64,000 bases of DNA from a virus. The DNA lies in the IMG/VR virus record IMGVR_UViG_3300036859_000816, positions 67,133 through 131,132 of that record. One strand, given 5' to 3'. The notes beneath the pieces were generated by a model, which was given only the letters and a program-made list of their open reading frames with translations, made no database searches and had not been told where the DNA came from. Positions 1 to 64,000 of the stretch are shown here, in pieces; within the stretch, counting starts at the first letter, position 1; every line of letters begins with the position of its first letter. The position numbers were made by a program, and so were the translations under genes.

Positions 1-6
1 CGTCTG

Positions 7-669
7 ATGCTCGATGGTTACTGGGAAATGTGGATCACGATGGCCATCGCGCGCTATTTGAAACCTGGCATGACCTGTCTCGATGTCGGTGCGCACGTCG
101 GTTATTATACAGTGCTCATGGCCGACATCGTTGGCGCACGAGGCCGCGTCATCGGGCTCGAACCGTACGTGCCGAGCTACCGCCACTTATGTAACAACAT
201 CGTCGTAAATGGCGGTCCAACTGTCGAAGTTCAAAGTTACGCAGCCTCTGACGTAACCGGAATGCGAAACATGTACGTCGATCGAACGTATACGGGTAAC
301 AATACTCTCGAGAACGACTATTGTTCAGATGGGGAAGCTGAGCGACTAGGATTAGTTGAGCCCATCATATGCTCAAAAATCGACGACAAGGTGGACGTTG
401 CCGTCGACTTCATCAAAATCGATGCCGAACGACACGAACGTCACGTCTGGCGTGGCATGCAGCAGTTACTTGCGCGGAATACCAACGTACAGGTCGCGAT
501 GGAATACACGTTCGCAGCCGATCCAGAGCATGAGCTACTGAAAGAAATCCGTGAAGCCGGCTACGAGATCCACGACATTCAAGGCGACGGAACGCTGCGC
601 AAGATGACGGCTGAGCAAGTGGTGAGCGATCCGAGCGTGCAGTGGCGAATGCTCTGGCTCAAGCGCTAG
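7..669 (+). CDS. FkbM-family SAM-dependent methyltransferase (possibly 5'-truncated by window edge)
   Basis: CLDVGAHVGYYT motif I, GLEP, and DFIKIDAERHE motif typical of the FkbM family. Confidence 0.85.
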   Translation: MLDGYWEMWITMAIARYLKPGMTCLDVGAHVGYYTVLMADIVGARGRVIGLEPYVPSYRHLCNNIVVNGGPTVEVQSYAASDVTGMRNMYVDRTYTGNNTLENDYCSDGEAERLGLVEPIICSKIDDKVDVAVDFIKIDAERHERHVWRGMQQLLARNTNVQVAMEYTFAADPEHELLKEIREAGYEIHDIQGDGTLRKMTAEQVVSDPSVQWRMLWLKR

Positions 670-1369
670 GTTGTACGCAGGGCAACACAATCCCTTTGAA
701 AGCCCACTCCCAAGCGTAACCAAGGTTTTGTTCTGCCTGTTGAGCTAAATACGATGAGCACGTTCCTGGTTGCACATAACCCGCCGCTGAATGCCAGGTG
801 TACTGCGCGACTCCATCGATAATTTGGTAACCATTGGAAACCGGGCTGACCTTGAACTTCGCTACAATCGTAGCGTCGGGAATTGCGATTGCACACGATT
901 GCATCGTGTCACAGTTGTTCATTCGTTGAATGCGAATAGTTTCGGTGCTGTGAATTGCTACGGAAATCGATACCACCGACGCAACTTCATCGTAGTGCAG
1001 CGAAGTAGCGTCCCAGGTCAGATCCACCGTCCAACACGGTGAATCGATGCATGTTATGCACGTACCGTCGTACGACGATGACCAGACGAATGTTGTCGGT
1101 AATGGAGCCGTGCAATCGATCGGCGCGGCGCCACCGCCACCGTTTGCAACGCTTCCGGCTACACTCGCAGATCCGCCGGAGCTTGTGTCGCCGGCATTGT
1201 TACCGCCACCGATTGCAGCACCACCTGATCCGACTGAATCACTGCCAGCCGATCCTGCGGACGCCATGCCAGCTGACCCGGCGTAGCCCAGATCGTCAGC
1301 ACCGCCCGTTACAGTCGAGCTGCACGCCAGAAAGCAAAAAGCAACCAAAGTTCTCAGGGCCGTTTGCAT
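659..1369 (-). CDS. putative lipoprotein with Gly/Ser/Ala-rich linker and Cys-rich domain (myxobacterial style)
   Basis: MQTALRTLVAFCFLAC lipobox-like signal followed by GSAG/GGSA low-complexity linker. Confidence 0.6.
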   Translation of the reverse strand: MQTALRTLVAFCFLACSSTVTGGADDLGYAGSAGMASAGSAGSDSVGSGGAAIGGGNNAGDTSSGGSASVAGSVANGGGGAAPIDCTAPLPTTFVWSSSYDGTCITCIDSPCWTVDLTWDATSLHYDEVASVVSISVAIHSTETIRIQRMNNCDTMQSCAIAIPDATIVAKFKVSPVSNGYQIIDGVAQYTWHSAAGYVQPGTCSSYLAQQAEQNLGYAWEWAFKGIVLPCVQPSA

Positions 1370-1418
1370 GATATCTACCATGATACCACGTGCTACGGCC
1401 GCTGCCAGCGATCCCTTC

Positions 1419-1871
1419 CTAGCGAAACGGGACGACGGCAAGCTCGGCAATCTTGGAAACCCAGAAAAATAGGCCGGGCCCGATGGATTTGATGACAGCG
1501 AACTCAACTACCGGACCATTGTCGGACGGGTTGAAGATGATTCCACCCAGCAAAATCACTGCGCCGATGTATTCCTCTGACTGACTGTTCAGCGGGCTAC
1601 GAACAAGTTTCCCGCCGAACTGACTAATGCTCGCGGCCTGGGCAGGCACGATTTGGCGCAAACTGTTGATAGGAACGGCGAGATCAAAGACCGTCGTATC
1701 CCAGAGCACGTTGACCGTTGTACTATTTGGTGGGTCGTTACCCGCATCGAATCCGCTCGTGACTCCGAAGTGCGGCGGCTGGGCCGCAAAGCTGGTTTGG
1801 AGCAAATCGTTCGCTTCGAGAAAAGTGCGGGGAACCACGATGACATCGTCCACAATTGCCATGTCGACCAT
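1419..1871 (-). CDS. hypothetical protein
   Basis: 150 aa ORF with ordinary globular composition in the minus-strand gene run. Confidence 0.5.
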   Translation of the reverse strand: MVDMAIVDDVIVVPRTFLEANDLLQTSFAAQPPHFGVTSGFDAGNDPPNSTTVNVLWDTTVFDLAVPINSLRQIVPAQAASISQFGGKLVRSPLNSQSEEYIGAVILLGGIIFNPSDNGPVVEFAVIKSIGPGLFFWVSKIAELAVVPFR

Positions 1872-2193
1872 GCTACGTCGGGCCGGACAGTGCCGTCAAA
1901 AAAGCGGCCAGAGCGGAACCGGCTTGGGCTATCCTGTGGCGATGTCCGCCTTCACTGGCCTGGCTGCGTCGCTGCGGGTCCTGGCTTCGGCCGCCCAACG
2001 GGCGACCCTGTACGACGTCAATACGACCGTCTACGCGGCCCAAGAACGCGCCGTTGAGCGGACGCTGGAGCGTATCCAGATCCAGGCGGAGCGGCTCACG
2101 GCGGGCCAGCCTAAGCACCGCAAGGCCGCGCGCACCGTACGGGCAGCCGTCGAACGAGCCGAGCGCTGCGCGCGCGGGGTCCTCCGGCGCAGC

Positions 2194-2703
2194 TCAGTCG
2201 ATGACCTGGTGGGGCGGGCCGAAGCGGTGGAGCGAGCGGCGCGGGATGTGGCCGAATTGACCACGGAGCTTAACGGGCAGGCAGCGCAGGGCGTCGACGA
2301 AGTAATCGTTGGTGAGCGACCCTGGACGGAGCTGTCGAATGTGCTGGACGCACTCGGCTCCGGACATGCTAGTCAACCGGTACAGAACCAGGGCGTTGAC
2401 CAGACCGCTGCGATTGCGACCTTGAGCGCAGGTGACGAGCACGCGAGCGGAACGCATCAGTAAGCTGCTCACATGATCCGCCATGCGCACGGCGCGCAAC
2501 CATTCGCGCTGGGTGAGCGGGCTACCGTCGTCGTTAATCGGACAACGTAGCGTCGATAGACCCGTTTCGTCGGGACGCTGCTGAATCTCAATGGCGCAGA
2601 GGACAAGTGCATCGAAACATGGACGCACCGGCAACTCCGGATACGATCCTTGGTACAGCTTCGGCGCTAAGCAGGTGACATCAAGTTCGGAGCAGTCAGG
2701 CAT
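2194..2703 (-). CDS. dual-specificity/tyrosine protein phosphatase
   Basis: VLVTCAQGRNRSG CX5R active-site loop, upstream PINDD acid loop, downstream IRQLRPG. Confidence 0.85.
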   Translation of the reverse strand: MPDCSELDVTCLAPKLYQGSYPELPVRPCFDALVLCAIEIQQRPDETGLSTLRCPINDDGSPLTQREWLRAVRMADHVSSLLMRSARVLVTCAQGRNRSGLVNALVLYRLTSMSGAECVQHIRQLRPGSLTNDYFVDALRCLPVKLRGQFGHIPRRSLHRFGPPHQVID

Positions 2704-2912
2704 GTTAGGGATTGCCGGGAAGTGGGCGCCGCTCCCGGCGGGCGACAAAGGATTCACCGCTGTTTCATGAGGCCACCAAACCGACAGCCCAAATCCAGAA
2801 AAACTGTCGGCAAAAAATCCCGCCGCAAGTTCTCCTTGCGTACCATGGCGGTAGAGCCCATGCAGTCACGCGATCGAACGTAGCACATTGCCGTCCGCGA
2901 TTGCTGAAATTC

Positions 2913-3224
2913 TCAGGTTCGCGCGGTAGGCGGCTTAGTTGCTGGCATCGTACTCGATGGTCGAGCGACGCGCGCCAAGCGCTCGCGCGCTGTCTTGAGC
3001 ATGACCGAAGCTTCGTTCAGTGCCGAAGGACGCAGATGGTCATCATCCATGATTTCGGGAAGCATCTTGAGCATTCCGACGACTAGATCGAGGTCTTCTT
3101 TGGTCTGCACACGCTCGAGTGCGCTGATGGTTTCACGCAAAGAGATGATGATAGCGTTGCGCATGTAGATGACGGCAGCCTCAGACATCAGCGCGTTCCT
3201 CTCAGATTGTATTTCAACTTGCAC
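2913..3224 (-). CDS. hypothetical protein
   Basis: helical ORF closely following the upstream gene. Confidence 0.45.
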   Translation of the reverse strand: MQVEIQSERNALMSEAAVIYMRNAIIISLRETISALERVQTKEDLDLVVGMLKMLPEIMDDDHLRPSALNEASVMLKTARERLARVARPSSTMPATKPPTART

Positions 3225-3228
3225 TTCA

Positions 3229-3897
3229 TCATGGACTGTCCTGCTGCTGAGAAAAGAGTGATCCTTGAGTATCGACGTCGCGAATCACCTTGACGATGCG
3301 CGTGCCGTCGCCAATCTGCTCAGCGAGCTTGACGGCGCGCTCGGGCACGTTGTCAGCGTCGTCGATGACGAGGTCGACGCCCGTCGGTCGGAACATGGTG
3401 AAGATGCCGGGAGTGAAGCCGCCTTGACCGTCCGGAATGGTCAAACGATGCGCGAGAAAGACCCATGTTTCGCCGAGCTTGAAGCCATTCGGGATCGCGC
3501 CGAGCTTGCGTGAGACGCCCATTTGCCGAGCCTCGGCCATGAAGATGTGCGGAGAGCGATAGAACTTCTCACCCGTCCACAGTAGGCCGTGCTTGCCAGT
3601 GACCGGCTGTATGCCGACGGGACAGGTTCGGCATGCATCGAGACCTGCGCAGCAGTAGCGCGGTACACGACGCAACAGATCCGAGGTCGGAAACAGCAGG
3701 CTCGGCTCGATCCAGGTCCAGCCGCGCGTCGGCTTGATGCCGGCCGAGCAGCACGGGCAGACCGTCAGCGGCAAGGGCAGCCGGCCGCACGGCGCCGCAA
3801 GACCGGGTCCCACCAAATAGATGCCGACGCCGTTCTTGCTCGGCTTGCGGTACCCGCAACCGCGGGCGTGTTCCGTTGACGTTACAACTGTTACCAT
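3229..3897 (-). CDS. conserved phage-type Cys-rich hypothetical protein
   Basis: RGCGYRK..G.YL start, CPCC and CxxC motifs, FMAEARQMGVSRK. Confidence 0.6.
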   Translation of the reverse strand: MVTVVTSTEHARGCGYRKPSKNGVGIYLVGPGLAAPCGRLPLPLTVCPCCSAGIKPTRGWTWIEPSLLFPTSDLLRRVPRYCCAGLDACRTCPVGIQPVTGKHGLLWTGEKFYRSPHIFMAEARQMGVSRKLGAIPNGFKLGETWVFLAHRLTIPDGQGGFTPGIFTMFRPTGVDLVIDDADNVPERAVKLAEQIGDGTRIVKVIRDVDTQGSLFSQQQDSP

Positions 3898-3938
3898 GGC
3901 TAGTGATACCATGGTAGCAGACGTGAGCTTCCCCGCAA
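3898..3938 (-). promoter_or_regulatory. putative sigma70-type promoter with ACCATGGT palindrome
   Basis: minus strand TTGCGG-N16-TACCAT with TG extension; GATACCATGGTAGC near-palindrome at 3905-3918. Confidence 0.4.
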
Positions 3939-3953
3939 AAAGAAAAATAACGG

Positions 3954-4250
3954 TCAGTTCGGGTTCGCTCCCGGAACCTTCACGCCACCGACGCCAATGA
4001 GCACGGTTTCGAGCATCAAACCAAATGCGTCATGCGCATCCGATGCGGCAGTATAGACGATGCCCATGGTGTCACCGGTTCCGCTCAGCGCGCCGCCTGC
4101 CTTGCGTACAACCTGACTCAATAGGTCGATCCGCGGTTCCTGTGGAGAGCGATAGACCAAGATCCAACGCTCATTGTTTCCGTCTTGGATTTTCACGAGC
4201 TCGATGCGGCAGTCTCCGAGCATCGCGTACTGAACCAACTCAGCGTCCAT
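3954..4250 (-). CDS. hypothetical protein
   Basis: 98 aa ORF abutting the MTase stop. Confidence 0.5.
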   Translation of the reverse strand: MDAELVQYAMLGDCRIELVKIQDGNNERWILVYRSPQEPRIDLLSQVVRKAGGALSGTGDTMGIVYTAASDAHDAFGLMLETVLIGVGGVKVPGANPN

Positions 4251-4252
4251 CT

Positions 4253-5977
4253 TCAGTCCTTTCGGTGAGCCAGGGCAAAGAGTGAGAGCTGTTTGAGACC
4301 GGTACGAGGATCTTCGGATAGCACGCGCGCTGCGTGCGGGTCAAAGCCAACAGCGTGAGCTATGCGAGCTCGCGCGAGGCGGACGTGCGGTTCGGCATCA
4401 GTGTCGAGTAACTCAATTCCCAGAAAACGCACCATTTCCAGAATGCACGCGACTCCAGTTGAACCGCTGCCCGCGAACGGATCGAGGCAGATTCCGGCTG
4501 GCGGCGTCACGAGCCGAACAAGCCAACGCATCAGCGCCACGGATTTGACGGTCGGGTGTACATTGCGGATTCCGCCAGTTCTCCCGGCGCCTGCGTGCGG
4601 ATTGCGTGTACCGGCGCTGCCATCAACGCGGCCCGTAGCGGCGCCGCCCGTCACGGCCGCAAAGTCACCGAGGCCGGTGTCTCGCTCCGACCGCGCCGGC
4701 TTAGCTTCGTAGAGAAACGGAACGACGTCGTCGAGCTCGTCGGGTTCGAACTGAGGGAAGAAGCGCGCGGCGGAGCCAGCGTCTCCGTATTCAATCATAG
4801 GTGTCCCTGCTGAACGACTTTCTTTCCCTAACGAGTTTCCTCGTGAGCCAGTGGCAGCATTCATCCGTGCTCCACTACCACTCCTGATTTCACCACTCTG
4901 CTTACTAAGCTCAGCGACTGGGCATCCATCGACGCACTGCCACTGCTCGACGTCTTCGGTGTCATTGCGCCGCTCGCCTGGCAAAGCAGCAAAGCCGGTC
5001 ACGCCCTTATCGGCATAGCGACGGTCCGCGGACGGTTCACCCGCGCGTGTCGTATGCCGCACCATGGAGACTTCGTTACCGGTAAACTTGCTGGGCTCGG
5101 TCGCACGGTTGGGCGTGTCCCATGTTGGATTAGCCGGAACGCTAGCGGTGCCAATGCGCCGACAATCCGGATGATGCGAAAAGAGTAGGTTCGGCGGCCA
5201 ACGACCCGCAGTATTGACCTCGTTCGCTCCGCTAAGGTCGCTCGAGTTTTTCCAGCTGTTGCCGAGCGAGCCGCCCTTGGCTTTGAGCGCGGCGACTTGC
5301 TGCTCGTGTGCTTTGAGGTCAGCCGGCGAGGCGTGCGCGACACGGCAGGCGTCGATGTTGAGGCCTCCGGTGCCGTACTCGACTACATTTGCGGCTACGG
5401 TGCCAGCGAGCGTTTTGCGCACTAGCCACCAAACTTCGTGAGCCGGCTTTGCAGCAGTGCCCCAACCGTTCCACTCTTTCGCAGCATCAGTAGCTGGCGC
5501 GATTATCGCTCGAGATTCACCAGTGTGAATTTCAATACGCTGCGCACCCGCAGCGTCATCAATTGCTTTACTGACATTGAGCGATTTCGGGAATCCCGTG
5601 GAAAAAATGTGATCGAACGAATCTCTGACCTCAAATCCTGCATTCTCGAGGGCCATGCCGGTCCAGTGCGACGTGCGCGGCAAGGCCCAGACGAACGCAT
5701 GCGCTCCCGGTTTGAGCACACGCAGCACCTCGCGCATGATCTCGGTCAGCCACGCAATCCAATTGTCGCGGCCTCCGCGGTCCGAATCAAAACTCCGACC
5801 CATGAAGTTTATGCCAGCTGGAGGATCACAAACGCATGAGTCGATGCAGTTATCCGGCAGCGCTCGCAGCGGAACGAGCGCATCATGATGTTCGACGTGC
5901 CAGCGCGCTTCGCCGCGGAGCACGCGGGTAATCTCGCGATGAAACCAGAGCCACGACTTGGCGCACAGAGTGCTCAT
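4253..5977 (-). CDS. site-specific DNA methyltransferase (N4-C/N6-A, beta class) with long central insertion
   Basis: IDSCVCDPPA motif IV, RVLKPGAH, HPTVKS, and CLDPFAGSGSTG motif I near the C-terminus. Confidence 0.9.
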   Translation of the reverse strand: MSTLCAKSWLWFHREITRVLRGEARWHVEHHDALVPLRALPDNCIDSCVCDPPAGINFMGRSFDSDRGGRDNWIAWLTEIMREVLRVLKPGAHAFVWALPRTSHWTGMALENAGFEVRDSFDHIFSTGFPKSLNVSKAIDDAAGAQRIEIHTGESRAIIAPATDAAKEWNGWGTAAKPAHEVWWLVRKTLAGTVAANVVEYGTGGLNIDACRVAHASPADLKAHEQQVAALKAKGGSLGNSWKNSSDLSGANEVNTAGRWPPNLLFSHHPDCRRIGTASVPANPTWDTPNRATEPSKFTGNEVSMVRHTTRAGEPSADRRYADKGVTGFAALPGERRNDTEDVEQWQCVDGCPVAELSKQSGEIRSGSGARMNAATGSRGNSLGKESRSAGTPMIEYGDAGSAARFFPQFEPDELDDVVPFLYEAKPARSERDTGLGDFAAVTGGAATGRVDGSAGTRNPHAGAGRTGGIRNVHPTVKSVALMRWLVRLVTPPAGICLDPFAGSGSTGVACILEMVRFLGIELLDTDAEPHVRLARARIAHAVGFDPHAARVLSEDPRTGLKQLSLFALAHRKD

Positions 5978-6228
5978 CAGTTGCTGTCCCGATTGTCCCG
6001 CGCCAGTTCCACAACGAAGCACTCAACCTTCTCATCGAGTTCGGATTGAATCCGCTCCCACTCGGAACTGAAGCCGGGAAGGTGAGCAGCGGCCACCAAG
6101 ACTGATTTTTTCGCGATTTCCAGAGCTATCAGCGCTTCGAGCGGACCAGGTGTCCGCGCCGGCACATTCTCCAGGATCCATACTGCGGCAGGTGAGGCGG
6201 CGTCGAACATTGCGGCGAGAGTTTTCAT
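5977..6228 (-). CDS. hypothetical protein
   Basis: overlapping start/stop coupling with both neighbours. Confidence 0.5.
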   Translation of the reverse strand: MKTLAAMFDAASPAAVWILENVPARTPGPLEALIALEIAKKSVLVAAAHLPGFSSEWERIQSELDEKVECFVVELARDNRDSN

Positions 6229-6563
6229 TGAGCGTCCTCATCAACAAAGTGCAGTATGAATTCTGGCGGCTTGTCCCAATTGCGTAGATCGTCTTCGACG
6301 TCTATCCAGTAGTTCTGTCGCGGTGGCACAACAATGAGCGGATTTAGTCCACGATTCCAGATTTCCGCCGTGGCCGTCACCTGATTCTTCATGCCGAAGC
6401 CGACCGTAACGTAATACGTCATGTGGTCCCTATAGTCGCCTTTGAAATTGACTCTAAGACCAGTGATTACTCGTCGATGCTCTGTCAGAACTACATCGCT
6501 GTATTTTACATGCCCTGCAACGCTGAAGGCGTCGGTGCGTTGCGACATAACAATTGTCGTCAT
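6225..6563 (-). CDS. hypothetical protein
   Basis: ATGA-coupled ORF. Confidence 0.5.
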   Translation of the reverse strand: MTTIVMSQRTDAFSVAGHVKYSDVVLTEHRRVITGLRVNFKGDYRDHMTYYVTVGFGMKNQVTATAEIWNRGLNPLIVVPPRQNYWIDVEDDLRNWDKPPEFILHFVDEDAQ

Positions 6564-6751
6564 TGTAAAATCTCCGCAGCGTTGCGGACCAAGCTGCGTA
6601 CGAGGCTATTGATGGATACGCCGTTTTGTTTCGACCAGCGTTTCAACAGCGCAAGCTCGGATGTAGACACTTCAACGCGCACTGCATGGACGTGGATTAT
6701 GTTGCTGCTTCGCTTGCGTATTGTCTTTGTTTTGGTCTTCTTCTTTTTCAT
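6560..6751 (-). CDS. small ribbon-helix-helix-like DNA-binding protein
   Basis: VRVEVS strand followed by LALLKRWSKQNGVSINSLVRSLV helices. Confidence 0.45.
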   Translation of the reverse strand: MKKKKTKTKTIRKRSSNIIHVHAVRVEVSTSELALLKRWSKQNGVSINSLVRSLVRNAAEILQ

Positions 6752-7059
6752 GACTCACCTCGCCCGCCTTTGCCAAAAATGGCGTCAAAGTTTGCGCCAC
6801 CGAAGTCGCGGCGCATCTCTTCGATCTGTTCAACCGAAGGACGCTCATCATCGTACTCACCCGCGATGGTTCGGTCGGCCAAGTCTTCGAAGCCTGCCTG
6901 ACGCAAATCGGCGACCAGTTGAAGTTTCGGTGTAGCCAACTCAGTGTCGAAGTCATGGTAGACGCCCTTCAGCGCACGCTTGAGCACGTATTCGCGTTTG
7001 AGGCTCCAGGGTTTCTTGCGCAGATCGTCAACCAGTTCTTTCTTCGTGCTGCCCATCAC
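6748..7059 (-). CDS. hypothetical phage protein
   Basis: coupled ORF; GVYHDF..ELATPK.QLV.DL pattern. Confidence 0.55.
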   Translation of the reverse strand: MMGSTKKELVDDLRKKPWSLKREYVLKRALKGVYHDFDTELATPKLQLVADLRQAGFEDLADRTIAGEYDDERPSVEQIEEMRRDFGGANFDAIFGKGGRGES

Positions 7060-7421
7060 GCACCCTTTCGTTTTTTCTCGTCAATCTCGATAACGTTGTC
7101 GTAGCCCTGCTCCAGTCGGCGCAGTAATGTCTCGCGGTATTCAAATTCTTGGAACGCTCGCGTTAGTTTTATGGCTAGGGCGGCGCTGACAGAAACGCCT
7201 GTTTTTGAACTTACCCAGTCGTAACTTTTGTCCAGTAGCTCATTGAGCAAATCCGCGATAAACGAATACGTATAACGATTAAGTTTTGCTGTCGCAATGT
7301 ATTCAGCGCGACGCAACCACGGCCAGTACCAGTGGCGACGCTCAATGACGATACTGATGACTCCATTTAGTTCCTGCGATTCAACAACACGAATCATGGA
7401 GATCCATTCGGTCGTGCCCAT
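7056..7421 (-). CDS. hypothetical protein
   Basis: coupled ORF, lower GC than neighbours. Confidence 0.45.
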   Translation of the reverse strand: MGTTEWISMIRVVESQELNGVISIVIERRHWYWPWLRRAEYIATAKLNRYTYSFIADLLNELLDKSYDWVSSKTGVSVSAALAIKLTRAFQEFEYRETLLRRLEQGYDNVIEIDEKKRKGA

Positions 7422-8023
7422 GTGCGCAACGCTTCGCGGGCTTCATCACGCGCGCGGTTGAGTTGAACCATCGCTTCGTGTTCTCCACCGCGATCCGGAT
7501 GATGTTCTTGCACTCGCTTGCGGTATGCCGCTTCAACATCGTCCAGTGTCAGTCCGCCGATGGTTGTGAAGCCAAGGATCGTGGCCCAGCTCGGCAGCGA
7601 GCTCGATGCGGGCAACGCTGCGAAGCCCGTGAAGGCTCGCTTGAGGATTTCGCTCGCTTGCGTTCGCTCGATTAGGCGCAAGCCTTGGATAGCCAAACCG
7701 ACCGCGCGCAGATTTTCGCGAACGGTCCTCCATGCGTCGCAAGCGATGACACGCGAGCCGAGCTTACGGTTACTCCAGTATACAGCTACTCCGGGATCGT
7801 TCGGTTCGCGCTGGTTCGAGTACGGTAGACCATCTATGCGCAGGGCCACGTTCGTGCTGATGACGGCGTCGTGCGATTGCACGCCGAACAGGCGCAGTTC
7901 TTCGACCAGGTCGTCGCGCGCTTTGCCGAAGCTGACCTGGTATTTCGACGAGCGCCGTTCGTTGATTGGCGTACGCTGCCAACCATCGGGCCAGCTCAGC
8001 GGAAACGCATCAATGCCTTTCAT
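7394..8023 (-). CDS. phage-type DnaJ (J-domain) protein
   Basis: AFPLSWPDGWQRT N-terminus, DPGVAVYW, C-terminal AYRKRVQEHHPDRGG...LNRARDEA J-domain. Confidence 0.85.
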   Translation of the reverse strand: MKGIDAFPLSWPDGWQRTPINERRSSKYQVSFGKARDDLVEELRLFGVQSHDAVISTNVALRIDGLPYSNQREPNDPGVAVYWSNRKLGSRVIACDAWRTVRENLRAVGLAIQGLRLIERTQASEILKRAFTGFAALPASSSLPSWATILGFTTIGGLTLDDVEAAYRKRVQEHHPDRGGEHEAMVQLNRARDEAREALRTWARPNGSP

Positions 8024-8387
8024 TTTGCTTTTCACTTTCCTTTGTCTGCCAAGACCCGCAGAGACCGCCGCCGTCGAACACACAATCCGCCAGTGCTCGA
8101 CCTCGATCACGATGCAGAATGCAGATGCGCGCCGGCTTGTCGCGTCGCCAGGGATTCTCGACCTCTGGTTCCGTCCAGTAGCGGCAGTTGGCGCAGCGTT
8201 TACTCGCCATCGCTCGCATCCTGCGGAAGCTCTGCAAAAAACAGCACGCTCTCGAGAAGCCCAGCTGTCCGGTAGTCTTCCAAGCAATCAGCGCAGATCA
8301 GAAAATCATTGAGCCACGCTACCGCCGGTTTGCCGCACTCATGTTCTGGCTCGGACGGCGGCCAAGACAGAATCACTTGACACGTCT

Positions 8388-9224
8388 TCATGTGCCAGTC
8401 TCCCGAGCGGTCAGCTCTGCGATCCGTTTCAGTGCGTTTGCCACCTCTTGAAAGCGTTCCGCCAGAGCCGCGGGCGGCATCTGAGACAACAGACACGCTG
8501 CTTTGAACTGCTCACCCAGCTGCTTCGGTCCGTAATTGCCGCCGCGGTACATAGCGAGGCCGGTAGCTTCAATGCCCGCTGCGCGCTCAAATGCCGCGAT
8601 GGTTTGTTTCAGCGATGCCGCGTCTTGCTCGGCATAGCGTGCTTTATTTTCGAGCCTGTACCTCTCACTTTCGCACTCAGCCAGCTGGCGCTTTAGTTCG
8701 TCGAACTTGGTTTCGTTGTACCGAGCGTTCGCGGCTTCGTATGCCTCATCGCGACCGGATTGACGCAGCCGAGCTTGTCGTTCGCCGTCGTTGCGTAGCA
8801 CGCTGGCCAGAAATTCTCGTGTGTACGCTTCAGGCTCCAGCTTCGGCGCCTGCTTTGCAACGCGAACTTTCTTGCCGGTTAGCTCGTAGTGGCCCCAGGT
8901 TTGCGGAACTTCGGCAGCCTCCACGACGCCTTTGGTCGCGGCGACCCACCAGAAATCGCAGAAGCGCTGGATGTCACTCGATTTCTTTGGATCGTCGACC
9001 TCGCGTAACCAATCGTTACGGGAAACCTTGACTTCGATGCCGGCTAGCCAGATGCCGCGCGACGGCCAGACGGAGACGACGATGGCATCGGCATAGCGCG
9101 TTTGGCGTCCGTAACCTGTGCCGTTGCGGACCTCAAATAGCCAAGCGTGCGCCGGCTCGCGCAACGGTCCGGCGCGCAATGCGTTCAGGACCGTGGCCGA
9201 CGTGATTTGAAGCTGCGCCTTCAC
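8388..9224 (-). CDS. MmcB-like PD-(D/E)XK nuclease-domain protein with coiled-coil C-terminus
   Basis: FEVRNGTG...RYADA...GIEVKVSRNDWLRE...FCDFWW. Confidence 0.75.
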   Translation of the reverse strand: MKAQLQITSATVLNALRAGPLREPAHAWLFEVRNGTGYGRQTRYADAIVVSVWPSRGIWLAGIEVKVSRNDWLREVDDPKKSSDIQRFCDFWWVAATKGVVEAAEVPQTWGHYELTGKKVRVAKQAPKLEPEAYTREFLASVLRNDGERQARLRQSGRDEAYEAANARYNETKFDELKRQLAECESERYRLENKARYAEQDAASLKQTIAAFERAAGIEATGLAMYRGGNYGPKQLGEQFKAACLLSQMPPAALAERFQEVANALKRIAELTARETGT

Positions 9225-9761
9225 TTCACGATCTCGTCTATCAAGGTCAGTGAATGGTACTCATCCTCAGCGTTCGCAGCGCGTAACACGTGCGTCGTGG
9301 CCTGTCCGAGCGTTGGCCGCGTACTGCTGTATTGGTAGAGCTCACCGCAGCGTACGAGCACGATGACGCGATCAGCGTGGCGCGTCACAATGAACTGCCG
9401 CATGCGTTGTTTGCCGAGCTTCCGGGCGCTCCAGTCAGCAAGCATCTGCAGTGCAGTAGCGTCATCGACCGCTGTCATGGATTCTCCCAATGCGGCGTCA
9501 TCCAGACGTCGCCTTCGTCCTCGCCAAAATGTGCACGTACAGCCGGCTCAGCGTCTTCGTGGTAAACGAGAATACTGCCGAGCGTCGGATGGTTGACGCG
9601 CAACGGTTCGCCACTCACATCGCCGCGGGTGACCATCCGTTCGGGTTCAGTGGGAAAGTGTGGATAGAGCTCGTGGAACCAAGCGTGCGTGGCAACGTAG
9701 ACAAGATCGACGATCTTGCGGGTTTCGCGCGGCCACTCGCGCCACTGCAGAGCAAACTTCA

Positions 9762-10511
9762 TCATGGCAGATCCTGTTCGAGAATGAGCGCGTCGCGGTC
9801 GGCACGTAAGGCGTCCCAATCGATAGTGAGCGGCAACTGCAGTTCGAGCACAGTGTCCAGATCCGCGTCGCTGAACGGCGAGTGACCGGTCGTGGGTTGC
9901 AGGACGATGGGATCATGTTCGTGTACGGGTGCATCGAACACGGTCGGCAGCGTCGCATTGAGATGCGTGGCTAACTGCGTCAAGCCCTTGATGTACAGCG
10001 ATCGTGAAGCGGTGTAATAGCCAGCTAGACCGAGCTCGTCGCCAAATGCGATCCAGTCGCCGCGCCGCGCCGCGTCCCATGCTTTGGCGTAACGGTTGGG
10101 TTTACCGCCACCTCTCGTTGCTAAGCCCAGAAAGCGCAGATGCGCATCGATACCCTTTGGCAATTTGTCCCACGCACGAAAGCAGCATTGTAGATTGAAT
10201 GGGTCGTACCAGACGATCCGTCCGTTTTCGACTTCGTTACAGCGAAAGAACTGCACGAATCCCTGAAACGAGGGCGACGCTTTCTTATTACCGATTTCGA
10301 AGTTGTGGCAGTACTGTCCGTGGCCGGTTTCAAGAATCACCTGCGCAGCTAGCGCACAGAGCTGACGGCGCGCAATGTCTTCACCGAACACGAAGCGGTA
10401 CGCTTCGACCATGCCGCCCGCGAGCTCGAGGTCCGTGAACGGCGTCAGCCGGTCCGGTATGACGGTTTGGCCTAGTCGATTGGGAGCGGTGGGATACTTT
10501 GGATCAATCAT
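9762..10511 (-). CDS. GH73/FlgJ-like glucosaminidase (peptidoglycan hydrolase)
   Basis: AQVILETGHG catalytic Glu, N..GNKK, FRAW, and AGYYTA motifs. Confidence 0.7.
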   Translation of the reverse strand: MIDPKYPTAPNRLGQTVIPDRLTPFTDLELAGGMVEAYRFVFGEDIARRQLCALAAQVILETGHGQYCHNFEIGNKKASPSFQGFVQFFRCNEVENGRIVWYDPFNLQCCFRAWDKLPKGIDAHLRFLGLATRGGGKPNRYAKAWDAARRGDWIAFGDELGLAGYYTASRSLYIKGLTQLATHLNATLPTVFDAPVHEHDPIVLQPTTGHSPFSDADLDTVLELQLPLTIDWDALRADRDALILEQDLP

Positions 10512-11050
10512 GCAATGCCTCGCAGCGGTACGGGTTGCAGCGGAGTCTGGTAGCTTAGATAGAGTGGATGCTTCGGCTCGCCCAGGCCGTTCTTGGTTAT
10601 TCCAAAGCACTGCAGCGGTATGCCGGCCGCCTGCAACATCGCGATCACGTCACGGCTACGCTGAACGAGGCAACCATGGTTTCCCCAGCCCGCGATAAAT
10701 AGTTCCGACTTGCGCGCGGTTTCGAGCAGCCATCGGTCATTTTCGGCACCGACGCGTTCATCCGTTCGGTAGAGCTCGTTTGGATCGGTTGCCCGCCACG
10801 CAAAAAGATTAACGATGTCGCATCCGCCAAATCCCCAGCGTTTTGCGAAACCCACGCACTTGCGCACTGTCGGATCATCAGCCGTTTCGGCGGCTGTCGA
10901 TGGGTTGAGCAGGCAGAAGACGCAGTAGCGCACGGGCCCAAACAACGCGGACGACCAACGGCGCGTCAGTACGTACCGGTACTTGCGATCCGAAGAAAGG
11001 ATCGCGTAGGCCATGTAGCCGTGCAAGGACTCAATATTCAATTCAAGCAC
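10508..11050 (-). CDS. DUF1643 family protein
   Basis: YRYVLTRRW, LNPSTA...DDPT, NLFAWRATDP, AGWG, PKHPLY. Confidence 0.9.
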   Translation of the reverse strand: MLELNIESLHGYMAYAILSSDRKYRYVLTRRWSSALFGPVRYCVFCLLNPSTAAETADDPTVRKCVGFAKRWGFGGCDIVNLFAWRATDPNELYRTDERVGAENDRWLLETARKSELFIAGWGNHGCLVQRSRDVIAMLQAAGIPLQCFGITKNGLGEPKHPLYLSYQTPLQPVPLRGIA

Positions 11051-11426
11051 GGCGGCGTATCTTCTTCCGTTCCGGTTTTTCGCGCACCGGTGACTTACGT
11101 GCGCCGTGCCGGAGCTCCGTCATGAGCGCGATCACTTGTTCGCTCAACATAAGCTCCAGGGCAGCTGCAGCACGCTCAGCGCTATCGTAGTCCTGCTCAG
11201 ACATGAGATGACCGCTTAGTCCGGATGCGCTCTGCAGCGAGAACGTCCAACGCTGCGTGTAGCCACCGAGTCCGTCTACTTTATCCGGCCCGAGCCACAA
11301 CGTCGAACGCTTGGAGTATCCAATTGGGAAAACGCGCAACTGGAGCTTTGCGACAAGCAAGACGAAGTCGCCGGTTGCGCGATGTCGCATGGGCTTACCG
11401 AACAGCATCGGTTTGCTCTTAGCCAT
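11043..11426 (-). CDS. hypothetical protein
   Basis: coupled ORF in the operon. Confidence 0.5.
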   Translation of the reverse strand: MAKSKPMLFGKPMRHRATGDFVLLVAKLQLRVFPIGYSKRSTLWLGPDKVDGLGGYTQRWTFSLQSASGLSGHLMSEQDYDSAERAAAALELMLSEQVIALMTELRHGARKSPVREKPERKKIRRRA

Positions 11427-11674
11427 CAGTCATCCTCATCATGAAGCGATGGGCCGTTAAATGGTCGCGTGCTGCGATTCTTCAAGACGTACTCGCGAAC
11501 CGGCTTCGGTATTTGCTCAGGAAAATGATCGACATCCCAGTCGAGCAGTATTGCGTCGGCATCTCGCTGCGACAGGTGACCGTCGAGCACTTCCGCGTCG
11601 AGCAACATGCACACGATCTTGCGCTGACCGCGATCGTAATTGTGCATTCTACTAATGAGTTCGTTCAGTGTCAT
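11426..11674 (-). CDS. hypothetical protein
   Basis: ORF from MTLNEL, coupled to the downstream gene. Confidence 0.45.
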   Translation of the reverse strand: MTLNELISRMHNYDRGQRKIVCMLLDAEVLDGHLSQRDADAILLDWDVDHFPEQIPKPVREYVLKNRSTRPFNGPSLHDEDD

Positions 11675-11854
11675 GAGTGCCTGAGCTCTCATCCAAGCCA
11701 GGTGGGCCGCGGCGGCACAACGAACGTGATCGTTCGACCGCAGCCTGGGCACGTATGTTCGTAAGTGCCAGGTTCGAGCACGATCATGGTCGGCGGATTG
11801 TGCTCGGGATGCAGGCAAGGTTGCTGTTTGATCCATTGGTCGTGCTCTGGATCG

Positions 11855-12232
11855 TCAATCTTTCGAAGCGGCATGGTGGTCTCCTTCCGGCAGCGGATCA
11901 TCGGCGAATTCGAAACACTCGATGTGCGCGCCGTCGCGATCGTCGATGACTTCGAGCTTGTGGATCTGGAACAAGCCGCCCAGCGTCCAATCGCAGCCAA
12001 CGCCATCGGTATGACGGCCTTCGCAGCTGAAGAAGATCCAGCTCGACGTGTCCCTGATTTCCGGGTTGCGCGCGGTGACGGATTCGTGCGACTGCACGTT
12101 GCCGCACTGAACACACCGAAACTTCCACTTACGCGGATCGTCGCCGTACAGTTCGCGACCGCGTTCCAACCATTGTGGGCGAGTCATAGTGCGTGGCATG
12201 TCCTTCGTACACTGATAGATGTGAGCGATCAT
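11855..12232 (-). CDS. VVA0879-like Zn-binding phage protein
   Basis: WKFRCVQCGNVQS...SCEGR...GCDWTLGGLF. Confidence 0.7.
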   Translation of the reverse strand: MIAHIYQCTKDMPRTMTRPQWLERGRELYGDDPRKWKFRCVQCGNVQSHESVTARNPEIRDTSSWIFFSCEGRHTDGVGCDWTLGGLFQIHKLEVIDDRDGAHIECFEFADDPLPEGDHHAASKD

Positions 12233-12245
12233 GCTTACTTCTTTC

Positions 12246-13226
12246 TCATGCAGCTAGAAACATCGACGAGGATTCGTTGGATTCAACGTGCACGTAGTCA
12301 CTCGTCGTCGTCAGACTCGCGTGGCCGAGTGTGTGCTGAACTAGATGCGCTGGTGCTCCTCGCCGCAATGCGTGGCTCGCGTGCGCATGACGCAGCCAGT
12401 GCGGTGATGGCCGGTGTTGCAGATGCGCCGCTGTTGCCGCCGCGCACACGATATTCCAGCCGTCAGATTGATGCAGCTGCCGGCCGCGCACGCTCTCGAA
12501 GACGATCGACGACAGCCGGGTCTTCTGCAACAGCTCGAAGTCCTTGATCAAACTGATCGGCAACGGAACGTGCCGCGTCTTGCCGCCCTTGCCGTGCAAG
12601 GTCACGCGCAATCGATCCGTTTCCATGTGCAGCTCCGACCACTTCATCGCGAGCGCTTCAGAGATGCGAGCGCCCGAGAGATACAGGAACCGCAGCAACG
12701 TGCGGTCGCGTCCGGGAGCGGCGGCTTGAATCAGCGCGTAAACCTCGTCCTGGCTCAGGATCCGCTCAGCGAGCTGATTCGGTCGCCGAGGCGGCTTGAC
12801 AGCGGCGCCGACATTGAACACGAGGTACCCAGTCTCGTGGGCAAATGACAACAGGCTCTTGACCGCAGAGATGCGCCGCGCATGCGAGGATACGGCGCCG
12901 TGGTCCCGCAGGTGCCGCTGGAAGGCCGTCAGGTGCGCCACTTTGACGTCCCGTAGCGTCGTCGGCCGCGCAGGCAGCTCATCGCTCGGCCGGTCCGGCA
13001 AGGCCGCCAGAAAGGCGCGGAACAGCTCCAGGTCGCCGCGGTACGCCCGCTGCGTTTGCACGCTGTCATACCGGTCGAGCCACAGGATGATGAGCTCGGC
13101 GTCGGAGCCGGCTCCGGAGTAGTCCGGACGCTCGAAGACCTCGGTTGACGGCGGTGGCGCGCGGCGCAAGCCGAACGCGTCGAGCATACCAAGGACTTCG
13201 TTAATGGGTTGTCGCGACTCCGGCAT
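12246..13226 (-). CDS. tyrosine recombinase/integrase (XerC/D-like)
   Basis: SGARISE (R), HGKGGK (K), HWLRH, LGH and TSDY catalytic motifs; N-terminal SAM-like domain with TQRAYRGDL. Confidence 0.92.
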   Translation of the reverse strand: MPESRQPINEVLGMLDAFGLRRAPPPSTEVFERPDYSGAGSDAELIILWLDRYDSVQTQRAYRGDLELFRAFLAALPDRPSDELPARPTTLRDVKVAHLTAFQRHLRDHGAVSSHARRISAVKSLLSFAHETGYLVFNVGAAVKPPRRPNQLAERILSQDEVYALIQAAAPGRDRTLLRFLYLSGARISEALAMKWSELHMETDRLRVTLHGKGGKTRHVPLPISLIKDFELLQKTRLSSIVFESVRGRQLHQSDGWNIVCAAATAAHLQHRPSPHWLRHAHASHALRRGAPAHLVQHTLGHASLTTTSDYVHVESNESSSMFLAA

Positions 13227-13807
13227 GTTACTGCAACCGTCCGCGCTGCTGTTCACGGTACCGGACCATGGCTTCATCGAAAGCTTCCGGATTCTGCAGA
13301 TACGCGATGCCGCGCCAGTCTTGCGCAAGGTCTTGCCATTTCTTGCACTGCTCTTCCCAGAACTGGGCACTTTTTCGCCACGTGCGTTCGGTGTCCCAGC
13401 GATGAAGCGCTGCTGCAGCGCAGAAGCCTGCTGCCAAACCGGAGGCGCTCGCCGTTAGAACGGAATGATACCAGACGGCATTCCATATGAGGCACGCCAG
13501 GTTCGTCACGGCCAAAGCAATGTCTAACCACATCAACTTCCGGAAGGGATCCTTCACTGCATGCCTCCTTGGAGCAGCGCAATAGCGACAAGCTCGTACT
13601 GCTCCCAACCATGTTCGGTCGGTGAAGCTCCTTGGTAGAGCAAGCCGCGCCCTGGCTCGAACGTCCAGAGCGGCGGCATTCCATCACGCCATTCCGTGTG
13701 CGTGTACAATGGCGTCGAGCTCTCGAAAGAACCGTGCGCCACTACCGGCATAGTGACCCGCGCGCCAGCGCGATGTAAGCGCAGCAAGTGCGTTGGAGCG
13801 AACGGTA

Positions 13808-14380
13808 TCACTTGTGGTTAGTCTTCTTCTTATCCGGTCCGGGCAAGCGCAGCTTGTCCAACACCTCCGAACTCGTGAGAATCTTCGTTACGTTGCCCAG
13901 TCGAATCACACGGTCACGGAGTGCCGGCGTGCGGATTTCGCTCAAGCGAATCGCTTCGCGTGTCTCATCCATCCGTTCGATCGCTCGGGCCATGCCGCGC
14001 GCATCTCGCTCGAACTCGACCTTCGCCAAGTCCTCATCGTCGATCGTTGCACGAATGCCGACGCCGCGCTTTGTTTCGATGGTCGCGTGGTGTGAGCGTT
14101 TCAGTATCCGTTTCGCATTCGGCTGGACGCGCTTGACGATCATTACGTAGTGGCTGTCGATCTTCGGCGTGTCCTTGAGCTGCAGCAGGATGCGAGCGAT
14201 CACATTGAGCGCAGTGAAACGTTCGGGCATGTGTTTCGCCGCCCACAATAAGAAACTGACCAAGCGCTGAGGCATGGTCTCGTTCATGTTCACTTTGTAG
14301 TTGAACTCATCTAGCCCCTTGCGGCTGCCTTTGCCGCGCCGGAACAGATGGTTAGTGCGGTCATGGGAATTTGTGTTCAT
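13808..14380 (-). CDS. hypothetical protein
   Basis: 190 aa basic ORF with GGAGAG RBS. Confidence 0.6.
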   Translation of the reverse strand: MNTNSHDRTNHLFRRGKGSRKGLDEFNYKVNMNETMPQRLVSFLLWAAKHMPERFTALNVIARILLQLKDTPKIDSHYVMIVKRVQPNAKRILKRSHHATIETKRGVGIRATIDDEDLAKVEFERDARGMARAIERMDETREAIRLSEIRTPALRDRVIRLGNVTKILTSSEVLDKLRLPGPDKKKTNHK

Positions 14381-14398
14381 GATGACTCTCCATTTCGG

Positions 14399-15781
14399 TT
14401 AGCGTTTGAACTGACGAATGTACTCTTCGAGGATCAGGCGAGCCTCTTGGATTGCTTGAAATTCAGCACGCATCTCTTCCGTGTACTTGTCGCCGTGCTT
14501 GTCTGGATGAAGAGACGCGGACCGCGCATGAGCGCGGCGTTTGACCAGCATCGGATCCAGTTTTTTGCCAAACTCCGCTGCAATGCTCAGGATCTGACAG
14601 GCTTGTCCGAAGCGCCGCCGACCGATCGCCCCCAGGTTTTCGCGGCGCGCGTTTTCGGCGTGCTTGCGGACGGCCGCAAATAGATCGGTTACGCCGGTGT
14701 CGATCCAATCCGCGAAGTCCTGAATCGCCTTGTTGCGGATGTAATCATCAGCTTCGCTGAGCCGGTCCTTGATGAACTGCTCGGTGAGCAGACGAACCTG
14801 GTAACGAAAAGAGTCAGCATCTTTGCCGGCGTGACCGGATCGCGGAGCTGGCGCCGCTGATTTCGCATACGCTGGCGAAACGGATGCGGCCTTAGCGGAC
14901 CACGAGCGGACCTTGGGACCTTTGGGACCTTTGGCCACGTTCTCGCGAACAACTTTGCCGTCATCGAGCGACCTCCGAACTTTGGAATTGTCATACTCAA
15001 TCAGCGCTCGGTGTACAGCTTCCCGTAGAGCCATCTTCTGTTTTTTTGCGATAACGCGCGCGCGGATGGCGATGTTCTGGGTAGCTCCAAGGGTGAGATC
15101 GCGCTCCAGCCGGTACCAAATCTCATTGGCCGCTTCGCCCAACGAGTTGATGGAACGATGCCGCGCATAGCAACCAGTTGATCCGCCGAGTAACTTCTGC
15201 AGCTGGTACTCGCGTCGCTCGCCCTTACCGTCCTTGTAAGAAATGAGACGCTTCTGAAGTAACCAGAGTTGCTCTTCACGGTCGGCGCGCTCCTGATGCG
15301 TCGACGTCTTGTCGAGAGCACGATACTCTGCGCACAGCTGTTCCACTTGTTGCGCAACCGTTGGCTTCTCCGTCGGCTTTTCAGTGACCGGTGTGGCCGG
15401 CTGAGTCTCCGGAACCATTTCCGGTTCAGCCGGGATCACGTCTTGCGCCACCGTGGATTTGCCATTCGAAGCCGCAATGATGGGCGTTACAATCGACCGA
15501 TGGTGGGCCATGGCTAAATCAATCGCGACGTCCAGGTTCATATTACGACCCTCTTTTTGTAAGCGCTCAGCATGTGACGCGAGAACTGCTCGGATCTCAT
15601 ATTCTAACGCTGACCCTCCAAATTGGGCGACGAACCATGCCGTGCGCGTCGTGTTTCTACGTGGACACTCAACGCAGTAATTCTTCCAGAGCTCGTGTTC
15701 TCGCTGGACGCGCTCCTTTTCGGTCAAGTCTAATTGCGTGCGCTTGTACTCCGCGCACAGCGCATCGAAGGATGCTGTCAT
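14399..15781 (-). CDS. large hypothetical protein with C-terminal J-domain-like region
   Basis: ACQILSI...VKRR...ASLHPDK...FQAIQEA at the C-terminus. Confidence 0.6.
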   Translation of the reverse strand: MTASFDALCAEYKRTQLDLTEKERVQREHELWKNYCVECPRRNTTRTAWFVAQFGGSALEYEIRAVLASHAERLQKEGRNMNLDVAIDLAMAHHRSIVTPIIAASNGKSTVAQDVIPAEPEMVPETQPATPVTEKPTEKPTVAQQVEQLCAEYRALDKTSTHQERADREEQLWLLQKRLISYKDGKGERREYQLQKLLGGSTGCYARHRSINSLGEAANEIWYRLERDLTLGATQNIAIRARVIAKKQKMALREAVHRALIEYDNSKVRRSLDDGKVVRENVAKGPKGPKVRSWSAKAASVSPAYAKSAAPAPRSGHAGKDADSFRYQVRLLTEQFIKDRLSEADDYIRNKAIQDFADWIDTGVTDLFAAVRKHAENARRENLGAIGRRRFGQACQILSIAAEFGKKLDPMLVKRRAHARSASLHPDKHGDKYTEEMRAEFQAIQEARLILEEYIRQFKR

Positions 15782-16836
15782 GTTTGTTTCCCGTTCTGCA
15801 TATCGATCTGCGCCTGAATCGCGGCTCGCTCAGCTTGCTCGTAGCCGTCGTTCGCCATGTTTTCCAAAAACAAGTTACGCAGCGCACCGTTCTCTGCGAT
15901 ATTGGCGTCCAACCGACGCAACACATGACCCCATTTGTCCTTTTGCATCGCAGCATTCTGCTGCATGGACCCCAGCACGTTGGCGTTAAGGCCCGTGATC
16001 AGACCATGCAAATTCGACAACACAGTGACTAGCTCAGCCGAATATCGTTCGGTCTTGGTCAGTTCCTCGATACTCGACATCGTTGTTTTGAGCGTACGTT
16101 GCACGGCTTCAATGACCGTCTGTAGCGCCGCCATACGCTGCTCCATCTGGTCGATTCGCTTGGTGATCGAGCGATCCTTTTGCTCGACCTTCTCCTGTAC
16201 CAAATCGATGGCCCCGAGAACTTCGTCTTGTCTGTCACTCAAGCCATTGAACTGGCTATCGAACTGGCGGTGGTTACTCGCTACGGCCTCGATAAGCGTA
16301 TGAAAGCTGTCGATCAACGACCCGATACGGTTGTCTGCTTGTACAGGCTCAAGCAACTGATTGGTGGAGTTTTCCTCGGTCCTCGCGTTCTCAGCTGTCG
16401 CCGCCGCACCATCCTCGTCCACCAAGTGACGCCGCAAGACTTCCTCGAGTTGCTTGCCGGCAGGTTTCTTTGGAAAGACGAGAGCGGAGAGCATTGAGCC
16501 GTCGTAATCCGCGTAGTTGTTCAAGATTTCATTGAGTCGCTTTTTATCCGCGGGCGCGTAGCACTGCTGCCCATCATCAAGCGTTTTTTTGACCAAACCT
16601 TCATCGACCAACTGATCGAGGATTCGGCGCTGCCACTTGCGCGCTTGAGAACCAGTGGCCTCTTGGAACTCAGTTGCAGTGCTGTTTTGCGGCAGTATAA
16701 AGATGTCCTTGAGTAAGAGAGGATTCGGCGCGTCGTACAAGGTCCCGATCCCCAAGAACGCTAACTTGATCCGTGCTTTATCCCGTTGTGCGTGGTTGTT
16801 GGCCATTTTGGTTAGACTTATTCCTGTTTGAACCAC
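15778..16836 (-). CDS. coiled-coil protein with possible N-terminal winged helix
   Basis: RRILDQLVDEGLVKK motif; heptad-rich C-terminal half. Confidence 0.55.
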   Translation of the reverse strand: MVQTGISLTKMANNHAQRDKARIKLAFLGIGTLYDAPNPLLLKDIFILPQNSTATEFQEATGSQARKWQRRILDQLVDEGLVKKTLDDGQQCYAPADKKRLNEILNNYADYDGSMLSALVFPKKPAGKQLEEVLRRHLVDEDGAAATAENARTEENSTNQLLEPVQADNRIGSLIDSFHTLIEAVASNHRQFDSQFNGLSDRQDEVLGAIDLVQEKVEQKDRSITKRIDQMEQRMAALQTVIEAVQRTLKTTMSSIEELTKTERYSAELVTVLSNLHGLITGLNANVLGSMQQNAAMQKDKWGHVLRRLDANIAENGALRNLFLENMANDGYEQAERAAIQAQIDMQNGKQT

Positions 16837-17147
16837 CGTTTCAGCTGTTCCAGTACTCCGGCGACGTCCGGCTTTGTGAAGCGCGGAATATCCGGCGGCA
16901 CGTACGCGCCAGCGTTACCGGTGTGTACGATGAAATGTTTGGGCTGATTCAAGGCGCCGTAAACGTCCATCGCTGTGCCGTCGGGCAAATCGAAGTCGCA
17001 GACGACGGCATCTGGCGGCGGATACTTATGGTGCGTGACATCCCGAACCGATGCGGCCACACTGACTAGATAGCCCGCTCTGGTAAGCTGACGAAACAGC
17101 GCGCGCCGCACGAGGGCATCATCGTCGACAACGAGTATGCAAATCAT
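16818..17147 (-). CDS. single-domain response regulator (receiver)
   Basis: ILVVDDD, DAVVCDFDLPDG, IVHTG, FTKP. Confidence 0.85.
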   Translation of the reverse strand: MICILVVDDDALVRRALFRQLTRAGYLVSVAASVRDVTHHKYPPPDAVVCDFDLPDGTAMDVYGALNQPKHFIVHTGNAGAYVPPDIPRFTKPDVAGVLEQLKRWFKQE

Positions 17148-17508
17148 TCGTAACCCTTTCTCTTGGTTGAACGGTCCCGTAAGCGCATGCCGGCTCGTCC
17201 GATCAAGACGACGTCGCCCGTGTCCAGCGAACATGCGAGCTGTTTGTCGTTCCAGTACAAATACAAGCACCGCGCTTCACGCGTTCGCTCAACGGGACCA
17301 GGCAGCACAAACCATTCTCGCGACTTCAGCACGCTATGCGCCGCCTCAAGCGTTTGACGTCGTTCGAGCTCGAGATCCAGTCGGTGCCGCAGATGATCGA
17401 GCTCCTGCTGAGCCCAGTTCGGCAAGCGCCGCTCGCGGTCACTGAGCTTGCATGTGCACCGTATCTTGGCGCCATTCACAATCGGCAACTTGCAGAGCGG
17501 GCAGTGGT

Positions 17509-17730
17509 TCATTTGCGGTTCTTGTGGCGCCACGCAACCATTGCAAGGGCGCATTGTTCTGCTTCGACGATCTGTGTCTCATCGGTCTTACCGAGCAGAT
17601 GCCTTATTTCGCACCAAAGGCGAACCAGCAAAGGCGCCACTGGGTCGCGTGCGAGCAAGACGAACATGGGCTCGTCGGGTTCAGCATTCTTGTAGCAATC
17701 GTAAGCGCCGGGATTGTTCTTAGTGGCCAC
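17509..17730 (-). CDS. conserved small phage protein
   Basis: DEPMFVLLARD..AP..VR.W pattern. Confidence 0.55.
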   Translation of the reverse strand: MATKNNPGAYDCYKNAEPDEPMFVLLARDPVAPLLVRLWCEIRHLLGKTDETQIVEAEQCALAMVAWRHKNRK

Positions 17731-17732
17731 GT

Positions 17733-18041
17733 TTACGCTCCTAATTTCTTGTCTTGCGCGGCCCTGATAGCAGCGTCTTCGTGAGCCAGGTCCGCCTCGA
17801 TGAGCTCGTAATTGTCGATTGCGAAGGAGAGCGCGTCGAAGATCGCGGATTTGCTGACGTGAGGGTAGCGCTTAATCAACTGTTCGACCGTCGCTCCGCC
17901 TCTGCTATAGAACGCCCAAACCCGGCGCACGGGAACGCGTGAGCCGACGATGTACGGACTTCCTCCAAGCACGTCAGTTTCCACGCGCACATGCGGATGC
18001 GACACCAGAACACGAATTGTCGTCATGATGACAGTTCCCAA
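17733..18041 (-). CDS. DUF433 family (antitoxin-like HTH) protein
   Basis: VLGGSPYIVGSRVPV...EQLIKRYP...IFDALSF. Confidence 0.85.
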   Translation of the reverse strand: MGTVIMTTIRVLVSHPHVRVETDVLGGSPYIVGSRVPVRRVWAFYSRGGATVEQLIKRYPHVSKSAIFDALSFAIDNYELIEADLAHEDAAIRAAQDKKLGA

Positions 18042-18229
18042 AACTCGGCGCAGCGAGCCGTTCGTGTGCGCGTGTCAAAGAAGGCTTCGCGCCGTCCACC
18101 CACTTCGCTCAGTGCTCTACGTACAGCGGCCGGCACACGTCGTACCGGCTCGAAGCTACGCGCACCAACACCAGTCCATCGAATGCGGTAGAACGAATCG
18201 CCGACAGCTGCGTAACGCACGATCATCGG

Positions 18230-18484
18230 TCACCCAGTCTCTTCCTTAGAAACATGAAGCGCGCAGCTGAACTTCGGCGCTGTGTACAGAGTCCCAGCGT
18301 CGTGGAACGAGCGCGTGAACGCTAACCGCTGCTTAGCCTGGGCAGGCCGATACTCTCCAGACGGCAGGACGACGATGCCGTTGCATCGACGGTGCTTCGC
18401 CTTCGGATCGTTATCCTCCGGGCAATCGTAGTAGTACGGATCCTTTCCCCAATGCTTACAGGTGGAACAGGTCTTCATCTTCAC
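18230..18484 (-). CDS. small Cys-rich phage protein
   Basis: KTCSTCKHW...C...T.PKFSC. Confidence 0.5.
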   Translation of the reverse strand: MKMKTCSTCKHWGKDPYYYDCPEDNDPKAKHRRCNGIVVLPSGEYRPAQAKQRLAFTRSFHDAGTLYTAPKFSCALHVSKEETG

Positions 18485-18820
18485 ACGTACCTTTGCTGGC
18501 TGATTCGCTCGAGAACATCAGCTATGGCGTTAGCGTGAGCGCGATCTTGCTCGTCATTGGAGCGCGCCGGATCTCGCAACCAACGAACCACGCGCTCGAC
18601 AACACGCTCGGGATACATGTCGGTCTTCGCCATTAGCGTGATGGCTAGATCGAACAGCACCACAGCATCGACGGTGTCCCGGTCTGGTAGCTGGCTATGG
18701 TCAGACATCGGCGATGGCTTCACGTTTGGTCATTGTTCTTCCCGTTGTGGCTCAGTGACCTCAGGTGCCAGGGGCTGATAACGTCACTTATCAAGTGTTG
18801 GTACGCGCCAGCAAGATCAT

Positions 18821-19003
18821 TTATTTCTGCGGTTTCTTGGCCCCAGCGGATGGCAGCTCCAAATCCAAGAAAATCCGCGCTCGGACATACGTGGACCGCG
18901 TCATGCCTGCCGCGGCCGCAGCTCGGTCCAGCTGTAGCCGTTCCTGGCGTGACAACAGCATGGTAAAGCGCTGCGGACGGTCTGTGCTTTGCTTTTTCTT
19001 CAT
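18821..19003 (-). CDS. ribbon-helix-helix (CopG/MobC-like) regulator
   Basis: RFTMLLSRQE...LDRAAAAAGMTRSTYVR. Confidence 0.65.
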   Translation of the reverse strand: MKKKQSTDRPQRFTMLLSRQERLQLDRAAAAAGMTRSTYVRARIFLDLELPSAGAKKPQK

Positions 19004-19009
19004 GTTTGG

Positions 19010-19039
19010 TTACCATATCATGGTAAGACGCACCGTCAA
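19010..19039 (-). promoter_or_regulatory. putative promoter with inverted repeat TTACCAT-atc-ATGGTAA
   Basis: minus strand TTGACG-N16-TATGGT with TG extension just upstream of the RHH gene. Confidence 0.5.
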
Positions 19040-19139
19040 GCAAAAGGAAGCAACGCTTCAACGGCCGCGTAGGATTCTGCAATCGGGCACGATGCCCGCC
19101 CGGGCGACACGACGTTGCCCACAACGAAAGAAGGTAACG

Positions 19140-19448
19140 ATGGCAAGAATTAACCTAGGTGGCGGACGCTGGTTTGACACCGACAAAGCCGAGTGTTTCG
19201 AAGAAGACACCAGATTTAATGGCAACAACCACATCTCCGTCGCGACCGGCACGCAGTGGGATCACGAGGAGTTGTATCGCACGGCCAAAGGCATGTGGAT
19301 CAAACACAGCTGGTCGCAGTGGCAGGGATCCACGCCGCACTACGGCGAGATGGATGAGGACGAAGCGCGGCAATGGTTGATCGATCAAGACCATGGCGAC
19401 GATGTCGAGCGCTTCTGGCCCGGCGAGCTCGCTGCCGCAGAGGTCTGA
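19140..19448 (+). CDS. hypothetical phage protein
   Basis: AAGAAGG RBS; FDTDKA...EELYRTAKG...EARQWL pattern. Confidence 0.65.
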   Translation: MARINLGGGRWFDTDKAECFEEDTRFNGNNHISVATGTQWDHEELYRTAKGMWIKHSWSQWQGSTPHYGEMDEDEARQWLIDQDHGDDVERFWPGELAAAEV

Positions 19449-19703
19449 CGCTTCCGCAACCTGCCGCGCGGCGCGAGTCACGCGGCAGACGCGGGCGCCA
19501 GCCCGAGAAAGTCGCAAATGATGCCCATCGAAGAGCTGGTCGAGTTTTTGGCGTCACAAGACGATGCAGTCATCTGGCGCAACGGAACCGAACTTCGCAC
19601 GGGCAACGGTTTGATCTACATTCGGTCGTGCCAAGGTCGCGAGCTACGCGGCGATAGCTGGCAACCGCGGTACACGTGGCATCGACTCTATTAGGAGCAA
19701 TCA

Positions 19704-20288
19704 ATGGCACAGCTGAAACCCGCACAATATCTAGCTCGCGATCTTGCCGAAGCGCTCGGCGATGACTGGCACTGGAAAAAACCAGACGAGGACCATGTGA
19801 CGGGTTTCATCGACGGTCCGGACGGACGCCAGCTCGCCGTACACGTCCAGACGTACGGCGCTCAAGAGGGTAAGAAGGGTGAGATCAGTGGCCTGCTACC
19901 GCAGCGCGACGCAAAGGGCGACTACTTCAGCACCAGTATCGAACGGCCATCGATCGGCTTCACCGTCGCTCGTGGCGTGGACGCTATCGCTCGCGACGTA
20001 CAGCGACGCTTGCTGCCGGCGTACGAGACGGCTTTTCAGCGAACGCAGGAAGCTCTGGCGCGGCGTAACGAGTACCTCGCGGAGACGACGGACAGCATTG
20101 CCGGCATACTCGAGGCCGTTCCCGGGCTCGAGTGGCGGCGCCATCGCGAGGAATCGAGCGCATCCTTCGACCTAGAGGGCGCGGGCTGGGGCGATATCAA
20201 GGCACACGGCGACAGCGTTTCGCTGGAAGTTCGCAGCTTGAGCCGTGAGCAGGTTATCCGGATGTTGCAAGCCCTCAGCGAAGGCTGA
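19704..20288 (+). CDS. hypothetical protein
   Basis: TAGGAG RBS, 194 aa ORF. Confidence 0.65.
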   Translation: MAQLKPAQYLARDLAEALGDDWHWKKPDEDHVTGFIDGPDGRQLAVHVQTYGAQEGKKGEISGLLPQRDAKGDYFSTSIERPSIGFTVARGVDAIARDVQRRLLPAYETAFQRTQEALARRNEYLAETTDSIAGILEAVPGLEWRRHREESSASFDLEGAGWGDIKAHGDSVSLEVRSLSREQVIRMLQALSEG

Positions 20289-20471
20289 AACACAATGAGA
20301 GGAAGACAAAGTGGCGAAATCTAAATGCGACCAATGCGGAGAAATCGTTGACGATATCGATGCGGGCTTTTCTCCCGGACTCCACGAGATGGCTCACGAC
20401 TGTGGCGGTACGTGGCAGGTAGAAGAATCAGGCCAAGACGAACTGGTGCGCGCTGAAGAAAATGTCCGCGC

Positions 20472-20675
20472 ATGCTGACCAAAGAAGATCAGGAACTGTT
20501 GCACAAGGGGGCCAACGATCTGATCGCGCTCGTCAATGAGTTGCGTGACATGAACCCGCGGCTGCCGGAACGAACGCAGGAGCTCATCGAAAGCGTGCTC
20601 TTGAGCAGCGGCTTCGCGCATGGTCTGGTGTATCGTTTGGACCGACAACTTCGCGAGCAGCAAGGAGAGAGTTAG
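20472..20675 (+). CDS. hypothetical protein
   Basis: short helical ORF in the plus-strand run. Confidence 0.4.
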   Translation: MLTKEDQELLHKGANDLIALVNELRDMNPRLPERTQELIESVLLSSGFAHGLVYRLDRQLREQQGES

Positions 20676-20836
20676 CTCGACATGATCCAAGTGGTGTCGA
20701 AACGGGCACGGGATGTACAAGGCGAGATGTAGGCTCCGTGTACGTTGGTAAATAAGACGGCGATGCCGCAAGTCCAACGGTCGGCCTACGCGACACTCGA
20801 GCTAACTTTTTCCTTCCTGCTGACGAGACGTGCGTA

Positions 20837-21334
20837 ATGATCTCAGTTGTCTCTGGAATCCGCGAACTGCACCAGAGCAGCTATGCCGACGTCGAGCGTG
20901 CGATGGCCGTTGAAATGGAGCGTGCTAGCGACGCTGCCAGAAATAATTCACCCAGCACGCTCCGCTTCGGAGGCGCCATCGGCGTCGATTCGGTTGCACT
21001 GCAAGCTGCACGTCAGCTACGTCGACCGCGTCATCGGGTCATCTTCGTTGTCATCGTACCCGGCAAACTGACCGAACAACCGAAGTTCGCTTATCAGGTC
21101 GCGTTGCGCTGTGCCGATAACATCATCGAGCTCGAGTTTCCCCGCGGCGCCAAGTGGGCATATCTTCGGCGCAATGACCGACTGCTCGATGGCGCACAAC
21201 GCCTCGTCGCTTTCACTGATGGACGCGCAACGGGCGGTACCGCGTACACGATCAAGCGCGCTCAGAAATCAGGTATTGACGTAGAGCTTGTAACGGTGCG
21301 TTCATTCTTGCACCGAGTAGACCTGACAAAATGA
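20837..21334 (+). CDS. SLOG-superfamily (DprA/YspA-like) protein
   Basis: VVSGIR, GGAIGVD, YLRRND.L, GGTAYTIKRA. Confidence 0.75.
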   Translation: MISVVSGIRELHQSSYADVERAMAVEMERASDAARNNSPSTLRFGGAIGVDSVALQAARQLRRPRHRVIFVVIVPGKLTEQPKFAYQVALRCADNIIELEFPRGAKWAYLRRNDRLLDGAQRLVAFTDGRATGGTAYTIKRAQKSGIDVELVTVRSFLHRVDLTK

Positions 21335-21393
21335 CCATGGCTGGTCACGTCGATCTCGGATACTCCAAGGGCATCACGAAACGGAGTCGGTCC

Positions 21394-21885
21394 ATGAGGC
21401 AATCGCTGGTTGCGTTTATTGCTTCCACACTTTTCGCGCTCGTCGCGTGCAGTGCTGAAGGTGGCGTCGAATCCGAAACAATCCAATCTCAGGGTGAAAC
21501 GATGCTCACAAAAGGTCAGATGATCGTCTACGTTCCCGGAATTCTCGTTCCGCAAGAGGAGCTCATTAGCCTCGGTCCGCCCGAGGGACTGGGCGGCGTC
21601 ATTTTGGAAGGCTCCGCAGAGCTGTCCGGACGGATCGACTATCAGGCGGGCGCGCTGACAGCGGGAATCTTTCAGGCCAAGTCGGACAAGTTGAAGGTCA
21701 AAATTACGATGCCGTTCACCGAGCACGGCACCATCATCAATGGCGTATTCCGAATGACCGACGAAACTGGTCAAACGCACGTTTTCAAGCCGGGCGACAG
21801 CTACCTGCTCAAGCAGGGCACAGTCGTGGTTTGGGACCAATTCAGTCCGATCCTGCAGAAGTCGTTTTTCAACGTCGTCGAGTAG
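21394..21885 (+). CDS. cupin (DUF861/EutQ-like) protein with lipoprotein signal
   Basis: LFALVAC lipobox; AGIF...E...I.G...TDETG...KPGD cupin motifs. Confidence 0.7.
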   Translation: MRQSLVAFIASTLFALVACSAEGGVESETIQSQGETMLTKGQMIVYVPGILVPQEELISLGPPEGLGGVILEGSAELSGRIDYQAGALTAGIFQAKSDKLKVKITMPFTEHGTIINGVFRMTDETGQTHVFKPGDSYLLKQGTVVVWDQFSPILQKSFFNVVE

Positions 21886-21906
21886 TTCTGGTATGCTTCG
21901 CGGGCA

Positions 21907-22200
21907 ATGCCCCAGCCCGCAAGCGTTCCGATTGATCTGCAAGCTTCGGTGATCGAGCTCGGATCAGGCTCGTACATTCTGCTGAGTTTCTTTCGCGACG
22001 CCTCAGCAGAGTCGGCGGTGCTGACGGATGCGGAGCGCCAGGTGGCGCTTGCGATATTGGCGGGACGCTCGAATGCCGAGATTGCCCGCATCCGTGGCAC
22101 GTCGCCGCGCACGATAGCCAATCAAGTAGCGCACATTTTTCGCAAGCTCGGCGTGAAGTCGCGCTCCGAGTTTGTTGCGCTGAGGCAGTGTCCTCTCTAG
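21907..22200 (+). CDS. LuxR-type HTH transcriptional regulator
   Basis: LTDAERQV...GRSNAEIA..RGTS.RTIANQ...IFRKLGVKSR. Confidence 0.9.
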   Translation: MPQPASVPIDLQASVIELGSGSYILLSFFRDASAESAVLTDAERQVALAILAGRSNAEIARIRGTSPRTIANQVAHIFRKLGVKSRSEFVALRQCPL

Positions 22201-23096
22201 ATCGCCTTCTGCACGCGCTACGGGCGGCGCGCACGATCAACGAAGCGAGCCTTCGGGTCATGGATCTCGCGTTAGCGCCTCTGCGCGCTGACTCAATCGG
22301 GATCTACATCTACGAACCGAAGCTCCAAAGGCCCGCGGAGATTTACTTTCGCGGTGTGCCCGAACGCTTCATCTTTGAGTACGAACAGCTGGCAAGGGAT
22401 CACGATCCATTGCTGGAGCGTGTGTTGCAGACACGCGCGGCCGTGCGTGATGAAGACGTGTATCCCGGTGAAGCCTGGAATCGATCGTTCTTGTACCGCG
22501 AATTTGTCCCGCGTTATCGCACGAAACATGTGGTTGCGGCTCCAATCGTTGTCGGCAACGAAGTAGTTGGTACGCTACACATCGGTCGATTCTTCGATGA
22601 AGGTCGCTTTACGACGCGGGACAAAGAGACAGCCACCGAAATATGCCGCGCTCTAGCGAAGCAATGCGGCACGGAAAGTTCTGCATACGAGTCGGATCCC
22701 GCTCCGCGTTTACATGCCGACCGAGCTCGACTGCGGACGCAGTTGGAAGCCATTGAACGAACTGGTAAGGCGTTGCCCGAAGACCAAACTGCAATGATTT
22801 TTGACATGCTTAAGCACAATCAGATCGCACCGATTGATTGCCTGGACAACGGTGAGCGGCGCTACGTTCTCTTGCCGCGTTTTACAAACAAGAATCAGTT
22901 GCCCGTTTCGCTGACTGCGCGCGAACGCGCGGTTCTTCGATATGTTGTCCGAGGTGAAAGCAACAAAGCGATTGCGTCGGAGCTACACTGCTCCGTGAGC
23001 GCCGTGGGCAACAAAGTCAGTTCTATGATGCACAAGTTCGGCGTTTCTTCGCGCATCCAATTGATTGTGCTCGCAGCTGCCCACGCTAGCGATTGA
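22188..23096 (+). CDS. GAF-domain + LuxR HTH regulator
   Basis: HDP autoinducer-like/GAF region, VAAPIVVGNEVVGTL; C-terminal LTARERAVL...GESNKAIA. Confidence 0.85.
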   Translation: MSSLDRLLHALRAARTINEASLRVMDLALAPLRADSIGIYIYEPKLQRPAEIYFRGVPERFIFEYEQLARDHDPLLERVLQTRAAVRDEDVYPGEAWNRSFLYREFVPRYRTKHVVAAPIVVGNEVVGTLHIGRFFDEGRFTTRDKETATEICRALAKQCGTESSAYESDPAPRLHADRARLRTQLEAIERTGKALPEDQTAMIFDMLKHNQIAPIDCLDNGERRYVLLPRFTNKNQLPVSLTARERAVLRYVVRGESNKAIASELHCSVSAVGNKVSSMMHKFGVSSRIQLIVLAAAHASD

Positions 23097-24774
23097 CGCG
23101 ACCATTGGGCATGATGGGCCAGTGTCGTTGCGACGCCATGCGCAGGACGCTGCATTGCAGATCATTCACTTCACGATCGATCGTGAGATCGATGCAGCGC
23201 CAGTCGCCGTCCCACGCCTGAGATATCAGAGAGCGGTTGCCCGCCAACATGCCCCATGTGTTGAGCGGACAGGGAAACAGTTCGGTGCAGTTCGTCAGCG
23301 GAATGGGCTCGGATAGCACGTTGAAAGGCTGAAGCAAACTGCGACCGACGAACCGGGTCATACCGAACGCATCGAGCATGCCGTAAGCGTCCAACAGTGT
23401 CGGCAGTACATCGAGATGCGTCACATCATCGTTCGCGTGGGCTCGTAATGCTGCCGCTTGCTGCGCGCTCAGTGCACCGTTGCCGAAGGCAATCCAGCCG
23501 GGTACATGGATCTGTTCGTCGTAGAGGTTCTGCCCATGGTGAATCGCCTTGCGCTCACCGAAGGCTTCGCCGTGGTCGCTCGTGAACACGACGAGATACG
23601 GCTCGGACGCAACCTTCGCCATGAAGGCTCGGACAATTCGTGCAACAGAGCGGTCCTGCTCGACGATGGCATTCAGGTAAGCATTGTGCAGCTCGTTGAG
23701 CCTGGTCCACCGGGCCACATGAGTATACGGACGATAGGGTGCGTGCGCGTCATCGACGAAGTACGGAGCGTGCGTGCCGCTCAAATGAGCGACGAGAAGC
23801 ACCGGGAGCTCGATGGCTGGCAGCTCACGCTCGATCTTCGCCGCCAGCATGCGGTCCATGCCGAGCTCGATCGTCTCGCCCATGTTCGCAATCGGTCGGC
23901 CGGCTACGTCGCTGTCGATCTCGAACGAATCGACGACATTCCGCAGGTTCGTCCGAGCAAAAAATGATGGACTCTGCGTCGACCAGTACAGCACGCGCGG
24001 GCGATGCGGACCCAGAGCGTGCAAGTAATCGAAGACAAGCGGCGTAGACGCGATGTGCTGCACAGAACCGACCGGTACGTGACCGCTCAGTAAAGCATTG
24101 ACGGAGATAGCCGTGTAGCTGCTCACGCTGCGCAGTTGACGCAGTTCGACGCGATCGGGAATCGCTTGTGCCGTTTCCGACGCCGTCGCACGCGCGCCGC
24201 GCATCACGTAGTCGCTCGCACGCACACTTTCGTCCACGATGAGCAGTACGTTCGGAAACTGCGTGATCCGACTTTGCAACGGCGGTATCGACGCAGAAAT
24301 GTGCGAGTGGACGTCGTGGGTGCGAAGCAGCACTCGAAGCGACCATAGAGCACGCACATCCGGCGGCGCCAAGGTAACCGACGGCAGAAGCACGAGAGAG
24401 CCGACCAGCGTACCTGCAACCGTCAGCACTATCGCCGTAGATGACCTGGGCACACTGCGCAGTAGCCAGTATTCGCTCACTGCGCCGAAGATGGCTGCGA
24501 GTACAACCCAAGGCAGGAGCGCGATCACGATCGGCTCAATGTCCGACCACATCAATCGTGCGCACACGGCCGCCTGATCGTCCACGAACGTCCGGTAAAA
24601 CCGAAAGTATTCAAGCTGAACTACCGCAAGCGAGCTCGCGGTCAACGCCAATGCGCCGCGCGCTACTGGTCGCCGCACAAGCAGTGCGAGCAACATCCAG
24701 AGTGTAACGCTCGCGCAGGCTCCGACCGTCGTTCCGAGTCGATCTGGGTGGCAACCGCGCAATACCAGCTGCAT
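23086..24774 (-). CDS. membrane-bound sulfatase-like / phosphoethanolamine- or phosphoglycerol-transferase (alkaline phosphatase superfamily); start uncertain
   Basis: N-terminal TM helices; NVLLIVDESVR, SYT nucleophile, HAPY, FTSDHGE, HG..LYDEQIHVP. Confidence 0.8.
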   Translation of the reverse strand: MQLVLRGCHPDRLGTTVGACASVTLWMLLALLVRRPVARGALALTASSLAVVQLEYFRFYRTFVDDQAAVCARLMWSDIEPIVIALLPWVVLAAIFGAVSEYWLLRSVPRSSTAIVLTVAGTLVGSLVLLPSVTLAPPDVRALWSLRVLLRTHDVHSHISASIPPLQSRITQFPNVLLIVDESVRASDYVMRGARATASETAQAIPDRVELRQLRSVSSYTAISVNALLSGHVPVGSVQHIASTPLVFDYLHALGPHRPRVLYWSTQSPSFFARTNLRNVVDSFEIDSDVAGRPIANMGETIELGMDRMLAAKIERELPAIELPVLLVAHLSGTHAPYFVDDAHAPYRPYTHVARWTRLNELHNAYLNAIVEQDRSVARIVRAFMAKVASEPYLVVFTSDHGEAFGERKAIHHGQNLYDEQIHVPGWIAFGNGALSAQQAAALRAHANDDVTHLDVLPTLLDAYGMLDAFGMTRFVGRSLLQPFNVLSEPIPLTNCTELFPCPLNTWGMLAGNRSLISQAWDGDWRCIDLTIDREVNDLQCSVLRMASQRHWPIMPNGRVNR

Positions 24775-24811
24775 TGCAGCGAACTGTGTGACGAAGAGAA
24801 TCCAGCGAAAC

Positions 24812-25036
24812 TTAGACGGAGTGCAGTTTTGAACCCTCTTCGTTGCCGTAGAGATCCATTGCATACACCGCTGCCGTCTCAAGAAACTTCGACAGCTTGA
24901 CCATCTGTTCGCGCAGCGCGTCTCCGTCCTTGTGTTCATGAGACCATCGCGCCTTATCGATGAGCTGCTGCGCGGAGCGTAGCACGTCGGTCAGCGCGTG
25001 GTCCGTTTTAGCTTCAAACGTTTGGTTGTTTTTCAT
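24812..25036 (-). CDS. hypothetical protein
   Basis: GAGGG RBS, short helical ORF. Confidence 0.45.
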   Translation of the reverse strand: MKNNQTFEAKTDHALTDVLRSAQQLIDKARWSHEHKDGDALREQMVKLSKFLETAAVYAMDLYGNEEGSKLHSV

Positions 25037-25537
25037 GTGTGGTGTTCCCTCTGCGTTGTCCGCATTTCTTGCAGCGGTATCGGTTAGGTGGATTGACTCG
25101 TTCCGGGCACGCGCATCGCCAGAAACCCACCGCCTTGAGCTGTTTTGGCTCCGCAGTCTTCACGGTTGCGTCCACCTGTTCATCTGCCCAATTCAGAATT
25201 GCAGAACGTCGCGCGCGCTTGTGCTGTTGTCGTCGGTGTCGGGACATCAGGTCACCGCCGCGGATATCATCGTTTGCATCTCCGCTTCGCTGACTTCGCG
25301 CCCGTACGCGCCGCGACGATCCTTCTCGACTCGGTAACGATCGTCGCCAATGTGCCTGAAGATCAGGTCCGCTTCGTGCCACAGAAACGACCGCGCACGC
25401 GATTGCGTTTGCCGATCATCGTATTCTTCCACTTGTCCTCGGCGCACTATCTTAATGAGAGCCATGATTTACCTTTACTTATCGCGTGGGCTCATGGTGG
25501 AATTCCCTCGTCCCATCCGTACGTGTTGGGCCCATCG

Positions 25538-26083
25538 TCACCAGATTTTTGCGCCACGACCCATGAAGGCATAGTTCGTGCCGAGCAATGCTTTTGCGAC
25601 TTGATCGATTACCCAGGTCTTGTGATGGTCGCCGTCGATGCCGCCATACCGGCTAATAATGTCTAAAGCTTCGGTCTGCCGCACGCTTGTGACCGTATCG
25701 AAGTCTTCACGCAACACCGACGGGATCGGCGCTTCCGGAAGTATGCCGACCGATCGCAGAAAGACGCTACCTATGGCGGGTTCGACGAGCGCGGAGCCGA
25801 AGATGCAGCCGAGCTTTTCTCCGATGTAGTCCGCGTGGTGCGGTTTCATCGGCAGCGGCCGACCACTGTGCACGTTGAGCAGCGTGAAATCGATGCCCTG
25901 TTCGTGTGCTTCGTGGCAGAGCTTGATGTACTCGTTCATCAACCCGCAGAATTCGATAAACGCATGGTTACCGATGCGCACCGCCGCATAGTAGAACGCA
26001 TCGGAAGCCTGCTGCATTTTCTCGAGCATGGCTTGGCGCTGTTCCGCGGTGTGCGTGTATGGCTCGTCAAGTTGTTCATTCAT
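25538..26083 (-). CDS. hypothetical phage protein
   Basis: HAFIEFCGLMNEYI and YGGIDGDHHKTWVIDQV segments. Confidence 0.6.
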   Translation of the reverse strand: MNEQLDEPYTHTAEQRQAMLEKMQQASDAFYYAAVRIGNHAFIEFCGLMNEYIKLCHEAHEQGIDFTLLNVHSGRPLPMKPHHADYIGEKLGCIFGSALVEPAIGSVFLRSVGILPEAPIPSVLREDFDTVTSVRQTEALDIISRYGGIDGDHHKTWVIDQVAKALLGTNYAFMGRGAKIW

Positions 26084-26486
26084 CGGCGCAGTTCCTCGGT
26101 CGCAAACCGTTCGAGCTCTGCAACGACTTCACGCAACCGCTGAGCCGTCTCGGAAACATTCTTCTCATTTACCTTGAGAGTCCATGTTTCTTCGCTGCGC
26201 TGTTGGAGCTGTGATTCGTTGGCGTATTTGTTTACTGACTGTGCGTTCACTCCAGGCAGAGAGAAGGTCAGGATGACCTGTTTTTCAATAGTCGCTTTCA
26301 TTTTCATGCTCCTGGTCGGCGTAGCGCGTTTCGAATTCGATGTGGTCCGCCGGCTCTGGAAGAATCGGCGGCTCGGGATCGCAAACGTGTTCGACGCGCC
26401 GCGGTCGCGGTCCGACGTCGACGTGAGCTTCGCAGCCGCACGCGAGCAGGCAGAGCCAACCGCCGCGTGCGTGAGGTCGACAGGTT

Positions 26487-26747
26487 TTAACCGGTTGAAT
26501 CGTCATGGACTTCTCCGGGCTCACACGAGATTTCGGTTTCAATTACGTGGGGATAGAGTGTGAGAGCTTGCACAGCAATCGCATCGGCCTTGGCAACATC
26601 ATGGCCGGCGCTAATCGCGGCAGCGAACACGCGCTCGTAAAATCCGAGCATTCTTGAGTGAACCGCGAGCTGAAGTTGATGGCGCAGGTTGCTGTTCTCG
26701 GTTTGCGCAGCCGCAAGTTGCTTGGCCAGATCGTCGGATTGACTCAT
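26487..26747 (-). CDS. hypothetical protein
   Basis: AAGGA RBS, coiled-coil start. Confidence 0.5.
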   Translation of the reverse strand: MSQSDDLAKQLAAAQTENSNLRHQLQLAVHSRMLGFYERVFAAAISAGHDVAKADAIAVQALTLYPHVIETEISCEPGEVHDDSTG

Positions 26748-26754
26748 GGTTTCC

Positions 26755-27093
26755 TTACTGATTTAAGTAGCAGAAGCGCCAATTGTGAGTGAACCCGTCG
26801 CGGCCAACGTACAGCTTTTTCGCGCGCTGCGCTTCGGTTTCGATGTGTTCCTTCCACAAGCTCAGCGCGAAGTCTTCGAAGTTCTCTGGCGCCACCACGA
26901 TGCTAGGCCAAAACTTTGTGCCATTCGGCGCGTCCAAGCGCGGCGAGCGCCAACCGCAGTCGCATCCTACTTGAACGACCTTCACCGCTTGCTCCGGGTC
27001 ATTCGTACCAAGCTCGATGTAGCGCCAGTCGTCTTTGCGCAGACCGACCAAGTAGCCCTCGTGGTGCGGCGCATCGTCATTTATCCAACCCAT
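26755..27093 (-). CDS. hypothetical Zn-binding phage protein
   Basis: HEG...GCDCGWRS...W..H. Confidence 0.55.
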   Translation of the reverse strand: MGWINDDAPHHEGYLVGLRKDDWRYIELGTNDPEQAVKVVQVGCDCGWRSPRLDAPNGTKFWPSIVVAPENFEDFALSLWKEHIETEAQRAKKLYVGRDGFTHNWRFCYLNQ

Positions 27094-27097
27094 GGTT

Positions 27098-29290
27098 TCA
27101 CGTCCCTCTTTCGTGGGAGAACAGCTTCGGGAAGTTGTCGCTCAACTGACGGTGATACCGGCTCAGAATGCGCTCAGCAACCCGCCACGTCGTTTCGTCG
27201 CTGTCCTCGAGACCCGTCGCACCGACGAGGTGCATGATCGCCGCGTCGGGCTTATTGAAGCCAGTGAAGTCTTTCTCCACGGCGCCATCGCAACGCGCGA
27301 GCATGTGATCGAGCGCAGCGCGAATCGTTACCTTGAGCGCTGCCGTCAGCTCCGGCTCGGGCCGGGCAACCTTCGCACGCTCGCGACCCGCAATTGCCGC
27401 CACGCGTTCCCGAGCATGCTCACGCTCCGCCGCTGCTGCCGCTTCTTCGCGCGCCTTCATGCGCGCCGCCAGCTCCTCATCCGTTTCGGGCACAAGGCCG
27501 CCATCGGCCGTGCGCGGCGGCAAGGCCGGCAGCGTGCGCTCGATCGCCGCCTCAATGAGCTGCATCTTGCGGACGAGCAAATCATTGATATGTCGCTCGA
27601 GAGCGTGATCGCTAACGAGGCACGTGTACAAAACACTGTCGGCATCCTGACCGATGCGATGCAGCCGGTCTTCGGCCTGTAGATTCAGAGCCGGCGTCCA
27701 ATCCCGATCAACGAAAATGGCGTGCGCGGCGTGCGTCAATGTCAAGCCGACGCCACCGGCCGGAATAGTGACCGCGATGCCCTTGTATTCGCCGGACTGA
27801 AACGCGCGCGCCACGGCTTGCTTGTCCTGCGTGTCGCCCGTGATAGCGAGCCAGCCCTCGCGCGCGGCCAGCGTATCGATGGGCGCACGGTGCGCCGAGA
27901 AAACCACGAGCGAGACGCCCTGCTCCTCGTAATCCTCGACCATCGAGAGCAGTGCGGGAATGCGTTGCGAAGCCAAGGCAGCGCGAATCGCCGAGAACGC
28001 CTCGAACGGCGGCAGATGACCAGCCTGGATTTCGTCTTGATGCTCGAGCCACAGCTCATCGAGCTCGTCTCGCAGCGTACCGTCCAGACCGTTGACCACT
28101 AGAGTCGCGCGGCGCTTCGGCGGTAGATCCTTGAGCACCTCGGCTTTGGTTCTTCGCAACATGACGCGACGGAGCTTGTCCGGCACGTACGGAGCCGGAC
28201 CAGTGAACTTCCACACGACAACGCCGCGCGCGACCGATTCTTGATAGCCACCGAAGTCGCGAACGAAGCCCTTCCAGCCACCAAACACGTCGCGATCCAT
28301 GCCGCCCGCTTGTAACAGGCCAAAGAGGTCCTGTGGGCGCGTCAGGAGCGGTGTACCAGTAAGAAACAGCGTTCGCGAGCAGAGCTTGCTGAGCGTGCGC
28401 ACCTTCTTCGAGCGCGCCGCTTTGGGATTCTTGGTTCGGTGCGCCTCGTCGACAATGAGCGTCACGCCCGCGAACTTTGCCGCGATGGCGGCGGCCGCGA
28501 TCGGAGCGGGCTTGCTCTTGTCGACCGGTAACAAATCGGCCGGCAGGACGTCGTAATTGGTGACGACGACTTCGCCCTCGGCGGGCACCAAGGCGCTCGA
28601 GTCAGCTCGCCGACCTTCGACGATGCGAACCGTCAAATCTGAGCGCCAGCGTGCCGCTTCGTCGCGCCACGTGTACTTGACTGCTGCGGGCACGATGACG
28701 ACGGCTCGCGCGCGTTCGGGAAGAGCTACGAGCGCCTGTAGGGTCTTACCAACTCCCATGTCGTCGCCCAGCAACGCGCGCTGCCGAGCCGCGATCCATT
28801 CGACGCCCTCCACCTGGTATGGGTAAGCGCCCACAGCGCGGGCTCGGTCAGCGGCGGCAGTGACAGCCGGATCGGCCTGAACGACCGTCAGCTCCGGCGC
28901 TATCGTCAATCCGAGCTTGCCGGCAAGCTCCAAAACACGCGTTCGGTCAGCGGCATCGAGCGAGACCGTCCAGCAGCCCTGTTCGGCGCGCCAGCGGGCG
29001 CCTGGCATAGCGCGCAGCAGGTTCAGGGCGTCTGGGTCGTACGGCATGATGACGCGCCCATCGTCCGTCAGCTGCCGCGGCGGCGCACCCGTCTCGTCCG
29101 CCAAGCCAAGCTTGCGGGCGCAGGCCGCCGACGAGCAGCGGGTCTTCCAGCGTCCGTTGGCCAGGAAAATAAAGCCATGGCCAGCGGCAACGGATTGCTG
29201 ACAGCTGGCGCAGTAGCCCGGATAGCTGTTGCGGCGCGCATTGCGCACGGTCTGTTGACTTTCCATGTTGGCTTGTACGGTCGATGCCAT
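27098..29290 (-). CDS. SNF2-family (SMARCAL1/HARP-like) helicase
   Basis: PYQVEGV, GDDMGVGKT Walker A, DEAH, LTGTP, MLRRTK, GVGLTLT, QAEDRLHRIGQ. Confidence 0.92.
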   Translation of the reverse strand: MASTVQANMESQQTVRNARRNSYPGYCASCQQSVAAGHGFIFLANGRWKTRCSSAACARKLGLADETGAPPRQLTDDGRVIMPYDPDALNLLRAMPGARWRAEQGCWTVSLDAADRTRVLELAGKLGLTIAPELTVVQADPAVTAAADRARAVGAYPYQVEGVEWIAARQRALLGDDMGVGKTLQALVALPERARAVVIVPAAVKYTWRDEAARWRSDLTVRIVEGRRADSSALVPAEGEVVVTNYDVLPADLLPVDKSKPAPIAAAAIAAKFAGVTLIVDEAHRTKNPKAARSKKVRTLSKLCSRTLFLTGTPLLTRPQDLFGLLQAGGMDRDVFGGWKGFVRDFGGYQESVARGVVVWKFTGPAPYVPDKLRRVMLRRTKAEVLKDLPPKRRATLVVNGLDGTLRDELDELWLEHQDEIQAGHLPPFEAFSAIRAALASQRIPALLSMVEDYEEQGVSLVVFSAHRAPIDTLAAREGWLAITGDTQDKQAVARAFQSGEYKGIAVTIPAGGVGLTLTHAAHAIFVDRDWTPALNLQAEDRLHRIGQDADSVLYTCLVSDHALERHINDLLVRKMQLIEAAIERTLPALPPRTADGGLVPETDEELAARMKAREEAAAAAEREHARERVAAIAGRERAKVARPEPELTAALKVTIRAALDHMLARCDGAVEKDFTGFNKPDAAIMHLVGATGLEDSDETTWRVAERILSRYHRQLSDNFPKLFSHERGT

Positions 29291-29309
29291 GGCTATGTTC
29301 CTAACGAAC

Positions 29310-29323
29310 GATACCATGGTATC
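29310..29323. promoter_or_regulatory. perfect 14-bp palindrome GATACCATGGTATC (candidate operator / -10 region)
   Basis: palindrome in the divergent intergenic region upstream of the helicase. Confidence 0.5.
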
Positions 29324-29373
29324 ACTACTGCCACCGCTTGCAAGTGGGCAACTATTACGCGATTCTGGGCGAT

Positions 29374-29664
29374 ATGCCGTACCTGTATCCTGCCGTGCAG
29401 TGGGTGATTTACGAGCCCACTAGAACCGGCCTGCTGGTCGCCTGTCAGGTGTGCGGCGGCAAAGCGGGTCCGCTCAATTGGCCGGGACTGCATCAGTTCG
29501 CGCTGCAACACCGCGAACACGTCAGCACAGCACCAACACACTTCGGTGCGGGCGATGTTGTCGCAGCGGCAACGAAAGCTCTCGGTATGCAGAGCTGCTC
29601 GCCCTGCGAACAGCGGCGCATGACCCTCAATCGCATGATGCCGCGCGTATGGCGACGGCGCTGA
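29374..29664 (+). CDS. small Cys-containing hypothetical protein
   Basis: CQVCG; GAGDVV..ATKALG...C.PCEQRR..LN. Confidence 0.55.
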   Translation: MPYLYPAVQWVIYEPTRTGLLVACQVCGGKAGPLNWPGLHQFALQHREHVSTAPTHFGAGDVVAAATKALGMQSCSPCEQRRMTLNRMMPRVWRRR

Positions 29665-29666
29665 AG

Positions 29667-29885
29667 TTACCGCTTAGTGCTCCAGAGCGCCTTGAGTTGC
29701 TTGCGCCGGCCACCGAGCTTTGCGTGTTCAGCTTCGACGAGCGAGCTCAATAGCGCGCTGTAGCTCACACGAATTCCGGTCTTACGTCGCGCCTCGAATG
29801 CGAGCTGTTCGAGCATTTCCCAAGCTTCGGGAGAGAAACGAACGCTCATCGTGTGACGCGCGGAACCATTGTTTTCGCTGTTCAT
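29667..29885 (-). CDS. ribbon-helix-helix-like regulator
   Basis: MSVRFSPEAWEMLEQLA...VSYSALL. Confidence 0.6.
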   Translation of the reverse strand: MNSENNGSARHTMSVRFSPEAWEMLEQLAFEARRKTGIRVSYSALLSSLVEAEHAKLGGRRKQLKALWSTKR

Positions 29886-29895
29886 GCCGGTTACA

Positions 29896-29924
29896 AGCGT
29901 ACTGATCCGACACCATGGTGTCAA
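29896..29924 (-). promoter_or_regulatory. sigma70-type promoter overlapped by perfect palindrome GACACCATGGTGTC
   Basis: minus strand TTGACA-N17-TACGCT, ~10 bp upstream of the RHH ATG; palindrome at 29909-29922. Confidence 0.65.
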
Positions 29925-29928
29925 GGTG

Positions 29929-30519
29929 CTATGATAACCAGTGCCAGATGGCGCCGGCCCAACCAGCGTAACCACGCGCCGTCGGATGGATGCCGTCCGG
30001 GCCGCGAGGTATCACAAGCTGCTCGGAGGGGAAGTAATCGCGGCTCGGGATCTCGGCCTTGAGCATTGGCACGATCCCATTGGTTGCTTTGGGCAATGTC
30101 GGTGGACCGATCCAGATGATGAACTGCGGCGATGCCTGCATCAACAATACGACGATCCGGCGCAGGGCTGCGCGCTGGCGTTCGACGGCATCGGCGCCTT
30201 GAAGGTACTCGTCGTTCGTGCCGAGCGAGACCAAAATCATATTCGGCCGAAAACTGGCCAGCAGATTCTGGAGGTCACTGCTTGCTGCCCATTGATCGAT
30301 GCGCGTGCCGACTTTGGCCAGCGACGCAAAAGCAATGCGCTCGCGGCCGGACAGGTCTCGGAGATACGGAGCTAGACCGACAGCAAGACTATCGCCGATG
30401 AGTAACAATCGTGTCTCGCCTGGACGCAGCCGCGGTGCCCAAATGAGCCGCACGAGCCCATAGCCCGCAGCGAGTCCGAGGCCCAAATAGATCCAACGAC
30501 GGTTGGCTGACACGGCCAT
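29929..30519 (-). CDS. SGNH/GDSL hydrolase with N-terminal TM anchor
   Basis: LIGDSL block I, SLGTND block III, DGIHP block V. Confidence 0.88.
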   Translation of the reverse strand: MAVSANRRWIYLGLGLAAGYGLVRLIWAPRLRPGETRLLLIGDSLAVGLAPYLRDLSGRERIAFASLAKVGTRIDQWAASSDLQNLLASFRPNMILVSLGTNDEYLQGADAVERQRAALRRIVVLLMQASPQFIIWIGPPTLPKATNGIVPMLKAEIPSRDYFPSEQLVIPRGPDGIHPTARGYAGWAGAIWHWLS

Positions 30520-30622
30520 CAGGGTAATGCCCGGGAGTGATAGAGCGCAAAAATTATGCGCACTTGCGGCGATAGTCCGGTCTCAGGCCGTTGAGGCAGC
30601 CATCCAACAACTGGCGTCACCG

Positions 30623-31166
30623 GTCTCAACTACAAGGCCGTTGAGCAGGCGTTGCGATCTGAGCGCTGCCGGTCTTAGCGCGGCGTGCTTCGGCGGTCTC
30701 AACTACAAGGCCGTTGAGCGGGCGTTGCGATAGCGGGGCCGACCAGCGCAAAGTCGCCTTGTTCAACCGTCTCAACTACAAGGCCGTTGAGCAGGCATTG
30801 CGATTGGAGCCTTGCGAATACACTCTTTCGCGATGCGAAGCTGGTCTCAACTACAAGGCCGTTGAGCAGGCTTTGCGATTTTCTTGCATGGAAGTACCTC
30901 GCGCCATTCACCCAGGTCTCAACTACAAGGCCGTTGAGCAGGCTTTGCGATCTTGGACTTGAAGCGGTGGCAGACCAAGCTGCGGTTGGTCTCAACTACA
31001 AGGCCGTTGAGCAGGCTTTGCGATCACTCCTCCTCGTCCTCGAGGTCCTCGTCATCGTCGTCTCAACTACAAGGCCGTTGAGCAGGCTTTGCGATCGCGC
31101 GCGGAAGTCGCGACGTTGCTGCGCTGCAGCGTCTCAACTACAAGGCCGTTGAGCAGGCTTTGCGAT
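30623..31166 (-). CRISPR. CRISPR array 1: 8 repeats of 36 bp, 7 spacers of 35-39 bp, plus a degenerate trailer repeat at ~30580-30600
   Basis: repeat (plus strand) GTCTCAACTACAAGGCCGTTGAGCAGGC(G/T)TTGCGAT at 30623, 30696, 30769, 30844, 30916, 30989, 31060, 31131. Confidence 0.97.
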
Positions 31167-31168
31167 AG

Positions 31169-31181
31169 ATTGTCAGAGATC
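31169..31181 (-). promoter_or_regulatory. boxA-like antitermination element in array 1 leader
   Basis: minus strand GATCTCTGACAAT, 2 bp before the first repeat. Confidence 0.5.
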
Positions 31182-31379
31182 GTTGTGGATTCGCGGACTT
31201 GTTGTCCGATTTGCGAGCGGTGCCGCACATGACGCGGTTGGTCGTTCCGCGCCACCATCAACCTAACTCACTACTCACCGACAATCGAGCCTTATTTGGC
31301 TCATGCGAGCACCTACGGAGCATCCGTCGCCACCGGACCGCTCGAAATGTTTGGCAGACCCGGGTTATGCTCCGTGCGT

Positions 31380-32030
31380 ATGGCCGATTGGGTCACCAAC
31401 AGCTGTGGCGGCACGCGCTGGCGCACATTGCCCAACGGGCTCATTGAAGTTGAGGGCGAGGGCACGCCGGCCTATGCACCGACGTCTGCCGAATTCGCGA
31501 ATCTCCAGCGTACCTGGACTAATTGGCAGGGCTTGTTCCGTTCGGCGTCGCGACAGTACGGCGTACCGGTCTCGTGGGTCGTCGCTATTGCCACGAACGA
31601 AACCGGTCCATGGTCAAAAGATCCTGCCGGTCAAGCGAGCATTATCTCGTTCGACCAGGGCGTCGGCATCATGCAGATCACGAAGTATCCCGGCACGACC
31701 GTCGAACAGATGCTCGTGCCGGCGCAGAACATTGCGACGGGAGCGAGCATCCTGCGCAAGCACAGTGATCGATACGGCGGCGAGTTGCCGTATGTCGCCG
31801 CTGCGTACAATGCCGGCGGCGTCTACTGTAGTCCCGGCAACAATGAGTGGAACTTTCGCACGACGGGTAACTATCCGCGCCGCGCAGTGCAGTACAACAA
31901 TGCCGCGCTCATGTACCTGCCGTTGGGCGCTACGTTCGCATCAATGCTCGGTTGGTCATTCGCTGGAGCAATTGTTGCGGGCGTGGGCTGGTTTGGTCTG
32001 CGATGGTGGCGACAACTACAAGGCCGTTGA
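31380..32030 (+). CDS. lytic transglycosylase (SLT domain) with C-terminal TM anchor
   Basis: AIATNETG catalytic Glu, GVGIMQI, NIATGA..L, AAAYNAG; hydrophobic tail then WWRQ. Confidence 0.88.
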   Translation: MADWVTNSCGGTRWRTLPNGLIEVEGEGTPAYAPTSAEFANLQRTWTNWQGLFRSASRQYGVPVSWVVAIATNETGPWSKDPAGQASIISFDQGVGIMQITKYPGTTVEQMLVPAQNIATGASILRKHSDRYGGELPYVAAAYNAGGVYCSPGNNEWNFRTTGNYPRRAVQYNNAALMYLPLGATFASMLGWSFAGAIVAGVGWFGLRWWRQLQGR

Positions 32031-33697
32031 GCGGGCGTTGCGATCCTGTCGTCCAAACTGAAATTACAGGTTATTGCACGTGGTCTCAACTACGAAGCCG
32101 TCGAGCGGGCGTTGCTATCTCTTGAACTCTGCGGCTTTGAGCAGCCAGTTGTCGTCTCAACTACAAAGCCGTCGAGCGGGCGTTGCGAGCTGATGCCATT
32201 GACGTTTGTCGTATCCTTATACGTGTCTCAACTACGAAGCCGTTGAGCAGGCGTTGCAATCGCACGCGCGCGGGACGCTTGGCGAACGAGCTGGTTGTCT
32301 CAACTACAAGGCCGTTGAGCAGGCGTTGCGATTCGCATGGTGACTCGTGCCCGACAGTTAAAGGGTTCGTCTCAACTACAAGGCCGTTGAGCAGGCGTTG
32401 CGATTCGAGGGTTTAGTCGATGCAACACCTGGCGTGGCGGTCTCAACTACAAGGCCGTTGAGCAGGCGTTGCGGTCTGGGTGGCGCGAGTTCAAGTGGTC
32501 TCAACTACAAGGCCATTGAGCGGGCGTTTGCGATAAGGACTTTATTTTCGACAATATCGAAGAAGCGATTGTCTCAACTACGAAGCCGTTGAGCAGGCGT
32601 TGCGATACAGTGTGCAACCTGAAGCAGCGGTCTCAACTATAAGGCCGTTGAGCGGGCGTTGCGATAACTGCAACGACGCAGTGGATACTCTCATGCAGTA
32701 GTCTCAACTACAAAGCCGTCGAGCAGGCGTTGCGATATGAGCGTCCACTTGCCGGTGCTGACTAACAGCCGCGCGTCTCAACTACAAGGCCGTTGAGCAG
32801 GCATTGCGATTCGTTGCAGCAACCGTGCAGCAATGCTGCACCAGGTGGTCTCAACTACGAAGCCGTCGAGCAGGCGTTGCGATTGGTGATTCAAATACCG
32901 CACATCCATGGTTTGGGTGTCTCAACTACAAGGCCGTCGAGCGGGCGTTGCGATCGAGTGGGCTGACTGCTCGCGATCGGACACTTCGATGTCTCAACTA
33001 CGAAGCCGTTGAGCAGGCGTTGCGATTGGCGGACCAACTTTAGGGCGAGGACGTCCGATTCTGCGTCTCAACTACGAAGCCGTTGAGCAGGCGTTGCGTC
33101 AGGTAATCCTGGTCTCAACTACGAAGCCGTCGAGCGGGCGTTGCGATCTAGTTCGGAGCATCCACCGTCTCAACTACAAGGCCGTTGAGCAGGCATTGCG
33201 ATGTTGGCAGGAGCGTGCTTCCACCCATGGCGTCTCAACTACGAAGCCGTCGAGCAGGCGTTGTCGATGGCGCAAGCTTCGAGGGCCTGGTGCACGCAGT
33301 CGCCGTCTCAACTACAAGGCCGTTGAGCGGGCGTTGCGAATCCGGGTGCGTAAACACCCGAGACCCTTTGCCGAAACCTGTGTCTCAACTACAAGGCCGT
33401 CGAGCGGGCGTTGCGATGGCCGGAAATGAAGAGTCCACCTAGACCTAGAGTCGCGGTCTCAACTACAAAGCCGTCGAGCGGGCGTTGCGATAGATCATCG
33501 ACGTGTCGGATGAACGGCGAGTGACAGTCTCAACTACGAAGCCGTCGAGCTGGCGTTGCGATCTTTTGCTTAGCCGACCGTCGAACCAGTTCAAACGTCT
33601 CAACTACGAAGCCGTCGAGCGGGCGTTGCGATATCGGCTCGCCGAAATCAGCAAAGGAAATACGTCTCAACTACGAAGCCGTTGAGCAGGCGTTGAT
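32009..33697 (-). CRISPR. CRISPR array 2: 25 repeats (first and last degenerate), 24 spacers of ~11-41 bp
   Basis: same 36-bp repeat family with variants GTCTCAACTAC(A/G)A(G/A)GCCGT(T/C)GAGC(A/G)GGCGTTGCGAT, starts from 32009 to 33664. Confidence 0.97.
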
Positions 33698-33706
33698 GCG
33701 TCTTAA

Positions 33707-33719
33707 ATTGTCAAAGATC
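33707..33719 (-). promoter_or_regulatory. boxA-like antitermination element in array 2 leader
   Basis: minus strand GATCTTTGACAAT between the effector stop codon and the first repeat. Confidence 0.6.
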
Positions 33720-33743
33720 GAGCGCGAGAAACGTCGGTTTCAT

Positions 33744-35801
33744 TCATTCTACATCGTTCGCATCATTTTCCAAGTCCTCACGGCGGGCACTTCCCGGCGA
33801 GCCGTTGGTGCCGAAGCGCGCAAAGTACCGATTCAGCATAACACGACAGGCATTCAAATCGCGGTCCCAGTTGTTGCCGCAGCCGGCGCAAACCTGCACG
33901 CGTTCTTCAGGCTTCTCCCAGTCCTTATTTACATAACTACAGATGTGACATTCTTGCGTCGAACTTTCGCCCTCGGCTTTGCACGCTCGCGATCCGAACG
34001 CTTCAACAATGATGGAACGCAGTTCGCTTGGAGCGGCGATGGCTCGGACGCGATTCGTGAATTCGCTCTCCGGCTCCTCTTCGGGTTTGCATTTGGTCGC
34101 GAACTTTCGCAGATCAATATCATCGACGACGGCGACCGCATACTTGTCTGCTAACCGTCGAGCCCATTTGCGATACAAATCGTGACGATGCGCCAACGTA
34201 CTGTCTCGCTGATGACTTTCCCATTGATAGAGGTGCTTGTTCTTGTGACGCCACCACTCTAGGTAAACCAGTAACTGTTCGGTCTCGTCGGTAATGCCTT
34301 GGGATGCGGCCCAGTTCGTTATGTTTGCGTACGCATCGAATAGATCACGACGAGCCTTGAGCCGTCCGCTCTTCCAACTAGCCCACAGCCGGTTGACGAC
34401 GTCGCGATCGGGAAACGCTTCCGATACCCAGCGGCCAACAAGGCGTGCGAGCTTGCCATGCTGGCGCCACTTCATCATGTACTCCGTGTCTTTCTTCACC
34501 CAAGCCGGCACCGAATGCTTCTTCATGAAGTCGGCGAGATTCTTCCGTGCCCGCTCGAAGTGTTCATCAGCAAAGCCTTGAAGCCTGGAGCATTGTAGGA
34601 AACGTTCGCGTAACTCATAGGGCAACGCCAACTCCTGTTCATTGCCCTGATCATCGACGCAGTAGACCACGCGAATACCGTGTGGCAAGAGCCGCCAACC
34701 AAAGTCGAAGGCTAAGGTTTTCGAGCCCGCCACCGCTGTTTCGTGGAATTGTCCGGATTCGAGAGTGAGCTGCAACTGGTAGCGCGTTTGCGTACCCACG
34801 CGGCTGATCTTGATCCAGGCCCACATCACCGCAGCATCGTCCGGTAAGGGTCGATGCATGAGCACGCGAAACTCTGCCCAAACCGGCTTACCTGCGTTCG
34901 ATCCAATTCGGATCCGAACGGTGGTTTCCATGTGCCGCCGCCCTGGTCGATTCTTCTTCCAACCGAGCACGATGGTCTTCTTTTTTTGCGTCTTACGGTA
35001 TCGGACTACGGCTTCAACATCATGCGGAAATGGATCAATCTGGAGCATTTTGCTGCGGCCAGAGATGATATCGGCTACAGGTTCGCGATGTAGTTGCACT
35101 CCGATGCGGCACGGATCGGTGTAATGACGATGGCGCGGATCCTTCTTGCTCTTTTTCGCCGCTTCGAACGCCTGATCGACGAGCAAGTACGTTCCATTGT
35201 ACAGCCCACTATCGGCGCGCGTACGTTTGATTTGTTCGGTCGTCTCCATTTCGATCTTGGTCTTTGCTTTCCAGAAGTCCGGCCAGTTCTCCTCCTGGAG
35301 CATCTGTGTCAAAACCTCGCGGCGCACCCGTTCCTTGACTCGCGGTCCGGTGCTGCCAGCTGCGTGACAAGCGGCTTCAAAGCGTTGCTTAACTTCGTCA
35401 TCTGCGGGACGAAGTATCTTGCTGATCGTTTGACGCGCGTCTTTGACGTCTTGCCAGGCCTGCTTGTGCTGCTCTTTTAGTTTGCGCACTGCTGCATTCA
35501 AATCAGCGTCGACCACCCGCTTGCGTTTAGCCTTGCGCTGGGATTGAATTTTCTCGCGTGTCTCTTCAAGCTCTCTGTCGACCGCTTCGTAGGCGAGCTC
35601 TAGCGTCTCGAAATTCGGGAACATGGCCGTGCGCAATTCCCGAAAGCGGCGGCGGCGCTCACGCTCGATGTCGATGAGATTGTTGTAGTAGTTGTGTGCA
35701 GCCTGAATCTGCTCGTTAAATTCAGCAGCACCGGATAGGATCTGTGTGCGACAACGAAAGGGCCAGATGCGAGAGGGAACGTTCGATGTTTTGCGTTTCA
35801 T
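33744..35801 (-). CDS. cas12m: type V CRISPR effector, Cas12m (V-M / V-U1)-like, ~685 aa
   Basis: adjacent to array; AHNYYN.L...ER coiled REC, GLY.GTY, RIGVQL, MHRPLP, RuvC-I AFDFGWR, RuvC-II VVDDIDL, CHIC...CAGC zinc finger, RuvC-III WDRDLNAC. Confidence 0.8.
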   Translation of the reverse strand: MKRKTSNVPSRIWPFRCRTQILSGAAEFNEQIQAAHNYYNNLIDIERERRRRFRELRTAMFPNFETLELAYEAVDRELEETREKIQSQRKAKRKRVVDADLNAAVRKLKEQHKQAWQDVKDARQTISKILRPADDEVKQRFEAACHAAGSTGPRVKERVRREVLTQMLQEENWPDFWKAKTKIEMETTEQIKRTRADSGLYNGTYLLVDQAFEAAKKSKKDPRHRHYTDPCRIGVQLHREPVADIISGRSKMLQIDPFPHDVEAVVRYRKTQKKKTIVLGWKKNRPGRRHMETTVRIRIGSNAGKPVWAEFRVLMHRPLPDDAAVMWAWIKISRVGTQTRYQLQLTLESGQFHETAVAGSKTLAFDFGWRLLPHGIRVVYCVDDQGNEQELALPYELRERFLQCSRLQGFADEHFERARKNLADFMKKHSVPAWVKKDTEYMMKWRQHGKLARLVGRWVSEAFPDRDVVNRLWASWKSGRLKARRDLFDAYANITNWAASQGITDETEQLLVYLEWWRHKNKHLYQWESHQRDSTLAHRHDLYRKWARRLADKYAVAVVDDIDLRKFATKCKPEEEPESEFTNRVRAIAAPSELRSIIVEAFGSRACKAEGESSTQECHICSYVNKDWEKPEERVQVCAGCGNNWDRDLNACRVMLNRYFARFGTNGSPGSARREDLENDANDVE

Positions 35802-35840
35802 GGCGTCGGTGTGGCTACAATGAGCCCACAACAACCCAGC

Positions 35841-35858
35841 CGTCAAATATTTTTGACG
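35841..35858. promoter_or_regulatory. inverted repeat CGTCAAA-tatt-TTTGACG upstream of the effector gene
   Basis: palindrome containing a TTGACG -35-like hexamer on each strand, ~40 bp upstream of the ATG. Confidence 0.4.
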
Positions 35859-35922
35859 ATCACGCAACTTACTCGACTAATTGCCGATATTTGGCCGTAC
35901 AACCGTGTCGGCACTGAGGCTC

Positions 35923-36705
35923 TCAGAGTGAGATTTTACGACGCGACCAAGCCCAATACGCACCCATGCCGATGGCTGCGAAAACCGCGCCGCCGAGAAT
36001 CGGTCCGAGCCAGCGCGCGCGAGCGAACCACGGAGCGAGGTAGGCCTGCCAGATCAGCGGCGCGAGATCATGGTGCCCAGCGTGACTGTAGTCATTGCCG
36101 GCACCGTCGGCGCTGCCCGGGACCACGTAATCGGCCCAATAGAGGGCACCCATGCGCCACCATCCGCCGCTCGCTGCCGGCGCTGGTGCCTTGGGCATAA
36201 CCGACCGCGGACGGCGGCCCGTGGCCGCCTGGACGGCATTCCAGACCGATAGCCAGCTCTTGCGCCCGGTCAAGTAGTCAGCGCCACCGCTGTTGGATGC
36301 CGTGGAGACGAACAGTTTGTCTCCGCGCGCGGCGTCGATGCCCATGGCAACGTACCCGCGTTTGGGCGGGTCGCTGAAGCCGGAGAACGTAGCATCCGAC
36401 AGAACCATGGCGCTCAGGCGCGCTCGATCGGCATCGACGGCTGCGAGCTTGTTCAAGAGGCCATGGCCGGCGCTGTAGGCCGCGAGCGCGATCTGATCGA
36501 CCTGGTCGAGCTCGACTTTCGCATATGTCCGAACCAACGCCGGCAGAATGCGACCAGTCCCGTCGCGCAGCTGTTCGGCTAAATTTGAAAAGTAACTCGA
36601 GGCCTCGTGCACGATCGGAACAATGCGCACGTCACGGCCGAACCAATTAATCTGCTTGAACGTATCACGCAGAATGATCGGTCCGGCGAAGAAAACGAGA
36701 TCCAC
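35923..36705 (-). CDS. alpha/beta-hydrolase-like protein with C-terminal TM anchor
   Basis: ALAAYSAG nucleophile-elbow-like motif, LSDA, late His (SHAGHH); hydrophobic tail then WSRRK. Confidence 0.55.
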   Translation of the reverse strand: MDLVFFAGPIILRDTFKQINWFGRDVRIVPIVHEASSYFSNLAEQLRDGTGRILPALVRTYAKVELDQVDQIALAAYSAGHGLLNKLAAVDADRARLSAMVLSDATFSGFSDPPKRGYVAMGIDAARGDKLFVSTASNSGGADYLTGRKSWLSVWNAVQAATGRRPRSVMPKAPAPAASGGWWRMGALYWADYVVPGSADGAGNDYSHAGHHDLAPLIWQAYLAPWFARARWLGPILGGAVFAAIGMGAYWAWSRRKISL

Positions 36706-36722
36706 GTTTCAACGCAACGGGC

Positions 36723-37460
36723 TCAGAGCTTTCTGATGATGATGTTGACTTCGGGCGTTTCGATGTCTGCTGTGTCCAAAATATTGCGCGCAACGATGTC
36801 GATAAAATCGTTGAACACGAGATCGAACTTCTGGACAACGGTTAGAGCATGAAATGCATCGACGGTATCGAATGTCTCGATCTGGCTCGTATTCACATCG
36901 GTCGTGTTTCCAGCTAGAGCCCCATTTAGATCGACAGTCATTTCAACGTCTGTCGGAACCACAGGAGCTGGTTCTTGTCCGGAACTGATGAGTAAGCTCA
37001 ACGCCGCTGTAACTTCGAACGGTGCGGGTGGTCCCTTGTACGTCATGCGACCGGTATTCACGTCGACGATAAACCCCGATGCGGGACTCAGATTGAAGAC
37101 CGACCATTGACCGGGACTTGCTGATGTTAGGCGCTCCCAACGGTTGGCTGAGAGTATGTCGAACTTTGGACTGGTCAGAACGTTGGTACCTTGCCAGAAT
37201 CCCGAGAGCGCACCTGCGCTGGACATCAGAATCCAGCGTCCCGGACCGCCAAGCGGCTGCACAACGAGCGTACCTAACGGCGCTGCAGTGCTGAGCTTAT
37301 CGAGCACGTAAAACGATCGGTTTTCGATCACGAAACAGAGCGACCCGTTGGGTAGCTCATTAACGATGATGTTCTGCAGACTGTCGCTATCGTTGAAGCC
37401 TAGAACGCTTGCGCGTGGTGCGAGCAATCGCAGGGCCGTGTCAGCAAGTCGGTCAGTCAT
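36723..37460 (-). CDS. fibre/receptor-binding-like paralog 1 (MTDRL...GPGRW N-domain + variable beta-rich C-domain)
   Basis: shared N-terminal ~80 aa with four other ORFs. Confidence 0.65.
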   Translation of the reverse strand: MTDRLADTALRLLAPRASVLGFNDSDSLQNIIVNELPNGSLCFVIENRSFYVLDKLSTAAPLGTLVVQPLGGPGRWILMSSAGALSGFWQGTNVLTSPKFDILSANRWERLTSASPGQWSVFNLSPASGFIVDVNTGRMTYKGPPAPFEVTAALSLLISSGQEPAPVVPTDVEMTVDLNGALAGNTTDVNTSQIETFDTVDAFHALTVVQKFDLVFNDFIDIVARNILDTADIETPEVNIIIRKL

Positions 37461-37505
37461 GAATTTAGCTCCAATCGATCAGTCACAGCATGCTTTCAGA
37501 GTCGT

Positions 37506-38270
37506 TTACTCGAACGGTGTGGCGACGAGATGCAAACGGGTTACAACCATGGATTCGGATACTGGCTCGAGTCCGAGATCGGAATTAGTGATGACCGGAC
37601 GAACCACGTCACCAGCAGTCAAAATTACCGACCGAGCGGCTGCCAGCGATTGAAACGGAGCAATGTTCGTTTCCACTGCTTCGGTACCATCATTGTTTGT
37701 CGTAAAGAGACGGTCGTGTACTCCACCGGTAAATAGGTCAGATGTGAGTCCGAGTTGGAAAAGGCTCGAAGTGTTGAGCTCCATACTGACGTACGATTGC
37801 AGCAGATAGCGGCGCGTGGGACCGAGATATGTGAGCGTTCCTTGGAATTGATCCAAGCTAAAAACGGGTGCAAAGACACCGGCGTAAATAACCGTCGGCG
37901 GCTGCGATGTTGGTCCTGCTACCCAAGTCTCAGCTGGGGACGGAGCAGCAACCGCCAGCGACGGTCCCGCGAAGTTCGTCGCAATGAGAAACACCTCGGC
38001 TGACAGTTGCGCCTGCGATGAGCCAGACGCGAGCAAGATCCAACGACCTGGCCCGCCAAGCGGAATGATTACTACGCCAAGAACTGCGGCGGAGCTGTTG
38101 TCGAGCTTGTCGAGCCGATAGAGGCCCTCGGTTGAATTGACCCAACAGAGCGCACCATTCGGCAGCTCGTCGGTGATGACGTTTTGCAGGCTGTCGTGAT
38201 CGCCAAAGCCTTCGGCGTTCGCGCGTGGCGCGAGAAGTCGAAGGTCACCGTCAGCAAGTCGGTCGGTCAT
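37506..38270 (-). CDS. fibre/receptor-binding-like paralog 2
   Basis: MTDRLADGDLRLLAPRA...LQNVITDELPNG...GPGRW. Confidence 0.65.
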   Translation of the reverse strand: MTDRLADGDLRLLAPRANAEGFGDHDSLQNVITDELPNGALCWVNSTEGLYRLDKLDNSSAAVLGVVIIPLGGPGRWILLASGSSQAQLSAEVFLIATNFAGPSLAVAAPSPAETWVAGPTSQPPTVIYAGVFAPVFSLDQFQGTLTYLGPTRRYLLQSYVSMELNTSSLFQLGLTSDLFTGGVHDRLFTTNNDGTEAVETNIAPFQSLAAARSVILTAGDVVRPVITNSDLGLEPVSESMVVTRLHLVATPFE

Positions 38271-38286
38271 GACAAATTCCTCACTT

Positions 38287-38488
38287 TTACATTACGGCGG
38301 TAACGATGTAATCAGTCGAAGCCTTGATCAGGATGTAATACGATTCAAATTCGGTGACGTAAACATAAGCATCCGTCATTCAGCGGATCGGTGATGATGT
38401 TCTGCAGACTGTCTCCGTCGCCGAATCCAGTAAGTACGGCTCGCGCGGCGAGGTGACGGTACGCAACAGCTCCAAGTCTCTCAGTCAT
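38287..38488 (-). pseudogene. frameshifted, truncated copy of the MTERL N-terminal domain
   Basis: MTERLGAVAYRHLAARA...LQNIITDPLNDGCLC, then an extra T; removing it restores YVTEFESYYIL, followed by an early stop. Confidence 0.7.
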
Positions 38489-38514
38489 GGTTCAAATCCT
38501 CACGGTCGAGCGGT

Positions 38515-39255
38515 TTATTCGAATGGTGTCACAACCAAATGCTGACCGTTCACTTCGATGCCGCCATCTGGGTCAGCTTCGTTCTGGTTTTGGTATGCAA
38601 CTTGAATCGTATCTAGGTCGCTCAGCAGAATTATTCGCTCCGCGGCCAGAACAAAAAGATTCGCGGTGCCCGTTGCGCTGATCAAGGCTTGTTCGGCAAA
38701 TGGCTGATCACTGCCGATTCGATCACCGCTGACGTCTGCCGTTATTCCAATGTCGTCACCATTGGGCGCTGCGAGATTCGCGGAAACCTCGATTTCGAAC
38801 AACCGCGGCGGTCCGTGATACGTCAGCACGCCGCTCGACAAGTCAGCGGTGAATATTCCGTTGGCTGGTAACGTGGCCGAGTATGCAACGGGAGGCGGCG
38901 GGAAAATGTTACCGGCTGTCCAGGTTCCAACCGGTGCGGACGGTACAACCGGATTTCCCCAGGCAACAACGTTCAACAATGTCTCAGCGGAGAACTGCGT
39001 TGCAAACGATCCAGCGAAGACCAGAATCCAGCGTCCCGGGCCCGCGAGCGGTTGAACGATGAAACCGGCGACGGGTGCGGCCGTGGAACGCCGATCGAGC
39101 AAGTAATATGCTTTCTCAACGACGACGTAACAGAGACACCCGTCGTTGAGCGGGTTGGTGATGATGTTTTGCAGGCTATCGCCGTCGCCGGTTCCGTTGA
39201 GGACGGCTCGTGCACCCAAATGACGGTACGCAACAGCTCCAAGTCTCTCGGTCAC
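38515..39255 (-). CDS. fibre/receptor-binding-like paralog 3
   Basis: GTG start VTERLGAVAYRHLGARA...LQNIITNPLNDG...GPGRW. Confidence 0.65.
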   Translation of the reverse strand: MTERLGAVAYRHLGARAVLNGTGDGDSLQNIITNPLNDGCLCYVVVEKAYYLLDRRSTAAPVAGFIVQPLAGPGRWILVFAGSFATQFSAETLLNVVAWGNPVVPSAPVGTWTAGNIFPPPPVAYSATLPANGIFTADLSSGVLTYHGPPRLFEIEVSANLAAPNGDDIGITADVSGDRIGSDQPFAEQALISATGTANLFVLAAERIILLSDLDTIQVAYQNQNEADPDGGIEVNGQHLVVTPFE

Positions 39256-39362
39256 GGCGTATGGTGGGCCTTTCTCGGGACTTTTTTGTTGTCCGTTGGC
39301 GCCATCATTGATGGTCGCCCGCGTGCTGTCAAAAAAATCGCTTCTTTTCGTCTCGAGGCGGC

Positions 39363-39581
39363 CTACCGCACCCGTTCCCAGCGCATACTCGCCTGGCAAT
39401 CCACGCGTTCCCAGCGCTGTTGGGTCACACAGTCGGCCATAAATTTGTCGGTCTTCATGTGGCTGACGAAGTAGCCCTGGGCCTCGCGTTGCGTCCGACC
39501 GTAGAAGGTGTGTTGCACGACCGGATAGTCCGTGCCCGCGCCGGCAGGTTCGTAAATGTCAACGATCAATTTCCAGAGCAT
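39363..39581 (-). CDS. hypothetical protein
   Basis: start overlaps the stop of the M15 peptidase gene. Confidence 0.5.
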   Translation of the reverse strand: MLWKLIVDIYEPAGAGTDYPVVQHTFYGRTQREAQGYFVSHMKTDKFMADCVTQQRWERVDCQASMRWERVR

Positions 39582-40144
39582 CAGCTTTGCCTCCGACGTT
39601 GCCAGGCCTGCCACCCAGCGTAACCAATTGCCGCGACCGATCCCGTCACCGCGGCACCGATCAGAGCCGCGCGACCAAACGGCATGGATGTTTGAATGCT
39701 GGCCTCGATCTCCGAGCAGTAAACCGAACTGGGGCAGACTTGTTCGATCGTCAGTCCTGGATGCCACTCGAAGTGGCCGATATCGGGAAATCCTGGAAAG
39801 TAGCCGCCCCATTTCCCGCCCATGGCTTGCCACATGTCGCCGGCAGTGCGGTACGCATTCTGTGGTTGCATCTTGCCGGCGCTGTCGATTGGATCAACGT
39901 CAACGGCGCGACCGAGCACATGCCAGGACAAGCAGCCGCTTGCATAGGTGACGATGTCGCCGCCCGCGGTCCGGCCTTGGGCATAGATGGTGTTCTGCTC
40001 AGTGCACGTCCGCCGACCGCCTTGACGCCGGATCTGTAAGTGCAAGCCCGTCGCCGCACCGAAACGTGCCGCCAAATCTTGCATGCGCCCGCGGGTTTCC
40101 CATTGGAGTCCGGGCAGCAAATTGTGCGGGTCGTAGAGCGTCAC
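39581..40144 (-). CDS. M15-family L-Ala-D-Glu peptidase (endolysin-like) with C-terminal TM anchor
   Basis: RT..EQ..IYAQGRT, SWH..GRAVD, WGG.F..F.D.GHFE; hydrophobic tail then WQRRR. Confidence 0.85.
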   Translation of the reverse strand: MTLYDPHNLLPGLQWETRGRMQDLAARFGAATGLHLQIRRQGGRRTCTEQNTIYAQGRTAGGDIVTYASGCLSWHVLGRAVDVDPIDSAGKMQPQNAYRTAGDMWQAMGGKWGGYFPGFPDIGHFEWHPGLTIEQVCPSSVYCSEIEASIQTSMPFGRAALIGAAVTGSVAAIGYAGWQAWQRRRQS

Positions 40145-40192
40145 CACCCGAAAAATAGCATTGACCGGCCGATCAGCGGTACTTTTGCCGTC

Positions 40193-41233
40193 ATGCCCGG
40201 TCTGGACGACGACACCCTCATCCAACTCTTGCAGATGACAGCCGAATCGATGGAAGTCGATCCGGAGGGCGTTGAGATCACGGACGAGCTCGAGGACGAG
40301 GTCGAAGCCTACGAAGCCGCACTGCAAGACGCTCTTGAGCTGGTGGCCAAAGGGTTTCCGCCAAGTAGTGACGTCACAGCCGAGGATCTCTGGGATGCCG
40401 AGGCGTCCTATTTGGTGCTCATGACCTTGCGCGGCGAAGGCGTGGGCATCTGGGACGGCAGCTGGGACGAGTTTTTCGATGAACGCGAGATCGAAGACGT
40501 TGAGCGTTTGCTCAAAAGCAAGCTGCGGTCCTTTGCCGACGAGTCTGGTGGCGGCAGCTTGAACGAAGCACTCATGAATGCCGTGGACGATACGGCTGGC
40601 GATGCGGGAGATGAAGACGAGGACGAGGAACCTGAGGAGGACGAAGGCGAAGAAGACGACGAGGAATACGAGTCGAACAAGAAGCTGCCGCTCAGGCGTA
40701 ATGCTATTGACCATAAAACTACGCCGCCAGAGGGTTTTGAGGTGTTTCGGGATCCGAGCGATGGTTGGAGATTTCGATCCATAGACGATCGCGACTTTCA
40801 AAGCCTCGGTTACACAACGCGCAAAGCTGCGTCTTTAGCGGCTTGGCGTCACGTTCAACGTCATAGAGAGCCTCGGGAGTACGAGTCGAACAAGAAACTG
40901 CCGCTGCGGCGCAACGCGCCGACTGAGCTCGCTCTCAACGCACGTAGAGCTAAGTACATCTACCGAGTGCGCGGCACAGCGGGCGCGTACGCCGACCGGG
41001 ATCGAGATTTTCGACATGGTCGTCACACCGTTTACATGGATGTCTCCTCTGAGGATGAGGCACGCGAAGCGGCAGAAAACTTCATGCAAAGTGAGCGTCC
41101 GCAAGGTCGCGAGGCGCGCGTGTGGATCGAGGAAACAACGCCGCGTACGGGCGAATTTTCTCAAGTCGCCAAATGGATCGACGGCGGACGTGGCGAGTGG
41201 AAACTCGACTATGACCGCAAACCTACTGCATAA
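40193..41233 (+). CDS. acidic multi-module protein with duplicated YESNKKLPLRRNA linker
   Basis: acidic domain with GEGVGIWDG, poly-D/E stretch, two linker copies, small downstream modules. Confidence 0.7.
   Translation: MPGLDDDTLIQLLQMTAESMEVDPEGVEITDELEDEVEAYEAALQDALELVAKGFPPSSDVTAEDLWDAEASYLVLMTLRGEGVGIWDGSWDEFFDEREIEDVERLLKSKLRSFADESGGGSLNEALMNAVDDTAGDAGDEDEDEEPEEDEGEEDDEEYESNKKLPLRRNAIDHKTTPPEGFEVFRDPSDGWRFRSIDDRDFQSLGYTTRKAASLAAWRHVQRHREPREYESNKKLPLRRNAPTELALNARRAKYIYRVRGTAGAYADRDRDFRHGRHTVYMDVSSEDEAREAAENFMQSERPQGREARVWIEETTPRTGEFSQVAKWIDGGRGEWKLDYDRKPTA
40667..40918 (+). repeat. imperfect 39-bp direct repeat encoding YESNKKLPLRRNA (40667-40705 and 40880-40918)
   Basis: identical peptide with synonymous DNA differences. 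Confidence 0.85.
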
Positions 41234-41246
41234 CTAAGGCTTAGAT

Positions 41247-41678
41247 ATGTCACGCCGCGAGCTCAGCACCGCCATCCACGACCAAATCGATGACCTGTTC
41301 GTCGACGATGAGCACGGTCAGCTCGATGAAGCGCCCCACATTCGACTCGTGCTCATCCGCGACGGCGAGCAGATCGTAGACAACCTAGACGATACCGATC
41401 TGGATGACACCGACATTCGTTACCTCGAGAGCTGCCGCGGCGGTGTCATTGTGACGATACTGCGCGATGGAACGTACAGCATTCGGTACTTCACTGATGA
41501 GGACGCGCTCGAAGATCAGTGGTCCGATATGTGCGAAGACGTCGATGGTGGCGCCGCGCCCATGACCGTCCGGTCGCTCGACGCTGAAGAAGAAGGCGAC
41601 GAAGGCGCTGGCGAGCGGGAAGACGAAGACGAAGAAGACGAAGAAGACGATGATGATTTGGACGACGAAGAGGAGTAA
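41247..41678 (+). CDS. highly acidic hypothetical protein
   Basis: 143 aa with D/E-rich tail. Confidence 0.65.
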   Translation: MSRRELSTAIHDQIDDLFVDDEHGQLDEAPHIRLVLIRDGEQIVDNLDDTDLDDTDIRYLESCRGGVIVTILRDGTYSIRYFTDEDALEDQWSDMCEDVDGGAAPMTVRSLDAEEEGDEGAGEREDEDEEDEEDDDDLDDEEE

Positions 41679-41680
41679 GC

Positions 41681-42103
41681 ATGCCACGCCGTAAACACCG
41701 TAAGAATGCTGAGCAACCCACTGAGCGCGATGTCCAAGACGCAGTCGCTGTCATTACGCGCGACTACTACGGGGACGTCGCAAGCGTTGGAGACGAACTG
41801 ATTCAAGGCATCAAAGACGGCGAGATCGCCAGTCCCGACGACTTTCATGATGCTCTACACGATGCCATCGATGGCACACAGCGCGTGATTTACACCTGGC
41901 AAGCGCGACTCGGTGTGCTCGTGAGCGAAAACCATGACGCTTACTTCGAAGAAGGTCTTGGTCCGCTAGATTGCAGTGAGAGCGTTCCTTGGGAACAGCT
42001 CATGTTCGCAGCTATGGAGCGCGATGTCGTCGAGTACATGGATCGCGAGGGTGTCGATCCGAGCGACGATGCATCGTACGAAAGCGACGAAGACGAGGAC
42101 TGA
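41681..42103 (+). CDS. acidic hypothetical protein (Ocr-like composition)
   Basis: GAGGAG RBS; LHDAIDG...VIYTWQA; strongly acidic. Confidence 0.6.
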   Translation: MPRRKHRKNAEQPTERDVQDAVAVITRDYYGDVASVGDELIQGIKDGEIASPDDFHDALHDAIDGTQRVIYTWQARLGVLVSENHDAYFEEGLGPLDCSESVPWEQLMFAAMERDVVEYMDREGVDPSDDASYESDEDED

Positions 42104-42106
42104 ACG

Positions 42107-43078
42107 ATGGTTGTACGAGGCCAAGACATCGAATACACACCCGGCAAAGGACGCGGTAGCCGGCGCAAAGGTCGCATGGGCGCGAGGGCAATCATTCATA
42201 CGGACGATGATGGTGAAACTTTTTACGTGAGCGTACACGACACCATTGCAGGACAGCTCACATCTGAATTTCCCGAGGTCTCAACTGCTTTCTCCGATCT
42301 CGACGCTGCGGATAAATGGGCAGCTGAAACTCTATTGGCTCGCAAGCGAACATGGTTAGGAGCATCCATGCAACGTAACGCGCATCAACCACTTGCTATA
42401 TCGGGCACGGCTTATCAATTCGAAGGCTTGAATTGGCGGCGCTCTTCCGACGAAGATTGGGAAACCGTCATGTATAGCCCGTATGGCGAGCGCGTACGGT
42501 TCGTGGGCGAGCGCGTCATCGATGGCTCACCCGTGCATGTCTGGCGCGCGGGTCCGATGAGGTTCATTGCGCAGTTGGCTCACATGTCGCCGAACGCTGC
42601 GCCTCCACCGCCGCCTCGGCGCCGTCGCACTGCCGATCCTTCATTGCGCCGCGTTCGCGCCATCGTCGAGCGCGAAGAGCGGCCCTTCGAACCCGAGCGG
42701 CGCTATCCGCGCGAAACCAAGCCGCATCACTTCGTCGTCAATGCTGAGCCGTTCCGTGAACCCGATGAAGAAGTCGCCGGCTATGGGATTTGGTACGGTC
42801 CGGATGGACCGGACGGCGATGTTGCGACCGAAGTCGAAATCGAACACCTGGGCTATGAGCGCGACCGCTATATCGTGCGCGAGTACCACCATGCCGAAGG
42901 CTATATTGATGACTACGATCCCGATGAGCCGTTTTTAGTCGTCGAAACCCTGGTTGACAAAGCGGATCTGCCGGATGTCGACGATCGTTTGGCTTTACGT
43001 TACGCCGCGGCTATTGGTGTCCAGCAGATGTCCGAACGCGGCGGCGAGGAGTCGTGGGCTTCGGAACTACCGCGCTAG
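42107..43078 (+). CDS. multi-module hypothetical protein
   Basis: modules separated by MQRNA, MSPNA and FVVNA. Confidence 0.65.
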   Translation: MVVRGQDIEYTPGKGRGSRRKGRMGARAIIHTDDDGETFYVSVHDTIAGQLTSEFPEVSTAFSDLDAADKWAAETLLARKRTWLGASMQRNAHQPLAISGTAYQFEGLNWRRSSDEDWETVMYSPYGERVRFVGERVIDGSPVHVWRAGPMRFIAQLAHMSPNAAPPPPPRRRRTADPSLRRVRAIVEREERPFEPERRYPRETKPHHFVVNAEPFREPDEEVAGYGIWYGPDGPDGDVATEVEIEHLGYERDRYIVREYHHAEGYIDDYDPDEPFLVVETLVDKADLPDVDDRLALRYAAAIGVQQMSERGGEESWASELPR

Positions 43079-43090
43079 AGGTATCTCGAT

Positions 43091-43495
43091 TCAAACAACG
43101 ACGCCGGCCGAGCGCTTGATTGCTGAAATTTCCTCTTTACGCCAGTACGGTATGTCATCGTAAACATCAACGCTGTATCGACCAGTATTAATATCAATGG
43201 GACTGATCATTACGTCACCGCGCATGGTTTTGTTCAACCCGTACACGATCTGCGATGCCGTATTCACGCTCGGCGCCCAACCCCAGCTATAGTGGCGGCC
43301 TCGCCAGTTGCCGACTATTTCATACTTTGTCGGCACTTCGTACGGACCATAGACGTCGTACCACTTCTGCGGCTCGGCAACCTGCATTGCTCGCTTGACC
43401 TGAGCAGCCATCGTCCAAACGTTGGAGCCCAAATACAGCGTCCAGCCGGTGTATTGGTTCCATTCCCAAACGGTGTAGCGCGTCCGCATCGCCAA
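43091..43495 (-). CDS. hypothetical aromatic-rich protein
   Basis: 134 aa ORF with internal two-module similarity. Confidence 0.5.
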   Translation of the reverse strand: MAMRTRYTVWEWNQYTGWTLYLGSNVWTMAAQVKRAMQVAEPQKWYDVYGPYEVPTKYEIVGNWRGRHYSWGWAPSVNTASQIVYGLNKTMRGDVMISPIDINTGRYSVDVYDDIPYWRKEEISAIKRSAGVVV

Positions 43496-43538
43496 TGAGT
43501 GTCGTCCCGCTCACCCAGAGTCGTCAATTTTTCGCGCA

Positions 43539-43928
43539 CTACCAGGCGCAGTAGCCGCCCAAGCCCGCCGGAGCGACCGGAACTTCTGGTGCTGGAGCGA
43601 CGACCGGCTGCACTGCGATGGGAACTTCGTGGTGAATCACCGTGCGCATGCCTTGGCCGACGTACGCGCCGACCATCATGCTCAAGAGGTCCACGATCTG
43701 GTTGATTCGGCTCTCGCCGACGCCGCGATGAAAGACGGCTTCAGGATCGCGCGCTTTGATTGCTTCCACGGCGCCCTCTGCCACTAGAGCAATCACCAGA
43801 GCAACCTTTGGATCGATGCCAGCTAGACCTGCTGCCGTGCCGACACCGAAGTGCATCGCCGTGGAAAGATCGACGGCCGCGATGCCGGTTTCGTGCTCAG
43901 CAGTAGCTAACCAAGTTCGCGTGGTCAC
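43539..43928 (-). CDS. small membrane protein, paralog of 46218-46592
   Basis: D.S...HFGVGTAAG...GES..NQ..D.L. Confidence 0.6.
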   Translation of the reverse strand: MTTRTWLATAEHETGIAAVDLSTAMHFGVGTAAGLAGIDPKVALVIALVAEGAVEAIKARDPEAVFHRGVGESRINQIVDLLSMMVGAYVGQGMRTVIHHEVPIAVQPVVAPAPEVPVAPAGLGGYCAW

Positions 43929-43971
43929 GTTGGAAGCTTCGCACGCATGGCCTCGGTCGTGCAAGTTTTGG

Positions 43972-44241
43972 CTACCAGTAGACTTCCCAGAGCTGCCAAC
44001 CGACGACTCCCGTCTTGAGTCCGCCATAGCGTCTAGTCCCGAGCTGAACTCGTCCCGCTCGTTTCACTTTGCCCTTGCGCGCGAGCGATGCGAGCACGCG
44101 GTAAGCGACCTCAGGCGGAATGTTCAGTGCGGCTGCTACATTGTCCGTTGTCGCACGTGCAAAGCGTCCGTATTCATCGCGATCATCGGATTCGTAGCGG
44201 ATCCAATCGTACGCGAGCGGTTCGAGCTCGGCTAACGTCAT
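43972..44241 (-). CDS. winged-helix-like DNA-binding protein
   Basis: TTDNVAAALNIP.EVAYRVLASLARKGKVKR. Confidence 0.55.
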   Translation of the reverse strand: MTLAELEPLAYDWIRYESDDRDEYGRFARATTDNVAAALNIPPEVAYRVLASLARKGKVKRAGRVQLGTRRYGGLKTGVVGWQLWEVYW

Positions 44242-44245
44242 GATG

Positions 44246-45550
44246 CTAACGCTGGGCGACGACGCGACCATATTGATCAACGACAGGATCGCCGCGGCGC
44301 CAATCCTTGAAAAAAGCTCCGCTGCTCTGACCGAGCCGCGCATTGTGTCCGTGGTTCAACATGCTGGGCAGATCGATACGATGTTCCAGCAATGATGGCG
44401 CATGGATGCAGATCCATTTACCGCGCTGGCAGATGACTTCACTGAGCGCCAAATCTTGGTCGTTTAGTCCCGGATGGATGTCAAACCACAGCTTTGAGCG
44501 TTCTCGAATCCACGGCACGTCACGACGATGTATGAGCGTCCCCTGTGAATAGGCTATGCGACAATTCGTCCAACGACACTTTGTTGGGATCTTACGCCAC
44601 TTGCGGTCGAATGAAGAGTACGTCGAGCCGCCCGCATCGAACACCCAACCGACGCCGAAGCGCGGGTCGTCGAGCTCGGGCCACGTGCTGAGGTTGTACA
44701 GAATGTGGCGATTCACGTCGACATCGTCTTCAAGGCGCAGCACGAGATCAGTATCGGCGGCGGCAAGCCGGTCCAGTACGGCCAAAAAGTGCTCGCGACT
44801 GTTGTGCTCCGGTCGCTGAAACATGACATCGTAATTCGTACCGATATCGGACGCTTCGATAGCCTGGCGCACCTGCTCCCAACCTGGCCGCGGCTGCGGC
44901 GGAGCCTGAACTACGACGGTAATCGAACGCGTGCTCTTCGGCGTATTACCAAACGGCTGGCTGTAGCGTTCTTGCCCGGGCAGACCGCCCCATTTGCTCA
45001 GGTAATACGCGCGGCTGTGCGACGGATCGAGCTCAGCAACCGAACCTGCTTTCGCCAATGTGGCCGAACGGACGTGTTGAGCATCGGAGCGCAATGATGT
45101 TCGTTCGATGCCAGCGTGGCGCATTCGGAACGCGTAGTCGTTGTCTTCATAGTACGCGGGATAGAATTTTTCATCGTAAGGACCGACCCTGCGAGTGCAC
45201 TCGGCAGATTGACCAAACAGCGCCCAGCCGAGGCCGCATTCTACGAAGATTGCGCCGCTATCGAGCGCTTGAACTAGAAGCCGAAATGTGTCGTGGCCAA
45301 GTGTCACGTCGTCGTTCGCAATGATGACGCTTTCACCGTTCGCGCGCTCCAGTATGCGGTTCCACGAAGCGGCGACGCCTAGGTTTCGTTCTGGTCGAAT
45401 GACTTCGACGTTCGGCAACGTCGGCGTTGGTAAGGTTCCGCCGTTATCGACGATAACGTAGCCGCTTGGACGCATCGAGCCGCGCTCGGCTGAATCCAGC
45501 AAGTGCGCCAAGAGTTCGTAACGGTTCAGCGTCGGTACGCCTAAGAGCAC
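44246..45550 (-). CDS. GT2 glycosyltransferase fused to a second GT-like domain
   Basis: GVPTLNR, IVDNG, NLGVAASWN, NDD, YYEDNDY; second domain with LRLEDD. Confidence 0.8.
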   Translation of the reverse strand: MLLGVPTLNRYELLAHLLDSAERGSMRPSGYVIVDNGGTLPTPTLPNVEVIRPERNLGVAASWNRILERANGESVIIANDDVTLGHDTFRLLVQALDSGAIFVECGLGWALFGQSAECTRRVGPYDEKFYPAYYEDNDYAFRMRHAGIERTSLRSDAQHVRSATLAKAGSVAELDPSHSRAYYLSKWGGLPGQERYSQPFGNTPKSTRSITVVVQAPPQPRPGWEQVRQAIEASDIGTNYDVMFQRPEHNSREHFLAVLDRLAAADTDLVLRLEDDVDVNRHILYNLSTWPELDDPRFGVGWVFDAGGSTYSSFDRKWRKIPTKCRWTNCRIAYSQGTLIHRRDVPWIRERSKLWFDIHPGLNDQDLALSEVICQRGKWICIHAPSLLEHRIDLPSMLNHGHNARLGQSSGAFFKDWRRGDPVVDQYGRVVAQR

Positions 45551-46203
45551 GGTCGCCTCCACTGCTTTGCAAAAGCGCCGCGCGTTGTAGCGGTACCGCG
45601 AACACTGTGTCGATGTTTCAATGTGCTGGGCAAATCGATGCGGTGCTCTACAAGCGCCGGAGCATGAATTGCAATCTGACGACCGCGTTCGATGATTGCG
45701 CAACTCAGCGCTTGATCTAAGTACTGGTGTTGATGTGGCGGCTTGCGCGTGAACCACTGAGCGCATAGATCCCGGATATCTGGCAAGGCTTGGCGAGGAA
45801 ATACAATTGCCTGCGAGTACGGCAACGTATTCTTGTGCCACCTGGTTTCCGTCGAAGGACGGCCCGCTTTACGATCGACGTCTTTCCAACCACGACCACC
45901 CGGATCGAAGAGCCAACCTGCGCCGAAACGCGGGTCGTGCACGGCGTCCCAAGTCATGATGTTGTGCACGATGTGTTCATTGACATCGACGTCATCTTCG
46001 AGCCGCAGACACAATTCTGCGCCCGACTCGAACAATTGATCCAAGGACGCCAGTACATGATCCGCGAGTGAGCGCGTTGGCGGATGAAAAATCACTTCGT
46101 AGTTCGTGCCAATGTCCGAAGCTTCAATGGCCGCGCGGACTGTTTCCCAGCCCGGTCTGCCCGGCGCATGACAGGCTTGAACGACGACGGCCAGACTGCG
46201 CAT
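45541..46203 (-). CDS. glycosyltransferase-like protein (paralog of the C-half of 44246-45550)
   Basis: AIEASDIGTNY, LRLEDDVDVN, YSQ, D.ALS, HAP.LVEHRIDLPS. Confidence 0.65.
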   Translation of the reverse strand: MRSLAVVVQACHAPGRPGWETVRAAIEASDIGTNYEVIFHPPTRSLADHVLASLDQLFESGAELCLRLEDDVDVNEHIVHNIMTWDAVHDPRFGAGWLFDPGGRGWKDVDRKAGRPSTETRWHKNTLPYSQAIVFPRQALPDIRDLCAQWFTRKPPHQHQYLDQALSCAIIERGRQIAIHAPALVEHRIDLPSTLKHRHSVRGTATTRGAFAKQWRRPCS

Positions 46204-46217
46204 AAGCTATTTCTAGC

Positions 46218-46592
46218 TCAATGCTGCCCGCATTTGCCACCACATTTGCAGCCGCCTGCGCAGCCGAGTGCTCCGATACCAGTCGGAGCAGCCGGTGCTG
46301 TGGTAGCGCTACGCACCACCGCACCAGTGTAGACGCCGGCAACGGTGAGCAGTACATCGGTGATTTGGTTCAGGCAGCTCTCGCCGGGTTGGCGCCGTGT
46401 CAGGCCGGCTTCACCGCGGCGTGCGACTTCGATCGCGGCCTTGTAGCCGAGAGCCGCAAGAATCACGAGCACGGGACTGACGCCCAGCACACCGGCAGCC
46501 GTGCCGATACCGAAGTGCGCAGCGCTCCGCGAGTCGAGCGCGGCTATGCCCTGCTCTTGCGCGTTATTGGCAACGACGGGAAACTGGCGCAT
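46218..46592 (-). CDS. small membrane protein, paralog of 43539-43928, with Cys-rich tail
   Basis: D.RS..HFGIGTAAG...GES..NQITD; CAGGCKCGGKC. Confidence 0.6.
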   Translation of the reverse strand: MRQFPVVANNAQEQGIAALDSRSAAHFGIGTAAGVLGVSPVLVILAALGYKAAIEVARRGEAGLTRRQPGESCLNQITDVLLTVAGVYTGAVVRSATTAPAAPTGIGALGCAGGCKCGGKCGQH

Positions 46593-47294
46593 TCACAACC
46601 GCGTCCAGTCGCCGTTCAGCATTCCCTCGATACTCCAGACATCCGGCTCATAGCCGAGTTGAAACGCGGCACGCTCGAGTGCTTCGAGTGAGTTGGGCGC
46701 GCGCACATGTGTCACGGCTGTGCCGCCGGCCGGCGCACTGTAGGTAATCTTGTACCAATTGAGCTCGCCGTGGGGACGCGCTTCGTTCGCTTCCATTTCG
46801 GTACTGGGCGTCAACACAATCGCATGCCAGATGCTTTTCGCGGGAAACGCGATTACTTTTTCGCCTTCAACACGAAAGTTTCTGAGCCTCTCACCTGAAT
46901 GTAGCACTCCAGCATCTCTGAGCGCTTTGGCCAGAGTGTTCCGATCTGAAAATGCATTATCCGGCATGGCGACCGGACCCATGCGATCTTTATCGCTCGG
47001 ACTGATCTTGTGCACGAACTTCACGTCGTAATATTCGACGCCGGCCGGATTCGCTGCCACGCCTCCACCGGCATAAATGTGCTCACCGCTGCCCGCACGA
47101 TAGATGCGCATGATCTCGAAGCTACCTGCTCGCGGATCCTTGCCGTGGCTCACTGCTCGATCGTGGCTTCCCTCCGTAGCGCTGATGCGCGCGTACGTCC
47201 GCGCGGTCTGTGCATCGTATGGTCCCCAGGGACCTTCCGTATCCAGCGGCATGTTGTCGCGATCAAGCGCCCAGACCCAGTATTGCTCGGCCAT
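46593..47294 (-). CDS. multi-module hypothetical protein
   Basis: three modules separated by VAANP and MEANE; first module shared with 47296-48147. Confidence 0.7.
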   Translation of the reverse strand: MAEQYWVWALDRDNMPLDTEGPWGPYDAQTARTYARISATEGSHDRAVSHGKDPRAGSFEIMRIYRAGSGEHIYAGGGVAANPAGVEYYDVKFVHKISPSDKDRMGPVAMPDNAFSDRNTLAKALRDAGVLHSGERLRNFRVEGEKVIAFPAKSIWHAIVLTPSTEMEANEARPHGELNWYKITYSAPAGGTAVTHVRAPNSLEALERAAFQLGYEPDVWSIEGMLNGDWTRL

Positions 47295-47295
47295 G

Positions 47296-48147
47296 TTAAT
47301 TCTCGCGTCCGGTTTCAATGAAGCGCCAAGCTGCAAGCCGTGCTGCCTTGCGCGTCCTGTGGCCGTAACTCCGGAAGTTTGGGTCACTTATAGGGCGCCA
47401 CTTCCAGCCATACAAATAGTCGTTTGAGTCACGGTAAACCTCGTAGCCTTCCGGCGCGCGTGCTTCTTTTTCGCGTTGGCTCTCGTTTGCCTCGAAGCCT
47501 TCGGAGCCAGCAGGAAATATCCGGTGACCGCTGCCCGCGCGATAGATGCGCATGATCTCGAAGCGCTGCGGATCGGCGCCACGGCTGACGGCGCTATCAT
47601 GCGTACCCTCTTGCGAACGAGCTCGCGCGTACGTCTTCGCGGTCATCATGTCGAACGGACCATACGGACCGTAGCCGGCGAGTGGCACGTTGTCGCGCCC
47701 GAGCGGCCAGACGTAGTACTCGGCATTGCTTCGAAACGTGCTGCGGTCCAATCCTTCACGCTCATCCTCGTACGATTCGCTGCGCGTGTGTCCTTCGAAC
47801 AGATCCATCGCTTCGTCCCGAATCATGCGTGGCGCGATCTCGCGTGGTGCAAAGCCGGGACCCTCAATCAGGAAGAAGTGCGCGTCCGCCTGCTGCGTGA
47901 GCATGTGATCGATGACTTTCATCGCTTCATTGCGCTGGCGTACCGTCATATTGCCCACACGCATGAGGTGCGTGCCGGATTCGTACGGCATCCACAGCAA
48001 CGGCTCACCGGTCCAATGTTTAAGAACGAACGTCTTGTCGTGCATCAAATCCGAACGCCGAAAGCCCGTGAACTTTCCGGTTTCTTTGACGATGGCCTGC
48101 ATGTGCTCGAACAGGTCGCGGCGCTCATCGGGTCTTGGTTCGGCCAT
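47296..48147 (-). CDS. multi-module hypothetical protein
   Basis: modules separated by FRSNA and FEANE; shares modules with 46593-47294 and 40193-41233. Confidence 0.7.
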   Translation of the reverse strand: MAEPRPDERRDLFEHMQAIVKETGKFTGFRRSDLMHDKTFVLKHWTGEPLLWMPYESGTHLMRVGNMTVRQRNEAMKVIDHMLTQQADAHFFLIEGPGFAPREIAPRMIRDEAMDLFEGHTRSESYEDEREGLDRSTFRSNAEYYVWPLGRDNVPLAGYGPYGPFDMMTAKTYARARSQEGTHDSAVSRGADPQRFEIMRIYRAGSGHRIFPAGSEGFEANESQREKEARAPEGYEVYRDSNDYLYGWKWRPISDPNFRSYGHRTRKAARLAAWRFIETGREN

Positions 48148-48154
48148 GTAATCC

Positions 48155-48883
48155 TCAGAGGATACGAGCAGATAAGCGCATAAATGGTATCAGCAAATCG
48201 TCCGCGTTGGTCATGTTGCGAAATGCGCCCGTAATCGTTTGATTTGGTTCGATTTTCACCCAGCGTTCCACCGAGTACATGACCGACAAGGTGTCATCGG
48301 CCAAGGTCGTCGTTTCCTGAGCTTCGGCCGTTGTCGTATCTGTGCCGATGAGATCGCCATCGATGTCAATGGCGAGCTGAATGAGCAGCTGCACAGGATC
48401 AGATTCGGGCGGTCGTATCGATGCCTGCGCGCGCACGACAATGTTCGTCGGCTCGGCGCCGACATAGGTCATTACGCCTGTCTTGAACTCGATAAGAAAT
48501 GGAGACGTTGGATTGAACGGATTCCAGAACACAAACTGACCGGGTTGCGCTGCCCAGAATGTCGAACCATCGACGAAGCTTACCGTGGGTGGTCCGCCTG
48601 TTACGACTTCGCTTTGCCATGCAAGATTCGGATCGACAGGAGAAACGAGCAACACCCAACGACCAGGACCAGCGAGCGGCTGAACTACTTTCGTACCCGA
48701 AGGCGTATCCGTGCTGTCCTTGTGCAGTACGTACAGCGATTGGTTCTCAATGACGTAGCAGAGCGAACCGTTCGGCAGTTCGGTCGTGATGATGTTCTGC
48801 AAGGCATCGCTGTCGCTAAAGCCGAGAACACGAGCTCGAGGTCCGAGTATACGAGTATCTACGCTCGCGATGCGGTCAGTCAT
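48155..48883 (-). CDS. fibre/receptor-binding-like paralog 4
   Basis: MTDRIASVDTRILGPRA...LQNIITTELPNG...GPGRW. Confidence 0.65.
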   Translation of the reverse strand: MTDRIASVDTRILGPRARVLGFSDSDALQNIITTELPNGSLCYVIENQSLYVLHKDSTDTPSGTKVVQPLAGPGRWVLLVSPVDPNLAWQSEVVTGGPPTVSFVDGSTFWAAQPGQFVFWNPFNPTSPFLIEFKTGVMTYVGAEPTNIVVRAQASIRPPESDPVQLLIQLAIDIDGDLIGTDTTTAEAQETTTLADDTLSVMYSVERWVKIEPNQTITGAFRNMTNADDLLIPFMRLSARIL

Positions 48884-48893
48884 CGACGCTTGC

Positions 48894-49865
<972 letters not shown>

Positions 49866-49945
49866 GCCGCGGATTTTGCCGTCGCTTGCAAGCGGATGTC
49901 CAATTTTCGACGCAATTGGTCATGTACTTCGGTATGGTGGCTTCA

Positions 49946-51928
49946 ATGACCCTCTGTTTGACCATGATCGTGCGCAATGAAGCCTCAACTATCGCTCGTT
50001 GCCTGGCCTCGGCGAAGTCCCTGATTGACTGTTGGTGCATCGTCGATACCGGATCGACGGACGAAACGAAGGCTATCATCATGCGCGAACTGTCGCACTT
50101 GCCCGGCGATTTATATTCGCGTCCATGGCTGAACTTTGGCCACAACCGCACCGAATCTTTGAACCTTACTCGCGAGTGGCTCTCGAAATACTATGACCTG
50201 AACACTACATGGTGCTTGATGCTCGATGCGGACCACGAGCTCAAGAATCTCGGATTCATACCGAGCGAGCTGACCGAAGACTGCTATCTCATTGAGCAAT
50301 TTGACGAGCACATCACGTACAGCAACGCGCGACTTTTACGTGCGAGCATATCGTGGCGCAGCGAAGGCGTGACGCATGAGTATTGGACCGGTCCGGGTAA
50401 CCGTGCGCAGTTAGCATCACTGCGTATTCACGATCACAATGACGGCGGTAGCCGCGTCAATAAATTTGTCCGCGACGAGCGCCTTCTTCTTCATGGACTC
50501 ATCGACGAGCCGAACAACGAACGGTACGTGTTCTATCTTGCTCAAACGTACGAATGTTTGGGCAAAACGGAGAAAGCGATCGAACTGTATCGCAGGCGGA
50601 CGCAGCTCGGTGGCTTTGAAGAAGAGCGCTGGATGGCGCGACTGCGCTTAGGCCGCATTTTGCTCAACCAAAATGAAGCGCTCGGTGTGCATGAACTGCT
50701 CATTGCCACGGAAGAACGTCCGTCGCGCGCCGAGCCTCTCTTTACGTTGGCTCACTACTATCGCGAGCGCGGCAAGAATCAGCTCGCTTACTTGTTCGCC
50801 AAACGTGCACAAGAAATTCCGAAGCCCGGCGACACCCTGTTTGTCGAGCATCCAATTTATGATCGCGGCATTGCTCAGGAGCTGTCGATCGTGTCGTACT
50901 ACACCGGCGATCGTAAGACGGGCATCTTGGCATGCGAACGCTTGCTTTCGACCGAGCCATACGATGCAAACGTCGAATCCAATCTCGCGTTCTATGCGCA
51001 GCCGCTAAACGGTAAGCGCGGTCAGTATCAGATCCCCGAAGAGCAGCGCACCTTCGACGGCACGCTCTACAATTGCTCGAACCCGAGCGTGTGTGGCGAC
51101 GTAGTCCTGGTTCGACTCGTTAACTACACGCAGGAGCACGGTCGCTGGTACGTTAGCCGCGACCATGATGGCAAGATTCGTACGCGCAATGCCATCGCTC
51201 GCCAGGGTGAAGCGTTTACGATTCTTGACGAATCCATTCTGCAACGGTGGGAGCAGGACACGCGCATCCTCGGACTCGAGGACATTCGATTAGTTTCCTT
51301 TCAAAATCGCCTGTACTTTACGGCAACATGTTGTCAGGTGCCGGGCGCAGGCGGCAATCCGCAAGTTGTGCTCGGCCGCTTGTCAACGGATCTGCGCTCG
51401 GTCGAACACTTGGTTCCGATTCAATACGAGCGCCGCCGCAGCGTGGAAAAGAACTGGCTGCTTTGGCCGTATGGCGATGAGTTGCGGTGCGTGTACTCGT
51501 TCTCACCGTTCACGTGGTGGACACAAAATGTTGACGGCAGCATTGGCGGATCCGCTCACATGGGTCCGACCTGGAGTTACGAGGGACGTCTTCGTGGTTC
51601 GGCGCCAGCCGTCGCGCTCGATACCGAGCGTACGTTGTTTCTTACGCATGACGTTGCACGGCGTGACACCTACAACGTGTACACGCATCGTTTTGTCATC
51701 GTCAGTGGCGTGGTCAATGGTTCGAGTCGCATGCGCGTGACCGCACCCTTTTTTCTTGAACATTCGGGCATCGAGTATGCGTGCGGAGCCACGATTGTCG
51801 GCGATGATCTGCTCATCACCTACGGCTACGAGGACCGCGACGCGCGTTGGGTTCGTATCCCGCTGACGCGGGTCGCTCAGCAAGCCGCCAAAGAAGCCTC
51901 GGATGCAGTCGCCGTTAGCAGTGCCTAA
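49946..51928 (+). CDS. GT2 glycosyltransferase + TPR + beta-propeller-like domain
   Basis: LCLTMIVRNE, VDTGSTD, NFGHNR, LDAD, GVTHEY, FYLAQTY; GLEDIRL, EKNW, LRGS in the C-domain. Confidence 0.85.
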   Translation: MTLCLTMIVRNEASTIARCLASAKSLIDCWCIVDTGSTDETKAIIMRELSHLPGDLYSRPWLNFGHNRTESLNLTREWLSKYYDLNTTWCLMLDADHELKNLGFIPSELTEDCYLIEQFDEHITYSNARLLRASISWRSEGVTHEYWTGPGNRAQLASLRIHDHNDGGSRVNKFVRDERLLLHGLIDEPNNERYVFYLAQTYECLGKTEKAIELYRRRTQLGGFEEERWMARLRLGRILLNQNEALGVHELLIATEERPSRAEPLFTLAHYYRERGKNQLAYLFAKRAQEIPKPGDTLFVEHPIYDRGIAQELSIVSYYTGDRKTGILACERLLSTEPYDANVESNLAFYAQPLNGKRGQYQIPEEQRTFDGTLYNCSNPSVCGDVVLVRLVNYTQEHGRWYVSRDHDGKIRTRNAIARQGEAFTILDESILQRWEQDTRILGLEDIRLVSFQNRLYFTATCCQVPGAGGNPQVVLGRLSTDLRSVEHLVPIQYERRRSVEKNWLLWPYGDELRCVYSFSPFTWWTQNVDGSIGGSAHMGPTWSYEGRLRGSAPAVALDTERTLFLTHDVARRDTYNVYTHRFVIVSGVVNGSSRMRVTAPFFLEHSGIEYACGATIVGDDLLITYGYEDRDARWVRIPLTRVAQQAAKEASDAVAVSSA

Positions 51929-51944
51929 AACAAGGGAAACTTTC

Positions 51945-53240
51945 ATGGATTCGATTTTGCTCGGCATACCCACGCTCAATCGTTACGACTTGCTCGAATG
52001 CCTAATTGCTTCGGCCGAAGCCGGTACCATCAAACCGAAGGGCTACGTCATCATCGACAATGGAGGCCGTTGGCAGCCGACTCAGTTGCCAGACAACTGT
52101 CAAATCGTGCGACCAGAACGCAATCTCGGCGTTGCAGCGTCGTGGAACTATCTACTGCGCTGTTCGGACAGTGAGCCCATCGTCATCTCGAACGATGACA
52201 TTTCGTTGGCGCCTACGAGCTTCGCGGAGATTTTGAGTGCGTTGCAGAGTGGCGCGCTACTCGTCAATGCTTACGGTTTCGCGCTCTTCGCTCAGACGCC
52301 CGAGTGCACTCGGCGCGTTGGCTATTATGATGAAGAGTTCTATCCAGCCTATTACGAGGACACCGACTACGAGCGGCGCTGTCGCATTGCGGGCGTCGAG
52401 CGCATGGAGCTCAAACCGTCTGCTCAGCATGTCGGTTGGGCTACCAGTCGAGCGATGAATGATGAGCTAAGCCAGCATTTTGCATGGCAACGCAACAATT
52501 ACGAATACTACATGCGTAAATGGGGCGGACCGCTGGGTAGCGAAAGGTTTCTGCTGCCCTTCGACGGTAAAGCGCTCCAAGAAAGAGCGACGAAAACCTC
52601 CGTTCCGATCTGGAACGTATTGAATCATATTGCGCGGCGCATCGGTGCGAAGCGTTACCTCGAGATCGGTACGATGTCGGGCGACTCGCTCGAACGCATC
52701 GATGTTACCGAGAAGTGGGGCGTTGGTCCGCAGTTGACACACGGCGCTGTGCAGATGATGCGCGTGCGACGGCCGCCGGTCGCGACAGCACTGCTGCGCA
52801 TGACATCTCTAACTTTCTTCGATACCGTCATCGTGCCTGACTTGGATCTCGTATTCATTGATGGCGACCACCGTGCCGATTTGGTCTACGAGGAAGTGAT
52901 GCGGTCGCTTCCGTTACTGAGTTCGACAGGCATCATCGTTCTGCATGACTGCAATCCGCAAAGTGAACCAGTACAACGGATTCCGACAACGCCAGGTGAT
53001 CTGCCCGTCGGCGACTGGACCGGTGACGTATGGAAAGCGGTGGCGCGTTTGCGCCGGGAAGGCGTGCACGATGTCTGTACGGTTGACATCGATTGGGGTT
53101 GTGCCGTGATTCGTCCCTATCGCGGTCAGGGCGCCATTGATCTACCTGCGCCTGCAGAGCTCACGTACGCAATGCTCGAACAGGACCGTGACAAGCTGCT
53201 CGGACTGGTATCAGTTGACGATTTTCTACGCCGATTTTAG
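51945..53240 (+). CDS. GT2 glycosyltransferase + class I SAM methyltransferase fusion
   Basis: GIPTLNR/NLGVAASWN/YYEDTDY; YLEIG, VFIDGDH, LHDCNP, WTGDVWK. Confidence 0.85.
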   Translation: MDSILLGIPTLNRYDLLECLIASAEAGTIKPKGYVIIDNGGRWQPTQLPDNCQIVRPERNLGVAASWNYLLRCSDSEPIVISNDDISLAPTSFAEILSALQSGALLVNAYGFALFAQTPECTRRVGYYDEEFYPAYYEDTDYERRCRIAGVERMELKPSAQHVGWATSRAMNDELSQHFAWQRNNYEYYMRKWGGPLGSERFLLPFDGKALQERATKTSVPIWNVLNHIARRIGAKRYLEIGTMSGDSLERIDVTEKWGVGPQLTHGAVQMMRVRRPPVATALLRMTSLTFFDTVIVPDLDLVFIDGDHRADLVYEEVMRSLPLLSSTGIIVLHDCNPQSEPVQRIPTTPGDLPVGDWTGDVWKAVARLRREGVHDVCTVDIDWGCAVIRPYRGQGAIDLPAPAELTYAMLEQDRDKLLGLVSVDDFLRRF

Positions 53241-53279
53241 CACTAGACAGGGTCGCTAGCGTTGTCTTAGTGTGACGCG

Positions 53280-56722
<3,443 letters not shown>

Positions 56723-56723
56723 G

Positions 56724-57434
56724 ATGTCGATCGATTTCGAAAGAGGCAGCTCGCAGTGGGTGTCGTTGCCAGCGAACATGACATCGTTGCAAAATGTGCC
56801 CGGCGCTACACTTTGCGGCTGGATCAATATCGAATCGTTTACTCAAGATGGTCACATATTGTTCTTGAGCACTGGTACATCGTCGAGTTCCTCACGAGCC
56901 GATGTGTTCACGCGCAATGTCGGCAATCTCATTCGCACACTGGGTCGACGTCTTGATGCTGACGGTCAGAGCTTTATCAACAGCTCGTCACCTGCAACGG
57001 CTACGACACTGCACGTCGCAGGAGTCTTCGACTATACCAATCAAGCGCTGCTATTTTACTTCAACGGCGTGTTGGACAGTTCTACTGCTGTTGCTGCTTG
57101 GACCGGCAACACCAGCAATACCGTATCACTAGGAGCAGCTATCGCTGCCTTAGCGAGTGGCGTGAATCCCTTCGATGGGATCCTTCATGATATGCGCGTT
57201 TACAATCGAGCGCTGTCGGCAGCTGAGCTACAAACTATTACGGTATCACGGGGCAAAGACAGCTTGTTTTCCGGATTGGTGAATCGTTGGAAACTGACCG
57301 AACTCGCACCAGGCGTAACCGCCGCAGCAGGCGCCTCGGTACGCGACTCGATGAACCTCCAGAATGATGGCACGCCGCAGAATAGTCCCGTATACGCGAC
57401 TTGGCTGGTTTCCAATCGGCGGCGACGCAGGTAA
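56724..57434 (+). CDS. LamG/concanavalin-A-like domain protein
   Basis: TLCGWI, HVAGVFD, FYFNG, FDGILHDMRVYNRALSAAE. Confidence 0.85.
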   Translation: MSIDFERGSSQWVSLPANMTSLQNVPGATLCGWINIESFTQDGHILFLSTGTSSSSSRADVFTRNVGNLIRTLGRRLDADGQSFINSSSPATATTLHVAGVFDYTNQALLFYFNGVLDSSTAVAAWTGNTSNTVSLGAAIAALASGVNPFDGILHDMRVYNRALSAAELQTITVSRGKDSLFSGLVNRWKLTELAPGVTAAAGASVRDSMNLQNDGTPQNSPVYATWLVSNRRRRR

Positions 57435-57445
57435 GGATTTGAATC

Positions 57446-58003
57446 ATGAGTACCGTCGTTAACAAAACCACGTTCCAGGTTCTGAGTAGCGTCAACACGC
57501 CGGATTTCCCTACCGCGAGCTGGCTCATCAACCCAGCGGGCCTCGCAGCGCTGATCGCTGGCAGTGTGCCGACGCGCTACTGGAAACTCATCTCCGGTGG
57601 CACAGACGTCGGTGAAATGACGGTGCTCGAAAAAACGGCCGTTGATTCGGACCCTACATTATTGGCGGCCGCAAAAACGGACATGATTGCTCGGCTCGTT
57701 TCGGCAGCCATTACGTACACCGAGAGCCGGTACAGTCCGGATACGCGCGCGCGCTTTGCTCTCTTGTTCAACCAAGATCGAACGCTGGTATCGCTTCCAT
57801 CGCCACGCAAGCTAGCCTTACTCGCGCAGTTCGATTGGGAACAGAGCGTCTACGCCGCACTGAGCACTCGAACGACCACGGTCAATGCAGCGCTCACCAT
57901 TCCGGCTGTGTTAGCTGTTTCGACGGACTTCTCGTCATTCAACGCGACCGATCCGAATACGACGCTGACCGGTGTGCTGCTGCTCGCGACTGCCGTTATC
58001 TGA
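57446..58003 (+). CDS. putative fibre-associated/assembly protein
   Basis: follows the collagen and LamG genes; SVNTPDF...WLINP...RYWK...EMT..EK..VD. Confidence 0.5.
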   Translation: MSTVVNKTTFQVLSSVNTPDFPTASWLINPAGLAALIAGSVPTRYWKLISGGTDVGEMTVLEKTAVDSDPTLLAAAKTDMIARLVSAAITYTESRYSPDTRARFALLFNQDRTLVSLPSPRKLALLAQFDWEQSVYAALSTRTTTVNAALTIPAVLAVSTDFSSFNATDPNTTLTGVLLLATAVI

Positions 58004-58008
58004 TGGCG

Positions 58009-58401
58009 CTAGCGCGAAATCAGATAGATGACGGCACCGGCGCCGACGATTCCGAGCGCCCAACCCCAGAGCGGAACACCGAGCGGCTCAGGCAGTTGTC
58101 CCATGCCGGAGATCGCGGGCGGCCACGGCTCGTTGCCGATGCGCGGCATGACCTTGCCCTCCATACAGAGATCGCGACAGTGCTGCTGCCAGAGCACGGG
58201 CCGCGGCGCACACTGAGTGCGGCAACCCGCGAGCTTGTTCTGATAGGTGACCTGCGCTTGAGCGGCTGCGCGCGCGCGTTGTGCACCGTACATGCTCCCA
58301 TATTTCGCGGCCATCAACATGCTCACTGGCGGCGCCATGGGCTTCATTGCCGCTTGACCTAAGACTCCACTCGCATATGCAGCGGGTTGACGCATTAACA
58401 T
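58009..58401 (-). CDS. small Cys-containing protein with C-terminal TM anchor
   Basis: C..QC...HC..LC; GMG then PLWGWALGIVGAGAVIYLISR. Confidence 0.55.
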   Translation of the reverse strand: MLMRQPAAYASGVLGQAAMKPMAPPVSMLMAAKYGSMYGAQRARAAAQAQVTYQNKLAGCRTQCAPRPVLWQQHCRDLCMEGKVMPRIGNEPWPPAISGMGQLPEPLGVPLWGWALGIVGAGAVIYLISR

Positions 58402-58434
58402 GGAGCCGATGCTGCCAGCCTCGCCGCGCGGTCG

Positions 58435-58758
58435 TCAAATTTTGGCCTGCAATTGAGCGACACGGCCGTCAATTTGCTCGAGCCGGTCGTCGAGATCCTG
58501 GCACGCTGCCTGTAGTTCCGCCATGCCATGGAGGCTCGAGGATGCCCGGTCGGTCACTTCGCGGCGTAGCGTCTTGAACGCATCGAGCAATTGCTGGGTC
58601 GCGCGCCGCGCCTTGCGCACTTCATCGCGCAGCTCACTGATCTCGGTGAGATGTCCAGGAACAGCGGGCGGCGCAGGTACGACGAGGGGCTCTGGCGGCG
58701 CTGGATGAGGGTGCGGAGGCGGTTCGGTCGTAACCTCGTTCTTCGGACGGTCGCTCAC
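58435..58758 (-). CDS. Pro-rich coiled-coil protein
   Basis: GGAAGG RBS; heptad repeats. Confidence 0.5.
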   Translation of the reverse strand: MSDRPKNEVTTEPPPHPHPAPPEPLVVPAPPAVPGHLTEISELRDEVRKARRATQQLLDAFKTLRREVTDRASSSLHGMAELQAACQDLDDRLEQIDGRVAQLQAKI

Positions 58759-58774
58759 CTGATTTTCCTTCCCG

Positions 58775-59047
58775 TTATCGACCAGCTTGCTTCAACGCCC
58801 AGTTGCTAGCCTGAAGAAACAGCCACGTCGTTGCCGTCAACGCTACAGACAAATTGAGCGTTTCCGTGAGCGCGTCCGGCTTCGGCGCGACGAGACCGAA
58901 CGCACGAGCATGCGCCTCTTCAAATTCGCGCGCATACGCCGGCTGCGCGGGACTCAAGATGTCATCGAGCGCTACCTTGACGATGTAGCCGCCGCCGATA
59001 ACCGTTGCCGCGGTCAATAGAAGGAGCTGACGATCTTGGTCAGTCAT
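58775..59047 (-). CDS. small membrane protein
   Basis: two hydrophobic segments. Confidence 0.5.
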   Translation of the reverse strand: MTDQDRQLLLLTAATVIGGGYIVKVALDDILSPAQPAYAREFEEAHARAFGLVAPKPDALTETLNLSVALTATTWLFLQASNWALKQAGR

Positions 59048-59051
59048 ACGG

Positions 59052-59648
59052 TCAACTCAATGAAACACTCACAGGCAGTAGCGACCACGCTCCGGGTTGA
59101 GGCAACTGAATGCCGCACTCGGCTACATGTTTGGGCACGCTGAGTTGCCGGCCGGTTTCGCACCACAGACCTTGGTGTCCGGGTGCCGTGCCGAATGACA
59201 AACCTAAGCCGTGTACGGCGAGCCATGCTGCGGGTTCGTACGGTTTGCCGATTCGGGTGGTACCGTCCGGGGCGCGCTCCAGTTGGTAAACGGCAAAGCG
59301 CAGCTGACGCGCCAAACCGATTTGTTGCCCAACCATGACGCGTTCGCCCAGGCCGACCTGGATCTGTTCCAGACCCGTGTAGTCCAAGACGACCGCTTCG
59401 TCGCTCGCCGCAATAGCGACGGAACCGGGCGCCACGGCGGCAACGGCTCCCGGCGCCATGGCGTACACCGGCTGCCCTCCCGAAGCTTGCAGGGTCACGG
59501 CTGGGTCGCAGCCCGTCATGCCCGCGCACTGCTGCGCGAACGCGTTCTCAATCACCAGGCGCTTGGGTCGGTAAAGTGCCCGCACAAGAGCAGCTGTGCC
59601 CAATCCGCCAACGAGTAGAGCGCCCCAGGGCAACATCGAACGAGCCAC
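59052..59648 (-). CDS. M23/LytM-fold-like protein (probably lacking Zn ligands) with N-terminal TM
   Basis: GQPVYAMAPGAV, VGLGERV.VGQQIG, LRFAV, EPAAWL; AGGAGG RBS. Confidence 0.6.
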   Translation of the reverse strand: MARSMLPWGALLVGGLGTAALVRALYRPKRLVIENAFAQQCAGMTGCDPAVTLQASGGQPVYAMAPGAVAAVAPGSVAIAASDEAVVLDYTGLEQIQVGLGERVMVGQQIGLARQLRFAVYQLERAPDGTTRIGKPYEPAAWLAVHGLGLSFGTAPGHQGLWCETGRQLSVPKHVAECGIQLPQPGAWSLLPVSVSLS

Positions 59649-59658
59649 GTCATCCTCC

Positions 59659-59988
59659 TTATCGAACTAGACCACCGAGTAAAACGCCGACGGCTACACC
59701 GATCGCTCCGACAGCAATGAAAGCTCCCAACGACGGGGTACTCGAGGCTGGACAGAACTTCAGGCTCTGCACTGCCGCGTCCATTGTCTTGGCGTCAACC
59801 TGGTAACCAGCACGGATCGCCGCGCAACCCGATACCCTCGATGGAGCGGTAGTATTGATGCATTCCTCGAATTCCTGCGAGTAGCAGGGCTGCGTGCGCA
59901 CCGCAGCAAGGGCCGAGCTCAGCGTCGCGCTGGTCGCCGGCAGATCAGCACCAAAGGGTAGATGCGGGGCATAGAGCGCGTACGCCAT
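59659..59988 (-). CDS. small Cys-containing protein with C-terminal TM anchor
   Basis: four Cys; LGAFIAVGAIGVAVGVLLGG tail. Confidence 0.55.
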   Translation of the reverse strand: MAYALYAPHLPFGADLPATSATLSSALAAVRTQPCYSQEFEECINTTAPSRVSGCAAIRAGYQVDAKTMDAAVQSLKFCPASSTPSLGAFIAVGAIGVAVGVLLGGLVR

Positions 59989-60180
59989 CGCATCATGCTA
60001 CCGGCCGGTCGGGACCATCGTCCAATTTTTCGATAGATCCACCGTGGCGCGCGATCCAGTCCTTTACAGCGACGAACGGGCGCCCAACCATCCATCGACC
60101 GATCGGTGCCGCCGACCACACATGCTCGCCGCGCACGACGATAGAGAACACCGCATAAGGTAGTTCAATCCGATACCAGA

Positions 60181-60717
60181 TCATCTCAAACCAATCGGCC
60201 GTGGCTCGCCTTCGAAGGCCTGCAGTAGGCACGGGCCCCGGTATCCGATTGGAATGCCCATGACGTACTCAGCAATGGCATCGGCAGTCAATTCGACGGT
60301 ATCCGTATCGCGCTGTTTCCAACCGCTGCGCCACTTGCGCCACTGCTTGTCAATTCGCGTGTCGTCACCGTCGAACTGCTCACGGCGTTCGATTGTACCG
60401 TCGCGTTGCAGAATGAATTCTGCCGGATAACAGAAGTCGGTCGCATGCCCCAATTCGTGCGCGAGCATGGCGCAGACGGTGTCGTAACCGAGCTCCGCGA
60501 GCTCCGGCGCAACTACGATTTCGCTCCCGTCCTCGAAACAGGCCGCAAAGTGACGCGGCGAATTGTGCACCCAGCGCCGGCAGCGTAGCTGTACACTACG
60601 CACTCGGGAAAGTCCGACGTCGAGAAACTGCTCGCGTACAACGAAAAAGTACGGCTCAACGATAGCGAGCGCCTCTTCCGTTGTGAGATCGGTTTCAGTT
60701 TCAGGACACTCGCTCAC
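60181..60717 (-). CDS. HExxH zinc metallopeptidase-like protein
   Basis: MLAHELGH, downstream E..AD..A. Confidence 0.7.
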   Translation of the reverse strand: MSECPETETDLTTEEALAIVEPYFFVVREQFLDVGLSRVRSVQLRCRRWVHNSPRHFAACFEDGSEIVVAPELAELGYDTVCAMLAHELGHATDFCYPAEFILQRDGTIERREQFDGDDTRIDKQWRKWRSGWKQRDTDTVELTADAIAEYVMGIPIGYRGPCLLQAFEGEPRPIGLR

Positions 60718-60738
60718 GTTCTCAGACTTACTGCCAGG

Positions 60739-61164
60739 TTAAACCTGCGGACCTGGTTTGCCCTGAATGTACGCGATAGCCTGTTGGATCTGCTGACCCG
60801 TGATGTAGCCGGCGTCGATGCCCCCTCGCAATGCGCGCTCGCACTCCTGCGGCGTCAATCCCACGCCGACCATGACGGCGCAGCGCGGACAGCCGATTTT
60901 CGGACGAATGATGCCGTGCTCATCATCCTTGAACCAACCCGAGGGTACTCGCTTGAGGGAGATGTACGTGAGCTCTTCCCAATCGGCTTCCACATGGCTC
61001 GGCAGACCGCAGTGCTGGCATGTGTACTCCGCAATCAGGCCACGTCCGGTCGGTTGAAATGCGGTTGTCGACTTATGCAGCGCTCCGAGACCGTCGCTGC
61101 CTTCGAAGATGCCTCCGAGAGAACTGCGATATTGCTTGACATCTGAGAATGCGTCGTCGCTCAT
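60739..61164 (-). CDS. Zn-finger hypothetical protein
   Basis: CQHCG and CPRC; AAGGAG RBS. Confidence 0.6.
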   Translation of the reverse strand: MSDDAFSDVKQYRSSLGGIFEGSDGLGALHKSTTAFQPTGRGLIAEYTCQHCGLPSHVEADWEELTYISLKRVPSGWFKDDEHGIIRPKIGCPRCAVMVGVGLTPQECERALRGGIDAGYITGQQIQQAIAYIQGKPGPQV

Positions 61165-61363
61165 GTTAAAGTCTCCTTGTCGGATTCGTCTCCGCGCCGA
61201 CCCAGCCGGATCAAGCGATCAAGCTCTGTATGGCAGGCCGTGGTTGCTTCGTACTGTTGATAGAGCGCGCGAATAATGTTCACTCGCAGGATCTTTTTAC
61301 CGGATACGCCGCGCAACGAAGGCGGTGGCGCTGCCTCCAGCGGAAATTCGCGAACGAGGTATC

Positions 61364-61747
61364 CTAGGTCCGGCGCGCTGTCCACGCTTCTAGTACTCCA
61401 GTGGCTCTGCCTACTTTTTCAGTCAATCCGTTGATGTGTGCGGTGCTCTGTGCAGTATAGGCTGCGAACTCTTCGTCTGTCACGCAACGGCGCAGCCGCT
61501 CGTCCAGGGCCTTGAGATTGGCTTTGATTTCGTCCAGGGTTTTCTCGAGGTTTTGCAGCAACTGGACCGCGTCCCGTAGCTTTTGAAACTCGGCGGTCGG
61601 CACCGCGGACTCGGCTACCGACTTTTGGACGGCCGGCGTGACCGAGCTCTGGATGGCGGGCATGACGAGTTTGATCCACGCGAGATATGCGGCGCCCACT
61701 AACGTGCCAATACCGGTTCCAATGAGTGCGAACTGACTCGTGTCCAT
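61364..61747 (-). CDS. N-terminal TM + coiled-coil protein
   Basis: hydrophobic residues 6-28 then heptads. Confidence 0.55.
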   Translation of the reverse strand: MDTSQFALIGTGIGTLVGAAYLAWIKLVMPAIQSSVTPAVQKSVAESAVPTAEFQKLRDAVQLLQNLEKTLDEIKANLKALDERLRRCVTDEEFAAYTAQSTAHINGLTEKVGRATGVLEAWTARRT

Positions 61748-61749
61748 TC

Positions 61750-62523
61750 CTATACGCTAGCATGAGAGTGGTCGGCTTCGATAAGGCCCGGATCGAAGTG
61801 TCGGTGCGGCTGTACCGGTATGCGTCGTTCCGGTTCACGTTCACCGGACACAACACGATGGCTTACGAGGCCGAGATAGTGTCCCTTGCCACCGCGATAG
61901 ATCATTCGGTCAATGGAAAGTGGACCGCTCGCGTGAACGTGACTGTCCGTGCAGCGACGATATAGGTAATTGTACACGCTCGTATTCCACAAGCGCGCGC
62001 CGTTACTCCGCATCTTCATGCACCAGTGAATGTCTTCGGCAAGTTTTTGAATCGGAAACTCGAGACTATCCTCCGACCACGCCGCGAGCGTTCCGCCCGT
62101 CAGCGCGACAGCGAACCGGTTCTGTAGGTTTTCGAGAAACAGAAATAGATGGTAATCGTCGACGGCTATGAAATGCTGATGCTTGCCAACGATGTCGGCC
62201 TTCACTGCATTCAACGCGACCTCAGTCAGATAGTCGGCGCCGTACCAATCGTCATCGTCGAAGCCTGCCCAGTAGCCGCCACCGTTCGCACGCAGTTCCG
62301 CGATGCCGGTATTGCGAGCGTGTGATTGATGCGCGGCACTGGTGAGCACGCGGTCGGCGGGCAAACCGAGTCGTGCCCAGGTACCGACGGCAGGACCGTT
62401 CTCAACGATCCAAAGGCGTTTATCCGGGTGCAACTGTCGCTGGAAGTTCTGCAGCGTGCGCAGCGCGTACTCGGGCCGCGAGAAGGGCACGATGACAGTG
62501 ATGATTCCCGGCTGTGGTTTCAT
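61750..62523 (-). CDS. GT2-like glycosyltransferase
   Basis: TVIVPFSR, IVENG, ARNTG, FDDDDWY, AED. Confidence 0.75.
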   Translation of the reverse strand: MKPQPGIITVIVPFSRPEYALRTLQNFQRQLHPDKRLWIVENGPAVGTWARLGLPADRVLTSAAHQSHARNTGIAELRANGGGYWAGFDDDDWYGADYLTEVALNAVKADIVGKHQHFIAVDDYHLFLFLENLQNRFAVALTGGTLAAWSEDSLEFPIQKLAEDIHWCMKMRSNGARLWNTSVYNYLYRRCTDSHVHASGPLSIDRMIYRGGKGHYLGLVSHRVVSGEREPERRIPVQPHRHFDPGLIEADHSHASV

Positions 62524-64000
62524 CGTTCTGCACCAGACACCACTCGTTTAATGGCACGGATCTGCTTATCCTTGCCGGTTGTCCGCGCGAAATTGCGCGT
62601 CAGCGCGGACGCAAACGATTCATCATGATACGTAATGCCGTCAGCCATGTGCGTACATTCATGCACGGCTGAAGCGTACAGCCACATGACGTGCTCCCAA
62701 TCGGCGAGATCGAATAGCTCGGCAGTCGCTCGCGTCGGATCGACATTGTGAAACGGATTGAGCAAGAGCCAGTGTTGCCCTTCTTCGTGCAGGTAGGCTG
62801 CCGCAGCGTAAGTGTCGAATTGAAATCCCACTCCGAAAGCTAGACCCGAACCCAGTTGCATCAGCACAAAGCGACAGAGCTCCGCCCAGAAGCGCGCGAT
62901 CTTGCGAATGTTGCGCGTCATCGTCGCCGGATAGAATTTCTTCGGCACGTGAAAGCCATCGACTTCATTGATGACGTAGAAGTCGGGCTGCCACGCTAGT
63001 TGCTTGATTGCGTTCTCGACTTGCGTACTGCCGGCCAGATCGACGCCCGAGAGCAAGACACTGGCGAGCTCACTACTAACAAGCGTGATCGATTCTTCGG
63101 CCGAGCTTTCACTCGGCAGCGTATCGCGCAATGCGGCGGTGACAGTGGTTATTTGCTCGACGCTCAGATACTGCCGACCGTTATGGGTCCGCGTTCCCAG
63201 CGGTTCGAGCGTTCCTAGGGCATCGGACGCGCTGCTCACGACATCGCGCTGGAGCTCGGCCTTGAATTTGCCGCTACCGACAAACCGTTCGCGCACAATC
63301 CCGGCTTTCTTTTTGAGCGCGCTCAACACATCGGCCGCTAACTCATTGGAGAAATCGTCGATCTCGCGCTGCAGTGACCGATCGCGAAAGCCATCACGAT
63401 TCGCAGTCAGAAGCTCAATGCTCGGACGGCGTAGCTCGATGATGATCTGTCCTGGCACCGAGCTCGTGACATAGCGACCGAACATGTACAGTCCGTTTGC
63501 TCGCACAAGCATCGAACTGCGAAACGGTGCGTCGCTCTTATTATAGTAAAGCTCGGCCTTGCCGCCGAAGTCTCGCACTGACGCGCCCGTGCTCAGGTCC
63601 GCGCGAACAGATTTCTCGTTGACGGTGAAGCGGACGCTCAAATCGCACTTGCCGATAAACGAGAGCGCCGCGGACTCATGCGTGGTCTGATCGGCTGGCA
63701 TTGTGACAGTGAGCAGTGTGCCCGATCGATAGGATGCGGGCTCCACCTCGTACTCGATACCGGAACCGCGCACGATGCGGTCGCGCGTGTGAATCGTCCA
63801 CGACAACCACGGCAGCACGAGCAGTTCTTTCGCTTTACCAAATCCGCCGGTCGTCGATCCACTGACCTTGGTTGTGCCACCGAGGACGAGGAACTTGTTG
63901 ATGAGCACGTCCTCATCCATGCCGCCGCCATTGTCTTCGACGCTGATGAGGTAACTACCGTCCGCTTGCTGTTCGGCGGTGCAGTCGATGCGGGACGCGC
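62520..64000 (-). CDS. GHKL (HSP90/MutL-type) ATPase with C-terminal HExxH motif; 5' end outside window
   Basis: VEDNGGGMD, GGTTK, TGGFG, GT motifs; AVHECTH...YHDESF. Confidence 0.75.
   Translation of the reverse strand, partial: ASRIDCTAEQQADGSYLISVEDNGGGMDEDVLINKFLVLGGTTKVSGSTTGGFGKAKELLVLPWLSWTIHTRDRIVRGSGIEYEVEPASYRSGTLLTVTMPADQTTHESAALSFIGKCDLSVRFTVNEKSVRADLSTGASVRDFGGKAELYYNKSDAPFRSSMLVRANGLYMFGRYVTSSVPGQIIIELRRPSIELLTANRDGFRDRSLQREIDDFSNELAADVLSALKKKAGIVRERFVGSGKFKAELQRDVVSSASDALGTLEPLGTRTHNGRQYLSVEQITTVTAALRDTLPSESSAEESITLVSSELASVLLSGVDLAGSTQVENAIKQLAWQPDFYVINEVDGFHVPKKFYPATMTRNIRKIARFWAELCRFVLMQLGSGLAFGVGFQFDTYAAAAYLHEEGQHWLLLNPFHNVDPTRATAELFDLADWEHVMWLYASAVHECTHMADGITYHDESFASALTRNFARTTGKDKQIRAIKRVVSGAER

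Follow-up and report, generated by a model that had tools for sequence, protein, structure and literature searches.

The window analysed here, 64,000 nt long, is the right half of the 131,132-bp IMG/VR record of a soil virus. Its minus strand carries a cas12m gene at 33744-35801 (supported by ORF analysis, phmmer, PADLOC and AF2/Foldseek), which encodes a protein of 685 aa and, in agreement with the preliminary description, lies directly upstream of a 25-repeat CRISPR array, with 44 nt between the two. The reading frame (33744-35867, minus strand) is open for 707 aa from a TTG at 35867, and the ATG at 35801 gives 685 aa. The TTG start was not favoured. The 685-aa form is database protein P0001, and its N-terminus, MKRKTS, is invariant or nearly so in the 10 closest sequences. 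The 25-repeat array (array 2; 32009-33699, minus strand, by repeat scan) has repeats of 36 nt and 24 spacers. Its leader, delimited from the sequence at 33700-33773 (minus strand), contains a boxA-like motif, CGATCTTTGACAAT, at 33707-33720. A promoter-like TTGGAA-16-TAGAAT was present at 33746-33773, within the 3' end of cas12m, but such sites were no more frequent than in shuffles. The second array (array 1; 30623-31166, minus strand, by repeat scan) follows after 842 nt, as described before, and has 8 repeats, the five on the leader side being mutually identical, and 7 spacers of 35 to 39 nt. Its leader, likewise delimited from the sequence (31167-31295, minus strand), has the boxA-like motif CGATCTCTGACAAT at 31169-31182, and the motif also precedes arrays in loci L003/L004, L007 and L009. 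Between the arrays, on the opposite strand, is a lytic transglycosylase (SLT) gene (31296-32030, plus strand; ORF and Pfam SLT, E 1.4e-10), whose stop codon falls within the degenerate terminal repeat of array 2 (32009-32044).

The effector is a Cas12m (type V-M, formerly V-U1), and phmmer, PADLOC and Foldseek all favour this family, which had been named at the outset. With phmmer against the PDB, the best match was the Cas12m chain 23vw_A (E 1.9e-54, in three stretches spanning residues 45-678), and other Cas12m chains were found with E values of 1e-19 (23vu), 5e-17 (8hio/8hhl) and 4.9e-16 (8pm4); TnpB reached only 0.18, and no solved Cas12f chain was among the matches at E values up to 10. 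The PADLOC model Cas12u1 matched residues 28-659 over model positions 18-530 of 533 (E 1.9e-83). The best PADLOC score, 2.1e-86, belonged to a model labelled Cas12f/V-F that covers residues 28-479 only; from its label and coverage, we tentatively read this as a naming overlap. An AF2 model of the effector (pLDDT 91.3, pTM 0.85) had Cas12m structures as its four best Foldseek matches in the PDB (E 2.8e-24 to 5.3e-19, target-normalised TM 0.67-0.75), with Cas12m2 (8hhl, 8hio) and GoCas12m (8pm4) at the top (E 3e-24 to 5e-23, TM 0.72-0.75). Cas12f came next (7e-9), and TnpB (3.9e-6) and CasPhi (1.3e-5 to 7.4e-5) were weaker still. Identity to the solved Cas12m chains in the fold alignments was low, at 18%. 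At the level of the overall fold, the predicted structure is thus that of a Cas12m, a fold that comprises WED, REC with the REC2 insertion, RuvC with a helical insert and a zinc-ribbon TNB domain. It seems hardly credible to us that the protein is a TnpB or IS200/IS605-type transposon nuclease, or that the element is a plasmid rather than a virus. Pfam does find a TNB domain only, and the NCBIfam guided_TnpB model matches with an E value of 5.3e-7. However, NF040570 scored 29.3 bits, far under its cut-off of 100 bits, and over the C-terminal 120 residues only, NF038281 scored 19.9 bits against a cut-off of 425, and the protein, with 685 aa, a full REC lobe and 33 CRISPR repeats alongside, differs from a TnpB, for which about 400 aa, an omega-RNA and IS ends would be expected. 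An identity as TnpB was therefore rejected.

The effector is a new sequence lineage, with 46% identity to its nearest relative in a set of 1.84 billion cluster representatives. Of the suggestion that this is a larger lineage with insertions in REC and RuvC, the insertions are real: set against the other 49 sequences in alignment A1, the protein has 44 additional residues in REC (126-169), an 18-aa WED loop (262-279) and two extra RuvC-helical segments (456-473 and 491-513). The size, however, is not unusual in the wider family, in which 31 of 143 near relatives have at least 685 aa (median 648). Effector relatives were found in 42 IMG/VR loci, 28 of which have an array within 350 nt downstream; cassettes of Cas12m plus array are common in viral contigs. 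A relative is also present in the GenBank virus Rctr197k (KX853510.1, Caudoviricetes, 197 kb; 27% identity over 90% of the query, E 1e-42), and tblastn found a match on an Allomeiothermus silvanus plasmid (E 1e-29, 26% identity), which is probably the MsCas12m gene itself.

The RuvC motifs are those given in the preliminary description, AFDFGW from residue 364, VVDDIDL from 558 and DRDLNAC from 646, which make up the triad D366-D560-D648, and the CxxC...CxxC zinc finger is formed by C618, C621, C638 and C641. In the alignment, D560 falls opposite the catalytic E of chains 23vw and 23vu, which are DED-type Cas12m, and opposite D485 of Cas12m2. The D-D-D triad is thus present in this protein but is no lineage trait: the closest relatives are D-E-D, and no other of the 143 scorable relatives has it (71 DED, 25 NED, 15 NDD and some 20 other combinations in the rest). 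If the D-D-D RuvC were active, the effector would cut its target DNA as an ordinary Cas12 does. The exchange of E for D is conservative, and since all three carboxylates are retained, the sequence leaves room for nuclease activity; moreover, a preprint suggests that the DED-type MvCas12m may be a nuclease (bioRxiv 10.64898/2026.09.14.751636). On the other hand, Cas12m proteins with D-E-D, H-D-D or N-D-D are reported to bind DNA without cutting and to protect against plasmids and phages, and dsDNA cleavage was lacking in all three forms, with four D-E-D variants among the eight tested (PMC11013384). Conversion of HDD to DED, as reported, did not restore cutting either (PMC10442227). In addition, the triad appears to be unconstrained across the Cas12m relatives, a pattern not expected for an essential active site, and we regard cutting as unlikely.

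The 36-nt repeat is present in 33 copies, all on one strand, and a Hamming scan of the whole 131-kb record found none elsewhere; a covariance model recovered the same 33 repeats and nothing else at an E value below 0.6. An alignment of 18 repeats, from the window and 17 viral loci, revealed a Cas12m-type pseudoknot in which positions -28..-26 pair with -17..-15 and -23..-18 with -8..-3. Covariation with changes on both sides was seen in all nine pairs, which none of 500 shuffles reached, and 92% of the cells pair, compared with 29 to 43% in slid controls. The pairs overlap those of PmCas12m (-28..-26/-15..-17 and -23..-20/-3..-6; bioRxiv 10.64898/2026.03.26.714355), in the same pseudoknot register. 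As to orientation, 11 of the 33 repeats carry a change that gives G-U in a minus-strand RNA and C-A in a plus-strand RNA, and the degenerate repeat is at the far end of array 2. A reverse-complement copy of the repeat with up to 9 mismatches was not found in the 131 kb, and thus no tracrRNA-like anti-repeat, yet a short degenerate one may still be present.

Array 2 looks partly decayed, because its repeats differ from the consensus at 0 to 7 positions and five of its spacers are short (11, 19, 22, 23 and 29 nt, the other nineteen having 31 to 41 nt). Its terminal repeat scored 17.4 bits with the covariance model. Together with the SLT gene that splits the arrays and the absence of adaptation genes from the record, this could point to a relic whose inherited array and gene have ceased to act. 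Such decay of the whole system is, however, very unlikely. The 685-aa frame is intact, the handle is kept in 32 of 33 repeats (31 to 42 bits) and the same motif is kept in both leaders. Two strains that are about 99.4% identical across the locus coexist in the sampled soils. Nine of the 10 codons of cas12m that are changed in the strain of run X3 are synonymous, which shows that the gene is under purifying selection, and the spacer at the far end of array 1 is another one in that strain, which means that the arrays are still changing.

The reported lack of cas1, cas2 and cas4 in the 64 kb extends to the whole 131-kb record, which is about 85% complete: the Pfam profiles of Cas1, Cas2 and Cas4 (PF01867, PF09827, PF01930) had no match at E ≤ 1, although control genomes respond to them. 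Adaptation genes could lie in the missing ~15% of the genome. Cas1 was found in none of five related viral records, and the absence of cas1/2/4 is described as normal for V-M/V-U loci (PMC11013384). That the element is a virus, as first assumed, is probable and rests on the IMG/VR virus label, the CheckV completeness of about 85% and shared genes, namely a syntenic block of 39 to 81% identity common to this record and a 138-kb IMG/VR record rated 100% complete. The best-conserved protein of the block groups with Atlas clusters labelled 89 to 100% viral, which is a lead only. What would speak for a plasmid is the reported strong enrichment of V-M on plasmids (PMC11656645) and the failure of terminase PF03237 and HK97 capsid PF05065 to match anywhere in the record; among 20 large ORFs searched with PHROGs, the one trace of a virion hallmark was a weak tape-measure-like match (2.2e-6). 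The viral classification and the synteny argue against a plasmid, as does the array DNA, which matched none of 72,556 plasmids.

Two of the 31 spacers in the two arrays resemble a gene of the virus itself. The leader-proximal spacer of array 2 (33633-33663, minus strand) agrees in 29 of 31 positions with a stretch of the virus's MT-A70 gene that lies beyond the window, at record positions 24961-24991; shuffled spacers reached at most 21. The site lies within the coding region, is adjoined by 5'-TTG, and belongs to a gene assigned to MT-A70 by Pfam with an E value of 5e-27. Both mismatches, at guide positions 3 and 6, are synonymous third-codon positions. A second spacer (32884-32918, minus strand) resembles the same gene in frame with 25 of 35 nt; its site, at record positions 25215-25249, is 225 nt further on and is adjoined by 5'-TTC, and its translated score was 49 compared with a shuffle maximum of 35. 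The 10 mismatches and the in-frame stop are as expected for a foreign MT-A70 homologue. For the other 29 spacers, no targets were found in searches narrower than a collection-wide protospacer search. From these two sites, which are in the virus's own genome and are not true targets, we infer a TTN-like PAM; reported PAMs are TTN for Cas12m2 (PMC10442227) and YTN for PmCas12m (bioRxiv 10.64898/2026.03.26.714355).

The near-match could also mean self-regulation, with the leader-proximal guide binding the MT-A70 gene of its own virus despite the mismatches and tuning its expression. Self-binding would be tolerable since Cas12m does not cut, and a match of this quality with a TTG PAM, in the virus's own coding region and from the first guide after the leader, is in keeping with such a role. 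Type V effectors are generally least tolerant of mismatches in the first PAM-proximal positions. Both mismatches are within the first six of these, which has a chance of only about 3% ((6/31)x(5/30)) and therefore looks like escape from the guide rather than tuning. Moreover, the second MT-A70-like spacer resembles one taken from a foreign homologue, and solitary repeat handles are absent elsewhere in the 131 kb by Hamming scan and covariance model. Self-regulation is thus improbable. The idea of the preliminary description that the effector represses competitors, in turn, gains indirect support from the two spacers that resemble the MT-A70 gene of this virus. It is possible, if doubtful, that a conflict among sibling viruses is recorded in the newest guide of the main array. 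This guide would silence the MT-A70 methylase gene of a close relative, and the resident virus would have escaped it by two synonymous seed changes; in a bolder version, the mismatched guide would be retained because it represses the virus's methylase in a tuned way. If the escape is true, non-cutting CRISPR would drive measurable synonymous seed-escape evolution among co-occurring soil virus strains. The locus also offers a first hint of the targets of virus-borne V-M guides, a conserved methylase gene that related viruses carry.

Taken as a whole, the locus is best explained, and with fair probability, as a non-cutting, DNA-binding Cas12m system aimed at related viruses. This reading builds on what was found here, namely the family assignment and fold of the effector, the arrays with their RNA structure, the absence of adaptation genes from the record, the near-self spacer and purifying selection on the gene; that the effector processes its own RNA, binds without cleaving, uses this PAM and serves in competition would carry over from characterised Cas12m proteins. 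The 685-aa Cas12m is followed by two arrays, each with its own homologous leader and predicted to be transcribed on the minus strand, and each 36-nt repeat folds into the Cas12m pseudoknot handle. By analogy, Cas12m itself is expected to process the transcript to repeat-plus-spacer crRNAs without a tracrRNA. The complex would then find dsDNA with a 5'-TTN-like PAM, make an R-loop, stay bound and, without cutting, stand in the way of transcription or replication. Its targets would most likely be related viruses that enter the same soil host by co-infection or superinfection, and the resident virus would evade its own newest guide because its MT-A70 gene differs by two synonymous changes in the PAM-proximal seed.

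V-M systems on plasmids and prophages have already been reviewed and a phage Cas12m is described in a 2026 preprint, so the locus is not new in kind, and it leaves the understanding of how V-M systems work unchanged. It provides a natural and well-documented case of a virus with a CRISPR effector that binds DNA and probably does not cut it, and its guide set is unusually large for virus-borne V-M (31 spacers compared with 8 in the one published phage case). The previously unlisted D-D-D triad and the extra REC, WED and RuvC segments may interest engineers of compact CRISPRi or base-editor scaffolds. Furthermore, at least one GenBank phage has its Cas12m-plus-array cassette wrongly labelled as a transposase: the relative in Rctr197k, a D-E-D protein with an annotated CRISPR repeat region of 1.5 kb directly after its gene, bears no other annotation than "similar to transposase", and its repeats fit the covariance model of the virus repeat weakly (about 22 bits).

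TnpB of IS200/IS605 shares the RuvC and zinc-ribbon (TNB) core but has an omega-RNA where a CRISPR array is found here, and is reported to lack the REC2 insertion of Cas12m (PMC10442227). Cas12j/CasPhi and the mini-arrays of huge phages are also compact single-effector type V systems on viruses without an adaptation module and are thought to act against competing elements, but CasPhi is a different Cas12 branch (Foldseek TM 0.25) and reportedly cuts DNA. The bacterial and plasmid V-M systems (MmCas12m2 8hhl/8hio, GoCas12m 8pm4, MsCas12m, PmCas12m) are of the same family by sequence and fold and likewise have a 36-nt repeat, no tracrRNA-like anti-repeat, no adaptation genes and, as inferred here, a TTN-like PAM. 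Their effectors have about 577 to 614 aa and DED, HDD or NDD triads, whereas the virus-carried protein has 685 aa with a longer REC, an extra WED loop, a longer RuvC helical insert and D-D-D, and is accompanied by two arrays with 31 spacers. The closest parallel in setting is MvCas12m of myxophage MV-1, as described in its preprint (bioRxiv 10.64898/2026.09.14.751636): it is also a virus-encoded V-M effector adjoining an array, without cas1/2/4 or tracrRNA, and is proposed to act in virus-virus or virus-host conflict. By that description, and not by sequence, the two are set apart, MvCas12m being a D-E-D protein of 610 aa. MV-1 is described as temperate and from a wastewater biofilm, whereas the present virus is from soil, and its 8 spacers are reported without protospacers; here, two of the 31 go back to a homologue of the virus's own methylase gene.

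The cas12m ORF lies on the minus strand and runs from a TTG at 35867 or an ATG at 35801 to 33744. The ATG form encodes the 685-aa version found in the protein database; its N-terminus is kept across the ten closest sequences, and a second contig encodes an identical 685-aa protein. A sequence search of the PDB matched the Cas12m chain 23vw_A with an E value of 1.9e-54 in three stretches that cover most of the protein, and UnCas12m4a (1e-19), Cas12m2 (5e-17) and 8pm4 (5e-16) were also found, whereas TnpB reached merely 0.18. The Cas12u1 model of PADLOC matched from end to end (1.9e-83); a PADLOC model labelled Cas12f scored slightly higher, but over the N-terminal two thirds only. An AlphaFold2 model built from 50 sequences (pLDDT 91.3, pTM 0.85) had Cas12m2 and GoCas12m as its top four matches in the PDB (E 3e-24 to 5e-19, TM 0.67-0.75), with Cas12f, TnpB, Cas12j and the rest at 7e-9 or worse. 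From these sequence matches and the predicted fold, the 685-aa protein is filed as a Cas12m, and the preliminary description of a Cas12m-like effector of about 685 aa on the minus strand is borne out. The same description had named clustering with TnpB as a finding that would speak against it. Pfam gave only a zinc-ribbon TNB domain (E 6.2e-6), and the NCBIfam TnpB model scored 29.3 bits against a cut-off of 100 bits. Since the family cut-offs were not reached and the gene adjoins a CRISPR array, we rejected the TnpB/IS reading.

The catalytic positions of the RuvC domain are D366, D560 and D648. In the alignment, D560 stands opposite the glutamate of D-E-D Cas12m chains and opposite D485 of Cas12m2, and D366 opposite the histidine of Cas12m2. 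Because these residues align with catalytic positions of solved Cas12m chains, the D-D-D triad read earlier from the sequence is real. It was unique to this protein among the 50 sequences of our first alignment, among 41 sequences (the query, 34 viral loci, five bacterial MAG loci and one GenBank phage) and among the 143 scorable sequences of the best 150 of 1,414 cluster representatives. In this last set we found DED (71), NED (25), NDD (15), NGD (5), DAD (3), HDD (3) and some twenty further combinations. The sets examined show a triad that is little constrained across the relatives. Published Cas12m triads include DED, NED, DND, HDD, HEK, HQK and NDD, and the DED, HDD and NDD forms are reported not to cleave dsDNA (PMC10442227, PMC11013384); conversion of HDD to DED is reported not to have restored cutting (PMC10442227). 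Since the triad varies freely and three of its forms are reported not to cleave, D-D-D is a new variant of minor weight, and it may already figure among the Cas12m proteins in the supplement of PMC11013384. By default, the target DNA would be expected to be bound and not cut, which sequence cannot prove.

The protein had also been proposed to be a larger Cas12m with insertions in REC and RuvC. Set against the first alignment, whose 49 other members have a median length of 617 aa, it indeed has four extra segments: 44 residues in REC (126-169), an 18-residue loop in WED (262-279), which has low confidence in the AlphaFold2 model, and, within the helical insert of RuvC, residues 456-473 and 491-513. 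The REC and RuvC expansions are common to the closest relatives. The insertions are real. The wider family is large: at E<=1e-30 it comprises 1,414 cluster representatives, of which the nearest shares 46% identity with the query. The best 150 of these have a median length of 648 aa, with 31 of the 143 scorable sequences reaching 685 aa or more. Thus, the protein is longer than characterised Cas12m effectors (about 600 aa) yet not unusual for the family.

In the record, which is linear, 131,132 bp long and about 85% complete according to CheckV (IMG/VR), and of which the window covers 67133-131132, a scan of the whole length found 33 copies of the 36-nt repeat, all in a single orientation. Array 2 (32009-33699, 25 repeats) has its first repeat 44 nt past the stop codon of cas12m and is separated by a gap of 842 nt from array 1 (30623-31166, 8 repeats). 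The 31 spacers comprise 26 of 31-41 nt and five short ones of 11, 19, 22, 23 and 29 nt; array 2 is worn, with heterogeneous repeats and truncated spacers. Profiles of Cas1, Cas2 and Cas4 had no match in the whole record, as had been noted for the window, and every countable detail of the preliminary description, including arrays of 25 and 8 repeats about 0.85 kb apart, was correct. Between the arrays, on the plus strand, lies a gene for an SLT lytic transglycosylase (31296-32044 region; Pfam E 1.4e-10) with a C-terminal hydrophobic segment. The last repeat of array 2, which is degenerate, supplies the final codons and the stop of this gene. This suggests that the gene entered a formerly continuous array by insertion or capture. 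Just upstream of cas12m, three tandem paralogous genes (36723-39399, minus strand; 245, 254 and 294 aa) have a common N-terminal region (129-nt repeat, 74% identity) and no Pfam match; they may encode fibre or receptor-binding proteins.

Read on the minus strand, the 3' end of the repeat is a stem-loop followed by AC, and the 5' part is able to pair into the loop. Covariation was analysed with the window repeat and the repeats of 17 related viral loci. These are 17 of 31 viral-locus arrays: fourteen were left out, either for want of a full-length repeat from the crude extraction (L003, L004, L006, L007, L012, L018, L020, L023, L025, L033, L035, L043) or as duplicates of another locus (L037, L039), and for L032 and L044 the repeat copy was taken from another place in the locus. 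With a stem of -23..-18 with -8..-3 and a pseudoknot of -28..-26 with -17..-15, 92% of the cells were paired and both sides had changed in 9 of 9 pairs; this was reached by none of 500 shuffles, and slid controls gave 29-43%. The pairing register overlaps that of the PmCas12m crRNA in the published account (bioRxiv 10.64898/2026.03.26.714355). In 11 of the 33 repeats, a base change leaves a G-U pair if the RNA is read from the minus strand but a mismatch if it is read from the plus strand, and the sole broken repeat (17.4 bits with the covariance model) is the last one of array 2. Moreover, each array is closely preceded by a 14-nt motif, CGATCT(T/C)TGACAAT (33707-33720 and 31169-31182). These three observations establish the minus-strand orientation of the arrays. 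The motif, which we take to resemble a boxA antitermination element, also precedes the arrays of the related loci L003/L004, L007 and L009; L003 (motif at about 11968-11981) belongs to a related virus with a 31% identical Cas12m and different repeats. Of only four occurrences of a degenerate 9-mer of the motif in the record, two are those at the leaders. Solitary repeat handles outside the arrays were not found in the whole record by a Hamming scan and a covariance model (best non-array match, E 0.64), nor was an anti-repeat to the 36-nt repeat in a scan of the record, and the repeat had no occurrence in viral_contigs or genome_contigs. Rfam gave no match at E<=0.1 in 29800-36800, and the promoter scan counted no more promoter-like sites than in shuffled sequence.

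The first spacer after the leader of array 2 (33633-33663) matches record positions 24961-24991 in 29 of 31 nt (shuffle maximum, 21), within the virus's own MT-A70 DNA methylase gene and with a 5'-TTG flank on the non-target strand. The two mismatched nucleotides, opposite positions 3 and 6 of the guide, are third-codon positions and synonymous. The best match of spacer 32884-32918 in the genome is in the same gene, 225 nt further on (25/35 nt); it is in frame and adjoins TTC, and the spacer translates as W*FKYRTSMVW where the gene has WGFTYRTNMIW. The alternative is that the virus regulates its own genes in this way. We read both spacers as guides from homologous genes of related viruses and the resident MT-A70 copy as protected from the close guide (33633-33663) by the seed changes. 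The target search is biased, in that the visible targets are those with a conserved homologue in this virus. Plasmids gave no spacer match; the best matches were 16 nt in 42 Cas12m loci and 15 nt in 53 MT-A70 loci, and two whole related viral records gave best E values of 0.48-0.69. In GenBank phages, only spacer 31025-31059 had matches. It is an acidic-codon run translating as DDDEDLEDEEE, with spurious matches to many actinophage genes, and also pulls in unrelated metagenome contigs; its phage matches were taken as chance because of the low complexity. Spacer 32119-32153, a candidate from the translated search, was dropped because it is out of frame with the sole long ORF there.

Relatives at 20-31% identity are encoded by 42 IMG/VR loci, in 28 of which a repeat array starts at most 350 nt downstream. 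L003/L004, one of which comes from a 138-kb IMG/VR record rated 100% complete, have a block syntenic with record 50-67 kb (protein identity, 39-81%); their Cas12m is 31% identical to the query and sits at a different genome position. Therefore, within one viral lineage, the cassette changes place or is exchanged for another. Profiles for terminase (PF03237) and HK97 capsid (PF05065) did not match in the record, and PHROGs named no virion hallmark among 20 large ORFs; the classification as a virus is based on IMG/VR, CheckV and shared genes, and the record looks like a member of a little-known viral lineage. A 611-aa ORF contains collagen-like Gly-X-Y coding repeats (55040-56166 and 49393-49553; periods of 9, 18, 27, 54 and 81 nt), as would suit a fibre or spike protein. 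The record is rich in genes for DNA methyltransferases and glycosyltransferases (4253-6022 and 44246-53240; record 24324-25517), among them an MT-A70 and a glycosyltransferase-methyltransferase fusion. Other genes of the record encode an SNF2 helicase (27098-29317) and, at 23086-24939, a protein with a sulfatase domain. Five bacterial MAG loci (Gemmatimonadales, Pirellulales, Polyangiaceae twice and Roseiflexaceae) encode relatives with 25-29% identity, too distant to name a host.

The locus was present in four soil-metagenome runs from four studies; among RNA runs, none was listed for it. In two, the listed pieces were without differences; the other two held a strain variant with 14 differences over 2.4 kb of cas12m, in which 9 of 10 readable changed codons were synonymous. 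One of the variant's contigs ran from the flank of array 1 into a repeat and then into a different spacer, and thus the array content differs between strains.

The same gene-plus-array layout is found in Virus Rctr197k (GenBank KX853510.1, 110803-114219), where the Cas12m-like gene is annotated "similar to transposase" and adjoins 1.5 kb annotated as CRISPR; a V-M system seems to have gone unrecognised in this public record. V-M systems are described as strongly enriched on plasmids, and some prophages also encode them (PMC11656645, a 2024 review). For the myxophage MV-1, a preprint of September 2026 (bioRxiv 10.64898/2026.09.14.751636) reports a Cas12m that is accompanied by an array of 8 spacers but lacks adaptation genes, and terms it the first in a bacteriophage. 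Virus-borne V-M is already known in kind, and the present locus is a further member. Some added interest comes from its number of guides, from a near-self guide whose seed mismatches are synonymous, from the division of its array and from its D-D-D site.

Follow-up and report, generated by a model that had tools for sequence, protein, structure and literature searches.

An asparagine-ended joint is a conserved signal at the borders of protein modules and is specific to one protein class, represented here in a large, uncultured DNA virus of bacteria whose record is about 85% complete. The most likely meaning of the joint, at a probability of roughly 0.55, is cleavage of the chain on the C-terminal side of the Asn. 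The proteins are encoded in a window of 64,000 nt (the whole stretch of DNA that was analysed) and, judged by their sequence relatives, appear to form part of a large modular accessory class, so far met in uncultured virus and metagenome sequence only. Proteins of this class are chains of small modules that fold independently, each about 60-130 residues long. Literature searches found no published description of an Asn joint in these virus proteins.

Asn joints in the window proteins

Six open reading frames (P0001 to P0006, the six ORFs) hold 3.7% of the genome's residues and 32 Asn in all. The first-pass annotation had listed 13 joints among them, and all 13 are present in the translations at their coordinates, each listed Asn included. 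On a foreign matrix, built from 139 sites in foreign proteins only, 12 of the 13 sites score 4.3-11.1 bits and the 19 other Asn of the six ORFs score at most 3.7 bits; the low-scoring site is FVVN of P0004 (-0.8 bits). Pfam searches at E<=0.1 found no family in P0001, P0002, P0003, P0005 or P0006, and the sole match in P0004 is a weak one to PF18007.

On the plus strand, P0001 (40193-41233; 346 aa) begins with an acidic module C (about residues 1-135) and an acidic run, followed by the 13-residue linker YESNKKLPLRRNA (40667-40705), which holds two joints, YESN (residues 159-162) and LRRN/A (167-171; the slash marks the bond after the Asn). Then come module B (171-229), a second copy of the linker, which runs on into PTELALN/A (40880-40942; joints YESN at 230-233, LRRN/A at 238-242 and LALN/A at 246-250), and a C-terminal module (250-346). 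Of the 39 nt of the linker, 6 differ between the two copies, and every change is synonymous. The relatives P0165-P0168 retain the double linker and LA[LTA]N, with four different cassettes between the linkers. Moreover, module C is found in 28 further proteins, at N-terminal, middle or C-terminal positions, and Asn joints flank most of these copies.

Within the same tightly packed gene row, the 143-aa acidic protein P0006 (41247-41678, plus strand) has no joint, its only Asn scoring -8.3 bits on the foreign matrix; its weak likeness to the N-terminus of P0001 (28% over 135 aa, E 3e-6, with composition correction off) may be compositional. P0005 (41681-42103, plus strand; 140 aa) opens with a 9-residue basic leader ending in HRKN/A (residues 6-10; nt 41696-41710). 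The first-pass annotation had graded this site as a partial fit. It scores 8.8 bits on the foreign matrix, and more sites carry His at P4 than any other residue (111 of 355).

P0004 (42107-43078, plus strand; 323 aa) consists of a module, MQRN/A (residues 88-92; 42368-42382), a second module, MSPN/A (160-164; 42584-42598), a unit of about 50 residues, rich in Arg and Pro, that ends in HHFVVN/A (42731-42745; FVVN/A at 209-213), and a C-terminal module. In an alignment with 8 relatives (n=9), a joint stands at column ~175 in 8 of 9 sequences while the flanking modules vary on both sides, an HM..N/A joint is present in 8 of 9, and N212 is invariant. Two of these relatives carry an additional module inserted between two joints; in P0179 and P0180, an Arg-rich unit with an H-F-A-V-N end is followed by module C.

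On the minus strand, P0002 (46593-47294; 233 aa) opens module A (47070-47291) directly with its Met-Ala start (M-AEQYW), followed by VAAN/P (residues 79-83; 47046-47060), a middle module, the putative joint MEAN/E (167-171; 46782-46796; 8.3 bits) and a C-terminal module. Its relative P0008 has VAAN/A and then a different module. P0003 (47296-48147, minus strand; 283 aa) comprises an N-terminal domain (1 to about 125), FRSN/A (138-142; 47722-47736), module A (47518-47724), FEAN/E (218-222; 47482-47496) and module B (47299-47466), with the end ...GREN. The module said to be common to both proteins is indeed shared (P0002 4-89 against P0003 143-238, 52% identity, E 9e-26); another is shared by P0001 (152-226) and P0003 (214-282; 44% identity, E 3e-13). 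In the AlphaFold model of P0003, the joint upstream of module A is predicted to be a poorly ordered linker (residues 124-134 below 50 pLDDT) adjoining a confidently folded domain (141-210, block means of 91-97). The border between the two genes (47292-47301, minus strand) reads GAG AAT TAA C ATG: the last residue of P0003 is Asn and the Met-Ala start of P0002 lies one base further on. This border is placed where an N/A joint would fall, which is only suggestive; the GREN end scores -2.0 bits on the foreign matrix.

Conservation of the joint in relatives from other viruses

A phmmer search with P0003 against 1.84 billion representatives returned 188 proteins at E<=0.001, which delimit the family of module A (~70 residues). 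Of 153 module A copies, 147 have an Asn 2-6 residues ahead of the module, within 6 residues of its first strand, and an alignment of 124 module A proteins shows conservation of 90% or more in the column of the joint Asn. The 147 joints have a defined composition at P4 (H46, L26, Y24, M18, F8), P2 (P81, A20, S19) and P1' (A51, G30, S21). The strict motif is [H/Y/M/L/F]-x-[P/A/S]-N followed by A, G or S. Beyond module A, this motif occurs 92 times, compared with 7.7 in shuffles (sd 2.9; 0 of 300 reach 92), as counted in the 32,999 residues of module A relatives that are left when module A and 16 upstream residues are masked. About 9 of the 92 matches lie inside conserved domains, off their borders (FDAN/[SG]QW five times, [FLY][VWI]SN/A[IL] four times). 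Across 185 foreign relatives, 370 of 1551 Asn (23.9%) fall within such sites.

The first-pass claim that the motif marks module borders is borne out: relatives of P0003, P0004 and P0001 retain their joints while exchanging modules. In particular, whole modules are swapped exactly at joints in three sets (P0003 with P0007-P0010, P0004 with its 8 relatives, and P0001 with P0165-P0168); P0007-P0010, for example, share the N-terminal domain of P0003, and their downstream parts are exchanged at joints. Outside module A, BLAST matches start at sites in 12.0% of cases against a null of 4.0%, and end at sites in 16.1% against 4.4%. Stretches from site to site peak at 60-130 residues, single proteins hold as many as five joints, and 27 stretches are shorter than 10 residues, being tandem motifs 5-10 residues apart. 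The Pfam partners of module A among its 124 relatives are mostly DUFs (DUF5661 in 16, DUF3140 in 4, DUF6321 in 3, HATPase_c in 1), and module A itself is C-terminal in 129 of 153 copies.

The equivalence of a Met-Ala start to the N/A bond, read earlier from P0002 and P0003, also extends to the relatives. Where module A is N-terminal, 3 of 7 copies lack the Asn, compared with 3 of 146 internal ones (Fisher p 0.001); by this comparison of sequences, the joint Asn would be needed only when something lies upstream. Further, 22 of the 185 foreign relatives have a leader of 3-13 residues that ends in the motif, like P0005. A reading of these leaders as targeting signals was considered and has little support, because sites in the first 15 residues (22 of 185 proteins) are just ~1.6 times the 13.7 expected from overall density.

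At the level of DNA, the joint Asn codons are a mix of AAC and AAT, the flanking codons differ, and no DNA word is shared by the joint sites. Selection on the joints acts on the protein, since the linker copies differ synonymously and the Asn and flanking codons vary.

Motif counts within this genome

The first-pass annotation had described the domain borders as Phi-x-x-N. A sharper form of that pattern stands as a conserved junction signal, whereas the loose form is close to background. I, L, M, F, V, W or Y precedes Asn at -3 in 15 of the 32 cases in the six ORFs and in 358 of the 1101 outside them. The 15 compare with a shuffle mean of 8.7 (reached by 28 of 2000 shuffles), and the density of 10.2 per 1000 aa compares with 9.3 elsewhere; the whole genome has 373 against 344.7 (z 2.0), or 358 against 336.4 (z 1.3) without the six ORFs. 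With the residue after the Asn included, the six ORFs hold 8 Phi-x-x-N-A sites against 0.88 expected (0 of 2000 shuffles) and 9 [HLYMF]-x-x-N-[AGS] sites against 1.3 expected (0 of 200), counts that are post hoc, the proteins having already been picked by the earlier annotation, and that include one duplicated 13-residue linker supplying two of the sites; it is the relatives that carry the decisive weight. The Phi-x-x-N-A count is also raised by MPDN/A of P0002 (residues 110-114), a site absent from the original list and, at -0.6 bits on the foreign matrix, probably not a joint.

Outside the six ORFs, [HLYMF]-x-x-N-[AGS] occurs 51 times against 49.6 in shuffles. Similarly, the foreign matrix finds 18 sites of at least 8 bits genome-wide, compared with 16.1 in shuffles; 6 of the 18 lie in the six ORFs, where 0.66 are expected, and 12 lie outside. 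Enrichment over shuffles across the whole genome, as raised in the first reading of the DNA, is thus absent: the junction signal is specific to this protein class and not genome-wide.

Proposed cleavage, rival readings and known systems

If cleavage is the meaning of the joint, the chain would be cut after the joint Asn, which would free the modules and remove short leaders and spacer peptides, in a working mode akin to that of a viral polyprotein or of CdiA, whose toxin domains are set free at the VENN joint. The cutter could be a virus enzyme (P0193 or P0194), possibly a host enzyme, or the chain itself through Asn cyclisation. P0193 (60181-60717, minus strand), a 178-aa HELGH protein, was the candidate named initially. 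A Pfam search of it found no family; all 5 of the related virus records encode homologues, with 48-54% identity. Its structural model has a pLDDT of 76 (confident in only 1 of 5 models), and its best Foldseek matches are minimal zincins (abylysin and selecase, E 0.004-0.07, none <=0.001). It is conserved and predicted to be a small zincin-like metallopeptidase, but no result ties it to the motif. A second conserved candidate enzyme is the transglutaminase-core protein P0194. Co-occurrence of either with the motif says little, because both are core genes of the lineage.

Profile searches of the genome found no Peptidase_S78 (controls positive in 4 genomes), no legumain C13 (PF01650; control positive in 1 of 14 genomes) and no Trypsin_2 (controls positive), and thus tied no protease to the motif; Peptidase_S77 and PF04829 (PT-VENN) gave no match either in this genome or in the control genomes. 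Among the first 25 of 37, 44, 79 and 75 Pfam/PHROG families, there are no head, portal or terminase families and no prohead protease. Neither packaging of the polyproteins nor the action of a prohead protease on them has support, with no Peptidase_S78 match and the motif at shuffle level outside the six ORFs. In T4, gp21 cuts the capsid targeting sequence of internal proteins, and phiKZ has the substrates of gp175. The likeness to the Asn joints lies in one short motif used across many proteins and in a short N-terminal leader ending in the motif, as in P0005 and 22 of 185 relatives. However, P1 is Glu there and Asn here, Peptidase_S78 has no match in this genome, and beyond these proteins the genome shows no enrichment of the motif; it is therefore not a general particle-maturation code here. 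The 3C-type protease sites of RNA viruses have a hydrophobic P4, Gln or Glu at P1 and a small P1', and the Asn joints resemble them in a hydrophobic or His P4, an amide residue at P1 and Ala, Gly or Ser at P1'. They differ in that P1 is Asn and not Gln, the Trypsin_2 search is empty, with no chymotrypsin-like protease, and the joints belong to a DNA virus of bacteria.

It is conceivable, if unlikely, that the joint stays uncut and is a short linear motif, either a docking or recognition tag for a single shared partner (perhaps a host protein, a chaperone, or a factor for assembly or delivery) or a preferred hinge that joins any two modules without misfolding. The motif lies in linkers, often in tandem (the 27 stretches below 10 residues), which suits avidity; the fixed C-terminal place of module A (129/153) is unexpected for simply freed modules and expected of chains acting whole; and the protease searches tied none to the motif. 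However, a hinge needs no near-invariant Asn with defined P4, P2 and P1' residues, the Asn is often lost with nothing upstream (3/7 against 3/146 copies), and a small P1' together with a hydrophobic or His P4 is the layout of a protease site, as in the 3C type. It is very improbable that the pattern reflects chance, composition or a leftover of gene recombination, with no protein role. The near-background loose motif and the choice of proteins before counting would fit such an origin, but it is contradicted by the Asn before 147 of 153 module A copies, the strict motif in foreign relatives (92 against 7.7), Asn columns that are invariant or at least 90% conserved, and linker copies that differ only synonymously, with no common DNA word at the sites.

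An improbable sub-case of cleavage is that the joint cuts itself, without a protease, through cyclisation of the Asn to a succinimide (asparagine-lyase). In the account of CdiA in PMC13625785, cyclisation of the final Asn in the VENN motif breaks the N2908-A2909 bond; the joints, with Asn at P1 and most often Ala at P1', present the same bond, His is commonest at P4 (111/355), and the legumain and Trypsin_2 searches found no fitting protease family in the genome. In CdiA, however, the cut is catalysed by a conserved pretoxin domain upstream, as described in the relevant part of bioRxiv 10.64898/2026.05.07.723447, whereas the upstream modules here are mutually unrelated; the Leu, Met, Tyr and Phe that are frequent at P4 are non-catalytic, and the PT-VENN search had no match, as in the control genomes.

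Whichever agent might cut, the VENN joint of CdiA appears by analogy to be the closest precedent. There, a four-residue, Asn-ending motif borders a constant part and exchangeable modules, and the bond cut is Asn-Ala (as set out in PMC13625785); the Asn joints share this border place and the bond between Asn and a small residue, which here would be the one cut. The differences are that CdiA, as portrayed in these sources, has one joint per protein and a dedicated pretoxin domain, compared with up to five joints between unrelated modules, that CdiA forms secreted filaments whereas these are intracellular virus proteins, and that the variable parts here are mostly N-terminal and the commonest constant module C-terminal. 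The polyvalent proteins of phages and conjugative elements are likewise multi-domain mosaics whose domains shuffle rapidly and are predicted to be released by proteolysis, for which peptidase domains (MPTase) are named as processing agents (Iyer, Burroughs, Anand, de Souza, Aravind 2017, PMC5512222). The passages on processing in that paper name no shared inter-domain motif, and the word 'linker' is absent from its text. Relatives of the window proteins resemble these mosaic chains of unrelated domains, exchanging modules and having up to 5 joints each. The window proteins differ from polyvalent proteins, as characterised in those passages, in lacking the hallmark domains (MPTase, DNA methylase-helicase, ParB-like, ArdC-N and others) and in having much smaller modules.

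Within the cleavage reading, there is an outside chance that the Asn joint, four to six residues long, works as a release signal that is portable and independent of context. It would either cut itself without a dedicated flanking domain or be read by a new Asn-specific endopeptidase of these viruses. If so, large DNA viruses of bacteria would make true polyproteins, and the lineage would evolve through module swaps between joints. In its self-cutting version, the joint would match, on the bacterial side, the 2A peptides that serve for multi-protein expression from one gene.

Motif counts in the six genes and the module A family

The Asn-jointed genes of the virus record (a single sequence of 131,132 bases, linear per IMG/VR and about 85% complete by CheckV, whose bases 67133-131132 are the window) form two groups. 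On the + strand, P0001 (40193-41233), P0006 (41247-41678), P0005 (41681-42103) and P0004 (42107-43078) follow one another in a tight row, and P0003 (47296-48147) is paired with P0002 (46593-47294) on the - strand. A codon model trained on the genome's long open reading frames (ORFs) rates all six as coding, and Pfam and PHROG searches return no family worth naming for any of them. The first-pass annotation had described a hydrophobic-x-x-Asn motif at domain boundaries in these proteins; every instance it listed is present where it was placed, and the observation is confirmed, with much stronger support in relatives than in the window.

Taken by itself, that loose definition would make for a weak finding. 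Of the 32 Asn that the six ORFs contain, 15 fit the motif, versus 358 of 1101 elsewhere in the genome; the 15 compare with a shuffle mean of 8.7 and are reached in 28 of 2000 shuffles. The motif's density is 10.2 per 1000 aa in the six ORFs versus 9.3 in the rest of the genome, and its excess has a z of 2.0 genome-wide and 1.3 outside the six ORFs. Sharper forms stand out in the six ORFs only: Phi-x-x-N-A (Phi, hydrophobic) occurs 8 times versus 0.88 expected (0 of 2000 shuffles), and [HLYMF]-x-x-N-[AGS] occurs 9 times versus 1.3, with 51 versus 49.6 in the other 188 ORFs. Because these sharper in-window counts are post hoc, independent evidence was sought in relatives.

Module A, which follows FRSN in P0003 and begins P0002, had been proposed as a shared unit, and alignment bears this out (P0003 143-238 versus P0002 4-89, 52% identity, E 9e-26); module B is common to P0003 (214-282) and P0001 (152-226) at 44% identity (E 3e-13). 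An exhaustive phmmer search with P0003 against 1.84 billion representative proteins gives 188 matches at E <= 0.001 (84 at E <= 1e-10), nearly all covering residues about 140-210, that is, module A. The module spans about 70 well-conserved residues, among which Val, Trp, Pro, Gly-Pro, Arg, Gly, His-Asp, Gly, Tyr and Gly positions are invariant, and the AlphaFold model of P0003 predicts it as strand-strand-helix-strand-strand, with block means of 91-97 pLDDT. It has no Pfam model; a word-based protein search with it finds only four close relatives, none with a name, the ESM Atlas returns unnamed clusters only (scores <= 0.81), and the whole P0003 model finds nothing in the PDB at E <= 0.001 by Foldseek (best E 0.073). 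With 188 representative clusters, module A merits its own family definition.

Of 153 module A copies, 129 form the final domain of their protein, and 147 have an Asn at most six residues before the first strand. Taking this Asn as P1, the 147 sites carry His (46), Leu (26), Tyr (24), Met (18) or Phe (8) most often at P4, Pro (81), Ala (20) or Ser (19) at P2, and Ala (51), Gly (30) or Ser (21) at P1'. His, which made HRKN only a partial fit in the first-pass annotation, is in fact the commonest P4 residue. In a 124-protein alignment, conservation at the joint Asn reaches 90% or more, level with the domain core.

A position matrix was built from 139 foreign module A sites, to which neither the proteins of this genome nor the four relatives closest to them contributed. 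The matrix scores 12 of the 13 originally listed sites at 4.3-11.1 bits (FVVN, -0.8 bits) and the other 19 Asn of the six ORFs at 3.7 bits or less. Across the whole genome, 18 sites reach at least 8 bits versus 16.1 in shuffles, which is no genome-wide excess; six of the 18 fall within the six ORFs (3.7% of residues; 0.66 expected), one of these being the module A site itself and hence not independent. Such concentration without a genome-wide excess indicates that the signal belongs to this protein class. Genome-wide enrichment over shuffles, which had been proposed as a check, is not found: outside the six ORFs the motif sits at shuffle level, ruling out a genome-wide maturation code. Judged from sequence, the joint signal is not a code common to particle proteins.

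The joint as a module border in related viruses

When module A and the 16 residues upstream are masked in the foreign proteins, 32,999 residues remain, in which the strict form [HLYMF]-x-[PAS]-N-[AGS] occurs 92 times versus 7.7 (sd 2.9) in shuffles. About 9 of the 92 are inside conserved domains and not at borders (FDAN/[SG]QW five times and [FLY][VWI]SN/A[IL] four times; the slash follows the Asn), and the remainder have a linker-like context. Many relatives carry three to five sites, the stretches between them peaking at 60-130 residues, and joint Asn make up 370 of the 1551 Asn (23.9%) in 185 foreign relatives. Moreover, outside module A, 12.0% of BLAST match starts among relatives fall at sites versus 4.0% under the null, as do 16.1% of match ends versus 4.4%. 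By these comparisons of protein sequences, the motif is a general joint and no mere part of module A. Its position at module borders in homologues, a further proposed check, could be followed in relatives for 12 of the 13 sites (all except MEAN/E) and holds for all 12.

The close relatives illustrate how modules are exchanged at the joints. Four foreign proteins (P0007-P0010) have their N-terminal domain in common with P0003 (65-90% overall identity) and diverge at joints. In particular, P0008 has a P0002-type module A after ...ERNAN/ and a different small module after VAAN/; P0009 has additional modules between FRDN/, YESN/ and FEAN/; and in P0010 a different cassette separates FRSN/ from YDSN/, the protein stopping two residues past FEAN/. 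In a nine-protein alignment of P0004, the joint before the second module is present in eight, though the flanking modules differ on both sides, an HM..N/A joint is likewise present in eight, and N212 of HHFVVN is invariant. Two P0004 relatives have, between two joints, a whole additional module, the one that ends P0008, and in P0179 and P0180 another module comes after the Arg/Pro-rich unit that ends in the HHFVVN Asn. Further, P0165-P0168 have the double linker (..N/KK.PLR.N/) and LA.N/ of P0001, with four different cassettes between them, and 28 other proteins contain the acidic N-terminal module of P0001, whether first, in the middle or last, adjoined in most by Asn joints.

Several other roles for the motif were weighed. 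The P0001 linker YESNKKLPLRRNA is present in two copies that differ at 6 of 39 bases, all synonymously, and the Asn codons and their neighbours vary across joint sites; the constraint is therefore on the peptide and not on a DNA word, which rules out a DNA-level recombination site. Helix capping is ruled out by the residues after the Asn, which lead into a strand in module A and are varied elsewhere, and an internal start codon at a P4 Met is ruled out by His, Tyr and Leu being equally common there. The Asn is absent from 3 of 7 protein-initial module A copies (MAEQYW, MSEQYY, MIRPTSAG) versus 3 of 146 internal ones (Fisher p 0.001), and is thus needed where a chain lies upstream and dispensable where none does. 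P0003 ends in ...GREN and P0002 starts with Met-Ala-Glu one base past the P0003 stop, which places the gene border where an N/A joint would be; this is only suggestive, since GREN is a poor match (-2.0 bits). Methionine aminopeptidase removes Met before Ala, and the P0002 N-terminus would then equal that of module A cut from P0003 at FRSN/A, as the first-pass annotation argued.

Genomic setting and distribution

The Asn-jointed genes lie in a part of the genome that is variable and accessory; their neighbours include an M15 endolysin (about 39581-40129, -), glycosyltransferase paralogues and fibre-like paralogues in an array, some of which contain collagen repeats. The endolysin has a hydrophobic C-terminal tail, and its open frame extends upstream to 406 aa (39581-40801, -), crossing the P0001 start in antisense, most likely as a chance open frame in G+C-rich DNA. 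Six fibre-like paralogues (window 35923-39399 and 48155-49832; whole-record positions 58853-59662) have a common N-terminal region (the first 65-80 or so residues, 53-69% identity in several pairs) and varied C-terminal parts, with collagen repeats in the one at 48894-49832 and likewise in 54887-56722. Two small paralogous proteins (43539-43928 and 46218-46592, -; 36% identity) have Gly/Ala-rich hydrophobic stretches, and one adjoins each Asn-jointed gene group. At 42101-42109, the P0005 stop TGA, an ACG and the P0004 ATG are all in frame, and read-through of this single stop would fuse P0005 to P0004; P0006 and P0005 are separated by a stop, 2 nt and ATG, and P0003 and P0002 by a stop, 1 nt and ATG, spacings that suggest coupled translation. 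A direct repeat of 4.39 kb is found at both ends of the contig (window 59654-64000; whole-record positions 9-4365), the two copies having only 80.4% nucleotide identity and proteins that are 62-94% identical; it is a terminal repeat that has diverged, or else the assembly merged two related strains, and the unit would then measure about 126.8 kb.

A search for close DNA relatives among deposited phages returned low-complexity matches of about 80 nt only. No module A relative was found in one genome each of 185,579 prokaryote species, where a scan from a small module A alignment, resting on just two peptide patterns, gave 69 pattern matches and 0 confirmed. In IMG/VR, a pattern from P0003 alone found no match, and the module A scan found 12 loci, whose proteins have one to five joints each and often adjoin other jointed proteins and arrays of fibre-like paralogues, as in this genome. 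At three loci of related viruses (L004, L005 and L007), the paralogues of the adjoining arrays start with MNFQ.FPPSLL. The module A family looks confined to uncultured viruses.

Probable cleavage at the joint, candidate enzymes and known systems

Cleavage at the joints is the likely reading, with a probability of roughly 0.55. A processing site is favoured by a defined P4-P2-P1-P1' pattern in disordered linkers, by tandem sites that, if cut, would excise spacers of 5-10 residues, by the free exchange of modules, and by short leaders ending in the motif; P0005 has such a leader, as do 22 of 185 relatives, a mild excess over the 13.7 expected from overall density. The main argument against simple module release is that module A is fixed at the C-terminus; module A could be a shared handle removed by cutting, or the chains could act whole. 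Since the upstream modules are mutually unrelated, any cutting seems likelier to be done by an enzyme acting in trans than by the joint itself.

Two candidate enzymes are conserved in related records. P0193 (60181-60717, -), the small HELGH protein suggested by the first-pass annotation, has a second copy in the repeat at the contig's other end and homologues in all five related virus records. Its best model resembles minimal zincins (abylysin, selecase), with one of five models confident and no Foldseek match reaching E 0.001, and its profile has no match among PDB sequences at E <= 1; a predicted complex with the linker and module A scored 0.00 against a mark of 0.32 in a run without controls, which speaks neither for binding nor against it. 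In all seven members of its family (P0193 and loci L018-L022 included), the C-terminus is an invariant Arg-Pro-x-Gly-Leu-Arg, and a Cys close to the N-terminus is likewise invariant. The transglutaminase-core protein P0194 (whole-record positions 37416-37961) is present in four of the five records, the one without it being a 14% fragment. Both are core genes of the lineage, and their co-occurrence with the motif therefore proves nothing. Among the proteins from the window half of the genome, one matches the PCMT (protein-L-isoaspartate O-methyltransferase) family (E 2e-6), whose enzymes repair what Asn succinimide chemistry produces; this likeness may come only from a generic methyltransferase fold.

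No legumain, Trypsin_2 or HK97-type prohead protease family was found in the genome by searches whose controls worked, and searches for PT-VENN and T4-type prohead protease gave no match in the genome or in the controls. Of the earlier interpretation, the joint is real, whereas neither packaging nor a prohead protease finds support; the likeness to T4 and phiKZ fails, as the P1 residue differs, no prohead protease was found and the rest of the genome is not enriched in the motif.

Polyprotein processing and Asn-ended module joints are both kinds already known. The nearest precedent found is the VENN joint of CdiA, whose last Asn cyclises and cuts the N2908-A2909 bond under catalysis by the upstream pretoxin domain (PMC13625785; bioRxiv 10.64898/2026.05.07.723447); unlike CdiA, the proteins here have mutually unrelated upstream modules. 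Polyvalent proteins have the same mosaic, many-domain logic, with proteolytic release predicted; however, the available portion of that account gives peptidase domains as the processing agents and names no common joint motif, and the window proteins are without the hallmark domains (PMC5512222). The joint is not described in the literature covered on partner DUFs, phage polyproteins and effector modules, Asn cleavage and asparagine peptide lyases (articles without supplements).

The joint motif supplies exact borders for hundreds of uncharacterised small modules, so that each is easy to clone singly and to assay, for instance for anti-defence or host-takeover activity. Cleavage at the joints, if it occurs, would mean that these viruses rely on polyproteins with an Asn-specific code of which no description was found. 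Peptides ending at the joint Asn would point to a new protease specificity or a self-cleaving tag; otherwise, the motif would be a new kind of docking signal.
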